Source: Daphnia carinata (Eukaryota). Taken from it: 64,000 nucleotides of DNA. The stretch covers positions 11,718,001 through 11,782,000 of the forward strand of contig NC_081333.1 in assembly GCF_022539665.2 (NCBI RefSeq), in the 5' to 3' direction. Shown piece by piece: positions 1-64,000 of this stretch. The notes beneath the pieces were generated by a model that had not been told where the DNA came from, did no database searches, and saw only the letters and a list, made by a program, of their open reading frames with translations. The translations under genes were made by a program, and so were the position numbers. How positions within the stretch are numbered: the stretch's first letter is position 1; each line of letters begins with the position of its first letter.

Positions 1-788
1 TTTCTCAAAGCGTCAAAATATAAGAAAAGATGCCTTACTCGTGTACAAGCGTTACACAGACGCCTTTTCTTTTCGATTATTACAGGATTTAACACGAAAA
101 TAAATGTACTATGGCAAAACATTTAATATAGCCGCCATACCAGCAAGGCGATGGAGAACGCTGAAGTGCCTTACATTACGGCTACCAACTACAGGACGAT
201 ATTATGCTTTGAATTCGTCGAATCAAATTGAAAGCGCTCCACTAACGGAACACATTACACCAGGATGTATTATAGAATACAATTTTTCTGTGAACGGTTT
301 TATCCAGAGATTTGCAGCATATAAGCGCAGCTTTGCAAGTTAATTTTTCTTACGTCGAGCACTTGCCAATTCTATCATCAAAAACTATCTTAGCCGAGAG
401 AGACGATTTGGTTGGGAAAAAGGGGCAAGTAGACGTGTTTCTCGGTAGATAATAATGTTGGGATTCTGGGTAGGATTATTGAAAAAGGATTTATTGGTGC
501 TAGTGAAGGTCATTCCTAGAAAAGAGCGAGAATGATCTTGTCTATATATCTAAATAGGAAAAAAACGTTCTATCAAAATCAATTAAATGTTTCATCTCGT
601 GACAAGATATTTGGAATTTTTAAATTAGAGATTCTCGGAATTTTTCTTTTTCCCGATAGCTTTGGCAAACAATGATTCACAATAGATACCATATATTGTA
701 TACGGTCTTATCTTTGTTTAGCAGTTCCCTTATCACTCTCATCCAGTCAATATCAAGTGTTATGCTAGAAAACAGCGCGAAATTAGCG
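1..788 (+). repeat. Direct repeat, copy 1 (near-identical to 63213-64000)
   Basis: The sequence from base 1 recurs at offset 63212, including an identical 79-aa ORF at 104 and 63316. One C/T mismatch was seen (566 vs 63778). Confidence 0.95.
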
Positions 789-1789
789 ACAGAGTGAAAT
801 AAGCAGTCAGTTTGCGACGTCAATGAAGTCACCATGGTTTTGTCGGCCGCAGAATTGGAAGCAGCTAGCACTTGTAAATTAATTAACGGCGATAAAGCTA
901 AAATATTATCACTGTTGCACCTGAGGCAGAATACCGACAGTTTTCTTATTCAATGTCTTGCTGACCGTGAAATTCAAACATTAATTTACGTTGATGAGAA
1001 CGTGTCCTCGAAATCAGCTTATCGTTACAACTGTGCCGTAGTTCACAATCCCCATGCCTGCGTTCATGTAAAACAATGTTAAAATATGTTTTTAAAATCA
1101 TAACCTATTGTTACTTGTACCTTTTCCAGTTGGATGCTGTTAATGGTCACGGTTGGAATGAGAAGAAAAATCAACCTTATGATCCGAAGTTGAATTTGGG
1201 CAAAATTTTTGCTCAGCAGCATTCTAACCGTAAACTGGATAAGTCAGCTAGAAGCAATCACGAAAAGAAGCAGCAACAAATTGACCAATTAGAAGAAACC
1301 ATACGAATTCTTCAAGAGGAAAACACTAAAATGAAACAGAATTACCTTAGCCGTTTAACACAACTTAACAGCGCAATTGAGAACTTCAGTGATAGTAACA
1401 TGAAACCAAACAGTCAACAGGTAAATCAGCTCCAGCAAAAGATACAGTTGCTGAATTCGGATTTGCAGTCCCAGACGGCGGCAGTACGACTACTCAGAGA
1501 TGAAAAGGCTAGTTTGCAAACTGTGATTAATAACTTACGAGTCATGTCACTTTCCAAGAACAATACGAACGTATCTGATAACAAGCGGACTGATCAACTT
1601 GAGCAACAGTTAAATGCGATGAGATTGGACTTGCAGCGCCAAAATGACTTAGTCAGTTCATTGACCGAACAGAATTCTAATTTGCTATCTGCGGTTATGG
1701 AACCTCAAGCTAGGATACATTCCCAACGCGTTTATTCCCAATCCTCCAGGACAAACAATGAGCAGCAAGGCTGCTGCATTATCATGTAA
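660..1789 (+). CDS. 3' exons of an unknown coiled-coil protein ending in a CaaX box (…QQGCCIIM*), possibly a pseudogene
   Basis: Exon 660-1067 (ccgatag| … CAT|gtaaaa) splices in frame to exon 1130-1789 (ttccag|). The region has Q/N/L-rich heptads and a C-terminal CCIIM. An in-frame TGA at 795-797 interrupts the upstream exon. Confidence 0.5.
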
Positions 1790-2240
1790 AGAGAGTACGA
1801 TTAGGACACGTATATTGCCAAAAACGATAGGATGTGGTACGTTTTGCTGTCCGATGGTGATGCTGCAACCATATCAACCAACTGTTTTTTCCCCGTATTT
1901 CGTAATTAATGCTACTGAGATTTGTGCTTAACCACGTTTAATCATTATAATAGAAAAATGTACGTATTCTTCAAAATTAAACTGGGATGATATTTTATTT
2001 TAAAACTGATTTAAAAGTACTGATATGCGTTACGATTAACAAGGGGAGATATCTCTGTGATTTTAGTTGTGGACGTAAATGGTAATATTGCACGCCACAA
2101 CGTGATCTTATAATATTATGGATGGGAAAAGTGCGGAAATTAACACTATTCTACCCACGGATTAAAAGTAAGAAATTGAACAAATGAGTTTTACGATGAA
2201 AAGAAAGGTTCTAAAAATTTGACATACGATACTGGAAGTT

Positions 2241-4301
2241 TCAGTCAGAATCCTCACTGTCGACGATGTTTTTCAATCGACCAAATATTTTCTTAAATTC
2301 AGGCGACTTCTTTGGTGACGTTTCTTGTTTTTTAGCGCTGGCTGGAGACGGACTATGACGAGTTGCAAAGAGGCTCGTTACACCTCGGCGAGATCTCCCT
2401 GTTTTGTTATAGAGGTAGAAATAAAAAGTAAATTCAAATTTTACAAGCAAAAAGGCTCTTGCTAAATATACTGGTACCATTAGAGGTGATGATGTTGGAT
2501 GTATTGAGTTCCGAAACCTCCTTTTCTCTTTCCAATTTCTTCTTAAGTTTTCGGCATTCGGAAACTGAAGGTTTTCCCTTCAATCCGCGTTCATGAAGCA
2601 ACTCCATTAGCTTTTGAGCCCTCGCTTTGTCATTTTTGCAATTTTGCCATAATGTTTTGTAGTTCTGCACACGAATTCCTGTAATTCACGTTCAGTAACA
2701 AAAAAAATTGAAAAACATTGTGATTTTGTTGCTTACTCACCCGCTTCTTTCAAATAGCGTTGAAGCCGTATTATACGCGGGTTGTCCCCGGGATTTTTTT
2801 TCTCTTTTGTGGTTTCCTTTTTTGATGATTTTTCATCTTTCTGCGTGGCCTTTTTCTTCTGCGGGGAAACGTTTTCGGACTCTTCGCTGGAAGAAGATCC
2901 AGAAGTCGAGCAAACAGGGTGTTCTTCAACTTTGCCAGTGCTTGAATTACTTGTTTTACGGACCATTGGATCATCTGAGTCGCTAGCATTTCCAACATTT
3001 TCACTTTTCCTTGTTCCCTTGGCTTTTTTTTGCGGGACTTTCTTTTTTCTTTTCAAGGAGCTGAGAGTTGTATCTGAGTCTTCGCCACTTTCAGAACTCG
3101 AGCTGGATGGCAAAGCAACGGCGGTTTCAACATTTGAGGGATCCTCAACTTCACTGTCTTCTGAAGAGCTGCTAGTATCGGACGAATTATTGAGCTTTTC
3201 CAGAATACCATTTTTATCCAACACCTTTGCTTTTTTACCGCCAATTGGTTTGGAGTTGGAGCCTTTAGGATTTGTGTTGGCTTCCGTTTTAGTTGGAGAA
3301 ATCATAACGTCATCCTGAACAGGCGATTTCTTTTTGCCACTCGCAGGACCTAGCTTTTTCTTGCCCATTGACGGACTAGATTTGCTGTCGATTATTGCTG
3401 GAACAGTTTCATTCTTCGTGGTGGATACTGGAGTGCCATTTTTTATACTGGAAGCCGGTGCTGGTGTATCCCTTTTTGATTTAACAGCATCGTCGGAGCT
3501 GCTATCCGACGAAATGTTTAGTTTTCTTTTAGTTTTGGCCCGTTTTTGCTCACTGCCAGTTTCCTCGCTTCTTTTTCTTTTCAAACTGCTTTTCTCATTC
3601 ACTTTTTTTGTTTTGACTGATTTCTGTTTTTTAATATTGCTCTTGGGCGTTTCCCGTGCTTGCGCGAAACTTGAACTAGAATCAGATTCTTCTTGTTCAA
3701 CAAGTGATGTTTGATCAGAAGCATGGGAATCATTTGAATCATCCATCATAACTTCCAATTTTGATTTGCTTTTTTTACTTTTATTCACAGTTACCTTTTT
3801 TCGTAACTTATTGTTTACCTTCTTTGCTTCTAAATTGGTATGCTGGATTGTTGAACGTACAAACTTGGCAAGCGGGACATCACTAGAACATGAATTGTCA
3901 TCTGCTGATACTGAAACATTGGACGATGGGACTTCTAACTTTAATTCAAGTGGTTTTTTGTTGGAAGCCAACTTAGTTAGTGGGATATCACTAGAACTTG
4001 AATTTTCATCCATTGAAACCAAAACATTTGATGGTTTTTCATTCTGTTTCTCAGTAGTGTTTGAAGTTGAGCCATCAGTTTCATCTTCCGACAAAATGGA
4101 TAACTGTGATTTCTTTTTCGTTACAAGGAAACTTAAGGGTAAATCTGAGCTGGAGTTCGAATTTTCATTTGCAATCTGTGAGGCAATTTTTAACTTTCGA
4201 TGAGACAGGCTTTCACAATCTTTCAGGGGTGATTTTATTGATTCGGATTCAGATTCAGAAGAAGTACCCGAATCAAGGGCTTCCATTATTTCTTCACTCA
4301 T
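2241..4301 (-). CDS. HIRIP3: HIRA-interacting protein 3-like (histone chaperone, CHZ-type C-terminus)
   Basis: Long S/K/E/D low-complexity exon 4301-2741, then exons 2678-2478 and 2398-2241 with GT-AG sites. The spliced C-terminus RLQRYLKEAGIRVQNYKTLW…GLKGKPSVSECRKLK…EVSELNTSNII…GRSRR resembles the HIRIP3 C-terminus. Confidence 0.8.
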
Positions 4302-4564
4302 ATTACGTGTAGGTATCAACGAAGATCTTGTTCTTCAGCCACTGCCGAACTCGTGAATGAGATTGGCGGGAAAATGCAGCTTTGTCGTGACAGACCCGTC
4401 TGCTATTTTTTTTATCCATAGTTGCCAATGTCGTTATAGAACTCATTGTATTCTGTATTGTAAATTTAATAGTTGTAAAACGTAATTTTGGTATACCAGG
4501 CAAAGCTATTAGGATTAAAGCGTATAGAATTATTATTATTTAAAAATATTCAGCATAGAAGTAT

Positions 4565-6656
4565 TTATGCTTTCGGCAGTTCTTTGTTATCTTCTTCTGC
4601 ATCAGGTGACAGAGGTTCAATCGTTGAGGCCAATATTTGAACAATCTTCCGAGCGTCATCGAGCTTGGAATCTCTTTTCTTGTTAGTTGTTTCGTCTATA
4701 AATAACTGCTTAAACTGGCGTTTGACGCGACGCAGTAGATATCCAGAGTTCCAAATTCTCGTCATTTCCCGACTCAGATAAGACACAAGACGGGCCGTCT
4801 CTAAATTTGACGGTACCTTCCCATTTTCACTTAATCGAAGAGTAACTAATGCTTCATTAGGACGAATTTTTGTGGGTTTGAATCGCACTGCTACCAATTT
4901 GCCATCAACTTCCTGAAAATAGTTCACAAAGTTGTTAAGTAACGAACCACCGAAGTTATTCTGAACGGGGATACAAACCGTCAAACGTAGCTTAGCGGTA
5001 AGTTGAGGCGTTGATACACGAGACTGTTGAAGAAGGAATCCGGATTTTTTATCCATTACATACTGCAGTGGGCCGATTAGTAATTGTGTGTCTATAATAT
5101 GCGAGCTAGAATTTTGTCTCATTCCGACCAAGACGTCGCCGTTTCTTTGAATAAATCCTATTCCTTCAACCGTAGCACTTGGCCTGCGCGGATAACTTCG
5201 GGATGAACTTTGGTCACGTTTACCATTCAATTCCTTAGCTTGGCGACCTGAATCCTCCCTGTATCATTTCAAATCATATACCTCCGTCATATTGAATGAA
5301 AAAAGACAATTTACCGCTGTTGTGATGACTCTTCCTCAGCAAATTCCACTTTCCTATTCTCAGTTTCATTTTCACTGAGCAGCTGTAGACTGTATTCCAC
5401 CGTTCCGTCTGGCAGCACAACCGGGAATGGTTTTTGGGTTCGATGATATCCCGTAGCATTATCCTTTTTGGATTGCGTGATGTTAACGGAATCATACGTG
5501 ACCGTCTCCGCACTGTCGTCAACATCATCCTCTTCAGTCGCCATAATTTCTTCTGGAACGGTTGATGATTCCTCAATATCATTAGAATTTTCAGTTACGG
5601 GGCTAAGTGTCGTTTCCTCTTCCGGATTTATTGCATCATCGTCGTCTTCATAACTTTCGGTATCTACTTCGGCAGCTTCATTCTTGAAATTGTCGGCAGC
5701 TCTTGCTCGACGGGTTTTCCCATCTATCACTTTTTCTTCCATTTTGATCGTGTTCGTTTTATTCAGTGCAACAAACGCCCAAGGAGATATTTTCATATTC
5801 GTACGGAAGGTACTGCAAACAATAACCGATTGTTAAACACATAGAGATAGTTATTCGAAGTTCATCAACTTACTTTAATCTTACAGAAAATGTAGAATTA
5901 TGTGTAGCTAATGTTTGTGACATGCATTCAAGCATGTCATCCACAGCTTTATTTAATTGATCGGTATGGGATGATCGGGCCAAATACCGAACCGCGCGGA
6001 TGCCGGGTTGTTTAGCCTTCTTCTGGTATACTTTCTTTTCATTTGGAGGACGACGGTTACGCTTACTGGGCCTCTTGCCTAAATAGAGTTGGATATTTAG
6101 ACTGAAACTACACTCTTCATGGTAAACGGTTCAGTTAAGCATTCTAAACCAACCTTTCTGATTCAGCTGGTTGACGCGATTCTTGTGTCGTTTATTTGGA
6201 CTCTTTTTTTTCCCGTCCTGCTTGTTTGCAGCAATTAAACTTGAAATTTTTTCAGTTATGATTTCAGAGGATTCTACCCGATGATCCGGAACCAATTGCT
6301 TGACTGTGTCCTTTTTATCAATCACTGAGCTTGCGTTGGTTAAACTGATTTCTAACGCATTTCCTTTTTTTCCTAATAAAAATTTTAAAATATTACAATG
6401 TTTCTGTAGTCATTAAAGCAGCTAAAGAAAAAAGTGAACGCCATTTTGTTGCGAAAAGAAGACATTCTGAAATGGAACTACTGAAAACAGTCATGAAGAA
6501 CTTATAGCGTTCGAGTTTCGTATGAGAGACTAAGGTTATTTCAAGGGTAAAAATCATGGCGTTACCAAAAATTAACTGAGGGTTCTTACCTTCATTTAAG
6601 TGGGCCAAACCAGGCGAGAAAAGCAAAACAGCTAAACATAGAAGGAACACTCCCAT
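4565..6656 (-). CDS. Multi-exon uncharacterised secreted protein
   Basis: Signal-peptide-like start MGVFLLCLAVLLFSPGLA followed by a GT donor. Same-strand ORFs at 6131-6325, 5311-5796 (acidic) and 4565-5230 have splice sites. The exon joining is inferred. Confidence 0.5.
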
Positions 6657-6955
6657 TGCGAATTATATAAAGAAAATTTATAAACGCAAAAGCAATGATG
6701 AAATTTTCCTGTCTAGAAGAGAAAAATCTCTTGTTTACTGGTCGATGACTTGTAGCCTTTTGTTGACTGCTGGTCGTCATTCTTTTACCACGTAACACCG
6801 CAACAGGGCCTAGACGTGGAGAATCAGACGTTTCATTCCAATTGCCGATGGCGTCAGAAGGATGGCCTATGGTTTTGGTTCCTTTTCTTGCATGGAGCTG
6901 GCACTGTGTTTTCTGCTACTTCCAACGTGACAGGCGCAGGCGGGCATCGTGTTCC

Positions 6956-7055
6956 NNNNNNNNNNNNNNNNNNNNNNNNNNNNNNNNNNNNNNNNNNNNN
7001 NNNNNNNNNNNNNNNNNNNNNNNNNNNNNNNNNNNNNNNNNNNNNNNNNNNNNNN
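6956..7055. other. Assembly gap (100 N)
   Basis: Run of N. Confidence 1.
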
Positions 7056-7862
7056 CTTGGGAAACATGTTGAACTCGTGCCATTTCTGGGTTTCTGTACC
7101 ACACCCATTTTGGGCCCAAATACGTTCCCACAATTGTTCAGTTCCTTCACTGCATCAGCTTATTACTAACGATTCCTTTAGTGCAGCACTAACAGAATTT
7201 AAATTTTAACACACTGTCATGTGGTGGACTGAATAACTAAGCAATAAATAACTGTTTTTTAAAATTCTATACTTATTTTGAATTCTTATTTGAAAACTTT
7301 AGGTACCTGGCTGTGTTCGCCTAATGCCAACTCATCCTCACGTTCAGTTACAGATGAGTTTTGAAAAACCTCCTTCACTGTTTGGAAACTGTTCCGTTCC
7401 AATTTGTTCTTTTCCCCTAGCTGAGCTTGAAGACTCAAAATTTGAGCTACAGAACACGAATGAATAAAAGCAAATAAATAGAATCATTACGTGTTAGGCC
7501 TACGATCCTTAGCTTTGTTATCTAATATTTTGTGTTGTTCCAATAACTGGGCCTGCAGCTTCATAATTTGATCTAATAAACAATAATTAATAATTGAAAA
7601 CCAATATAATAATGTTTATACTTACCATTTTTTTGTTTTATTATCTTATCCATTTTTCAATTGTTCCTCCATCCACGCGTTGTTCTCCAGCCACGCTACT
7701 CAATTAACTGCTAATGGGATACAATTAACTCAAATTGCTTACATGCCTGTAATAACGAAACCGACTGATATATGGCTACGGGTAGAAAAAAGAGAAAAAA
7801 GTGCGATTTTTTTTTTTTTTTCGCCATTTTTTTTTTTTTTTCATGTAAAACGGATTGCCATA
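7056..7862 (-). mobile_element. Fragment of a repeated DNA element ending in TATGGCAATCCGTTTTAC
   Basis: 7067-7266 is highly similar to 16568-16767. The terminus GTAAAACGGATTGCCATA (7845-7862) recurs at 22245-22262 and, inverted, at 22717 and 43020. It is absent at the equivalent point of the duplicated block (42856). Confidence 0.6.
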
Positions 7863-8122
7863 CTCTGCTAAAGCTAAAAACTAAAATAATAAAAACACAT
7901 ACATATATATTTCAAAAAGCACATAAGTTGGCTGAACAAGATCATGCGTTTTTAAATCGTCATTCATGTACAACCAGAAAAATTTCGTCCGACGAAGTAG
8001 AGAAAGGAACAAATTCATTTCGTGAAATTTATTAAATCGCATGGATTTGAAAGAAACCTCGACATGCATGTAAGAAAGCACTCTATGAAGTTGCCTTTGG
8101 CAGAAGACGTGGATCGCTTGAT

Positions 8123-8900
8123 TTATAGAAGTTTGACCGTTACTTCGAAGCAAACAAGAGTGCTATCACTATCGTCGCGAAGTTCCCATATGGCTTTGGC
8201 GTTCACCTAAAATGGAAGGTGGAATGTAATTGCTTTCGAATTTTGAGTGGTATGTTTGGTCTACATGGTAAATCGCCTTTCAGGTAGGAAAAAACTGATT
8301 TTTTCATTTCTTAACGCAAACAGTACTATTGAACGAAGCTTACCGAAGGGAAGGCAGAAGATAGAACTAGAAGGGTTGACATAGTAATGGGCTCAGCCAC
8401 TGCCACAGGGCAGTCACCAACTTTTACGTCCTCGCAAGCAGGAGGAAATCTACCAGGCCTAATGATAAAACGTCAATAAAGAACGCGATGACTAACATTC
8501 TTGCACATTTTTTAAATCGCATACCAAGGAAGAGTTACGCCACCAATAACGCCCTTCACGTCGGTCGTCAATGTGTTAGTAGAAACCGCTATCCAATACG
8601 AAAATTACAATAAATTAGAAGATTAAATTTTATTGTTATTAAAGATTTGTTTTTATATACGCACCTGAGACGAAATCATATTCGACAGAAACATTGGTTC
8701 CACGGTATACGATGCATGGTAGTACCTCGCAGCCAGGAACACGCACAGCGGTTAAAGTTGATGTAGATCCTGCATTGAAATCAGTTTAAATTCAAATAAC
8801 AAAAAGAAACAAGAAATGAAAAATTACCACAATCCCTAAACGGAGTCGCAGAGACGATGGCAATCAGAAGGGCACAGGCTGCGATAGTTGCCTTAAACAT
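8123..8900 (-). CDS. NPC2: NPC2/MD-2-related lipid-recognition (ML domain) secreted protein, 5 exons
   Basis: Spliced product MFKATIAACALLIAIVSATPFRDCGS…PGCEVLPCIVYRGTNVSVEYDF…TLPWPG…ACED…GDCPV…FPSVNAKAIWELRDD…LVCFEVTVKLL has a signal peptide and the six-Cys ML pattern. Confidence 0.85.
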
Positions 8901-10034
8901 TTTGATGATTAAATTTGCCAGGAGTTGTAGCGAATGAAGTAATGGGAGAAATGAATGTCCTTTTATATGTTTACCTATAATGTTCACGATATGTGTCGAT
9001 AACGATGCGGAAATTATTGTTGGGTGTCTACCGCCGATTTAATAAGGCCCTAGATGTCTGGCAAACCAATACAGAATTAGAGCAATTTTTGATCTTACCT
9101 TTTTATCTATTCAGGAAGCTATAGAGATCCTACTATGATGCATAAGTTAAGGTGTTATCACCTCATCATGATCTTCCTGGGTTTGATAGTACAGTGAATA
9201 TTGGACCTAACATTTGCTAATGGCACGCGGAAGGTACAAACAGAATTATCTCTTCCCTGTTCGTGACTTTTTTCTCTCAAAAATAAGAGACGTCGGTGCC
9301 GGGAGCTCAGTTGCGTGATACCGTCATTCCCGACGGGGAAGACTGTGTGTATCATTGAGTGCTCACCATTTACCAATTCAGTTATGATTAATTATGCATA
9401 ACGTCTTTGGAAATTGGCTAGTGTTCTAGGTCACCCGTCCCCAGGCTTCGGAAGTTAACAACCACGGCTTCGTTAAGGCCCCTTTATGACCGCCTTATCT
9501 CCCTCCAGTAGATCAGCTCAGCTTAACCTAGGTTGGCACTGCAAAACAAAAGAAAAATGGACGAATTTTGACAACGCATATTTAGAAAGCAAAGTGTTAC
9601 CTTTAAGTGTAAGACATGTAGTCAGCCAGATGTACCAGGGTTTTTAATGTAAAGGCGCCTCCCATGCAACAAAAATTGAAGGCAAAATTATTACTAGGAA
9701 TTAAGGCAAGTTCCCACAGGCTGTGGCGTCAATACCAATAGGCACTAGAAAGTGACCCGAAATCAAAACAAGAAACCTTTCAGGTTACGTAAGAAAACTA
9801 ACAAACAAACAAATAAAAAGCTTCCTTAACATTGTTGTCCAACAACAAGCCTCGGCCTTTATGAAAGGTCGATAAGCTTCGTGTATCAGAGTTGATACTG
9901 AAATCATAAAAATTCACCGGGCGGTATCGGATATTAAAATATGGCATCCCTTCAAAATTGGCAATCAGGCAAAACACGTATTTTTAAACAATCTAGTAAA
10001 AATGATGATTAATCGATGGTGCGGAAAGGCAAGG

Positions 10035-10589
10035 TTATTTCGCAGCCGCTTCAACACTTGGCGTCCGGTGCAAAAATTCGTAATATTCGGCTACAGTTTT
10101 CTCTTGATCTACGGTTTCAATCGAGTGCGGCCGTGCAGTTCTAACATGCAAAATAGCCTCTTCAGGGTTTAAATGTTTAAACCGTACTAGGTAGCAGGCA
10201 AGAAGGGTTCCTGTCCTTCCGATTCCAGCACGGCAATGTACAGCAACCCCCTACGCTAAAGCAAAGCAAAATTAGGAATAACAGGTTAACTTTCTATAAA
10301 ACTGTGAAATGTGTGTGACCTGATTTTCTTCCAAAGCTTTTTCACAAATTCCAATGAACTGCTGCACTTGCTCCATAGTGAAAGTACAGTAATCATCCAC
10401 ACAAATATTAACTACGATTAATGCTGGTACTTCTTCCGTGTTGGGTTTTAATTCTTTGGTCAAAGTAACCAGATAGCGGATGCCGTGATTCGCGAGAAAT
10501 TCTAAATCCTCCCGCTTATCAGGGAAAGCCAGGGCAGCAATTTTTCCATCCTCCAGCCACGAGAAGTTCTTGGGAGTTGTTGAGCACAT
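10035..10589 (-). CDS. DUSP23: Dual-specificity phosphatase 23-like, 2 exons
   Basis: PKNFSWLE…AFP N-terminus. Exon 2 (from 10250) has the active site VAVHCRAGIGRTGTLLACYL followed by RPHSIET. Confidence 0.85.
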
Positions 10590-11063
10590 AGCGAATAGAC
10601 ACAACCTGTACTTTCAAATGTTTGTTACGTTCTAATCCTATTTTCAACTGCGAAATCCCGGTTACAACCGTTTCCTCGGTTACGAATGCCTTTAACCTTG
10701 ATGAATAATACAGTTAAAAATCGACCGCCGTTGGTCAATTCCTTTTCATTCGAAGGACGCCTGGTTATCAGTTTCCATTCTAAAACCACAGCCAACAAGG
10801 TCATTAAAAATCTAAGATTTAGGCCTCAAATAAACATTGCCATATGGAGAAGAAAAATCTATGAACGCACGCCACGATTGGCACATGACTATAGATTGTG
10901 ATTTCAAGGCCGCAGATAACTGAAAGCGGTTTCAACCTCTATTAATTTCCGCACGTTACAACCGCTTGGAAAAAAATGATATTGGGCCCAGCCCGCAATT
11001 GCACCATACATCTAAAATTGTTGTTACTTTGCACTAAATAGTTGAAGGCAGATGATGACGATT

Positions 11064-12261
11064 TCAGGCCATCTTTTCAATGTTACATTCATTTGGATCG
11101 AGACCCCACGATAAGACATCCGCTTTGGCAATTGCCCACGCCATTCGTTCGGTAGTGAAGTGAAAAGCAGGTTCACCGGAAGCGCTGATGCAAATGGCGC
11201 CGCCTGCACCTTTTACTCTTGAATTCATTAACTGTAGGGATTGCTCGACAGCTTCTTGAGCTTTCATGCCTACAATTCCATATGGGATATAATGGTGTTG
11301 TGTTGCCAGATGATGGATAAATATGAAAATTTACCGCTTTCCATCAAGCAGATTATATGTTTGGCTAAACATATTTTTATGATAGATTCTCCATGGCCAG
11401 TACAGGACACGCCACCAATTTCGTCAATTGCATAAGTTCCACTTCCTGGAATAATCAGAAGCTGAATCAGATGTTTCATTTATGGTTGAACATAGCATTA
11501 CCTATTAGAGGACTATCTCCAACCCGGCCTACTCTTTTACCGGTGATACCTCCTGTGGATGTCGCGGCTGCAATTCGACCGTTGGCGTCCATGGCAACAG
11601 CTCCGACAGTGTCATGTCCAAGTGGCAGTGCATTGATTCTAAAATAATTAGCTTTCAATCAGCTGATGCACAAATGAATGAATAGTACTTACTGGTTGTT
11701 AAATAAAGAATCTACAGCACTTTTATATTTTTCAAAAGTTTGCCATTCATCAAGACACGCTTCAGTGACCAAACTTGATGGGTCTACGCTGGGTACATTG
11801 CACTCATTGGCAAACATATTTGCTCCTTCACCCACAAGCAAGCAATGGTCAGTTTGTTCCATAACCATCCGAGCTAAACAAATTGGGTTGCTAATATTTG
11901 CCACTGCTGCAACAGCTCCTTAATTAGAATATCTTGAGCGTGAGATGACAAATTGCTGTCAGCATAGTCTAAATATTTGGAAATTACCAGCTTTCAGAGA
12001 AGTGCCATCCATAATAGAAGCATCCATTTCAATTAAACCAGCAGCATTCAAGCATGAACCTTTCCCTGCGTCAAATACTGGTTCATCTTCAAGAATAACA
12101 ACTGCCGCTTCAACAGCATCAAGAGCTGAACCACCATGTTTCAAAATGTCATAAGATTTTTTAGCCGCTAACTTGACCCCATTTCTGCTTGCATCACTAA
12201 TATTTTCAGGGATTGCCCAGGCCCCCCCATGAATTACTACAACAGGCTCTACTTTATTCAT
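11064..12261 (-). CDS. ASRGL1: Isoaspartyl peptidase/L-asparaginase (Ntn hydrolase), copy A, 5 exons, intact
   Basis: Motifs [38 protein letters not shown] (nucleophile Thr), STGG, GRVGDSP, TGHGE. Confidence 0.92.
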
Positions 12262-12302
12262 AACAAAAAATTAAATTTTATATGGAACTCAATAATATGT
12301 CT

Positions 12303-12473
12303 TTAATTTGACTTAGATAACAATTCGATTTCTTTCTGGGTTTCTAGTAACTTGTTGGCTAGTCTCTCCCGCCTTCGTTTCAACCACTCGATCCGCCAAC
12401 CTTTCAACTTGTACCCAATAAAAACGCCACATAAGAATGTTAAAATACAGGCTGCTTTAGTTGCGTCCCCCAT
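12303..12473 (-). CDS. MTLN: Mitoregulin-like 56-aa microprotein, copy A
   Basis: MGDATKAACILTFLCGVFIGYKLKGWRIEWLKRRRERLANKLLETQKEIELLSKSN: one TM helix (FxxGVxxG), then a basic WLKRRR..L..KL..TQK tail, resembling recalled human mitoregulin in pattern and length. The ORF is retained in all four copies. Confidence 0.75.
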   Translation of the reverse strand: MGDATKAACILTFLCGVFIGYKLKGWRIEWLKRRRERLANKLLETQKEIELLSKSN

Positions 12474-12559
12474 AGATCCGGTTATCACAGAACACTAAAG
12501 CACGCGACACGAAATAGGAGATGAATTTTGACGATTTAATGAAAACAAGTTTTGAAGAG

Positions 12560-12605
12560 GGAGATAGCAGACGAATATTGCATCTCTAGCGTCATGGCAA
12601 CCGCG
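12560..12605 (-). promoter_or_regulatory. Putative housekeeping promoter motifs (GCAGACGA, TGGCAAC) upstream of the MTLN-ASRGL1 unit
   Basis: The same motifs occur just upstream of EXOSC7 (~49680), between ADCK5 and the TMEM70-like gene (~54455-54490) and before CINP (~23117). Confidence 0.5.
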
Positions 12606-13216
12606 ATTTTTCTTTTTCTTTTCGTTTTTTTTTTTTTACATCTTACAGAAAAAAAAACATTGTACAGGCAGATTTGGAAATACCGACGGTCAAATAAAAA
12701 GAATAGATAAATTAGATATTTTCACTATTTTTGTAATTACCTCACGCCGTGTTTTTCCCATTCAAGATCTCACAAGATATGACAATTAATAGCAGGACGA
12801 ACGCTTTAAATCATTAAAGGATCTGGCATTGAACGATCGTGCAATTTCAAGTTTGTATTAACCATTCTACGATAAATCCAGGAATGAATTAGAAAGACAA
12901 AAAAATCAAGAGGGATCGTTTAGTTCCTCTTAATAATGCCTTCGATGAACTCCGTAATGTGGAGTGTAGCTACACCCTTTTTTCAAGAAAACTCATTTTT
13001 GCCACATTGTTTCCCCAAATGAAACATTCATGTGTTTGCTTGCCAATTAGTAGTGCTACAAAAACGCTTATTACTGGCCTACCAGTAGCGCGGTCTATAA
13101 TGCCGATTAAAAGTTATATACAGCCTAAGGGCAACGGAAAAAGGAGGTGAAAATAAATGGTGTTCAGATCCCCTTGGTAAACCAAAAAGAAAACCTAGCC
13201 CTTACTGATAAGTCAG

Positions 13217-13717
13217 TTAGTTAATGACGTAGAAATCGTCTCCGTTGTTGCTGCTGTTGCCCGTACCGAAGGAAAGCGTTCGCTGGTGAACAGGTTGGCC
13301 TCTCCACTGATCCCAAACTTGAATTCCTTGCGAATTTTGACCGACGTAAATTGCAACATGCCCACATTTCTTAGGTCTATTGCAATTGCTGCCGACGAAA
13401 CGATCTCCGTTCGTAAAAGATGCAATTCCTGTGCCAACGCGTATTTTTGCATTTTTTACCCTAGGTCCTCTCTTCCATTGCGACGTAGAACGGTGATCTC
13501 CAGAACATGTCTACAAAGTAATATCTCGATCTAGGTTACATGACACAGCTAAAAAAATGAATAGTAACACCTTGTAAAAAGAGACGCATTCGCCGCTAAA
13601 CGTGCCCCAAGGATCAGCTACTACTTTGCCGCTGTAAGCTCTTGGGTTAGAACATCTTCCTCCAATGCTCTGATCAATTATGGTAATCACCAAAACCGTA
13701 AGGATGAAGAATTTCAT
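13217..13717 (-). CDS. dae2: Domesticated amidase effector (Dae2 / Tae2-type peptidoglycan amidase), secreted, 146 aa, 2 coding exons
   Basis: Exons 13717-13571 and 13510-13217 give a signal peptide plus GECVSFYK…WKRGPRV…GTGIASF…GHVAIY…GIQVWDQW…RTLSFG…NNGDDFYVI, with the Cys/His dyad pattern of Tae2/Dae2. A TATA box lies at ~13931-13938 and there is a 5'UTR intron. Confidence 0.85.
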
Positions 13718-14503
13718 GGCTGACCTGCCAAAAGAATTTCACGTATTCAACAAAGTAGAATTAGTAAACTTTTTCTTTTTTTCTCAGTGTCTTTAAGAAC
13801 AAAAAGTATTATACACATTACACGGAAAAATAGAAATAAAAACGAATGATGCAAATGAATAAATACAACGATTATTACCTCATGCAGGGCTAGTTTTCAA
13901 ATGAACTGATTGCATTTCGAAAAACCGTGCTTTTTATACGTGGTGCTATTGCAATATTTTGTTGAATCAGCCATTTTGTAGACGTCGTGCCGTCATTCCC
14001 ATTGGTAGAACGCAGTTGGTTCTACTGTGTGTGTTTCCTTACTTGACAAAAATTCTTGAGCCATGCTTTCATCACGCAATAGAAAATCCAAGAAGATCGG
14101 GTTTCGCTTTAAAATAGTAACAATACATAACACAATTTCTGGTGTTATTACTGACGCAAGCAGACAACAAATTGGCGAGACATAAAAAAATAAAAATAAA
14201 ATAAAAAAATAGAAACAAATTTTAAAAAAGGAAAAAGAAAACACAAAAATACTGCGTTATCGAAGAGATTCGGTCGTTTGAATGTTAACTGACTTTGGAG
14301 CACAAGCTCCCAGAACAACGTATTTAGTCTTGCTTTCGTTTTAAGTTGGTAAAGAAAGTCAGCTTCTCTCGTCAGTAAGTTTTGATACTTATTTAATTTT
14401 AAAGTGATTTACTCATTCGCAAATTTTTTTTTTCGAACACGAAATAGGTCAGCCAATATTCGATTGAAAACTTGACATTCTTTGGAGTCGTTGATAGTTT
14501 AAA

Positions 14504-15321
14504 TTACAGTAGATAAACGGGGACTTCGAAGCAAACGATAACGTTGTCGTTATCGCCGAGAAGGCTCCAGATTGCCTTTGCGTTCACCTGAATATTACAG
14601 ACACAACGTTTAAAACATCGTTCTTTTGCTTACTAATGCTAGTACATGGGTGCGAAGGAATCTGTTAGCTTTCTTTACTTGTAACAAGTAAAACTTACCG
14701 AGGGGAAACTAGTTGATAGAACCAGAAGAGTGTTCATGGTAATGGGCTCAGACACGGTAACTGGGCAATCGCCGACTTTCACGTCCTCACAAGCAGGTGG
14801 GAAATTGCCTGGCCTACAAGTTGATTGTTAATAAATCTGTTGTTCAGGGAAAATTAATGGATTTTAATTATTTTAGCATACCAAGGAAGGGTGACACCGC
14901 TAATAACGCCCTTCACATCGGTGGTCAACGTGTTGGTGGGATCAGCTATTCAAATGAAATGAAAATGTCACAGCCTGTTTTATCGAATTTAGAAAAAATC
15001 GTTTCCGTCCGTACTTGCAGTGAAATCGTATTCGACAGAGACGTTTGTTCCACGGTAAACGATGCAAGGAAGGGCATTGCAACCCGGGACGCGCACAGCG
15101 GTCAGAGCGGCAGTTGAACCTAAATTGATAACACAGATTAAGAAGGAAAAAAACGATAGTCAGCAACGAACAAAATCGACTTGGATGCACGATCGAATGG
15201 TATAAAAATAAAAAATAAAAACTGAAATTGAAAAAAAAAATCCATTACCGCAATCCCTGAAGGGTGTGGCTGAGACAGCGACAAGAAGGAAGGCACAAGC
15301 GGCGATGGCTACTTTGAACAT
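14504..15321 (-). CDS. NPC2: NPC2/ML-domain paralog (older duplicate), 5 exons
   Basis: Same exon structure and Cys pattern as 8123-8900 but clearly diverged (MFKVAIAACAFLLVAVSATPFRDCG…VVIVCFEVPVYLL). Confidence 0.85.
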
Positions 15322-18300
15322 TTTAAATGTTGTCTTTCCGTTCGGCGTTGCAGCGAATGAAGTGACTGACTGGAAGAAATGGCTACCCTTTTTCTATCAC
15401 CTCAGTTTCGCGATGCTTATCATTTCGAATTGTCATTGCGTTAAACCACGTCAAAGTATTTGCTCCTGTCGTGTCAACGAATCCTATAAAGTATGTGGAT
15501 AAGGAAGTACAATCGATTATTTTTTTTTCCATTTGTTACCGTATTTCGAAGTCCATAGGTTGTTTGATGAACAATAACGTACGTTTTTGTTACGCAAACG
15601 GATAGGAAAATGTAGCCTATCGATTCAGGAACTGACAGGGAAAGTTAGTTGTGACACGTATTCTATCACCACAATAGTTTGGGTGTATTTCATTACCCCA
15701 AGTTACGTAGATCGCGGTACTCATCCAGATAATGAAAAATATTGGTGTCAGCCTGGCATATGTTCTTATGATGCGTATCGATAGAAGCGAAAATAATCTC
15801 TTCCGTATTCACTGTCTAGACTAATCAAATGGGGCAATTTTTTATTTGCGGGGGGGGGGGAGAACGTTACAGTCATTTGATTTGAGCATGAAATAATTTT
15901 GTTTTCTCTCTAAACACAATTGAAAGTGGCAAAGTTTTGTATACGTTCCCTTTTCTTTGCCTCGAGATTCCCATTCAGAGTTTTGTGCTCGTCTTACCAT
16001 TGAAATCCGCTTACAGAGGGTTTTAGTGCATTACTATAAGTACAAATCGAATTACGTTCAAGCGAGAGCGATCCCTTCAGTCGTTGTGTGGTTTTTATTA
16101 TGTTGGAATGTTGGACAGCCTAAACGTCCCAAACTTCAGTAGCTGAAAATCCTTTCCTATTGGATAATTTTTTTTTTTTAGATTAGACATGGGTGGCAAA
16201 AAGGAGGAGAAATGCTTCGTCATAAATTCAAAAAATTTTCAAGAAAATTCCTTTCATACCTAAAAAGTCCATGTATGATATTCATCGCTGCAATGCCAAC
16301 GAAGTGAAACATCTTTAGAGCCATTTAAGTACCCAGCTTCACCAACACTCTGAACGTAAAGCACAAGTTGTTCTTTAGTAAGAGAAGCAGCTCATACCTT
16401 AATGGTAATGCACTTTCAGTGTTTTTCAACTGTAGGCTCACTCTTCAATTCTGTAACACTTCCAGATTTTACTTGAACCCTCGCTAAAATTCTGTGAATG
16501 CAAAATAACAGCATTAAAAATACTTTTTCAATAGACAAAAAACCGAAAAGTACCTAATCCATGTTTTATGTTGAACTCACGCCATTTCTGGGTTTCCGTA
16601 CCACACCCATTTTCGGACCAAATACGGTCCCACAATTCTTCAGTTCCTTCGCTGCATGGACTTATTATTAACGATTCTTTTAGTACAGCACTAACAGAAT
16701 TTAACTTTAACACACTGTCAGGTGGTAGACTGAATAACTATACAATAAATAATTGTGTGTTAAAATTCATACCATCGGACTAAGCGGACCCCCACGTCCC
16801 CTTTCCGGCCAGAGCCCTCCAAACGTCGGTATATGTTATTTTTATATATACCGTACAGTAGGGGCATGACCCCCTACGGGCTTATTACGAGTCAAGGGGA
16901 AACGGGGCTACGGAAAGGAAGGGAGCCCAGATATGCACTTCAATTTTTAAATAATTAATACCGTAATACGCGGGAATACACAGGCGACTGATGGAGGGAA
17001 ATCCAATTCCGTACTTCAAATTATTATAACTTTTCGTTATCACATCCCAACCAGAAACCTTCGCAGGTTCACTATTGCTATTAATCTAAATTAAGAAAAT
17101 AAAACATAGATAAGCATAAGACGTTCTTATTGATATCGCTTACATGGTAGATAAATTCATCATCTGCCATATTCCTGTAGATTCCTGGCAGGAGCTTCTA
17201 AAAGGCTATGCAGTTGCAAATGATCACCATAGCCAAAACTTGAATACGAAAGTTTGGGAGAACCTTTCGTGTTGGCCACAGAGACCTTCCATGGGCTTTC
17301 CGATTGGACGTTCCATGCACCTTAAAAAAAAAAAAGAAAGGTTACATGGTTGGTTGTTTTGATCACTAAACGTGAAGGTAAAGAAGGTACATGGTCTCGG
17401 CAGTCTTGACGACAATTTCCATTATAACCTTATATCACCTCATTTTATGGAAAAAGAATTTCGTAGGCGACAGTTCAGAATAGAAAATGGTTGCATTCAA
17501 ATCTTTTGACAGGTGGGATTAAGGAATGTCGCCTTAGGGAGTGCAAACCGCGGTTTTCAAAACTATTAAATGTTTGTTAGCCATTGAAAGATTGCTGGCT
17601 GACGCAGACAATCGTTTGGGATATGATTAATGAGCTGCTTCGTGGGTAAAGCTCGTTTTTTTTAGTCCTCTCCAGGATGACATGAATTCCAGCATGTTCT
17701 ACACATGTATCAGCACTTAGCGATACACCAATTAAAACAATAAAAAAATTTGAAATAGTACCACCTTTTAATGTTTTTGACTCCATGATTCATCTTCGTT
17801 GCAATTGTGAAGGCAAGACAACTGACCTATGGTGATTTATTCATCTCACTTGCCATAACCGTTTTCCCAATGTATCAGCTATTCTGCCAACAGTAGTTTA
17901 CTAATACAACAATGACGATTAAAATTAGAAAACTAAGCAAACTCAGCAGAAAAGCATAAAGCACCAGGGAGTAACATTTTGCATGTTGACGAAGAATCCT
18001 TGGTTTATCATGTACATGGCAGAATATCCACATTGCCTGGATGGCGCAATCCTTTGCGTAATCACAAAAACAGTAACTAAAACATATTGAATTGAAACAA
18101 AATTTAAATGAAGTTTTACCCAACAGTCGGCTGCACCTCTGAATTCCAAAACTACGTCTACACATTCATATCAAGCTTTTCCAGCATGTCTCACCTTTGG
18201 CATGTGTTTAAATCATTCCTTCAAAAATTTTAAATAAATGTAAATAAAGTAAACAATTGATATTTATGTGACGTCGGAGTACCATTTGGCTGTCAAGCAT

Positions 18301-18729
18301 TCCATACAAGATAGGCATTTTGAAGAATCAGTGGCAGCAATCAAGTGCTACAATTTGAATATGGGCTAGGTGTTATAGTCGCTGAGGGCTCTCAATCCCT
18401 AAACTAAACCTTGCTCACTGATGTGACATTCTATAAAAGGATTTAAATCTTAATTAATGAGACATGCAGGATACTGTATAAAATTATAGTAAAGATGGTA
18501 CCAAATGCTGAGTTACTAGAAATTTTGCGTGGGAAATCTCCAACTGACCATGTGAAACATAAGTCAGCTGTACTGCATTTGCAAATCCATTGTTCAAGTA
18601 ACCATAGAAGCAGTGTTTCCACTTTCCGCAAAGTGGTATCCCTAGAACGTTGCCAGACTGGGGACATAAATCCCTATTTAAAAAAAAATAAAATCCCCAG
18701 AAAAATCCCTGTTACTTTCATGGCATACT

Positions 18730-19414
18730 CAGAGTCATAGAAACCTGGTTGCTCCACGGTGTGTGTAAATGCTACAAGGGTTTGCGGGGACTTGTGGTCG
18801 AATTCTGGCAGTTTTATAGCGAACCTAGCGGTTTTGGTGGAGTACTACGCGGTCCCAACCAAATGGAATCAGTAGCCGTAGAACACCCCTCCAGCGTTTT
18901 GTACTTAGAGTAGTCGGATGGCCAAGTCAAGCGTGTCTTTCAAGCATGGCCTACTATAATAACGTCCTGTCAGTGTCAGCGCGCAATACTTCTTGCGCAA
19001 AAAAGTTAATTGACAGAGGCGTAATAGATATGATACTAATATAAAATTACGTAATATAAAATTTTAATACAGAATTGAAATGAGTGGAAAAACAGTGGAA
19101 AGTGGAACCTAGCGCAGCGTGTGGTCAGCATACGTTGGGAAATGGAAAAAAGATAATCCAACTACTGGATTCGAACTCGGGCCTCCCGCATTGCAGTCGT
19201 AGGTGCTATCCGCTAGACCCAACAACTGATATTTAATGTCGTATCCCTTACGATTTTATTGCAGGATGGCAGGATATCTCTAATTCTAGTCAACAGATGG
19301 CTCTCCGACGCTGCCAGCTCCGCCCACAAAGGGGCGGAAATTTCGACCACAAGTCCCCGCAAATCCTTGTGGCATTTACACACACCGTGGAGAAACCAGG
19401 TTTCTATGACTCTG
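18730..19414. mobile_element. Non-autonomous TIR element (~70-bp TIRs; P-like 7-bp or Mutator-like 9-bp TSD)
   Basis: CAGAGTCATAGAAACCTGG…GTGGTCGAA is inverted at 19342-19414. Flanks read GCATACT on both sides (GGCATACTC if the termini are taken 1 nt inward). Confidence 0.8.
19158..19228 (-). ncRNA. tRNA-like Pol III A/B-box sequence (not a canonical tRNA)
   Basis: GGTCTAGCGG A-box-like sequence, with GAGTTCGAATCC B box 44 nt downstream. Stems pair poorly. Confidence 0.5.
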
Positions 19415-20094
19415 GCATACTCACATGGCCTACTATAATAACGGCCTGTCAGCGCGCAATACCTCCAGCGCCTAAAACTGCATTGAGGGGCGTAGTACCC
19501 CAACTAACGAACCTAGGGCCAGCTTACGGTAGGAAAGGGAAAAAAGAAATGACTGAGGCGATTCTCCAGGGGTCTCCAGCTCATTCTCTATTAGCTACTT
19601 ACAACTCTTCATGCTTGAACTTCATCAACAACTTCATCAACAACAACAGAGATACAAAAAGAAGAACAACAAAAACTTACGGGTAGCGAATTGGGTCACA
19701 TATCCCGATGATAAGCTCCCTGCATCCACGAGCCGTCTTTCAGGCCGTGGGGAGGCTAACGAACAGCCTACGTTCAACGATCACCTCTTCTCTACCTTTC
19801 AGTTTGTGGTTCGATCTTCAAGGTAGTGAACAGTACTACAGATCGATTTTTAGCCTGGCAAGGCTATTTTTGCCATTTTTAGCCTGGCAAGGCTTTTTTT
19901 GGTGTGCCATTTAGCACCTTTATAGTAGGCATGGCTCTTCTTCTTTCTCTTTTCTTTTCTTTCTTCTTGTTTTCTCTCTTCTTTTTTTCTTTCTTGAAGG
20001 CGTAGAATCTTGCGACTTGATCTGTTGTAGAAGCTTGCGTAATGCTGAAAATCTGATGAATCTTGCGTATCTTGATATGAAGAATTGGAGGGGG

Positions 20095-20175
20095 GTTTTG
20101 CGGCGGTGTCGGGGCTTGAACACGGGGCCTTCAGAATGCGAAGCGAAGGTGGTAACCACTGTGCCAGGACCGCAC
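20095..20175 (-). ncRNA. tRNA-like Pol III A/B-box sequence (not a canonical tRNA)
   Basis: TGGCACAGTGG A box (from 20166), with GTTCAAGCC 45 nt downstream. The acceptor stem does not pair. Confidence 0.5.
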
Positions 20176-20646
20176 ATCTCAAACAAACTTATTTTTCATC
20201 GACCTTCGTTCTAATACCGGAGCTATATAATATGTGACTAATAGTGGTGTCGCGCTGTGGTAGGGCGCTGTGGTATAGCACTGAGATCATACGTCGACTG
20301 TCCGTGTTCGGTTCTGATAGACGCCATTGCTTCAAAATGTTTTTTATTATTTTTATAAATGTAAATAAAAAAAATAAAATAACCCATTTTATTTATTTTA
20401 GAACAGTATTAAATCGAACACATTTTTAAAGCAATTAACCAGTGCCCGTCAAAGCCAAACAAGTTACCAGAAAAATTTAAATTGGCTATGGAAATAAAAC
20501 CATCGGATTGCCCCATCATATTTGTTTAGTTAAGCAATAAAGATATGGTTTTTTCCAAAAATAATTGTCATCGAACTTTCAACGTTATAAAGCCTCAAGA
20601 GAATCACAGCGTTTCCCAATGAACAGTGTGTTGCTCACCGAAGACC

Positions 20647-21345
20647 GAAGTAGAGAAAGGAACAAATTCATTTCAAGGAACTCGGTGAAATTTATTAAAT
20701 CGCATGGATTTGAAAGAAACCTTGACATGCATGTAAGAAAGCACTCTATGAAGTTGCCTTTGGCAGAAGACGTGGATCGCTTGATTTATAGAAGTTTGAC
20801 CGTTAGTTCGAAGCAAACAAGAGTGCTATCACTATCGTCGCGAAGTTCCCATATGGCTTTGGCGTTCACCTAAAATGGAAGGTGGAATGTAATTGCTTTC
20901 GAATTTTGAGTGGTATGTTTGGTCCACATGGTAAATCGCCTTTCAGGTAGGAAAAAACTGATTTTTTCATTTCTTAACGCAAACAGTACTATTGAACGAA
21001 GCTTACCGAAGGGAAGGCAGAAGATAGAACTAGAAGGGTTGACATAGTAATGGGCTCAGCCACTGCCACAGGGCAGTCACCAACTTTTACGTCCTCGCAA
21101 GCAGGAGGAAATCTACCAGGCCTAATGATAAAACGTCAATAAAACGCGATGACTAACATTCTTGCACATTTTTGAAATCGCATACCAAGGAAGAGTTACG
21201 CCACCAATAACGCCTTTCACGTCGGTCGTCAATGTGTTAGTAGAAACCGCTATCCAATACGAAAATTACAATAAATTAGGAGATTAAATTTAATTGTTAT
21301 TAACGATTTGTTTTTATATACACACCTGAGACGAAATCATATTCG
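20647..21345 (-). pseudogene. NPC2: 5'-truncated copy of the NPC2 gene (3' exons only)
   Basis: Near-identical to ~7993-8683. Similarity stops inside exon 2, so there is no start codon or signal peptide. Confidence 0.85.
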
Positions 21346-21602
21346 TATTATTTTTTTTTCCACTTCTTCCACATTCTATACGAACTAAACATAAAAATAC
21401 GATAATATAACTACACAAAGGTTAGAAGTTAATTTTGATATGTAACAGGTAATGGGATAATGGGACATGTCCCCTTGTTTGGACTTAGAAAATTTTTCAA
21501 GTAGGTGCAGCCTTTATTTTTTATTCAATATCGGTCGTAAGCGTATAACGAAGAGTTGTCTCACCATACTAATACACCATGGTTCAAGTAACCATATCCA
21601 AT

Positions 21603-22129
21603 TAGGGCTCGGCCCCGATCGTCTTTGATCGGGGCAAACCGCGGTTTTTCATTTAAAAATCGTCAAACCGTCGGTTCGGTTTGGTCATTTTTTACTGCGG
21701 TTCGGTTTTCGGTTTGCAGCTGGGCAAAACCGGTTTGAACCGCCATTAAAATTTTTTTTTAAACTTAGCTGAAATTCCAAATCAAGTAATTATCACTAAT
21801 TGTTGTGAGCGTAATGGTGATCGGCAACTTGTTGTAAATCAAATTTCCGATCAGACTTGTAGACATCGCGATCGAAAATTGGTCGATCCTTCCGCCATCT
21901 AGCGACAAAATCTGTTACTGATGTTATTGTCCTATGCAAACCGCAAATCCGCGGTGCAAACCGTAAAACCGCGGTGCAAACAGAAAACCGCGATACAAAC
22001 CGTCAAACCGCGGTTCAATCGGTTTGAAAAAAAAAAACGGCAAACCGAACCGCACCGGTTTGTCCTTTAAAAAAAAAAACCGCGCGGGTCGGCCAAAATC
22101 GTGCCCGATCGTCGCGGGGCCGAGCCCTA
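21603..22129. mobile_element. hAT-type MITE
   Basis: TIR TAGGGCTCGGCCCCG, AAACCG subterminal repeats, and 8-bp TSD TATCCAAT/TATCCAAA (7 of 8 match). Confidence 0.85.
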
Positions 22130-22272
22130 TATCCAAACCATGTCTGAAGGAATCAATGAGAAAATTAAATAGGAATCTGGCCGCTAGATGGCCATAGCTG
22201 TAAAAAAGAAAAAAAAGGCCAATTTTTTTTTTTTTTTTTGGGGGGTAAAACGGATTGCCATAGACTTATGGC

Positions 22273-22714
22273 CAGACCTGCCGTAATCGCGATTGAAAAT
22301 TAATCGCGATTGCGATTTCGATTAAAATTTTAATCGGCGATCAAATTATTTTAAAATAATCGAAATCGGCGATTAAAGTGGAAAAAAATTAATTTTTAAT
22401 CGCGATTATTTTTCGATTATTTAGCGACATCTATGAACGGTAGATGAGACTATATGAAAGTCTACTCATAGCTTTGTCATTTTTGTAGCAGACGCTTTTT
22501 TTAAAATTTTCACTTGTTTCAATTTTTTCAATTTAAACAATGGCAAGTTATTTTCTTACTGCTAGATGGCGGTCAAAAATAATCGGAAAAACAATCGCTA
22601 AGAAATTTAATCGCCGATCAAATTTTTTCAACAGACGAATGATCGCCGATTATTTTTTTGCGATTATCGACGGCTACTGATAATCGCTCAAGAAATAATC
22701 GGACGGCAAGTCTG
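22273..22714. mobile_element. hAT-type MITE
   Basis: TIR CAGACC/TTGCCG, AATCG subterminal repeats, and a perfect 8-bp TSD CTTATGGC (22265-22272 and 22715-22722). Confidence 0.9.
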
Positions 22715-23249
22715 CTTATGGCAATCCGTTTTACCCAATAAAAATAAAAAAAATATTGGCCTTTTTTCTGTTTTACTGCTATCGCCATCTACTGGTCACA
22801 TTTCTAGTTAATTGTCTACATACACTAACCGAAAAAATTTTTAAGCCCGACTAAATAAGCCCAACTAAATAAGCCCGACTTTTCTCGGTCGGGCTTAATT
22901 TTTTTTTCTGAAAAAACTGACATTCATCGGAATTGGTTGAATATCACAGGGTATACTCAAAATTGAATACTGATTCCGGGAAAATTGCTTTTTTAAAAAT
23001 TAATTTAATCATTTTTGAAATACACCGAATGTTTGACTCAATGTTAGCGCGCCAGTACGCTACAGCGCTAGCGCGATGCAGCAGAAATCTCAAGTGCAAT
23101 GCAATCATAATAAAGTTGGCAACGCCATCGGTGTCAATCTGAGGTGCTCTAGGTATTGTCTGCTAGTGTTTAAAATTTTCAGTGAGTACGAGGTGTCAAT
23201 TGTGAATGCATGGCGTTTGTATGTTACAGCATAAATCAAATATCTTGAA

Positions 23250-24163
23250 ATGGACACATCTTTCACTCGTAAGTTGAAGAACACGATGGCAATTGATGGG
23301 TTAAATTTATGTTTCGCCACTTATTGGTTTAATTTGCTGAGCTGCTCACAGTTTCATTAATATGGTTTCTCCTGGCAATATGCAATGCTTTTTCGTAGTG
23401 AGCAACAGCCCTTCACCTGTAAAAAAATCGGGAAACTCTCAGCGAGCATTTGAACTAGCTGGGGAGCTATATAGCCAGATCCAACAATGGTATCTCTTAA
23501 TCACTACAGGAAGAAATATAATCAATAACATATTGCAGCTGAAAACAAAATTATGGTAAATTTTCAATTAAATAATTGCTAGAATGTGTTTTTAAGTTCA
23601 TAAGTACTACACCATCAACCAAACAGGGAAAATCCAGGTAATGCTGCTGATTTGTCGGAACTACAATTCCAGTGTGATCAACTTGGATCAGTTGTTTCTG
23701 AACTGGTCAGGTCTAAAAACATTAGACACAGTTACAAAGTTACTAATTTGAGACTACTTAGGAGGTGCTGCCTAAACAAATGGAAAAAATACAAGACCAG
23801 TACAAAGCATTGGAAAAATTGGGTGAACTTCAGAAAAAAATTGGATCAAACATCACATGTGATTCCACACCATTAATGTTTCTTACTTGGCCAAACTCCA
23901 AATTTGGTAATAGGGATTTGTAACTCATCTTGGTGATGAACGAGCTGTTAATTTTTTATCCTTTAGTTGTAGTTGTCACTTCCATTAAAGATGCTTTTAA
24001 TAAGGAGTTGCAATTGAAAAAATGCATTGCTGAAAATGTGGCACATTGTCAGCAGAAACAAATGCTTGATTTACATAAAATTGCCTGGGTCCATCAGGTT
24101 TATGTAACTTATACTACTAAGCTCCAGTTAGAAGCCCTCTTGGTAGAAACTGGTCAACGTTGA
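23250..24163 (+). CDS. CINP: CDK2-interacting protein, copy 1, 5 exons
   Basis: Spliced product includes PLMFLTWPNSKF…NKELQLKKCIAENVAH…WVHQVYV…LEALLVETGQR, matching the recalled CINP C-terminus. Confidence 0.85.
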
Positions 24164-24388
24164 AGACATTTATTGGCAATTGAAGGTATGGAAATTACAT
24201 AACTGATTTTGAAAAGAGTTTACTTTTATTATTTTTTTCTCTTTATTGGAGAATTTTATTTCCCAGATGAGAACTTTTTAAAGATCGGCATGTTTTATAC
24301 GTTAAATACCATAGAACACCGATTTTTAAAAAGTGATTTGAAAAATGTCTTCAAATGCAGAAAATGCTATTTAATTTAAAACGACTTG

Positions 24389-26544
24389 CTAGAGATCGCA
24401 TCCGAGGCGCTCTATCTCTTCTGCGAAGAATTCCATGTCTTTCGTATTGACACCCGAGCTTTGTAGAACTAGTCGGAAGAAGTTTGGCAAATTTCTCAGC
24501 GGTTGGTAGGTGATCATCATGCTGCCCTTTTTGATCATACGTTCTTTGATCTTTGGAGCGATCTAAATCGAATGCGGTTTTACGTAAAAAAGAAATTCTC
24601 CTTTAAATTGTAAATCGAAGTAAGAGCTATTGTACTCGGTGTAGCTTTTCATGATAATCTTCGTCATGCTGAGAATTTCGAAGGCTTGGCGGAATATACC
24701 AAAAGCATACGTTCACGAATGATGGCTCCTCTAGTACTAGTTTGAAACCTTCGCGATCCCGAATAAATGAAGTGAAATAGGCTGCATTTTCAAAGAGTGT
24801 ATCCACATGTCTTTCCAAGCCTAAACTTCCCTGCGATAAGTTGAGATGAAAGGGAAGAGCAATGGCGTTAAGATACTTGCTCGCTAGTTTTAATTGGTTA
24901 GCAACAATTCCTCCTAAGTTTATTCTGTACAATAATTTGAGCAGTGTTTTTTTTTGTGAAAATTTACCTTCGCTTGCCACATCAGCCAAAATTTGAGGAC
25001 GTCTGCTCGTCGTCCGCATTGCAGATATTTGTCTCCGACGTCCCACTTGGGATCATAAAACTTATCTTTTTGAAACAAATAAGACGCTGAAGCGGAATTG
25101 GCCTCCAGGAGAAGGTTTAGATGTCGTGTCAAAAAAGTGGAACACTGCTGAGGTACCCCAAGCAATTTGTGGGGGTTCCACGTTACGGAATCGGCTCTGG
25201 TTAGTAAGATGAAACAAGTTAAGTTGCTTCTTTGATTATTCTGACATTTTTACCGCTGAATTCCATTTAGGATATGACGATGCTTTGTGGACATAAGAGC
25301 TCCGCCTCCCCATGCTGCGTCTACATGCATCCATAGACCAAATTCTTGACATATGTCAGCGATCCCGTCAAGAGGATCTGTTGAGCCTAAGACGGTGGTT
25401 CCTGCGGTTATATACAATGCCGATAATTAAGATAAGTAAGATTTTGATACTGGTAAATTATATTGACCGGCTGTGGCCGACACCATAAATGGTCTGGCAC
25501 CCTCCTTGAGAGCTCTTTGTATTTCTTCTCGAAGATGTGCGAGATTCATTCGACCATCATTATCCACATCTACTAGGTAAAGATTGGATGTGCCTATTCC
25601 AAGAAGGAAACAAGCTTTCTTGATTGAATAATGGGCATCTTTGGACGTCAAAACCACTAGGCGACGTGATGCAAAAGTTCCTTTTTCCTGAAATTTCAAT
25701 AAAAGCTGAAAAATCAGTTTCCTACCATTGAATGATGCAACACAACCGTGTTTTCTAGAAATTGCAACCTCATAAGTAAACGAAATATTTATAGTGGTTG
25801 AACTTGATTTAGCTTTTGTAAGACACTTAACAAATTTTTAGGAAACATTGGTTGAAATCGAATCCTTGGGTTTACTTTCAAATCCGGCATAGCGTGATGT
25901 CGAGCACATTGAATCCCGTATATATTAGCCATTGAACCGCCTGGGCAAAAAACTCCATCGCCACTGCCACCTGGGAATCCTACGTAACGTCGCATTTCGC
26001 AAAGAAGTTTATGCTCCAGGAGCGTAAAAACAGGAGCAACTTCGTATGTATAAACACTGGGATTCAAAGAATCTGTTACCCACTGGGCCACAAGTCCGTA
26101 TGGATCCAAACTAGTTTAAGGAAAAAAATAATCAAAGGTAAGTTATATAATTGGTATAGATTTCGGTGTGGCGTTATCAGTAGAATAATACGTTTTTCTT
26201 TACCTTGAAAATAGTTGATTGATGAAATGTGGATGACCAGTCTTTACGCTGTAACGTACAACGTCCTTTATAAGTTTGATTAGATTGTCGTCCGATTCAG
26301 GATTTTTTGGCAGCTCTTCTCCCAGTAAAGCCATCAAAGATTCTGGCTCCATCCATTCGATGACTAAACTATCATTTGACGTTCCCTGGAACACAGCTTC
26401 TTTCAACAGAACATCAATAACCTGTCGGATGAATTGTTCGTGTTGGTCTTTGGAAGGTTTTGTTTGAAAGCGATCCATTAAAGTTGGTGTTTCAGAGTTC
26501 AGTTTACAGTGCGATATAACGGTGTTAGTGTTGTCTTTTTGCAT
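24389..26544 (-). CDS. Group II PLP-dependent decarboxylase (CSAD/GADL1/aspartate 1-decarboxylase-like), copy 1, intact
   Basis: [57 protein letters not shown] (PLP Lys), [24 protein letters not shown]. Confidence 0.9.
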
Positions 26545-27650
26545 TGTGGAACAAGTCGTGTACGCGTAACACGGTTGAAAGCTACCGACAAGCAGTGAAA
26601 AACTGAAAGATCAATTGTGGTCAGCTGCTTATATACTCCGGACACTAAAATGGCTACAACGTACGTTCGATCTCACTGATCGCCTGTGAATTGGACTCAG
26701 AGGGAAACTGAAACGACTTCACCAACCTTATTCCCTACATGGCAGGACATATTCCAAACGAAGGATTTCCGTCGTGTTTTTACGAAGGAAGACAGCAATT
26801 GCAGTTTGATTTTCTACTTTCATTTCGATGCGAGCATTTGGTTTACCATCGATCGCATCCAACCGGTTGAAGCTAGTTAAGTTTTTTTTTTTTTTCATGT
26901 AATTGGCATTCAATTTCCTCCGGTGTGTATCGTATTGGGTTTTCCTCCCAAACAAAATTGCCAAAACTTCTGTATTTACCATGGCGTATTCGACCATGGT
27001 TCTCTAGGGCACCGAAAGTGCATAGATTCATGCGAAGTTGTTGAAGACGTCAACAAATTAATGTAACTTTAATTTTGAATTGCGCTTTAACGTAACCTTA
27101 GAACAATAAATTGGTCTGCCGCTTTGACTAAGGAATTTGTAAGCGAGTTTTAAACAAAAGAAAGATCTTGCTGTTTGGCGAACAGTAAGTTTTTTATTTA
27201 CTCCAATTCAATGTACTTCGACGACATTACAATATCATAACAAGTGCAAAAAGGTGTCCCTTAAGCCACAAGAAATGTTAGCGGTTAAATTGTATGAATC
27301 ATAACTCAATGAATGAGCATCAGCATGCGATACTGAAAGATGATGTATCATCTCCCAAATGAATTGAATTCTGGATTAATAGTATAAAATGTATAAAGTA
27401 GTAACATAAAATGAACAAAAAAAAATTAAGTTGAATTAAACCCACCATGAGTACTACTATCGTAACCAAGTGGTCGATGGTATACTATATCATCTCAGCT
27501 AGACAGAATCCATAGAGGAAATTCATTATATTTAAGAAACAGCTGGTTTGGCGAGAAACCTATATATTTGTATTATTATATTAAGCAAAATTTGAACTTC
27601 AGTCAAGAATGTAAAAACGCAACAACACTTTGTTTGCTTTTATTTTCAAA

Positions 27651-29410
27651 ACGGCTAGTTTGAAGAGAAAACCAGTAGCTGAATCAGAATCAGCGTTTTA
27701 TGGTCATTATTCTCTGTGATTTTCATCGAATTCCAAGAGCTTTCGTTTTTGGCCGATTTTGACAAAAGTGAGAAGGCTATATAGCCTTCCCACTTTTTCA
27801 TTTTTGGCTAAAATCTAGATTTCGTAAAAAATACGTCATTTCGATTGAAAATTATACAAGGATCACGAAAATTGACGTTATTTTTTCGTGGGACTGATAC
27901 TTTTAGATTAATTTGGCTTTTAAGTGGTTGCGGGGCTTGAAAAATAAGCCCGACAAAAAAAGCCGGGCTTAAAATTTCTATAGATTTTCCTGTAAAAAAA
28001 ATAATAACGGCTGATTTAAGGAGAAAAACACTCACATAATCGAACTCAGCATTCAATTTTGGCTATTCCATGGGATTTCTTATCGAATTCCAAGAGATTT
28101 CGTATTTTGCCGATTTTGACAAAAGAGAGAAGGCTATATAGCCTTCCCACTTTTTCATTTTTCGCTAAAATCTAGATTTTGTTAAAAATACGGTAATTTC
28201 GATTGGAAATTATACAAGGATCACGAAAATCGACGTTATTTTCTCGTGGGACTGATAGTTTTAGAGTAATTTGACATTTAATTGGTTGCGGGGCTTGAAA
28301 AATAAGCCCGACAAAAAAAGCCGGGCTTAAAATTTCTATAGATTTTCTTGTAAAAAAATAATAGTGGCTAGTTTAAGGAGAAAAACACTCACATAACCGA
28401 ACTCAGCACTCAATTTTGGCTATTCCATGGGATTTTTTATCGAATTCCAACAGATTTCGTTTTTTGCCGATTTTGACAAAAGTGAGAAGGCGTTGCCTTC
28501 CCACTTTTTCATTTTTGGCCAAATTTCAAATTTCGATTTTAATATATGATATCGATGCAAAATTGAATGCTTATTATGAAAATGAAGTTTATTTTTCAAT
28601 TTGCGTTATAGTTTTTGAATTAAACTTAAAAAACAAAAATTCGGGCTTATTTTTCTCGGGCTTAAATAGTCGGGCTTAAAATTTCTATAGATTTTCCTAT
28701 TAAAAATAATAACGGCTAGTTTAAGGAGAAAAACACTTACATAATCGAATTCAGCGTTCAATTTTGACTACTCGATATGATTTTTATCGAATTCCAAGAG
28801 ATTTCGTTTTTGGCCGATTTTGACAAAAGTGAGGAGGCTATATCCTTCCCACTTTTTCATTTTTGGCTAAAATCTAGATTTCGTTAAATATACGTCATTT
28901 TGATTGGAAATTATACAAGGATCACGAAAATCGACGTTATTTTCTCGTGGGACTGATAGTTTCAGAGTTATTCGACTTTTAAGTGGTTGCGGGGCTCGAA
29001 AAATAAGCCCGACAAAAAAAGCCGGGCTTAAAATTTCTATAGATTTTCCTGTAAAAAAATAATAACGGCTAGTTTAAGGAGAAAAACCCTTACATAATCG
29101 AATTCACCGTTCAATTTTGACTATTCGATATGATTTTATCGAATTCCAACAGATTTCGTTTTTTGCCGATTTTGACAAAAGTGAGAAGGCAATAGCCTTC
29201 CCACTTTTTCATTTTTGGCCAAATTTCAAATTTCGATTTATATATGATTTCGATGCAAAATTGAATGCTTATTATGAACATGAAGTTTATTTTTCAATTC
29301 GCATTATAGTTTTTGAATTAAACTTAAAAAACAAAAATTCGGGCTTATTTTTCTCGGGCTTAAATAGTCGGGCTTAAAATTTCTATAGATTTTCCTATTT
29401 AAAAAATAAT
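27651..29410. repeat. Tandem satellite, ~350-bp units in two subtypes (A A B A B)
   Basis: Repeated GGCTAGTTTAAGGAGAAAAACAC…GCCTTCCCACTTTTTC…CGGGCTTAAAATTTCTATAG, with units starting near 27651, 28006, 28364, 28711 and 29064. Confidence 0.9.
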
Positions 29411-30075
29411 ATCATTAAACCTGGATAACTACATACGAATAAGATTCAAAATTTAACAAGGAACACGAAAATGAACTTTGTTTTTTCGTAGATTTTATGA
29501 GTAATTTAATATAAAAGTGCGCTCGATAGAAATGTTAAACCCGACAAAATAAGCCCGAATTTTCTATTTAAATATCCATTTTACCTTATGTCTAACATAT
29601 ATATATACATTTGTCAATTATACACTTTGTCTGTTGTAGGTACAGTACGAAAATTGCGTATACATCTAGTGGTTAGACTTTCCGTTTTACCAATCGATTC
29701 CAAGTTTTAACCCCTACTTAAATAACCTAAGCAAACAAAAAGATGCCCCACTCTACGCTTGACGTTATCAATTCTATTTTACTAACTTGTTTGTTAAACT
29801 TATTTGTTTACCAAACTTATCACCAATGACGCCAACGCTTAAATTGTAGTAGATTTCCCGCCTGCTATTTCCCCTATGTGATTCATGAAAGGGGGCCTGA
29901 ACCCTACCAAGATTTTTCGTCGTACTTTTGCTGGTAGGGTTCAGGCAGTTGAACGAGATGGAGTTGGTATACCAGGGCCCTTGCAAAACACTGCACTATA
30001 TCGGCGAGTCGGCTGTGACGAGTTTGTCGGAGCTTTCTTTAACTATTTTAAGGATTTAGCGGATCGTCAAAACAC

Positions 30076-32101
30076 TAGTGTTGGCGATTATCTAAGTTCT
30101 GCTAGATACAATTATCTACGCCCACTTTTAGATAACGATACGATTATCGATAAAATATCTAATAACCCCCATCTACCGGCCAAAAATAGCACTGCACAAA
30201 TGATAGGGGTTAGTTTGTCGGGCTTGTATCGATAATTATAAACAATAACCTTATGCGACAACCATCGTCATCAAAAACAAATGTCATAGCGCTGTGGTTA
30301 CAGACAGCGCTTGTGGCACAATAATTCCGAGTTCAACACTAGGTACGGATGTATGTTTTTATCGATTTTTTGGTAGCAAATAATGTGTTTTATGCTTTGA
30401 AAAGCATGCATACGACTGAAATATTAGATTTCCGTTGTCGATTTGTATCGATACTATTCAACAACAATGCATTTGGATTATGATTCGAATTGCAAGTAGT
30501 GTGCTGGCGCAGAGCTATAAGGCGAGGTTCATGACACAAAGTCCTTGGGTTCAAGCCCAATCGACGATTTTTCCACAATTTTTGGTTTTGTGATAAAAAT
30601 TGCATAAATGTTTTTACAAGAAGGTTTTTTAGAAGCGGTAGCATTTGTCCTTTTTTAAAATATTTATAATATTATGTTACGAAACTTAAAGCACTGATAA
30701 ATTTTATGACAACACCCCCTAATACTGAAAAATTTCACTGCGCAGCTTCGTAAAATCGAGCAGACGACGATAAAATTAGATACTCGTCTGCAATTTGTAT
30801 CGATACTATCTCACACCAATACCACCTTACTGGTTCCATATTTTACAATAACGTCATGGCTAAGTGGAAGATGCTGTGGCTTAGGACATAAAGGTACGGA
30901 GTTCAACCCTCAACGGAGACATAGTTTATCACTAATTTTCATTATTGCAAAAATATCTTGTAGATGGTTTTTAACGGGAATTCACAAATATTTTGCATTA
31001 CAGTCCTATATAAATATTGTGCCGTTTTTAATAGTTAATTTGCTGTGTAAGAATACTATTAATTGCGGTGGCAACCCTGATATCAATAGTAAATAAATCT
31101 TCAATTTAAATCGTTGCAGACGACAGCAATGTTAGATTTTCGTCTGCAATTTGTATCGATACTTGTTAACACGACTACTATGTATTGCTTTGCAATCGCT
31201 TAGCATGAGGGAGTAGCGCTGTGGATAAGTACTGCGATTGGGATTCGGAATTCTCGAGTTCAAATCTGTTTTATGGCAATTTTTTTTACAATCTGCTAGA
31301 CATTATATTTTAAACGTATCTAAGTAACAAAAATTTAGGATGATCGCTCTCTGTTAACTGAGGCGTGTACGATACTAATAAAATAACATTTGTAATTTAT
31401 AAATGTAACAGATTTTCATAGCAAAATAGTATTCTGTTTAGCATCGTTGATAAAGCAGATGACGGTAAATAACAGTTGCTTCTGAAATTTGTATCGATAC
31501 TCGGCACCAAACGTTGGACTTATTGCTTGACACACACAAATTGTGGAGAGTTAGCATTGTGGATCAATTCCGCGCTCGGAACACAAAGTACAGAAGTTCG
31601 AATCCGTCTGCGAGACATTTTTTAAAATTTGAAATACATATTTTTATATGCTGACGATAAATACATTTGCACAATGTTAAATTATAATTTTCTCTACATT
31701 TTATATTCATGTAATCAAAACTTCAACAAAAATCTATTGTATTTCATAAGGCAACACTGATATGTATAACTAAAATCATCTATTAAGACTTGTAAAGTAA
31801 AGCAGACGATAAAAATATTGTATTTTATGATATTTGTATCGATACTCGCCAACGAAAACCATACTTGTGCCATGTCGTTTTTTTCTTACTGGTTTAGTGG
31901 TGTGGGTCAAGTCGGCGCTCGTAACACGAAGCGTCGGAGTTCAAATCTAGGCAGAGATGAAAGTTTTTAAATTATTGTAGTTTTTTTTCATTTGCACTAC
32001 ACGCCATCTATTGTTAAATGTGAGATCTATTTGGAGTGTATCGATACAGCGATTATCTAAAAAAGTCGACTATCTAAAAAGTATCTAAAAATATCGATAT
32101 A
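30076..32101 (+). mobile_element. Non-coding hAT-like element (TIR TAGTGTTGGCGAYTATCTA) carrying six tRNA-like cassettes; right TIR displaced to 38640-38675
   Basis: Starts exactly where block Y diverges from its copy. It has TATCTA subterminal repeats at both ends and is interrupted at TA (32100-32101) by a pogo end. The matching TIR TAGATAGTCGCCAACACTA follows the pogo element at 38640. Confidence 0.75.
30224..31970 (+). ncRNA. Array of six diverged Pol III type-2 (A/B-box) cassettes, each preceded by TATCGATA
   Basis: TATCGATA at 30227, 30446, 30798, 31154, 31492, 31837. A boxes at 30287, 30505, 30857, 31214, 31552, 31895. GTTC at 30331, 30549, 30901, 31258, 31596, 31939. Confidence 0.7.
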
Positions 32102-32246
32102 CAGTGCGGCTCCACTTATCGGACCACCCTGTGCAGTGGTCCGATAAGCGGATAATCCGAAAAGCGGCTCGACAGCGGTTAGCGCCCTCTCGTCGCGCTC
32201 ATTCGTAAAATTTTCTAATACTCTGCTCGTATTGACTGGTTCTGTA
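32102..32246 (-). mobile_element. pogo/Tigger 3'-end fragment
   Basis: TA|CAGTGCGGCTCCACTTATCGGACC. Near-exact reverse complement of 38495-38639, fused to the ASRGL1 3' flank. Confidence 0.9.
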
Positions 32247-32590
32247 ATCGACCGCCGTTGGTCAATTCCTTTTCATTCGAAGGACGCCTGGTTATCAGTT
32301 TCCATTCTAAAACCACAGCCAACAAGGTCATTAAAAATATAATATTTAGGCCTCAAATAAACACTGCCATATGGAGAAGAAAAATCTATGAACGCACGCC
32401 ACGATTGGCACATGACTATAGATGGTGATTTCAAGGCCGCAGATAACTGAAACCAGTTTCAACCTCTATTAATTTCCGCACGTTACAGCCGCTTGGAAAA
32501 AATGATATTGGGCCCAGCCCGCAATTGCACCATACGTCTAAAAATTGCTGTTACTTTGCACTAAATAGTTGAAGGCAGATGATGACGATT

Positions 32591-33788
32591 TCAGGCCATC
32601 TTTTCAATGTTGCATTCATTTGGATCGAGGCCCCAGAAAAAGACGTCCGATTTGGCAATTGCCCACGCCATTCGCCCAGTGGTGAACTGAAAAGCAGGTT
32701 CACCGGAAGCGCTGATGCAAATGGCGCCGCCTGCACCTTTTATTCTTGAATTCATTAACTGTAGGGATTGCTCAACAGCTTCTTGAGCTTTCATGCCTAC
32801 AATTCCATATGGGATGTAAAGGTGTTGTGTTGCCAGATGACGGATAAATATGAAAATTTACCGCTTTCCATCAAGCAGATTATATGTTTGGCTAAACATA
32901 TTTTTATGATAGATTCTCCATGGCCAGTACAGGACACGCCACCAATTTCGTCAATTGCATAAGTTCCACTTCCTGGAATAATCAGAAGCTAAATCAGATG
33001 TTTCATTTGTGGTTGAACATAGCATTACCTATTAGAGGACTATCTCTAACCCGGCCCACTCTTTTACCGGTGATACCTCCTGTGGATGTCGCGGCTGCAA
33101 TTCGACCGTTGGCGTCCATGGCAACAGCTCCGACAGTGTCATGTCCAAGTGGCAGTGCATTGATTCTAAAATAATAAGCTTTCAATCACCTGATGCACAA
33201 ATGAATGAATAGTACTTACTGATTGTTAAATAAAGAATCTACAGCACTTTTATATTTTTCAAAAGTTTGCCATTCATCAAGACACGCTTCAGTGATCAAA
33301 CTAGATGGGTCTACGCTGGGTATATTGCACTCATTGGCAAACATATTTGCTCCTTCACCCACAAGCAAGCAATGGTCAGTTTGTTCCATAACCATCCGAG
33401 CCAAACAAATTGGGTTGCTAATGTTTGCCACTGCTGCAACAGCTCCTAAATTAGAATATCTTGAGTGTGAGATGACAAATTGCTGTCAGCATAGTCTAAA
33501 TATTTGAAAATTACCAGCTTTCAGAGAAGTGCCATCCATAATAGAAGCATCCATTTCAATCAAACCAGCAGCATTTAAGCATGAACCTTTCCCTGCATCA
33601 AATACTGGTTCATCTTCAAGAATAACAACTGCCGCTTCAACAGCATCAAGAGCTGAACCACCATTTTTCAAAATTTCATAAGCTTTTTTAGCCGCTAACT
33701 TGACCCCATTTCTACTTGCATTACTAATATTTTCAGGGATTGCCCAGGCCCCACCATGAATTACTACAACAGGCTCTACTTTATTCAT
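32591..33788 (-). CDS. ASRGL1: ASRGL1 copy B, with GRVGD changed to GRVRD (possibly inactive)
   Basis: All five exons are present. The ORF track shows GRVRDSP. Confidence 0.8.
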
Positions 33789-33835
33789 AACAAAAAATTA
33801 AATTTTATATGGAACTCAATAATATGTCTTTAAAT

Positions 33836-34000
33836 TTAATTAGATAACAATTCGATTTCTTGCTGGGTTTCCAGTAACTTGTTGGTTAGTATCTCCCGCC
33901 TTCGTTTCAACCCCTCGATCTCCCAATCTTTCAACTTGTACCCAATAAAAACGCCACATAAGAATGTTAAAAGATAGGCTGCTTTCGTTGCGTTCCCCAT
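33836..34000 (-). CDS. MTLN: Mitoregulin-like microprotein copy B (54 aa)
   Basis: MGNATKAAYLLTFLCGVFIGYKLKDWEIEGLKRRREILTNKLLETQQEIELLSN*. Confidence 0.6.
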   Translation of the reverse strand: MGNATKAAYLLTFLCGVFIGYKLKDWEIEGLKRRREILTNKLLETQQEIELLSN

Positions 34001-34120
34001 AGATCCGGTTATCACAGAACACTAAAGCACGCGACACGAAACAGGAGATGAATTTTGACGATTTAATGAAAACAAGTTTTGAAGTAGTGTTGGCGACTAT
34101 CTAGTGTTGGCGACTATCTA

Positions 34121-34385
34121 CAGTGCGGCTCCACTTATCGGACCACCCACTTATCGCACCAAACCGGTTATTGGACCGAGGTCAGACTCGCACACTGAGT
34201 TGGCGATTGAGCGCCACTAGTGTGGATTTGATGAAGCATTTTTTAGAACCGGGGGCGCGCGAAGAGTGGTCTGTATGAAGATGTCCCTTCATTTTCAGGG
34301 GGTTCAAATTTCAGCGGAATGCTGTAGTTATCAGCTTGTTAGGATGAGTCCGATGCCAGCTTGTTATGATGAGTCAGGTACGCCA
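34121..34385 (+). mobile_element. pogo/Tigger 5'-end fragment preceded by a doubled hAT-like TIR (34085-34120)
   Basis: Near-identical to 36095-36359, then joins the ASRGL1 3' flank after a short filler. Confidence 0.9.
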
Positions 34386-34552
34386 AGAATAAGGAAGGCC
34401 GCAGATAACTGAAACCAGTTTCAACCTCTATTAATTTCCGCACGTTACAGCCGCTTGGAAAAAATGATATTGGGCCCAGCCCGCAATTGCACCATACGTC
34501 TAAAAATTGCTGTTACTTTGCACTAAATAGTTGAAGGCAGATGATGACGATT

Positions 34553-35750
34553 TTAGGCCATCTTTTCAGTGTTGTACTCTTTTGGATCGAGACCCCACGA
34601 TAAGACATCCGCTTTGGCAATTGCCCACGCCATTCGTTCGGTAGTGAAGTGAAAGGCGGCTTCACCGGATGCACTGATACAAATTACCCCACCAGCTCCT
34701 TTTACTTTTGAATTCATTAACTGTAGGGATTGCTCAACAGCTTCTTGAGCTTTCATGCCTACAATTCCATATGGGATGTAAAGGTGTTGTGTTGCCAGAT
34801 GACGGATAAATATGAAAATTTACCTCTTTCCATCAAGCAGATTATATGTTTGGCTAAACATATTTTTATGATAGATTCTCCATGGCCAGTACAGGACACG
34901 CCACCAATTTCGTCAATTGCATAAGTTCCACTTCCTAGAATAATCAGAAGCTAAATCAGATGTTTCATTTATGGTTGAACATAGCATTACCTATTAGAGG
35001 ACTATCTCCAACCCGGCCCACTCTTTTACCGGTGATACCTCCTGTGGATGTCGCGGCTGCAATTCGACCGTTGGCGTCCATGGCAACAGCTCCGACAGTG
35101 TCATGTCCAAGTGGCAGTGCATTGATTCTAAAATAATAAGCTTTCAATCACCTGATGCACAAATGAATGAATAGTACTTACTGATTGTTAAATAAAGAAT
35201 CTACAGCACTTTTATATTTTTCAAAAGTTTGCCATTCATCAAGACACGCTTCAGTGATCAAACTAGATGGGTCTACGCTGGGTATATTGCACTCATTGGC
35301 AAACATATTTGCTCCTTCACCCACAAGCAAGCAATGGTCAGTTTGTTCCATAACCATCCGAGCCAAACAAATTGGGTTGCTAATGTTTGCCACTGCTGCA
35401 ACAGCTCCTAAATTAGAATATCTTGAGTGTGAGATGACAAATTGCTGTCAGCATAGTCTAAATATTTGAAAATTACCAGCTTTCAGAGAAGTGCCATCCA
35501 TAATAGAAGCATCCATTTCAATCAAACCAGCAGCATTTAAGCATGAACCTTTCCCTGCATCAAATACTGGTTCATCTTCAAGAATAACAACTGCCGCTTC
35601 AACAGCATCAAGAGCTGAACCACCATTTTTCAAAATTTCATAAGCTTTTTTAGCCGCTAACTTGACCCCATTTCTACTTGCATTACTAATATTTTCAGGG
35701 ATTGCCCAGGCCCCACCATGAATTACTACAACAGGCTCTACTTTATTCAT
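34553..35750 (-). CDS. ASRGL1: ASRGL1 copy C, apparently intact
   Basis: All exons and motifs are present ([20 protein letters not shown]). The last exon is more diverged from copy A. Confidence 0.85.
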
Positions 35751-35791
35751 AACAAAAAATTAAATTTTATATGGAACTCAATAATATGTCT

Positions 35792-35974
35792 TTAAAGTAA
35801 ATTAGATAACAATTCGATTTCTTGCTGGGTTTCCAGTAACTCGTTGGCTAGTATCTCCCGTTTCAACTCTCTATTTCGTTTGAACCTCTCGAACTCCCAA
35901 TCTTTCAACTTGTACCCAATAAAAGCGCCACATAAGAATGTTAAAAGATAGGCTGCTTTCGTTGCGTTCCCCAT
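35792..35974 (-). CDS. MTLN: Mitoregulin-like microprotein copy C (60 aa, in-frame insertion)
   Basis: MGNATKAAYLLTFLCGAFIGYKLKDWEFERFKRNRELKREILANELLETQQEIELLSNLL*. Confidence 0.6.
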   Translation of the reverse strand: MGNATKAAYLLTFLCGAFIGYKLKDWEFERFKRNRELKREILANELLETQQEIELLSNLL

Positions 35975-36094
35975 AGATCCGGTTATCACAGAACACTAAA
36001 GCACGCGACACGAAACAGGAGATGAATTTTGACGATTTAATGAAAACAAGTTTTGAAGTAGTGTTGGCGACTATCTAGTGTTGGCGACTATCTA

Positions 36095-38639
36095 CAGTGC
36101 GGCTCCACTTATCGGACCACCCACTTATCGCACCAAACCGGTTATCGGACCGAGGTCAGACTCGCACACTGAGTTGGCGATTGAGCGCCACTAGTGTGGA
36201 TTTGATGAAGCATTTTTTAGAACCGGGGGCGCGCGAAGAGTGGTCTGTATGAAGATGTCCCTTCATTTTCAGGGGGTTCAAATTTCAGCGGAATGCTGTA
36301 GTTATCAGCTTGTTAGGATGAGTCCGATGCCAGCTTGTTATGATGAGTCAGGTACGCCAGCCTGCTATGATGAGTCAAAAGTTTCCCTCAGTTTCTTCTT
36401 AGCTTTTATTCAGGAAAGATCCATTTTAGTTTAGCTGCAATATGGAAAAAACCGTGCGCACGCCGGTGTTAAGTACCAATTCAAACTCGCGGAATGTGGC
36501 AAATTCAAATGGAAGAAAAAATAGGGATGTTTTGACGCTAAAAGAAAAACTTGAAGTGGTAGAGCAGCTAGGAAAAGGATTGAGTGAGCGTGCTGTGGCG
36601 AAAATGTTCAGTGTTTCCCGCTCGCAGATTCATCGTATTAGTGCAAGGCGAACTGAAGTGAAAAGTTTCAGTGAAAAATTTTTTTTAATTTGAGTGCCAA
36701 GCATTTGGCTAACACTGCTCATCATCCCGAGTTAGATGATGCAGTTTTTCAATGGTTTAGGGAGATGCGCAATCCAACAAAGCGTCGCAAACCATTGCCC
36801 GTATCCCGCAGTATTATTTTAGCTCGCGCTTTACATGAAGCAAACCGACTAGGATTGGATACGTTTAACGCTTCAAATGGCTGGTTCCGTAACTGGAAAA
36901 AACGCTTCGACATTGGAAATAGCGTGCGCATTGTAGGTGAAGCAGGCGATGTGGATATTGCACAAGTAGAGCAGGAAATCCAGGTCTTACGTGACAAACT
37001 AGGTAAGTATAAACCTGAGAATATATTTAATTGTGACGAAACAGCTAGCTACTATCGTGCGCTACCGTTTCGTAGTTATATTTCCCCAGATGAAAATCGC
37101 CGTATTATAAGAGGAACCAAAGAGCTGAAAGCCAAAGATAGAATAACTGTGATGCTTTGTGTGAATGCCACCGGATGCTGTAAAATCCCACCATTTGTGA
37201 TAGGTTCCTCAAAATCACCTCACTGTTTTAGAGACAGTCTTCCGCCGATTCCATATAAAGGTCAGGCTAATGCTTGGATGGACAGGGAACTTTTCAGATT
37301 TTGGTTTTTAGATGTATTTTTACCCGTTGTGAGACAGTGGACTACGGAGCCAGTAGCTATTGTAATGGACAATTGTGCTGGTCATGACAAAACTTGTGTC
37401 GATCCATTAGACCAAGTTCAGTTTTTTTTCCTTCCTCCAAATGTCACTTCGGTCTACCAGCCTCTTGATCAGGGTATTATAGCTTCTCTAAAGTCACTCT
37501 ACAGGAAGGAGTTAATAATCAAATTGGTTGAGGCTTATGACAATCATACAGCTTTGCAGGAAGCAGCAAGTTTAGCAAAAAGAGGTAGGAAGGGTTTGCG
37601 ATATGGCTGCTCTGCAACTGTATTGGATGCTTGCCAATTAATCAAATCTTGCTGGGATTTGGTTTCAAACACCACACTATTCAATTGCTGGAGGCATTCG
37701 AAAATACTACCACATGAGCAGTTCACCAGGTGAAGCGAAACCAGACCTCTAGATGTTGTTGGTAACACTTCCGACTTCTTATGCGACTTGTTACTCTCCT
37801 TGCAAATTACATCTGAAAAAAAAATACTGAGCTAGCCGATATAATAGAGAAGGCGAAGACAGATGATTGTGCTATTCAAATTCAACGCTGGCTTGATTTT
37901 GAAACAGATCCGGCAGTTATTGCGGCAGAAGATTACGAACTTTCAAATGAAATTTCACAGCAATGTGATTCGGCATCCTCTTCGAGCCAGTCAAACGAAA
38001 TTTCACTGATGGACGTTTGCGAGAGCGTTGCTACTCGTTCTAGTCCTAACAATCTAGCTCATGAAGCACTCTTGAAAGAGAAGCTGCTTAAATATGCATG
38101 CGCTGCCGTCGATGCTAGGATATCCGATCCTACATTATATGACCTAGTTTCCAAAATTAAAGAACATTTGTCGTAAGTTAATGCGTTTGTTAAATATTAA
38201 TTTATTATTTGTAAGCGTTGATAAGCTTAATTTTTCTTTAAACAATTTTACGTTATTCTGTTACGTTACTTCGCTTATGTTTCAAGTGTGTTCAAACTAA
38301 ATGTTTTAAATGTAGATTTTTTTTCTCGTTTTATACAATCAAACGTAGCGTACATTTCAAAGGTATTTTTACTTGATCTGTAATTTGTTCGGTACCTAGA
38401 ATTTTGCGACACAGCTAATAAACTTAGATTATATACTATTACTCGTTCTTGTAAGTTAATTCAATTTATTATAAAGCTTATCTAGTTAAATGAGTACAGA
38501 ACCAGTCAATACGAGCAGAGTATTAGAAAATTTTACGAATGAGCGCGACGAGATGGCGCTGACCGCTGTCGAGCCGCTTTTCGGACCATCCGCTTATCGG
38601 ACCACTGCACAGGGTGGTCCGATAAGTGGAGCCGCACTG
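36095..38639 (+). mobile_element. Full-length pogo/Tigger-type (Tc1/mariner superfamily) DNA transposon
   Basis: TIR CAGTGCGGCTCCACTTATCGGACCACCC, TA on both sides, and an internal transposase. Confidence 0.95.
36442..38176 (+). pseudogene. pogo/CENP-B-like transposase (psq-type HTH, CENP-B HTH, DDE_1), interrupted
   Basis: LTLKEKLEVV…VSRSQI, FNASNGWFRNWKKR, NCDET, VMDN, QPLDQGII. The frame breaks at a T-run near 36680 and at the stop at 37733. An acidic tail continues in another frame to 38176. Confidence 0.85.
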
Positions 38640-38759
38640 TAGATAGTCGCCAACACTAGATAGTCGCCAACACTACTTCAAAACTTGTTTTCATTAAATC
38701 GTCAAAATTCATCTCCTGTTTCGTGTCGCGTGCTTTAGTGTTCTGTGATAACCGGATCT

Positions 38760-38924
38760 ATGGGGAACGCAACGAAAGCAGCCTATCTTTTAACATTCTT
38801 ATGTGGCGTTTTTATTGGGTACAAGTTGAAAGATTGGGAGATCGAGGGGTTGAAACGAAGGCGGGAGATACTAACCAACAAGTTACTGGAAACCCAGCAA
38901 GAAATCGAATTGTTATCTAATTAA
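38760..38924 (+). CDS. MTLN: Mitoregulin-like microprotein copy D (54 aa, same as copy B)
   Basis: Reverse complement of 33836-34000. Confidence 0.6.
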   Translation: MGNATKAAYLLTFLCGVFIGYKLKDWEIEGLKRRREILTNKLLETQQEIELLSN

Positions 38925-38971
38925 ATTTAAAGACATATTATTGAGTTCCATATAAAATTTAATTTTTTGTT

Positions 38972-39660
38972 ATGAATAAAGTAGAGCCTGTTGTAGTAAT
39001 TCATGGTGGGGCCTGGGCAATCCCTGAAAATATTAGTAATGCAAGTAGAAATGGGGTCAAGTTAGCGGCTAAAAAAGCTTATGAAATTTTGAAAAATGGT
39101 GGTTCAGCTCTTGATGCTGTTGAAGAGGCAGTTGTTATTCTTGAAGATGAAGCGGTATTTGATGCAGGGAAAGGTTCATGCTTAAATGCTGCTGGTTTGA
39201 TTGAAATGGATGCTTCTATTATGGATGGCACTTCTCTGAAAGCTGGTAATTTTCAAATATTTAGACTATGCTGACAGCAATTTGTCATCTCACACTCAAG
39301 ATATTCTAATTTAGGATGGAGTACTGGCCATGGAGAATCTATCATAAAAATATGTTTAGCCAAACATATAATCTGCTTGATGGAAAGCGGTAAATTTTCA
39401 TATTTATCCGTCATCTGGCAACACAACACCTTTACATCCCATATGGAATTGTAGGCATGAAAGCTCAAGAAGCTGTTGAGCAATCCCTACAGTTAATGAA
39501 TTCAAGAATAAAAGGTGCAGGCGGCGCCATTTGCATCAGCGCTTCCGGTGAACCTGCTTTTCAGTTCACCACTGGGCGAATGGCGTGGGCAATTGCCAAA
39601 GCGGATGTCTTATCGTGGGGTCTCGATCCAAAAGAGTACAACACTGAAAAGATGGCCTGA
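38972..39660 (+). pseudogene. ASRGL1: ASRGL1 copy D with internal deletion of exon 2 to mid exon 4
   Basis: After intron 1 the sequence jumps to TGHGES (~39316-39325). The catalytic HDTVG and GRVGD segments are missing. Confidence 0.9.
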
Positions 39661-40134
39661 AATCGTCATCATCTGCCTTCAACTATTTAGTGCAAAGTAA
39701 CAGCAATTTTTAGACGTATGGTGCAATTGCGGGCTGGGCCCAATATCATTTTTTCCAAGCGGCTGTAACGTGCGGAAATTAATAGAGGTTGAAACTGGTT
39801 TCAGTTATCTGCGGCCTTGAAATCACCATCTATAGTCATGTGCCAATCGTGGCGTGCGTTCATAGATTTTTCTTCTCCATATGGCAGTGTTTATTTGAGG
39901 CCTAAATATTATATTTTTAATGACCTTGTTGGCTGTGGTTTTAGATTGGAAACTGATAACCAGGCGTCCTTCGAATGAAAAGGAATTGACCAACGGCGGT
40001 CGATTTTTAACTGTATTATTCATCAAGGTTAAAGGCATTCGTAACCGAGGAAACGGTTGTAACCGGGATTTCGCAGTTGAAAATAGGATTAGAACGTAAC
40101 AAACAGTTGAAAGTACAGGTTGTGTCTATTCGCT

Positions 40135-40688
40135 ATGTGCTCAACAACTCCCAAGAACTTCTCGTGGCTGGAGGATGGAAAAATTGCTGCCCTGGCTTTC
40201 CCTGATAAGCGGGAGGATTTAGAATTTCTCGTGAATCACGGCATCCGCTATCTGGTTACTTTGACCAAAGAATTAAAACCCAACACGGAAGAATACCAGC
40301 ATTAATCGGAGTTAATATTTGTGGGGATGATTACTGTACTTTCACTATGGAACAAGTGCAGCAGTTCATCGGAATTTGTGAAAAGGCGTTGGAAGAAAAT
40401 CAGGTTATACACATTGCACAGTTTTATAGAAAGTTAACCTGTTATTCTTAATTTTTCTTTGCTTTATCGTAGGGGGTTGCTGTACATTGCCGTGCTGGAT
40501 TCGGAAGGACAGGAACCGTTCTTGCTTGCTACCTAGTACGGTTTAAACATTTAAACCCTGAAGAGGCTATTTTGCATGTTAGAACTGCACGACCGCACTC
40601 GATTGAAACCGTAGATCAAGAGAAAACTGTAGCCGAATATTTGGAATTTTTGCATCGGATGCCAAGTGTTGAAGCGGCTGCAAAATAA
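40135..40688 (+). pseudogene. DUSP23: DUSP23 copy with frameshift
   Basis: A 1-nt deletion (GAAGAAGTACC to GAAGAATACC, ~40293) gives a stop at 40305, before the catalytic exon. Confidence 0.85.
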
Positions 40689-41809
40689 TCTTGTCTTTTC
40701 ACACCATCGAATAATCATCATTTTTACTAGATTTTTAAAAATACGTGTTTTGCCTGATTGCCAATTTTGAAGGCAAGCCATATTTTACTGCCGGATATCG
40801 CCTGCTGAATTTTTATGATTTAAGTATCAACTCTGATACACGAAGCTTATCGACCTTTCATAAAGGCTGAGGCTGTTGTTGGACAACAATGTTGAGGAAC
40901 TTTTTGTTTGTTTGTTTTCTTACGTAACCTGGAAGGTTTTTCGTTTTGTTTTCGGGTCACTTTCTAGTGGCTATTGGTATTGTCGTGGCAGCCTGTGGGA
41001 ACTTGCCTTAATTCCTAGTAATAATTTTGCCTTCAATTTTTGTTGCATGGGAGCGCATTTACTTTAAAAACCCTGGTACATCTGGCTGACTATGTCTTAC
41101 ACTTAAAGGTAACACTTTGCTTTCTAAATATAAGTTGTCAAAATTCGTCCATTTTTCTTTCTTTTGCAGTGCTAACCTAGGTTAAGCTGAGCTGATTTAC
41201 TGGAGGGAGATAAGGTGGTCCTAAAGGGGCCATAACGAAGCCGTGGTTGTTAACTCCCGAAGCCTGGTGACGGGTGACCTATAAAACTAGCCAATTTCCT
41301 TAGACATTATGCATAATTAATCATAACTGAATCGGTAAATGGTGAGCACTCAATGATACATACAGTCTTGCCCCGTCGGGACTGACGGTATCACGCAACT
41401 GAGCTCCCGGCACCGACGTCTTTTACTTTTGAGAGAAAAAAGTCACGAATACGGAAGAGATAATTGTGGCTGTACCTTCCGCATGCCATTTGCAAATGTT
41501 AGGTCCACTATTCACTGTATCATCAAACCCCGGAAGATCACGATGAGGTGATAACACCTTAACTTATGCATCCTAGTAGGATCTCTATAGCTTCCTGAAG
41601 AGATAAAAAAGATAAGATCAAAAATTGTTCTAGTTCTGGTTTGGTTTGCAAGACATTCAGGGCCCTACTGAATCGTCGGTAGACAACCAACAATAAATTC
41701 CGCATTGTTATCGACACATATCGTGAACATTATAGGTAAACATATAAAAGGACATTCATTTCTCCAATTACTTCATTCGCTACAACTCTTGGCAAATTTA
41801 ATCATCAAA

Positions 41810-42584
41810 ATGTTTAAGGCAACTAGCGCAGCCTGTGCCCTTCTGATTGCCATCGTCTCTGCGACTCCGTTTAGGGATTGTGGTAATTTTTCATTTCTTG
41901 TTTCCGTTTGTTATTTGAATTTAACTGATTTCAATGCAGGATCAACATCATCTTTAACCGCTGTGCGTGTTCCTGGCTGCGAGGTACTACCATGCATCGT
42001 ATACCGTGGAACCAACGTTTCTGTCGAATACGACTTCGTCTCAGGTGTGTATATAAAAACAAACCTGTTATAACAATAAAATTTAATCTTCTAATTTATT
42101 GTAATTTTCGTATTGGATAGCGGTTTCTACTAACGCGTTGACGACCGACGTGAAGGGCGTTATTGGTGGCGTAACTCTTCCTTGGTATGCCATTTCAAAA
42201 TGTTCAAGAATGTTAGTCATCGAGTTCTTTATTGACGTTTTATCATTAGGCCTGGTAGATTTCCTCCTGCTTGCGAGGACGTAAAAGCTGGTGACTGCCC
42301 TGTGGCAGAGGCTGAGCCCATTACTATGTCAACCCTTTTAGTTCTATCTTCTTCCTTCCCTTCGGTAAGCTTCGTTCAATAATACTGCTTGCGTTAAAAA
42401 ATGAAAAGGTAAGTTTTTTCCTACCTAAAAGGCGATTTACCATGTAGACAAACGTACCACTCAAAATTCGAAAGCAATTACATTCCACCTTCCATTTTAG
42501 GTGAATGCCAAAGCCATATGGGGACTTCGCGACGATAGTGATAGCACTCTTGTTTGCTTCGAAGTAACTGTCAAACTTCTATAA
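41810..42584 (+). CDS. NPC2: NPC2/ML-domain protein, inverted duplicate, apparently intact
   Basis: Five exons matching 8123-8900 with a few substitutions. Confidence 0.8.
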
Positions 42585-43551
42585 ATCAAGCGATCCACCT
42601 CTTCTGCCAAAGGCAACTTCATAGAGTGCTTTTTTACATGCATGTCAAGGTTTCTTTCAAATCCATGCGATTTTAATAAATTTCACCGAGTTCCTTGAAA
42701 TGAATTTGTTCCTTTCTCTACTTCGTCGGACGAAATTTTTGTGGTTGTACATGAATGACGATTTAAAAACGCATGATTTTGTTCAGCCAACTTATGTGCT
42801 TTTTCAAATATATATGTATGTAATTTTATTAATTTAGTTTTTAGTTTTAGCAGAGTGCTAGAGTCACAGAATCCTGGATGCCCCAGATGACATTCTCTTG
42901 CTCCAAAAAAAAAGTATCGATAAGGCCAATGGTGATGAAATTCATGTGTCTAGGGCGGAGCTTTGTCGACAAAATTCACAAATTCTTCCAAAAATAATAT
43001 CGTGAACTCAGTCATGAACTATGGCAATCCGTTTTACCCAATAAAAATTAAAAAATATTGGCATTTTTTCTGTTTACTAGTATCGCCATCTACCGGTCAC
43101 ATTTCTAGTTAATTCTTTACATACACTGACCGAAAAAAATTTTAAGCCCGACTAAATAAGCCCAACTAAATAAGCCCGACTTTTCTCGGTCGGGCTTAAA
43201 TTTTTTTTCTGAAAAAACTGACATTCATCGGAATTGGTTGAATATTACAGGGTATACTCAAAATTGAATACTGAATCCGGGGACATTGCTTTTTTTAAAA
43301 TTAAGTTAATCATTTTTGAAATACACCGAATATTTGGCGCAATTTTAGCGCGCCAGTACGCTACAGCGCTAGCGCGATGCAGCAGAAATCTCAAGTGCAA
43401 TGCAATCATAATAAAGTTGGCAACGCCATTGGTGTCAATCTGAGTTGTTCTAGGTATTGTCTGCTAGCGTTTAAAATTTTCAGTGAGAACTTGGTGTCAA
43501 TGGTGAATACATTGGCGTTTGTATGTCACAGAATAAATCAAATATCTTGAA

Positions 43552-44459
43552 ATGGACTCATCTTTCACACGTAAGTTGAAGAACACGATGACAATTGATG
43601 GGTTAAATTTATGTTTCGCCACGTATTGGTTTAATTTGCTGAGCTGCACACAGTTTCATTAATATGGTTTCTCCTGGCAATATGCCATGCTTTTTTCGTA
43701 GTGAGCAACAGCCCTTCACCTGTAAAGAAATCGGGAAACTCTCAGCGAGCATTTGAACTAGCTGGGGAGCTATATAGCCAGATCCAACAGTGGTATCTCT
43801 TAATCACTACAGGAAGAAATATAATCAATAACATATTGCAGCTGAAAACAAAATTGTGGTAAATTTTCAACTAAATAATTGCGAGAGTGAGTTTTTTAAG
43901 TTCATAAGTACTACACCATCAACCAAACAGGGAAAATCCAGGTAATGCTGCTGATTTGTTGGAACTACAATTCCAGTGTGATCAACTTGGATCAGTTGTT
44001 TCCGAACTGGTAATGTCTAAAAACATTAGACACAGTTACAAAGTTACTAATTTGAGACTACTCTGCCTAAACAAATGGAAAAAATACAAGACCAGTACAC
44101 AGCATTGGAAAAATTGGGTGAACTTCAGAAAAAAATTGGATCAAACATCACACGTGATTCCACACCATTAATGTTTCTTACTTGGCCAAACTCCAAATTT
44201 GGTAAAAGAGATTGATAATTCATCTTGGTGATGAACGACCTGTTAATTTTTTAACCCTTAAGTTGTAGTTGTCACTGCCATTAAAGATGCTTTTGATAAG
44301 GAGTTGCAATTGAAAAAATGCATTGCTGAAAATGTGGCACATTGTCAGCAAAAACAAATGCTTGATTTACACAAAATTGCCTGGGTCCATCAAGTTTATG
44401 TAACTTCTACTACTAAGCTCCAGTTAGAAGCCCTCTTGGTAGAAACTGGTCAACGTTGA
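43552..44459 (+). CDS. CINP: CINP copy 2, exon-4 acceptor deleted (possible pseudogene)
   Basis: A 9-nt deletion (TAGGAGGTG) at ~44062 removes the canonical TAG acceptor. Confidence 0.7.
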
Positions 44460-44686
44460 AGACATTTATTGGCAATTGAAGGTATGGAAATTACATAACT
44501 GATTTTGAAAAGAGTTTACTTTTATTATTTTTTCTCTTTATTGGAGAAGTTTATTTCCCAGATGAGAACTTCTGTTTAAAGATCGGCATGTTTTATACGT
44601 TAAATACCATAGAACACCGATTTTTAAACATTGATTTGAAAAATGTCTTCAAATGCAGAAAGTGCTATTTAATTTAAAACGACTTG

Positions 44687-46850
44687 CTAGAGATCGCATC
44701 CGAGGCGTTCTATCTCTTCAGCGAAGAATTCCATGTCTTTTGTATTGACACCCGAGCTTTGTAGAACTAGTCGGAAGAAGTTTGGCAAATTTCTCAGCGG
44801 TTGGTAGGTGATCATCATGCTGCCCTTTTTGATCATACGTTCTTTGATCTTTGGAGCGATCTAAATCAAATGCGGTTGTACGTAAAAAAAAATTCTCTCT
44901 TACATTCTAAATCGAAGTAAGGGCTATCGTACTCTGTGTAGCTTTTCGTTATAATCTTCGTCATGCTGAGAATTTCGAAGGCTTGGCGGGATGTACCAAA
45001 AGCACACGTTCACGAATGGTGGCTCCTCTAGTACTAGTTTGAAACCTTCGCGATCCCGAATAAATGAAGTGAAATAGGCTGCATTTTCAAAGAGCGTATC
45101 CACATGTCTTTCCAAGCCTAAACTTCCCTGCGATAAGTTGAGATGAAAAGGGAGAGCAATGGCATTAAGATACTTGCTCGTAGTTTTAATTGGTTAGCAA
45201 CAATTCCTCTTAAAGTTTATCCTATACAATAATTTGAGCAATGTTTTTTTTTTTGTGAAAATTTACCTTCGCTTGCCACATCAGCAATAGTCACATTGCA
45301 AATATTTGTCCCCAACGTCCCACTTGGGATCATAAAACTTATCTTTTTGAAACAAATAAGACGCTGAAGCGGTATTGGCCTCCAGGAGAAGGTTTAGATG
45401 TCGTGTCAAAAAGGTGGAACACTGCTGAGGTACCCCAAGCAATTTGTGGGGGTTCCATGTTACTAAATCGGCTCTGGTTAGTAAGATGAAACAAGTTAAG
45501 TTGCTTCTTTGATTATTCTGACATTTTTACCGCTCAATTCCATTTAGGATATGACGATGCTTTGTGGACATAAGAGCTCCGCCTCCCCATGCTGCGTCTA
45601 CATGCATCCATAGACCAAATTCTTGACATATGTCAGCGATCCCGTCAAGGGGATCTGTTGAACCCAATACGGTGGTTCCTGCGGTTATATACAATGCCGA
45701 TAATTAAGATAAGTAAGATTTCGATACTGGTAAATTATATTGACCGGCTGTGGACGACACCATAAATGGTCTGGCACCCTCCTTGAGAGCTCTTTGTATT
45801 TCTTCTCGAAGATGTGCGAGATTCATTCGACCATCATTATCCACATCTACTAGGTAAAGATTGGATATGCCTATTCCAAGAAGGAAACAAGCTTTCTTGA
45901 TTGAATAATGGGCATCTTTGGACGTCAAAACCACTAGGCGACGTGATGCAAAAGTTCCTTTTTCCTGAAATTCCAATAAAAGCTGAAAAATCAGTTTCCT
46001 GCCATTGAATGATGCAACGCAACCGTGTTTTCTAGAAATTGCAACCTCGTAAGTAACGAAATATTTATAGTGGTTGAACTTGATTTAACTTTTGTAAGAC
46101 ACTTAACAAATTTTTAAGGGTCTGATCGTCCTTCAAAATTATTTAAGCAAACATTGGTTGAAATCGAATCCTTGGGTTTACTTTCAAATCCGGCATAGCG
46201 TGATGTCGAGCACATTGAATCCCGTATATATTAGCCATTGAACCGCCTGGGCAAAAAACTCCATCGCCACTGCCACCTGGGAATCCTACGTAACGTCGCA
46301 TTTCGCAAAGAAGTTTATGCTCCAGGAGCGTAAAAACAGGAGCAACTTCGTATGTATAAACACTGGGATTCAAAGAATCTGTTACCCACTGGGCCACAAG
46401 TCCGTATGGATCCAAACTAGTTTAAGGAAAAAAATAATCAAAGGTAAGTTATATAATTGGTATAGATTTCGGTGTGGCGTTATCAGTAGAATAATACGTT
46501 TTTCTTTACCTTGAAAATAGTTGATTGATGAAATGTGGATGACCAGTCTTTACGCTGTAACGTACAACGTCCTTTATAAGTTTGATTAGATTGTCGTCCG
46601 ATTCAGGATTTTTTGGCAGCTCTTCTCCCAGTAAAGCCATCAAAGATTCTGGCTCCATCCATTCAATGACTAAACTATCATTTGACGTTCCCTGGAACAC
46701 AGCTTCTTTCAACAGAACATCAACAACCTGCCGGATGAATTGTTCGTGTTGGTCTTTGGAAGGTTTTGTTTGGAAGCGATCCATTAAAGTTGGGGTTTCA
46801 GAGTTCAGTTTACTGTGCGATATAACGGTGTTAGTGTTGTCTTTTGGCAT
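44687..46850 (-). pseudogene. CSAD/GAD-like decarboxylase copy 2, frameshifted
   Basis: 30 nt encoding the [10 protein letters not shown] segment are replaced by 8 nt at ~45286-45293 (net -22). ADSV is also changed to ADLV next to the PLP motif. Confidence 0.85.
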
Positions 46851-47954
46851 TGTGGACCAAGTCGTGTACGCGTAACACGGTTGAAAGCTACCGACAAGCA
46901 GTGAAAAACTGAAAGATCAATTGTGGTCAGCTGCTTATATACTCCGGACACTAAAATGGCTACAACGTACGTTCGATCTCACTGATCGCCTGTGAATTGG
47001 ACTCAGAGGGAAACTGAAACGACTTCACCAACCTTATTCCCTACATGGCAGGACATATTCCAAACGAAGGATTTCCGTCGTGTTTTTACGAAGGAAGACA
47101 GCAATTGCAGTTTGATTTTCTACTTTCATTTCGATGCGAGCATTTGGTTTACCATCGATCGCATCCAACCGGTTGAAGCTAGTTAAGTTTTTTTTTTTTT
47201 CATGTAATTGGCATTCAATTTCCTCCGGTGTGTATCGTATTGGGTTTTCCTCCCAAACAAAATTGCCAAAACTTCTGTATTTACCATGGCGTATTCGACC
47301 ATGGTTCTCTAGGGCACCGAAAGTGCATAGATTCATGCGAAGTTGTTGAAGACGTCAACAAATTAATGTAACTTTAATTTTGAATTGCGCTTTAACGTAA
47401 CCTTAGAACAATAAATTGGTCTGCCGCTTTGACTAAGGAATTTGTAAGCGAGTTTTAAACAAAAGAAAGATCTTGCTGTTTGGCGAACAGTAAGTTTTTT
47501 ATTTACTCCAATTCAATGTACTTCGACGACATTACAATATCATAACAAGTGCAAAAAGGTGTCCCTTAAGCCACAAGAAATGTTAGCGGTTAAATTGTAT
47601 GGATCATAACTCAATGAATGAACATCAGCATGCGATACTGAAAGATGATGTATCAATTCCCAAATGAATTGAATTCTGGATTAATAGTATAAAATGTATA
47701 AAGTAGTAACATAAAATGAACAAAAAAAATTAAATTGAATTAAACCCACCATGAGTACTACTATCGTAACCAAGTGGTCGATGGTATACTATATCATCTC
47801 AGCTAGACAGAATCCATAGAGGAAATTCATTATATTTAAGAAACAGTTGGTTTGGCGAGAAACATATATATTTGTATTATTATATTAAGCAAAATTTGAA
47901 CTTTAGTCAAGAATGTAAAAACGCAACAACACTTTGTTTGCTTTTATTTTCAAA

Positions 47955-49010
47955 ACGGCTAGTTTGAAGAGAAAACCAGTAGCTGAATCAGAATCAGCGT
48001 TTTATGGTCATTATTCTCTGTGATTTTCATCGAATTCCAAGGGCTTTCGTTTTTGGCCGATTTTGACAAAAGTGAGAAGGCTATAGCCTTCCCACTTTTT
48101 CATTTTTGGCTAAAATCTAGATTTCGTAAAAAATACGTCATTTCGATTGAAAATTATACAAGGATCACGAAAATTGACGTTATTTTTTCGTGGGACTTAT
48201 AGTTTTAGATTAATTTGGCTTTTAAGTGGTTGCGGGGCTTGAAAAATAAGCCCGACAAAAAAAGCCGGGCTTAAAATTTCTATAGATTTTCCTGTAAAAA
48301 AAATAATAACGGCTGATTTAAGGAGAAAAACACTCACATAATCGAACTCAGCATTCAATTTTGGCTATTCCATGGGATTTCTTATCGAATTCCAAGAGAT
48401 TTCGTATTTTGCCGATTTTGACAAAAGAGAGAAGGCTATAGCCTTCCCACTTTTTCATTTTTCGCTAAAATCTAGATTTTGTTAAAAATACGGTAATTTC
48501 GATTGGAAATTATACAAGGATCACGAAAATCGACGTTATTTTCTCGTGGGACTGATAGTTTCAGAGTTATTCGACTTTTAAGTGGTTGCGGGGCTCGAAA
48601 AATAAGCCCGACAAAAAAAGCCGGGCTTAAAATTTCTATAGATTTTCCTGTAAAAAAATAATAACGGCTAGTTTAAGGAGAAAAACCCTTACATAATCGA
48701 ATTCAGCGTTCAATTTTGACTATTCGATATGATTTTATCGAATTCCAACAGATTTCGTTTTTTGCCGATTTTGACAAAAGTGAGAAGGCAATAGCCTTCC
48801 CACTTTTTCATTTTTGGCCAAATTTCAAATTTCGATTTATATATGATTTCGATGCAAAATTGAATGCTTATTATGAACATGAAGTTTATTTTTCAATTCG
48901 CATTATAGTTTTTGAATTAAACTTAAAAAACAAAAATTCGGGCTTATTTTTCTCGGGCTTAAATAGTCGGGCTTAAAATTTCTATAGATTTTCCTATTTA
49001 AAAAATAATA
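47955..49010. repeat. Tandem satellite copy with three units
   Basis: Same units as 27651-29410, about 700 bp shorter. Confidence 0.9.
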
Positions 49011-49800
49011 TCATTAAACCTGGATAACTACATACGAATAAGATTCAAAATTTAACAAGGAACACGAAAATGAACTTTGTTTTTTCGTAGATTTTATGAG
49101 TAATTTAATATAAAAGTGCGCTCGATAGAAATGTTAAACCCGACAAAATAAGCCCGAATTTTCTATTTAAATATCCATTTTACCTTATGTCTAACATATA
49201 TATATACATTTGTCAATTATACACTTTGTCTGTTGTAGGTACAGTACGAAAATTGCGTATACATCTAGTGGTTAGACTTTCCGTTTTACCAATCGATTCC
49301 AAGTTTTAACCCCTACTTAAATAACCTAAGCAAACAAAAAGATGCCCCACTCTACGCTTGACGTTATCAATTCTATTTTACTAACTTGTTTGTTAAACTT
49401 ATTTGTTTACCAAACTTATCACCAATGACGCCAACGCTTAAATTGTAGTAGATTTCCCGCCTGCTATTTCCCCTATGTGATTCATGAAAGGGGGCCTGAA
49501 CCCTACCAAGATTTTCCGTCGTACTTTTACTGGTAGGGTTCAGGCAGTTGAACGAGATGGAGTTGGTATACCAGGGCCCTTGCAAAACACTGCACCATAT
49601 CGGCGAGTCGGCTGTGACGAGTTTGTCGGAGCTTTCTTTAACTATTTTAAGGATTTAGCGGATCGTCAAAACACGGAAAGCAGACGAACGCAGCAATAAA
49701 GTTAATTCCGTTTTCACGTGGTAATTTGAAGTGACACAAACATGGGCATTTTAATATAATATTTTCTCATCAATTTACTTTTTTTCTAGGTCCTGGCATA

Positions 49801-51101
49801 ATGGCAGAAATACTTTTAAGTGAAGCTGAAAAAGCATTTATTCATCATGGGGTACAGGTGGGCAAATTACTATACCTATCCTCTAACAATGTATACAAAA
49901 CATCTCTAGGAGATTAGTTATAAGGTTACACAAAGTGAAGCAAACATTTACCCATGAAAAAATTAATACTTATGTTTTCTGCAACGTGTTTTTATGGAAC
50001 ATGATAGGATGACTTACGATGTGATGGCAGGACAAGATTAGATTATCGTCCCATAATCCTTGAGACTGGTTTGGTTTCTAATGCCAGTGGCTCATCAAGG
50101 CTTAGACTTGCCAACTCAGATGTTCTTGTGGGGGTCAAAGTAGAATTGGCTTCACCTTTACCTGAAAAACCTTTGGAAGGAAGGCTGGAATTCTTTGTGG
50201 ACTGGTCTGTTTAAATTATGACATATCATGTAAAAATCACATTCAGAGCCATGCATTTTCTAATCAAAGCTCTGCAAATGCAACTCCTGAGTTTGAGGGA
50301 AGAGGTGGTGAAGACTTGGCAAATGAAATTTGCAGATTTTTGCAGATGTCTTACATGTCAGGAGATACAATAAATTTAGCAGAACTCTCTGTTTTGGCTG
50401 GCCAACAGTGTTGGGTCTTATATGTTGACATATTGGTAAAGATCAATTACTTGTTTAAGGATCATGAATTTGCTGTTAACAATTTTTTAATATTTAAATA
50501 GATTCTTGAATGCGGTGGAAACCTGTATGACACAGTGTCATTGGCCGTAAAATCTGCTCTTTACACGACGCAAATTCCGTCCATTAAAGTAGCAACCATG
50601 GATGGAGATCAACCTGAATTAGAACTGTCCGAAGATCCTTACGATACTAAGAGATTAAACACGCAGAACGTGCCATGTCTTGTAACGCTGATGAAAGTAA
50701 ATATTTTTAACTTGTTTCCTTACGGTGTTCTGGTAATTAAAAAACATACTTATGTCTTTAATCAGATTGGAAACCATTACCTTGTTGATCCGACACCCGA
50801 AGAAGAATGCTGCAGTTCTTCGGGGGTTGTCGTTGCAGTATCTGGTACCAAGAAGATCACGGCCGTTAGGAAAATCGGCTCTGGAAGCTTACATCCAGAA
50901 AGCCTAGTGTCAATGCTTAAAGTAATACTCAATAACACTATGAATATCACAAATATTCTAGGAAACCGTAAAAATATTATGTTTCTTTTGCCATAACAGA
51001 CAGCCAGCGAAGTGGGTGCGGTTGTTAACAAGATTCTTATGAAGACGCTATTGGAAGAAGAAAGGGCAGGGAAAACCCAAAAAGTGGGTTTCATGCGGTG
51101 A
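49801..51101 (+). CDS. EXOSC7: Exosome complex component RRP42
   Basis: MAEILLSEAEKAFIHHGVQ|DDLRCDGRTRLDYRP…NASGSSRLRL…SANATPEFEGRGG…CWVLYVDIL…GGNLYD…KIGNHYLVDPTPEEE…KVGFMR. Confidence 0.92.
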
Positions 51102-51202
51102 ACTTCACCTACTGTAAGAAGTTTGTATGATTGAAATCTGTTCAACAATATTTTTGAAATTACAAGTTTCACGTTAAATTTCGAGCTACTGCTATTTTAC
51201 TG

Positions 51203-54153
51203 TTACTCAACCATTTGCACAAGGACTGTCATGTCAGGTGCACGGCCAAGCCAAAATAACACGCGAAGACTCCAAAAGGTTAGCCTCATCTGGGTTTTAT
51301 CCCACCTGTTTGGTAATAGCATTTTATCAGAAAACTATGCAAAACAACCGATAATTGAATCTTAGTTTCGGTGTTACCACAACCGCCAATCGAAGAGAAA
51401 TTGTTGCCAGATTCCTTGAAGGCGTTGCCGGAATGAAGCTCCTGGAACGATGAAAAATCCTCGCGTGGCGCTTCTTGCCATCAATGTGTATCGATCGACA
51501 AGACTTCCATGGTCTTTAGTTATTGCCCTAACAGTATTGATGTTCCTTAAGACATAAAAAGAAGCCGTTATTCACTTTAAAATGGATTTGTTATACAAGA
51601 TCATCTGTTTTCAAGCGTCGCTTTAATTTGACGTTCAAGTGAGTGTTCTCTAACTTAAAACAAGCGAATTCAAAAATTTAGCGAACTTAATCTATCAACT
51701 TTGCTGCATAACATGCTTTTCTAACACTATGTCAGACTATACTCTTGGATCAAGAACCAGTTGTCTGGTGATATTATTACCTAATTGTTAAAAGCATAGT
51801 TCTCGGCATCGACCGCAAATTGTTCATTATCATGTCGAAACGCTGGGCGGCCATTTCCTGCATGTACTTTGTCTCAGTTTCCGAAAGCTGGTTTAAGTTG
51901 GACAACTTTAGTATTTCATTCCCGACTGGTCTTTGAAGAAGCATTTCAGCGAAGAGCAAGTAGTCTACGGAAACAAAACCACGAAAAATTTTTGTGGTTC
52001 TTTATCTTCTTATAAAAATCAAATAAATAAAAAGTAAAAAATAAAAACACTAATAGCTCTTAATGGATGCATCTGATGCAGCAAAATTGATGATTTTTTT
52101 CAAGCTGCTTAACGTTTTCGATAAAGCAGGCATATAAATACCTAAATATAAGCATCAATTGAGAGGGCATCGCTCGGAAGCTGCTCATCATCCGCTCGTG
52201 AACGTCTTCCATTTGAATTCGTATTGCATGGCGTTGTTCGGTTGTCATCTTCTGCCATTCGCCTGCTTTTGGCCCTTTGTGATCGTAAAACATCCCAAAG
52301 ACCTGGCTTATTGAATCACCGTCAGTTGGCCAGGGCGGCGCTGAGATATAGCGCTGCGATACGGCCATGCAGAACAAACGGTAATCTAGTCATACAACCT
52401 CAATTGATGATGGAAATTTTTCCGGAACAAAAAGACTGTCAGGGCAGTCGGCAGGATTTCAACTGACAAGGATGGACACTATCGAAGCAAAGTCGCAAAA
52501 CAAGGAGGAAAACTAACCGTTAACTCCAAGTTCGGCAGCATGGCGTTTCATTCCGGCATGATCGTTGAGTATAATTGAGGACCACAGCCGGCAAAGGGAC
52601 TTGCGAACATTCGACGGAAGCTCTTCGTATAAGCCATGGTCTAGCAGAACAATCTCGGCGTCACCTTTCTTCCTTTTACGGACTAGGACTACAAAAGGTG
52701 CATAAGCAAATAAAGTGAACCGTATGAAACTCGAATGGGGTTTCCTGACTTACTGTTTCCTGGATGGGGATCGGCATGGACAAAACCCGTATGAAATATT
52801 TGCTCAGCAAACGTTTCAATCAGCTTGTGGCTGACTTCCTTTATCGAGAGTCCTGCCTTCTCTAAGGAATTGGTATCGCTTATTTTGATCCCGTCAATAA
52901 ATTCGGTAGTCAATACTCGCTATATGGGAGGAAAAATGAGAGCGAAATGAAGCCAAATTTGTAAAATAGGAACGAAGATTTTCATTCCGTTACTTTCGTT
53001 ACCTTGCTCGTAAAATCCCAAAAAACTTTTGGTACGTAAACGTAAGATAACGAAGATAGTTCTTTGGCACATCTGCCAAATATTCCGTTATTAATACACT
53101 TTCTTAAAACTGAAGGCGAGCTTGGTTTACCTTTCACCATTGTGACCTTCATTTAGAAAATCAAGTTCCTTGCAAAGTGTTTCCTTTAAATCCTGCACAA
53201 AGTAATGAGGTAAGTTTCGCGTTGCAAAAATGTAATCCCGAGATAATTTCGAGTGTCTTGTCATTCTTCCATACCTTAAGTACCCATTTAAATTCGAATT
53301 TCGGGTGCATCCAACTAATCAGTTCTAAAAGTATTTCAATTGTTGCAATGTCACCACTGAACCGATCTTGCAAATCAATGTACTGAACCTTCACGGCAAC
53401 TTCCCTTCCATCGTGACATTTGGCACGGAAAACCTATGACAAATGAAATAGTAAATTTTCGATGAGCACAAAATTGCCTCTTTGTCTTAGGACTTACTTG
53501 AGCCAAACTTGCTGCAGCAATAGGCTCCTCATCAAATGACTGAAACAACTGTTTGTGGTCCTTTCCAAATTCTTCATCGAATAGTTGCCCAATTTCAGTT
53601 GCACCTCTGGCAAGACATCTATCTTGGAGCACTTTCAATGTTTCTAAATATTCTTTGGGTAGAATGTGATTCATGGAAACCAAACCCTGTCCAAGTTTAA
53701 TATACAACCCTCCATTCTTAAGGCAGCAAGCTAGAATCCGGTCAGCAGTGCGCTGATGGGTTTTTTTTAATTCCTGCTGATATTGTATTGAATCTTCATC
53801 AATACTTCTTAATGACCACCAATAGTCTGTAGATATGGTTGCTCCAATTACAAGTGATCTTCATAAATAGTATTTGATTATTTTAGGTTTCACTGTTGGT
53901 TGTTTTAGCTAATGTATTACCTTAGGAATCTACCTATGCCTTGGACTGTAACCCTGGCCTTTCGTTGTTGCTGGTTCCCAGCCTGGAGATACCAGATACC
54001 AGGTGTAGCAATAGCAGTTGCAAATAAAAGACCCCATTTCTTCTTGGAAGTAATTTTGAAACTTGCATTGGATAGTGTAGTACACTTCCTAATAGGTTGG
54101 TTGTGTAGATAAATAACTTTGGCAATTTTTATACCTCTGATTGAAGTGAACAT
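51203..54153 (-). CDS. ADCK5: AarF-domain kinase 5 (UbiB/ABC1 family) with two alternative internal exons
   Basis: [73 protein letters not shown]. Confidence 0.88.
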
Positions 54154-54626
54154 GATTTTTTTGAAGTTCAAATATTTCACATAAAAATATCGTCTATAGG
54201 AAAGATAATCAAAATACAATATGATCACCAAATCATGATCACTGGCGGGAAAAGGAGGTAATTTCAGTAGAGAACACTGAAAAAGTTCACTGTTAATTAT
54301 TATATTATAAAAAATAAATAAAATCTTAAGCTGTAAGACTAAATGCAGGAACAAGACGATTCGTTATTCGTCTCAGTATTTCAGACTCCCTGTCAATTTC
54401 TTTACGTAACAAACAAATTATTATCTACTTTTCACAGTTCTCAAACACATAGTTTCGTCTGCTGGTAGTTCCTTCTAACAATCGTCTGCTACTTCAGTCG
54501 CATACTAGTCAGTCACTAGTCAGTCAGTTTACTTATGTTCCTACTGCATCATAACGCAAGGAGCATTACCAAAACTAAAAAGTAGTTCATTTTTGCTTGT
54601 AAAAATAAAATAGAAAATATTCAGTA

Positions 54627-55355
54627 ATGGTTTTTATTGTTTGTCGTCCTGGAGTTAAATTAGTATCATGGAAACCTACAGAGTTTTTGAATGCATCGTT
54701 AAAGCAAGGCAAAATGGTTCGCGCTCTACAGTTTCATTCGACGAGCAAAAATACCGGTAAAAAAGACGTGGACTCATCACTTGCCGGAAACGAAAAACGA
54801 AAAACACTTTTGGATAGACTAACAAAAAACCTGAACTTTGGAACATGGAAATTCTACATGCAAGACTTAGTTTTCAAAAATCTCAAGCCAGACATTGTGC
54901 CCCTGTCTTATACAATGTGTTACCGGAGTGGACTTGAAACATATGCCAACTTTGCTATTACAACAGCTGTATCAGCAGCAATATGCATATCAGCAGGTGT
55001 TGTATATCAACTGCTTAAAGTGGATTCTGCACCACTCACAGAAGAAATAATAGGCTTTGGCATTGCTGGGGTGGTTTCTATTATTGCTCTGATGTATGTG
55101 TCACTTAGAGTACCTCTTCGCATATACTACTCTCCAAAGTTTGATGACTTTCTTGTCTTTATGCCCCGATTTATACCATATGCCACAAGAAAACTGTGTA
55201 TTCAGCCAGGTCAGCTTGCACCACCTGCAAGCACCTCAGGATTCCTTCCTTGGATTAATCTCCAGCACATACATACAGAGACTAAGCAAAAGATGCTGAT
55301 GGATGGTGACAAGTTTATATTGCCAATGTATTACAACAAACTGATGGGTTATTAA
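54627..55355 (+). CDS. Intronless mitochondrial two-TM protein, TMEM70/186/223-like
   Basis: Basic presequence-like N-terminus, two hydrophobic helices, RIYY motif and C-terminal YNKLMGY. It lies head-to-head with ADCK5. Confidence 0.55.
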   Translation: MVFIVCRPGVKLVSWKPTEFLNASLKQGKMVRALQFHSTSKNTGKKDVDSSLAGNEKRKTLLDRLTKNLNFGTWKFYMQDLVFKNLKPDIVPLSYTMCYRSGLETYANFAITTAVSAAICISAGVVYQLLKVDSAPLTEEIIGFGIAGVVSIIALMYVSLRVPLRIYYSPKFDDFLVFMPRFIPYATRKLCIQPGQLAPPASTSGFLPWINLQHIHTETKQKMLMDGDKFILPMYYNKLMGY

Positions 55356-55593
55356 CACCATATGATTGTAAATCAGCATTCATTAATAAATATGAATTAA
55401 CCAAACTAAATCAGTTGAGTATATAAAGGCACCAATTTGACAGAGCACTTGATGAATGGTCAGTTCTTTTCTTGTTCGTCATCCCAATGTTTTTGAAATC
55501 ATTTGATGATCGTGGTATATGAATGACTGAATGCCCTTTAACGCACTCGCCCTTTCCCTTATACGGACTTCATGGAAATCAACTAGGGCATGT

Positions 55594-58500
55594 CTACTTT
55601 TCACGAGTACGATTAAAATCTTCAAAAATTTGGGATTCGATTTCGTGGAATTCCGCGCGAGCTTCTTGCGCTGCTGCCTCGTCGCCTCTCTCCTGTGCGT
55701 CGATGATTTGAGTCCGTAGTTCGCGAAGCTTGTCCCTTTTCAATAGCACCGAACTCCCCTCATCCTGTGGTAACATTTTAGCCATTAAAACTGAATCTCT
55801 TATTGCACGACGTTTCATTACCTTTCTTTTGTGGAGATCAAGGAAAACAAGTAACGAAGCCATTTCGAGAAGTTCACTAAAGCCATTCTTTAGGGAATAC
55901 TTCGGAATCCCCGGCGAATACACAAAAGCTGCGCAAAAGTAATTGCATTACGATAAGCTTCATAAATATGTAGTAAAAGAAATTAACAAATTAAAAATGC
56001 CTACCGGGTACGTTGCTTGCGCAATAAGATGAGAATCGCCAAACATATCTACGGAAAAGAATTCACTTTCTTGTAATATTATTTCAATTGACTGTTAAAA
56101 AATAAATACCTATATCGTAGACAGCAAAGCGCAGGAGCGCCAAGGAGGGGCAAGAAACTTCGAGTTGAAATGTTTCATCCCAAACAGGATTAAAACCATT
56201 ATCAGCTGTAAAATAATTACTATTAGTATGCAAATAACCTTATTATTGCTTTCTCTTTCTTATTACTTATGATCTTTGTGGTGTGTTTGTTGTTAATGTT
56301 GTCTTGCTGGTTTCCAATAATCTCAATTTCTACGCAAGGACTTACTATCCCTCGTTTGGACTTAGTTAAATGACGGGCTGCTATGACCTAAATGCAATAA
56401 AGTTTTGTAAACGTTAGTTTTTCTAACGAAATTGTATGGCACCGATGATGTTTACCTTAACAACGACAACGACAGGTTCTTCAGCAGCCAGTATCGAGGA
56501 TTCAGGGGAGTTCTTCAGCATAAAGCTTGGCTTCAATACATAACCACATTTGCCGTTTTGCAAAAACTTACCCTCATTTAACTGCATGCTTTTATCTGTG
56601 AACAAAACAATAGATAAATCGCTAATGCGAAAGCGAATACAGAGCAATCGTAATGACCAACCAGGGGTTTGGTAATTTAATGCCGCCATTTGGGAACCAA
56701 CGTTCCAAAAGGGAACTGGACAATAATTGCTAGAGTCTATCCGCTGTCCTTTTGGGTAGACACGGCTGAACATCACCTAATAACAAAAACATGTACTGTA
56801 TGTGTGCAAAATGATAAGTTACAAAAATGTTTTGAGATCAACATACCTGGTGGTACCAGAGAAAGAATTTTTGCTCTTGAAGCATCAACTTTTCCGCTTT
56901 TTGCTCCGGGAATGAAGACATTTCATAAGGATTCCGCCCCTCACGTAGAATGCGTTCCTGATTGAACGTCACTGCTCTGCAATAGACTATGATATCCGAA
57001 AGCTCCTTAGCAATTCGCCACGTTAGTTCAATTTCTCGATGCATATTCTCACGGTCGCTACACCGCTGAGCGACGCTCCTTTACAAAGCATAAAGCCATT
57101 AGAGAAACACCACAGAATATAATTGTAAAACACGACAATACTTGATAGTGTTACACCAATCGATAGCATCATCCTTAGATTCTACACCCAATTCGATTGG
57201 CTCTGTGTGGGACGGAGACTTCACCCGGAGTAGCCATTCGGGAATAGTTTTACGAGCCAGAACATTGTCTCCTATGGTATCAGGGGGCGAATGTGACCTG
57301 GCTGGAGAATGTAACGCTACTAGCTCCACAGAGGCACCCGCTACATCGTAGCTACCTTTCTGCAAATCACCCAGTGGCGTAACATCTGTGGACTGAAATT
57401 AATATAATTTTAAACTAAAGTGCAAGCCTACTGCCTTTGATCATCATTGTCTGATAAATTCTCACGTTTTCATTCTGCATTTCTTGGGTAATGTCAATTT
57501 CTTGCGTATAATTAGCTGGGAACAGAAGTTGCTTGCGACCTCCATAGTCACCCCGCCACCAGCCGTTATCTTCTTTTTTTACGTTGTAGATAATAGCGTG
57601 TTTGCAAAAACAAAGCTCGTCTTCCTGCTGACTGCGGTAATCATAAAGAGCTTTCACGGTTACCTATTTTAAAAGAAAAGTTAATTCTCGGCAACACATC
57701 GACATTATTGGGGCTTTAAAACGATTACCCCAGTCAAAGCGTTAGAATCCATGTAACCAGGTGCATCTTCACCATCTTGTGGACTCTGGAGAAAAATTTA
57801 AGAAACATAGCCGTTTTTAATCTAAAACTTCAAAACAACGAAAAACTAACAATAAAAAGATTCAAAAGTGTTAATATTACTAAATCACTGTCGGTTTTTG
57901 ACATTAGCAAGGTCATTTCTTCTTGTTAGGATGCAAGCCGAATAACAGACTTGTTAACATTCTTGTCGTATCTGTCCGACCAATGTGAACATCCCTTCCT
58001 ATTTTTCTAGGAAGTAGTCATTTCTACTTATTGAAAGTTCAACATTCGGTTTCTAGAACGATCGTTCTTGAATAGCAAAAAGGATCAGTTAAGAAACGGC
58101 TAGGGCAATAACTTCAAACAAACCAGTTCATTCTCAATATTCATGATCAAAGCGCAATGACCTTTGTAGGGCTTACGTTGAAGTATATAGAATGAGACAG
58201 GTATGCCGACCGTCTTCAGTCTTACGTCTTCAATTGGCGACAATGAATCGATGGGTAATACACAGAACGAGATCTTTTTGGCCTACGAAAAACGTAACAG
58301 TCTATGTTTCTTTTAGTTTGTTTTGTTCGCAGTTTGCAATGCTGTCAGTGGGATTGACGCGCGTCCACAGGAAGTACCTCCTTTTTAATTTTTTACTTTT
58401 ACCGCTTTAATACTTTATTTCTATCTTTTCTAGCGTTACATAATGAAGCCAAATAGAGATATCCCTCACTTCGTAGGTGGTATCCCAGTACCTTTGGTTG

Positions 58501-61500
58501 GCCAAAGGCCTGTTATGCCTATGCCTTCGCCAATGCTACTGGGTTTACCCGTCCCTCTAGCAGGATCAGTTATTCCATTAGCACTCTGGCCATACTTCAA
58601 TCAATTCAACCCCTTTTTCATTTCAAACGGGATCTCTAAGCAGCGGGAAAGCACCCCAGTATCGATTTCTACATCCACGAGTTTGGATTCTGAGAATGAA
58701 ATGACGACTTCTATCCCTATGAAGTCAGAGGAAAGTACTGCAGCTCCCCTAACCGCTACGCAGGCCGACCTTCCTTCACCAGTTCCGATGGCAGATTCAG
58801 GGAAACTAGCAGATACGGTAAGCCAAGCGGTAACACAACCATCTGTATCTACTCCGGCATATTCAACGTCACCGTCATCATTAGCCATGTCGACTATTCC
58901 GGTCATTACGGTAAGTTTAGCTTCAACAAGCACATATGCATGGTTTAAAGTAACTGCGCTTTCCTAACTATTGGGAAAAATTTAGATTCAGCGAGACGGA
59001 GACTACGACTTTGAATATAGCGTGAATAATCAAGAAAGCGGGGATATGAAAAGTCACGGAGAGAAACGATTGAACGGTGTCGTGACGGGATATTATTCGC
59101 TTGTAGATGCGGACGGGATGCTGCGCAAGGTCAATTACACGGCTGATGCTAATGGCTTTAGAGCGACAGTTAACAGGCTACCTATAACCAGCCAATAGAT
59201 CGACTATTCAATTATCACGACGTCTACCGAAAATATAATGGAATTCTCTTTTGTAAAAACACAACGATTATACCTTAGAAACTGGAAAGACGTGATGAAT
59301 TAATAATCCGGAAATTAACTTAAAAATATACGGTAAAAATGACGTAAAAATGAAATTACCACTCCACGTTGACGCACGATCTCCTCTGTTACTGGGTAGC
59401 GAAGGCGAACCTTACGGTAGAGGGGATTCTTTTCGTAATAGCTAACCAAATCGATGAGGCTCTCAAACTGGGCCGTTCCAATTATGTACAATCGGCCCTC
59501 TTGCTTTATGCGGCAATGTTTGATTTTTCCTTCGGCCCTTTGTAATATGAAAATGGTCCATTAAATATTTTCATAAAGAAGCTAAGGCTAAGCAAATAAA
59601 GATTTGTGAAACGTGAAGCTAAATGTACCTGAATGAAATGGAAAAGGTATTTAACTCTCGCTCACTTGGCCTGACCAAGAATGCTCCATCTCTCGGGATC
59701 CAACGAAGTAGTTCTTCTGCCTTTGCTCGCACGGTTGTCGGATGGTACCAATCCTTGCTTTCATGGGTACAAGGCTGAGGAACAGGTTTATTCAAAACGA
59801 TACTAAATCCCTGTAAAGGACATTCAAGTGTTCTTTCGGTAAGCGATTCAGAATATACCATCAAATTATAGTGGACTTACCGGACTTCGAAGGGGAAGAG
59901 TTTTGTAGTGAACAACTAAACTGTACAAGCTGTCGTAGTAGTTGGGTTCTATCAGATAATATTTCGTTCTTCCCCACTCTTGTCGAGTGCGTATGTGACA
60001 GTGATAGACCTTCTCTTGACGCCTTGAATATTTAGAAAGAATAAAAATATCGTGGTACGATCAAGTGATTAATACAAGTATGTGACTTACCAAAAGGAAA
60101 GCGAAAAGTCACCGACGAAGTTGCCACTCTTTCGGACAAGGAAAGCTCCGTCACCTAAGGAGGGTCCATATTGTTGTAATAATTCTTCCGCTCTAGTTCG
60201 ACCCCCTGCCAGTCTACCATGGAACCATTCCTCGCCAAAATGTAGCTCGTATTCCGGAACACCCTTCAGCAGAAGCATATAAAGTTTAGATACAAATTTA
60301 TTAAATTTTGCAAAAAAATAGCTACCTCTCGCAAGGTCTGTTGGGCTGTATCAGAGACATCGTCGTCTGCTTCTTCCGGCTCGCTTTCTTCCGGATGAAC
60401 TTCTGTGTAGAACATTTTGGCATCACTTAGAACAAAAAAGTGCGAGACCCATTCTCTCTCTAGTTTATCTTCTAAATACAATACGCCATTTTTTTCTGAG
60501 TTAGAGAGATCCAGATCTTTTACTTGTGAAAAGAAATGATAAATATGATAATGAGCCAATTTAGACTGAGTTAATTAGATATAACATACTACTACTGTCG
60601 TCAACGCGTCCTCCTGAAGGCATGGTTTCATCAGTTGAAGTGTATGTGGCGCCTTCAGGTAGTTTTTTGTGCTTCAATAGAATTTTCTTTCGCAACGCAT
60701 CGGGTGAAGGCATATAAGTTTCATTTTTTTCAAGAGGCAATGTGAGCAGCATCGAACCAAAAATCTCTTCAAAAATTTTTGCCATCTTTCTTTGTTGTGG
60801 AAGTGTGCAGTGGTCTTCAATTGAAAGAATGACTGGGTAAACAGACGCACTAAAAGCGTGCTCTTTGATCGTTTTAACTACGTCTAGGAAGCGAATTTTG
60901 CTTGTAATAGTATGGCCATGGTAAATAAAAGGCATCCCATCAGGACCATCCCAACAATCTAGCTCTATGCAACGGCAACCTTGATTAAGGCAACGTGCGT
61001 ATGCCTCGACACTAGATATACTAGAAAATTGGTCGCCTGTCAAATACCTTATGGGAAAACGAGATATATTCCAACAAATGGTTCTATAAGAATATTTTAG
61101 ATTGGAAATGCCGTTACGTGTTATGAGAGGACGCAATCCAATAATGAGATATTGGGTGGGTCATATCCTGATTGACAACGTTGTGTTGAGAATCCCAAAG
61201 CTCGTTATGATGTGAAAAGAGGTAACTCATAAACTGTAAAGAAATGAAAATAATAACCATGAACGTGAAAATGACCAAATTGCATTTCCGTATCTTTTTC
61301 ACCTCTTTTGGAGTGAAATATGCAGCTTCGACGTTGCGTCGTGGATCTTGTACGAAATCCCTCATAAAGGCAGTGGCTGCATCGGCTTCCATCGGTGGGT
61401 CACCTTGTTCTGCAAGAAATCTTTGGAAATCTGCCAAAGATATAATGCTTCCATCCGTGGAATACTTGTGGAAGAAGGACCGGTACATCTGTGAGGCACA

Positions 61501-62453
61501 ACTGAGTTTTGTTCAAAAAGCGACTTGATCACCGGTAGAAAGGCATTTTGTACGTTTTCGTCGTAGATGAGGATGTGGTAGAGGGAAGCGAATTCGTCGA
61601 AGGATAATTCGCCTAATCTTCGACAATCTACTTCATGAAAAGCTTCTTTAAGTCGAGGTTTGGTCATTTGGCAGTTTACTTGTGGCAAAAACGCTTTGAC
61701 ATCTTTCAACGTCACAGTTGTTCTGTCGGTAGTCATATTGCAAAATTCCTTCCATAGCCATCGCTCCATTTGCAATGGGTACGAGGATGTGAGAGTGTCA
61801 CGGGACAAGTATCGTAGTCCCTTCACCCAAAGATCACATTCCGGTCCAGAAAGCGCTATCAACGAAATTTAGAACTGTGTCATATAGAATTAAACTAATC
61901 TAAAAGTAATTACCACAAATAGAAAGAGTTTTTAAGCAAAAATCTTGGCCGTAAAAAACTACATAACATCGATTTTCGTCGAATTTTCGGGCATCGTCTG
62001 GCCATCGTTCAAAATCCCGTGAATTTCTGCCAGGTCTTACTTCCTTGACTTCTCTCAAATCAACTGATATTGACAAAAGGGAAAAGTGTTCTGGTTAATG
62101 TACATGGCTCGTAGAATTCAATTACAAAACATGATTTTTAAAAAGCTTAAAAAAAAGGTTCTTGAACCAATCTTGTTTTTGGAAAGCTCAAAAGAAATGT
62201 ATGCTAGATTTACACATTAGTAAACAGTTGTGATCTACAGTAATATTACAAAAACATTACCAGCCCCTTCGAAGACATTCCTCTTGGTCATTGGTCTATA
62301 CCACACAACTTGACGTGTCTCTCTTTTAACTGACAAAATCCTTCTGTCAGGATGTTTCTTCTGGAAAAACTTAGTGACAACGGTTCCTCTCTCCAATTGG
62401 CAAATAATGTTTTCCATTTCTGGAAGCAATCCGCTCCCATCAGTTTCATTCAT
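55594..62453 (-). CDS. PLCG: Phospholipase C gamma (PH, EF, X, SH2-SH2-SH3, split PH, Y, C2)
   Basis: [27 protein letters not shown]…GAFLVRKS (SH2), DGAFLVRPS (SH2), ALYDY…WWRG…FPANY (SH3), [21 protein letters not shown] (C2). Confidence 0.95.
58192..59198 (+). CDS. Cuticular protein with Rebers-Riddiford (RR-2-type) chitin-binding domain, nested antisense in a PLCG intron
   Basis: The last exon (58986-59198) encodes YDFEYSV…[44 protein letters not shown]. It follows a P/S/T-rich exon (58434-58910) and short signal-peptide exons. Confidence 0.85.
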
Positions 62454-63212
62454 GGTTCACCTGATTTGATTATGTTAGCGACGGATCAAAGAAGGGAAAG
62501 ATGGAACACTCCCTCTGTCTCACGGCAAACGGGAGATAACTAGGTACCATACGAGACAACGGGGAGGACTCAAATTGAGGCAAAGGCTTATTGATTCTGG
62601 CAAATTACCAGAAAAAGTAAGCAGGATGTAAATAATTTATGTACCAAATAAGTACTGAAATCTTGATTTTCTACAACATTAATCTACTGTAAGACTCGTT
62701 CACTTTGAATACTGATTATAACGTACATCTTTAAAACAGCTGACAGCCAGTTAGTTCCAAAGTCTCTTTGCTGCTGTCAACTTTTTTGGCCTGGAGGAAT
62801 CAAGTTTTAAAGCGTGGTAGTCATAGCAAAGGCTGAAGGGCGGGGCTTAATGCAAACATGCCTGCCCTGCCTTTCAAATGCTCAGATTGAATTTATATTT
62901 CATAACCAACAAAGCTAAAGTTATCATTATCAATGTTACAAGAAACCGAAATTAAAAAAAACAAACTATTATCGATACAATAACCAGTTGTAAGTGGATA
63001 TCACAACAATTAGCTTATGTAAAATGTATTACTGTATTATGCTTGCCAGGCTAGCCGGTATAGTAATTAATAACAACATTCAGAAACTGTGAAAGAATTA
63101 TAAGATATCAATAAAACTAATAACTACCATTCGTTTGAACTCTTTGCTTGACGAATGGCTGGAACACGGCGGTCGTCCCTAGTGCAGATGACAGTAGGCA
63201 ACTCTACATTTC

Positions 63213-64000
63213 TTTCTCAAAGCGTCAAAATATAAGAAAAGATGCCTTACTCGTGTACAAGCGTTACACAGACGCCTTTTCTTTTCGATTATTACAGGAT
63301 TTAACACGAAAATAAATGTACTATGGCAAAACATTTAATATAGCCGCCATACCAGCAAGGCGATGGAGAACGCTGAAGTGCCTTACATTACGGCTACCAA
63401 CTACAGGACGATATTATGCTTTGAATTCGTCGAATCAAATTGAAAGCGCTCCACTAACGGAACACATTACACCAGGATGTATTATAGAATACAATTTTTC
63501 TGTGAACGGTTTTATCCAGAGATTTGCAGCATATAAGCGCAGCTTTGCAAGTTAATTTTTCTTACGTCGAGCACTTGCCAATTCTATCATCAAAAACTAT
63601 CTTAGCCGAGAGAGACGATTTGGTTGGGAAAAAGGGGCAAGTAGACGTGTTTCTCGGTAGATAATAATGTTGGGATTCTGGGTAGGATTATTGAAAAAGG
63701 ATTTATTGGTGCTAGTGAAGGTCATTCCTAGAAAAGAGCGAGAATGATCTTGTCTATATATCTAAATAGGAAAAAAATGTTCTATCAAAATCAATTAAAT
63801 GTTTCATCTCGTGACAAGATATTTGGAATTTTTAAATTAGAGATTCTCGGAATTTTTCTTTTTCCCGATAGCTTTGGCAAACAATGATTCACAATAGATA
63901 CCATATATTGTATACGGTCTTATCTTTGTTTAGCAGTTCCCTTATCACTCTCATCCAGTCAATATCAAGTGTTATGCTAGAAAACAGCGCGAAATTAGCG
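63213..64000 (+). repeat. Direct repeat, copy 2 (of 1-788), runs off the window
   Basis: See copy 1. Confidence 0.95.

What the first reader, a model, noticed from the sequence alone, without database searches (positions are those of the whole stretch)
30224..32050. Transposon-borne array of six diverged DRE / A-box / B-box cassettes with fixed spacing
Seen: inside a non-coding hAT-like element, six units (first spacing 219 bp, then 338-356 bp) share little sequence except a rigid grammar. TTGTATCGATA is followed 58-60 nt later by a Pol III A box (e.g. TGGCTAAGTGG, TAGCGCTGTGG). Exactly 44 nt after each A-box start comes a B-box core GTTCRA, then a T-tract about 20-30 nt further on (weak in unit 3). 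Several units also have an upstream GCAGACGAC…TCGTCTGC inverted pair (30760, 31116) and a GGCAAC motif (31070, 31750), the motifs found at housekeeping promoters in this window. A CTCF-like site closes the array (~32001). Acceptor and anticodon stems do not pair, so these are not tRNAs. Known: A/B boxes bind TFIIIC and can act as chromatin barriers, and TATCGATA is the DREF/BEAF-32 site in insects. Inference: spacing is conserved while spacers diverge, which suggests selection. The array may be a portable insulator/anti-silencing module or a battery of distinct ~70-80 nt Pol III RNAs carried by a DNA transposon. I know of no description of such a unit.
Basis: partly seen in the sequence, partly recalled or inferred. 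Interest (0 to 1): 0.9.

Follow-up and report, generated by a model that had tools for sequence, protein, structure and literature searches.

The report
Transposon carrying six Pol III cassettes
A gene-less, cut-and-paste-type jumping element in a water-flea genome carries six diverged copies of a tRNA-style promoter that keep their protein-binding motifs and spacing but not the tRNA fold, likely acting as a portable open-chromatin module that would help the element survive in the housekeeping promoters where both of its mapped ends landed.

Summary
In detail: six DRE-like / A-box / B-box / T-tract units, 6 matches in the window against 0 in 100 shuffles. They lie in a ~2.06-kb non-coding hAT-like element of a Daphnia-like genome, split near its right end by a pogo transposon. 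The units align without gaps but share only 30-57% outside the boxes. They show no cloverleaf or shared fold and no TSDs, so they are neither tRNAs nor SINEs.

New here:
(1) In diverged copies from one sequencing sample, motifs vary least (2/110), the rest of the cassette most (35/358) and spacers in between (24/592). Cassette neighbours also differ between copies.
(2) The 'DRE' is fused to a decayed copy of the element's own terminal repeat, so it may bind the transposase BED finger rather than host DREF.
(3) Both empty target sites lie 5-9 nt before a host GCAGACGA promoter motif, which the units also carry.

Best reading (0.45): a selected cis-acting TFIIIC/Pol III open-chromatin or barrier array whose RNA sequence is dispensable. 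Expression, binding and insulation are untested. Ten literature searches found no such unit.

The parts
30076..30094 (+). Left terminal inverted repeat of the hAT-like element (TAGTGTTGGCGATTATCTA)
   Evidence: The paralogous segment 28366-30075 = 47957-49674 ends exactly here; an X1 contig starts matching at 30076 after 93 unrelated letters (table 8)
30095..30223 (+). Left subterminal region rich in TATCTA/TATCGA
   Evidence: 47 per kb over 30076-30223 vs 1.0-1.3 per kb in the rest of the window
30224..30360 (+). Unit 1: DRE/pseudo-TIR 30224-30247, A box 30287-30297, B box 30331-30339, T5 30356-30360
30408..30572 (+). Unit 2: GCATACGA 30408 (GCAGACGA in the X1 copy), DRE 30443, A box 30505, B box 30549, T5 30568
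30760..30939 (+). Unit 3: GCAGACGA inverted pair 30760/30784, DRE 30795, A box 30857, B box 30901, weak T4 30936
31070..31287 (+). Unit 4: GGCAAC 31070, GCAGACGA pair 31116/31140, DRE 31151, A box 31214, B box 31258, T4 31269, long T run from 31280
   Evidence: two X1 contigs differ from each other at 17 of 159 sites here
31455..31623 (+). Unit 5: GCAGATGA 31455, DRE 31489, A box 31552, B box 31596, T6 31618
31750..31968 (+). Unit 6: GGCAAC 31750, GCAGACGA 31802, DRE/pseudo-TIR 31834-31857 (13 of 17 identical to the right TIR), A box 31895, B box 31939, T5 31964
32002..32009 (-). AGATGGCG core, CTCF- or YY1-like (labels recalled); also found in other TEs of the window
32030..32101 (+). Right subterminal region (TATCTA/TATCGA, 97 per kb), ending at the TA where a pogo element inserted
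32102..32249 (-). End of the inserted pogo/Tigger-type element (copy with both ends at 36095-38639; DDE_1 + HTH_Tnp_Tc5 ORF, frameshifted at its 5' end)
34085..34120 (-). Displaced right end of the hAT-like element (17-nt TIR doubled), joined to a pogo end; further copies at 36059-36094 and 38640-38675
49667..49687 (+). Empty target site of the left end: junction 49674/49675, 5 nt before GCAGACGA, ~120 nt upstream of an RNase PH-domain (EXOSC7-like, label recalled) gene
12550..12574 (+). Empty target site of the right end: junction 12557/12558, 9 nt before GCAGACGA, ~300 nt upstream of an asparaginase gene

Best explanation
The array is six tRNA-like promoter cassettes with fixed spacing inside a non-coding hAT-like transposon, and it likely works in cis: TFIIIC and Pol III would bind the A/B boxes and a BED-finger protein (the transposase or host DREF) would bind the upstream TATCGATA, keeping the element and the promoter it interrupts open. 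Shown: the grammar, the loss of tRNA structure, motif retention against body divergence, the TIR-like extension of each DRE, and both empty sites beside a host promoter motif. Inferred: origin by tandem duplication of a block made of a decayed element end about 40 nt upstream of a tRNA-like gene; later selection only on protein-binding sites and their geometry (a type-2-hybrid-like Pol III promoter); transcription of 60-90-nt RNAs whose sequence does not matter, which would explain the raised variation of the cassettes through transcription-associated mutagenesis; and a benefit to the element through resistance to silencing, access for transposase, or compensation for the housekeeping promoter it lands in.
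For: Grammar 6 vs 0 expected. Gapless alignment of 91 columns with only 30-57% identity outside the boxes; DRE 66 of 66 positions identical. No fold: cloverleaf 42.9% of 126 cells paired vs 42.2% shuffled; consensus fold -1.74 kcal/mol, column-shuffle P=0.08; best helices not above chance. Copies in sample X1: motif 2/110, other cassette positions 35/358, spacer 24/592 (p=0.004 and p=0.0007). Both motif changes are compatible with the consensus. Without the incompletely listed contig: 1/60, 23/216, 16/295 (p=0.035, 0.042). 0 of 8 indels fall between DRE and B box (P=0.023). Active tRNA loci have raised mutation in and around the gene (PMC6130373, abstract and passages). The 13 nt after each DRE match the right TIR at 45 of 78 positions, reached by 60 of 127,750 window 13-mers including the units and TIRs themselves; none of the six keeps the terminal CTA. 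hAT transposases bind their left end through BED domains (PMC10368747, abstract), and the BED finger is named after BEAF and DREF (PMC3606216, passages). Both empty sites are 5-9 nt before GCAGACGA, of which 5 exist outside the array and 4 lie upstream of genes. Multimeric tDNA insulators depend on B boxes (PMC11436800, passages); TFIIIC clusters with other architectural proteins in flies (PMC4226948, passages).
Against: No direct evidence of binding, transcription or insulation. All copy data come from one low-coverage sample as contigs; I assigned differences to contigs from their depth values, and 8 of 29 differences of one contig were not listed. If 3 of those 8 fall in motifs the motif test drops to p=0.12. 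Motifs vs spacers alone (1.8% vs 4.1%) is a small gap; motifs vs all other sites gives one-sided p=0.037. Indels in spacers sit partly in homopolymers, which inflates that contrast. The 44-nt distance equals ordinary tRNA geometry (43-45 in the tRNA- and SINE-like hits), and TFIIIC tolerates other spacings (recalled), so exact length fits an RNA-level ruler at least as well. Unit 1 folds well alone (z -2.7), and a weak shared hairpin joins A-box offsets 1-5 with 20-24. The targeting argument rests on 2 post hoc sites and a uniform null. DREF in Daphnia was not shown (one search found 0 papers).
Confidence: 0.45

Rival explanations
1. A battery of distinct functional Pol III RNAs (about 60-90 nt) that act in trans, for example as decoys for La or small-RNA silencing machinery; their sequences diversify under selection and the cassette set changes between copies.
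For: Complete promoter-terminator layout in 5 of 6 units. Exact length with no indel. Cassette bodies vary 2.4 times faster than spacers, which could be diversifying selection. Two X1 contigs carry different sequence upstream of a unit-4-type DRE block (tables 7, 8), so the repertoire exceeds the six seen here.
Against: No shared structure, no Rfam family, no complementarity to anything else in the window. The X1 changes that fall in candidate stems include no compensatory pair (read). Unit 3 has a weak terminator and unit 4 an early T4.
Confidence: 0.2
2. Captured cargo: a host cluster of tRNA or other Pol III genes with old hAT end remnants was picked up by the element. The motif conservation was shaped in host copies or before capture and does nothing for the transposon.
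For: Geometry and several invariant columns are tRNA-like (T8, G10, G15, G18, U33, G53-C56, A58, C61). Two earlier scan notes from other genomes describe hAT MITEs inserting into and moving tRNA-Pro arrays (unchecked). No genome was available to exclude host copies.
Against: Every unit begins with a decayed copy of this element's own TIR. Motifs are still spared among 3-10% diverged copies. Real tRNA bodies are conserved (PMC6130373), these are hypervariable.
Confidence: 0.2
3. A transposase-loading platform: the invariant TTGTATCGATA sites are internal, non-cleavable ends that gather BED domains of the autonomous partner and raise mobilisation; the Pol III boxes only keep those sites free of nucleosomes.
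For: TIR homology with loss of the terminal CTA in 6 of 6; TATCTA/TATCGA 47-97 per kb at the ends vs about 1 elsewhere; BED-domain gathering at the Hermes left end (PMC10368747, abstract).
Against: The fixed 61-63-nt DRE-to-A distance and the GCAGACGA site at -32 to -35 fit a promoter better than free-standing transposase sites. No autonomous partner was found.
Confidence: 0.1
4. Neutral relic: an old tandem duplication of a tRNA pseudogene or SINE head that is simply decaying.
For: Stems are lost and spacers barely align (z 0.4-2.1).
Against: DRE 66 of 66 identical, GTTCRA 6 of 6 and no indels while other positions are 43-70% different. No TSDs or tails, and shared upstream motifs that retroposition could not copy.
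Confidence: 0.05

Closest known systems
tDNA insulators/barriers (e.g. human ALOXE3 tDNA cluster; PMC11436800 passages) and TFIIIC ETC sites (PMC4226948 passages)
   Same: Multimerised A/B-box units with spacers; activity would depend on B boxes and TFIIIC
   Different: Here the units are no longer tRNAs, each has a fixed upstream DRE/pseudo-TIR and GCAGACGA site, and they ride in a DNA transposon
Type 2-hybrid Pol III promoters (7SL, vault RNA, BC200, nc886; PMC10498592 passages)
   Same: Internal boxes plus upstream elements, short unit, oligo-T end
   Different: Those RNAs are conserved and structured; these bodies are hypervariable with no shared fold, and the upstream element derives from a transposon end
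Cassandra/Ajax TRIMs and SINEs carrying Pol III promoters (PMC10946416 passages)
   Same: Non-autonomous TE keeps Pol III promoter boxes from a host gene; Cassandra can form tandem arrays
   Different: Those are retroelements that need an RNA and use 5S (type 1) or single tRNA heads; this is a TIR element that needs no transcript and holds six diverged cassettes
gypsy insulator (12 clustered Su(Hw) sites; PMC4226948 passage) and VANDAL/VANC tandem target arrays (PMC5735166 abstract)
   Same: A TE carries a tandem array of protein-binding sites tied to chromatin state
   Different: [quoted passage not shown]
hAT non-autonomous elements; Hermes BED-domain end binding (PMC10368747 abstract)
   Same: TAG-starting short TIR, subterminal repeats, no ORF
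   Different: Internal cargo of Pol III cassettes, each headed by a TIR relic; TSD not readable here

Membership tests
tRNA gene | Cloverleaf with paired acceptor, D, anticodon and T stems | tested here: not met
   42.9% of 126 cells paired vs 42.2% shuffled and 33-42% slid; ARAGORN 0 genes; no tRNA match in Rfam at E<=10
tRNA gene | A and B boxes at tRNA spacing | tested here: met
   44 nt in 6 of 6; 43-45 in tRNA- and SINE-like hits of the metagenome scan
tRNA-derived SINE | Tail and target-site duplication per copy; no shared upstream flank | tested here: not met
   Longest flanking direct repeats are 5-8 nt and AT-rich; T-tract follows the B box directly; upstream motifs are shared
Type 2-hybrid Pol III gene | Internal boxes, upstream element at fixed distance, oligo-T terminator | tested here: met
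   (terminator weak in unit 3, early T4 in unit 4)
Type 2-hybrid Pol III gene | Pol III-dependent transcript | not testable with these tools
   No RNA holder listed
hAT non-autonomous element | Short TIRs starting (T/C)A(A/G)NG (consensus recalled) with subterminal repeats | tested here: met
   TAGTG start at both ends; TATCTA/TATCGA 47-97 per kb at ends
hAT non-autonomous element | 8-bp target-site duplication | tested here: inconclusive
   Left and right ends adjoin different empty sites; two neighbouring MITEs do have 8-bp TSDs
hAT non-autonomous element | Autonomous partner with hAT transposase and the same TIR | not testable with these tools
   No genome held; none among window ORFs
Chromatin insulator/barrier | Enhancer-blocking or barrier activity dependent on B boxes | not testable with these tools
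   Needs a reporter assay
DREF/BEAF target | Binding of host DREF to TATCGATA | not testable with these tools
   Site present in 6 of 6 but overlaps a TIR relic; no paper on Daphnia DREF found
Structured ncRNA family | Shared fold with covariation | tested here: not met
   Covariation term -0.06; column-shuffle P=0.08 and helix P=0.2-0.6; only 6 sequences, so low power

The most novel reading that the evidence does not exclude
A DNA transposon family that targets housekeeping promoters and has evolved its own expandable, reshuffled array of hybrid Pol III promoters, built from its own terminal repeat plus a tRNA gene. It couples transposase or DREF binding to TFIIIC/Pol III to make a self-carried anti-silencing and promoter-compensation device: a kind of transposon cis-module not found in the papers searched, and a natural compact insulator.
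Probability: 0.3. Interest if true: 0.85.

Novelty: new variant of a known kind. Interest (0 to 1): 0.68.

Why it matters
A cut-and-paste transposon has no need for a Pol III transcript, so selection to keep six Pol III promoters while discarding the tRNA fold separates the chromatin role of tRNA-type promoters from their RNA product. That makes a long-standing question, whether occupancy, transcription or the RNA gives tDNA barrier activity, testable with natural variants. The fusion of a DRE with a TIR relic would also show how hAT end sequences and DREF-type promoter sites interconvert, and the promoter-adjacent insertions hint at how a TE can live in housekeeping promoters of a compact genome.

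Tried and rejected
No genome is held, so no genome-wide copy survey was possible. ARAGORN found 0 genes. Rfam at E<=10 gave one chance S15-leader match outside the array. The metagenome scan with the grammar gave 14 loci, each with one match and none similar to the window by blastn: 4 tRNA calls in 4 loci, the rest SINE-like or chance. Viral contigs gave 0 for the grammar and 2 unrelated TIR-only matches. Prokaryote genomes gave 2 single matches. These blanks do not show absence in Daphnia. Sequencing runs: no RNA holder listed; one DNA sample with a small share; run X2 laid nothing. Unit 6 and the right end were not covered by X1 contigs. Alternative folds (D-like stem 1-5/20-24, mini-hairpin 24-27/31-34) were not above column-shuffle chance. 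SINE origin rejected. The 128-codon stop-to-stop frame at 30710-31096 has no Pfam match. A tRNA-Pro ancestry (7-nt D loop, 5-nt variable loop, NGG at the anticodon position in 2 of 6 units) rests on recall and was not tested. Literature: 10 searches found no description of this unit; the library lacks most subscription papers. Five look-ups for four papers were not held (Raborn 2016, Ebersole 2011, Raab 2012, Kalendar 2008), so the Daphnia promoter-motif catalogue and the primary tDNA-barrier papers were not seen. The Daphnia TSS preprint (10.64898/2026.08.31.748272, passages) names none of DRE, GCAGACG or GGCAAC in its main text; its supplements were not seen. Scan look-ups by place, sequence and words found no note on this unit.

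Full report
Host and setting. A single-exon protein of the window (54627-55352) is 90% identical to a cluster that holds a UniRef Daphnia magna entry, so the window is from a Daphnia close to D. magna. No genome is held.

Observation. The six units are as described. The composite pattern matches 6 times in 64 kb, all in the array, against 0 in 100 shuffles. DRE-to-A-box distances are 63, 62, 62, 63, 63, 61, A-to-G53 is 44 in all six, and the periods are 219, 352, 356, 338, 345. T-runs follow at 19-25 nt in five units; unit 3 has only a T4 at 35, and unit 4 has an extra early T4. TATCGATA occurs 12 times in the window against 0.7 expected, 9 of them in this element; GCAGACGA 10 times against 1.0, 5 in the array; GGCAAC is only slightly enriched.

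The element. A segmental duplicate (28366-30075 = 47957-49674) stops exactly at the TIR at 30076, and its continuation at 49675 is the empty site. A contig from sample X1 also begins to match at 30076 after 93 unrelated letters. At 32100-32101 a pogo/Tigger-type element inserted at TA. The missing right end, a doubled 17-nt TIR, is found joined to pogo ends at 34085, 36059 and 38640, with its empty site at 12557/12558. The element would thus be about 2,060 bp with no transposase ORF. The TAG start and subterminal TATCTA/TATCGA repeats (47 and 97 per kb vs about 1) fit hAT. A TSD cannot be read because the ends adjoin different targets.

What the units are not. ARAGORN and Rfam see nothing. The cloverleaf pairs no better than controls. 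The consensus fold is -1.74 kcal/mol with no covariation and is reached by 8% of column shuffles, although unit 1 alone folds at z -2.7. There are no tails or TSDs, and the shared upstream motifs show DNA-level duplication, not retroposition.

Constraint between units. The six align over 91 columns with no gap, yet share 30-57% outside the boxes, and spacers barely align. The DRE is identical at 66 of 66 positions.

Constraint between copies. X1 (one sample, contigs only) holds diverged copies of units 1-5. Two contigs over unit 4 differ from each other at 17 of 159 sites, and two contigs carry other sequence upstream of a unit-4-type DRE block, so cassette neighbours vary between copies. I used four contigs, assigned listed differences by depth value, and dropped 31 nt at each contig end. 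Listed were 21 of 29, 15 of 22, 13 of 13 and 18 of 21 differences; a fifth contig (11 differences) and smaller pieces were not used. Variable sites: motifs 2 of 110, other cassette positions (DRE end to 3' arm) 35 of 358, spacers 24 of 592; p=0.004 and p=0.0007; the excess holds at AT and at GC sites. One motif change restores GCAGACGA; the other keeps a purine in the A box (consensus recalled). Without the least complete contig p=0.035 and 0.042; if 3 unlisted changes fell in motifs p=0.12. None of 8 indels lies between DRE and B box (P=0.023; two indels outside these contigs were left out). Spared motifs inside a hypervariable unit is what an active Pol III locus with a dispensable RNA would show, given the raised mutation at active tRNA loci (PMC6130373; abstract and passages). 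That step is inference, and diversifying selection on RNAs is not excluded.

The 'DRE' is also a TIR relic. In register with GATA, the 13 nt after each DRE match the right TIR at 7, 7, 7, 8, 7, 9 positions (45 of 78); 60 of 127,750 window 13-mers score as high, including the units and the TIR copies. None of the six keeps the terminal CTA. This comparison was made post hoc. hAT transposases bind their left end with BED domains (PMC10368747, abstract), the domain named after BEAF and DREF (PMC3606216, passages). So the binder may be the transposase, host DREF, or both.

Target sites. Both empty sites lie 5 and 9 nt before GCAGACGA, upstream of an RNase PH-domain gene and an asparaginase gene. 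Only 5 such motifs lie outside the array, 4 upstream of genes. A uniform null gives 8e-4 per site, but n is 2, the test is post hoc, and open promoters attract many TEs. The units carry the same motif 32-35 nt before the DRE.

Mechanism. Best (0.45): a cis-acting array of hybrid Pol III promoters that recruits TFIIIC/Pol III and a BED-finger protein, keeping the element and the interrupted promoter open. Precedent for the parts: B-box-dependent tDNA barriers (PMC11436800, passages), TFIIIC at architectural sites and the 12-site gypsy insulator (PMC4226948, passages), hybrid promoters (PMC10498592, passages). Rivals: functional RNA battery (0.2), captured host gene cluster (0.2; two unchecked scan notes from other genomes report hAT MITEs in tRNA-Pro arrays), transposase-loading platform (0.1), neutral relic (0.05). 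The exact 44-nt length is the observation the best reading explains least well.

Novelty. TEs with Pol III promoters are known as retroelements (Cassandra, SINEs; PMC10946416, passages, which also mentions DNA transposons harbouring rDNA-derived sequence), and TEs with binding-site arrays are known (gypsy; VANDAL, PMC5735166, abstract). Ten searches found no DNA transposon with an array of diverged, structure-less type-2 cassettes headed by TIR relics; subscription papers and Repbase were not searchable. I rate it a new variant of a known kind, interest 0.68, with a 0.3 chance of a new kind of transposon cis-module.

Noticed in passing
window 10719-12557, 32246-34084, 34395-36058, 38676-40005, 42856-39321: An asparaginase gene is present in at least four full or partial copies, most bounded by pogo ends and the hAT right end; the X1 contig over it has depth 335 vs about 8 for the array, suggesting TE-driven amplification.
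   Followed up: partly
window 21893, 22564, 22783, 32002, 38551, 43084: All 6 AGATGGCG cores in the window (1.0 expected) lie in TE-like sequence of several families, hinting that TEs here commonly carry a CTCF- or YY1-like site (labels recalled).
   Followed up: partly
window 21603-22129 and 22273-22714: Two further hAT-type MITEs with clear 8-bp TSDs (one with a single mismatch), nested close together.
   Followed up: yes
window 27650-29563 and 47954-49010: A separate ~357-bp tandem repeat (4.8 and 2.3 copies) just upstream of the element; its period is close to that of the array but it has no A/B boxes.
   Followed up: no
window 22717-30075 and 43020-49674: A 7-kb segmental duplication with a pyridoxal-dependent decarboxylase gene ends exactly at the hAT-like left TIR, consistent with alternative transposition.
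   Followed up: partly
window 36095-38639: pogo/Tigger-type element with both ends and a DDE_1 transposase ORF that is frameshifted near its 5' end, flanked on both sides by the hAT right end in inverted orientation.
   Followed up: partly
L009 3453-3579: A real tRNA-Gly gene in a marine metagenome contig has TGTATCGATA 64 nt before its A box, the same geometry as the array units; single case, may be chance.
   Followed up: no
window 1-788 and 63213-64000: The first and last 788 bases of the window are 99.9% identical: a very recent duplication or an assembly overlap.
   Followed up: no
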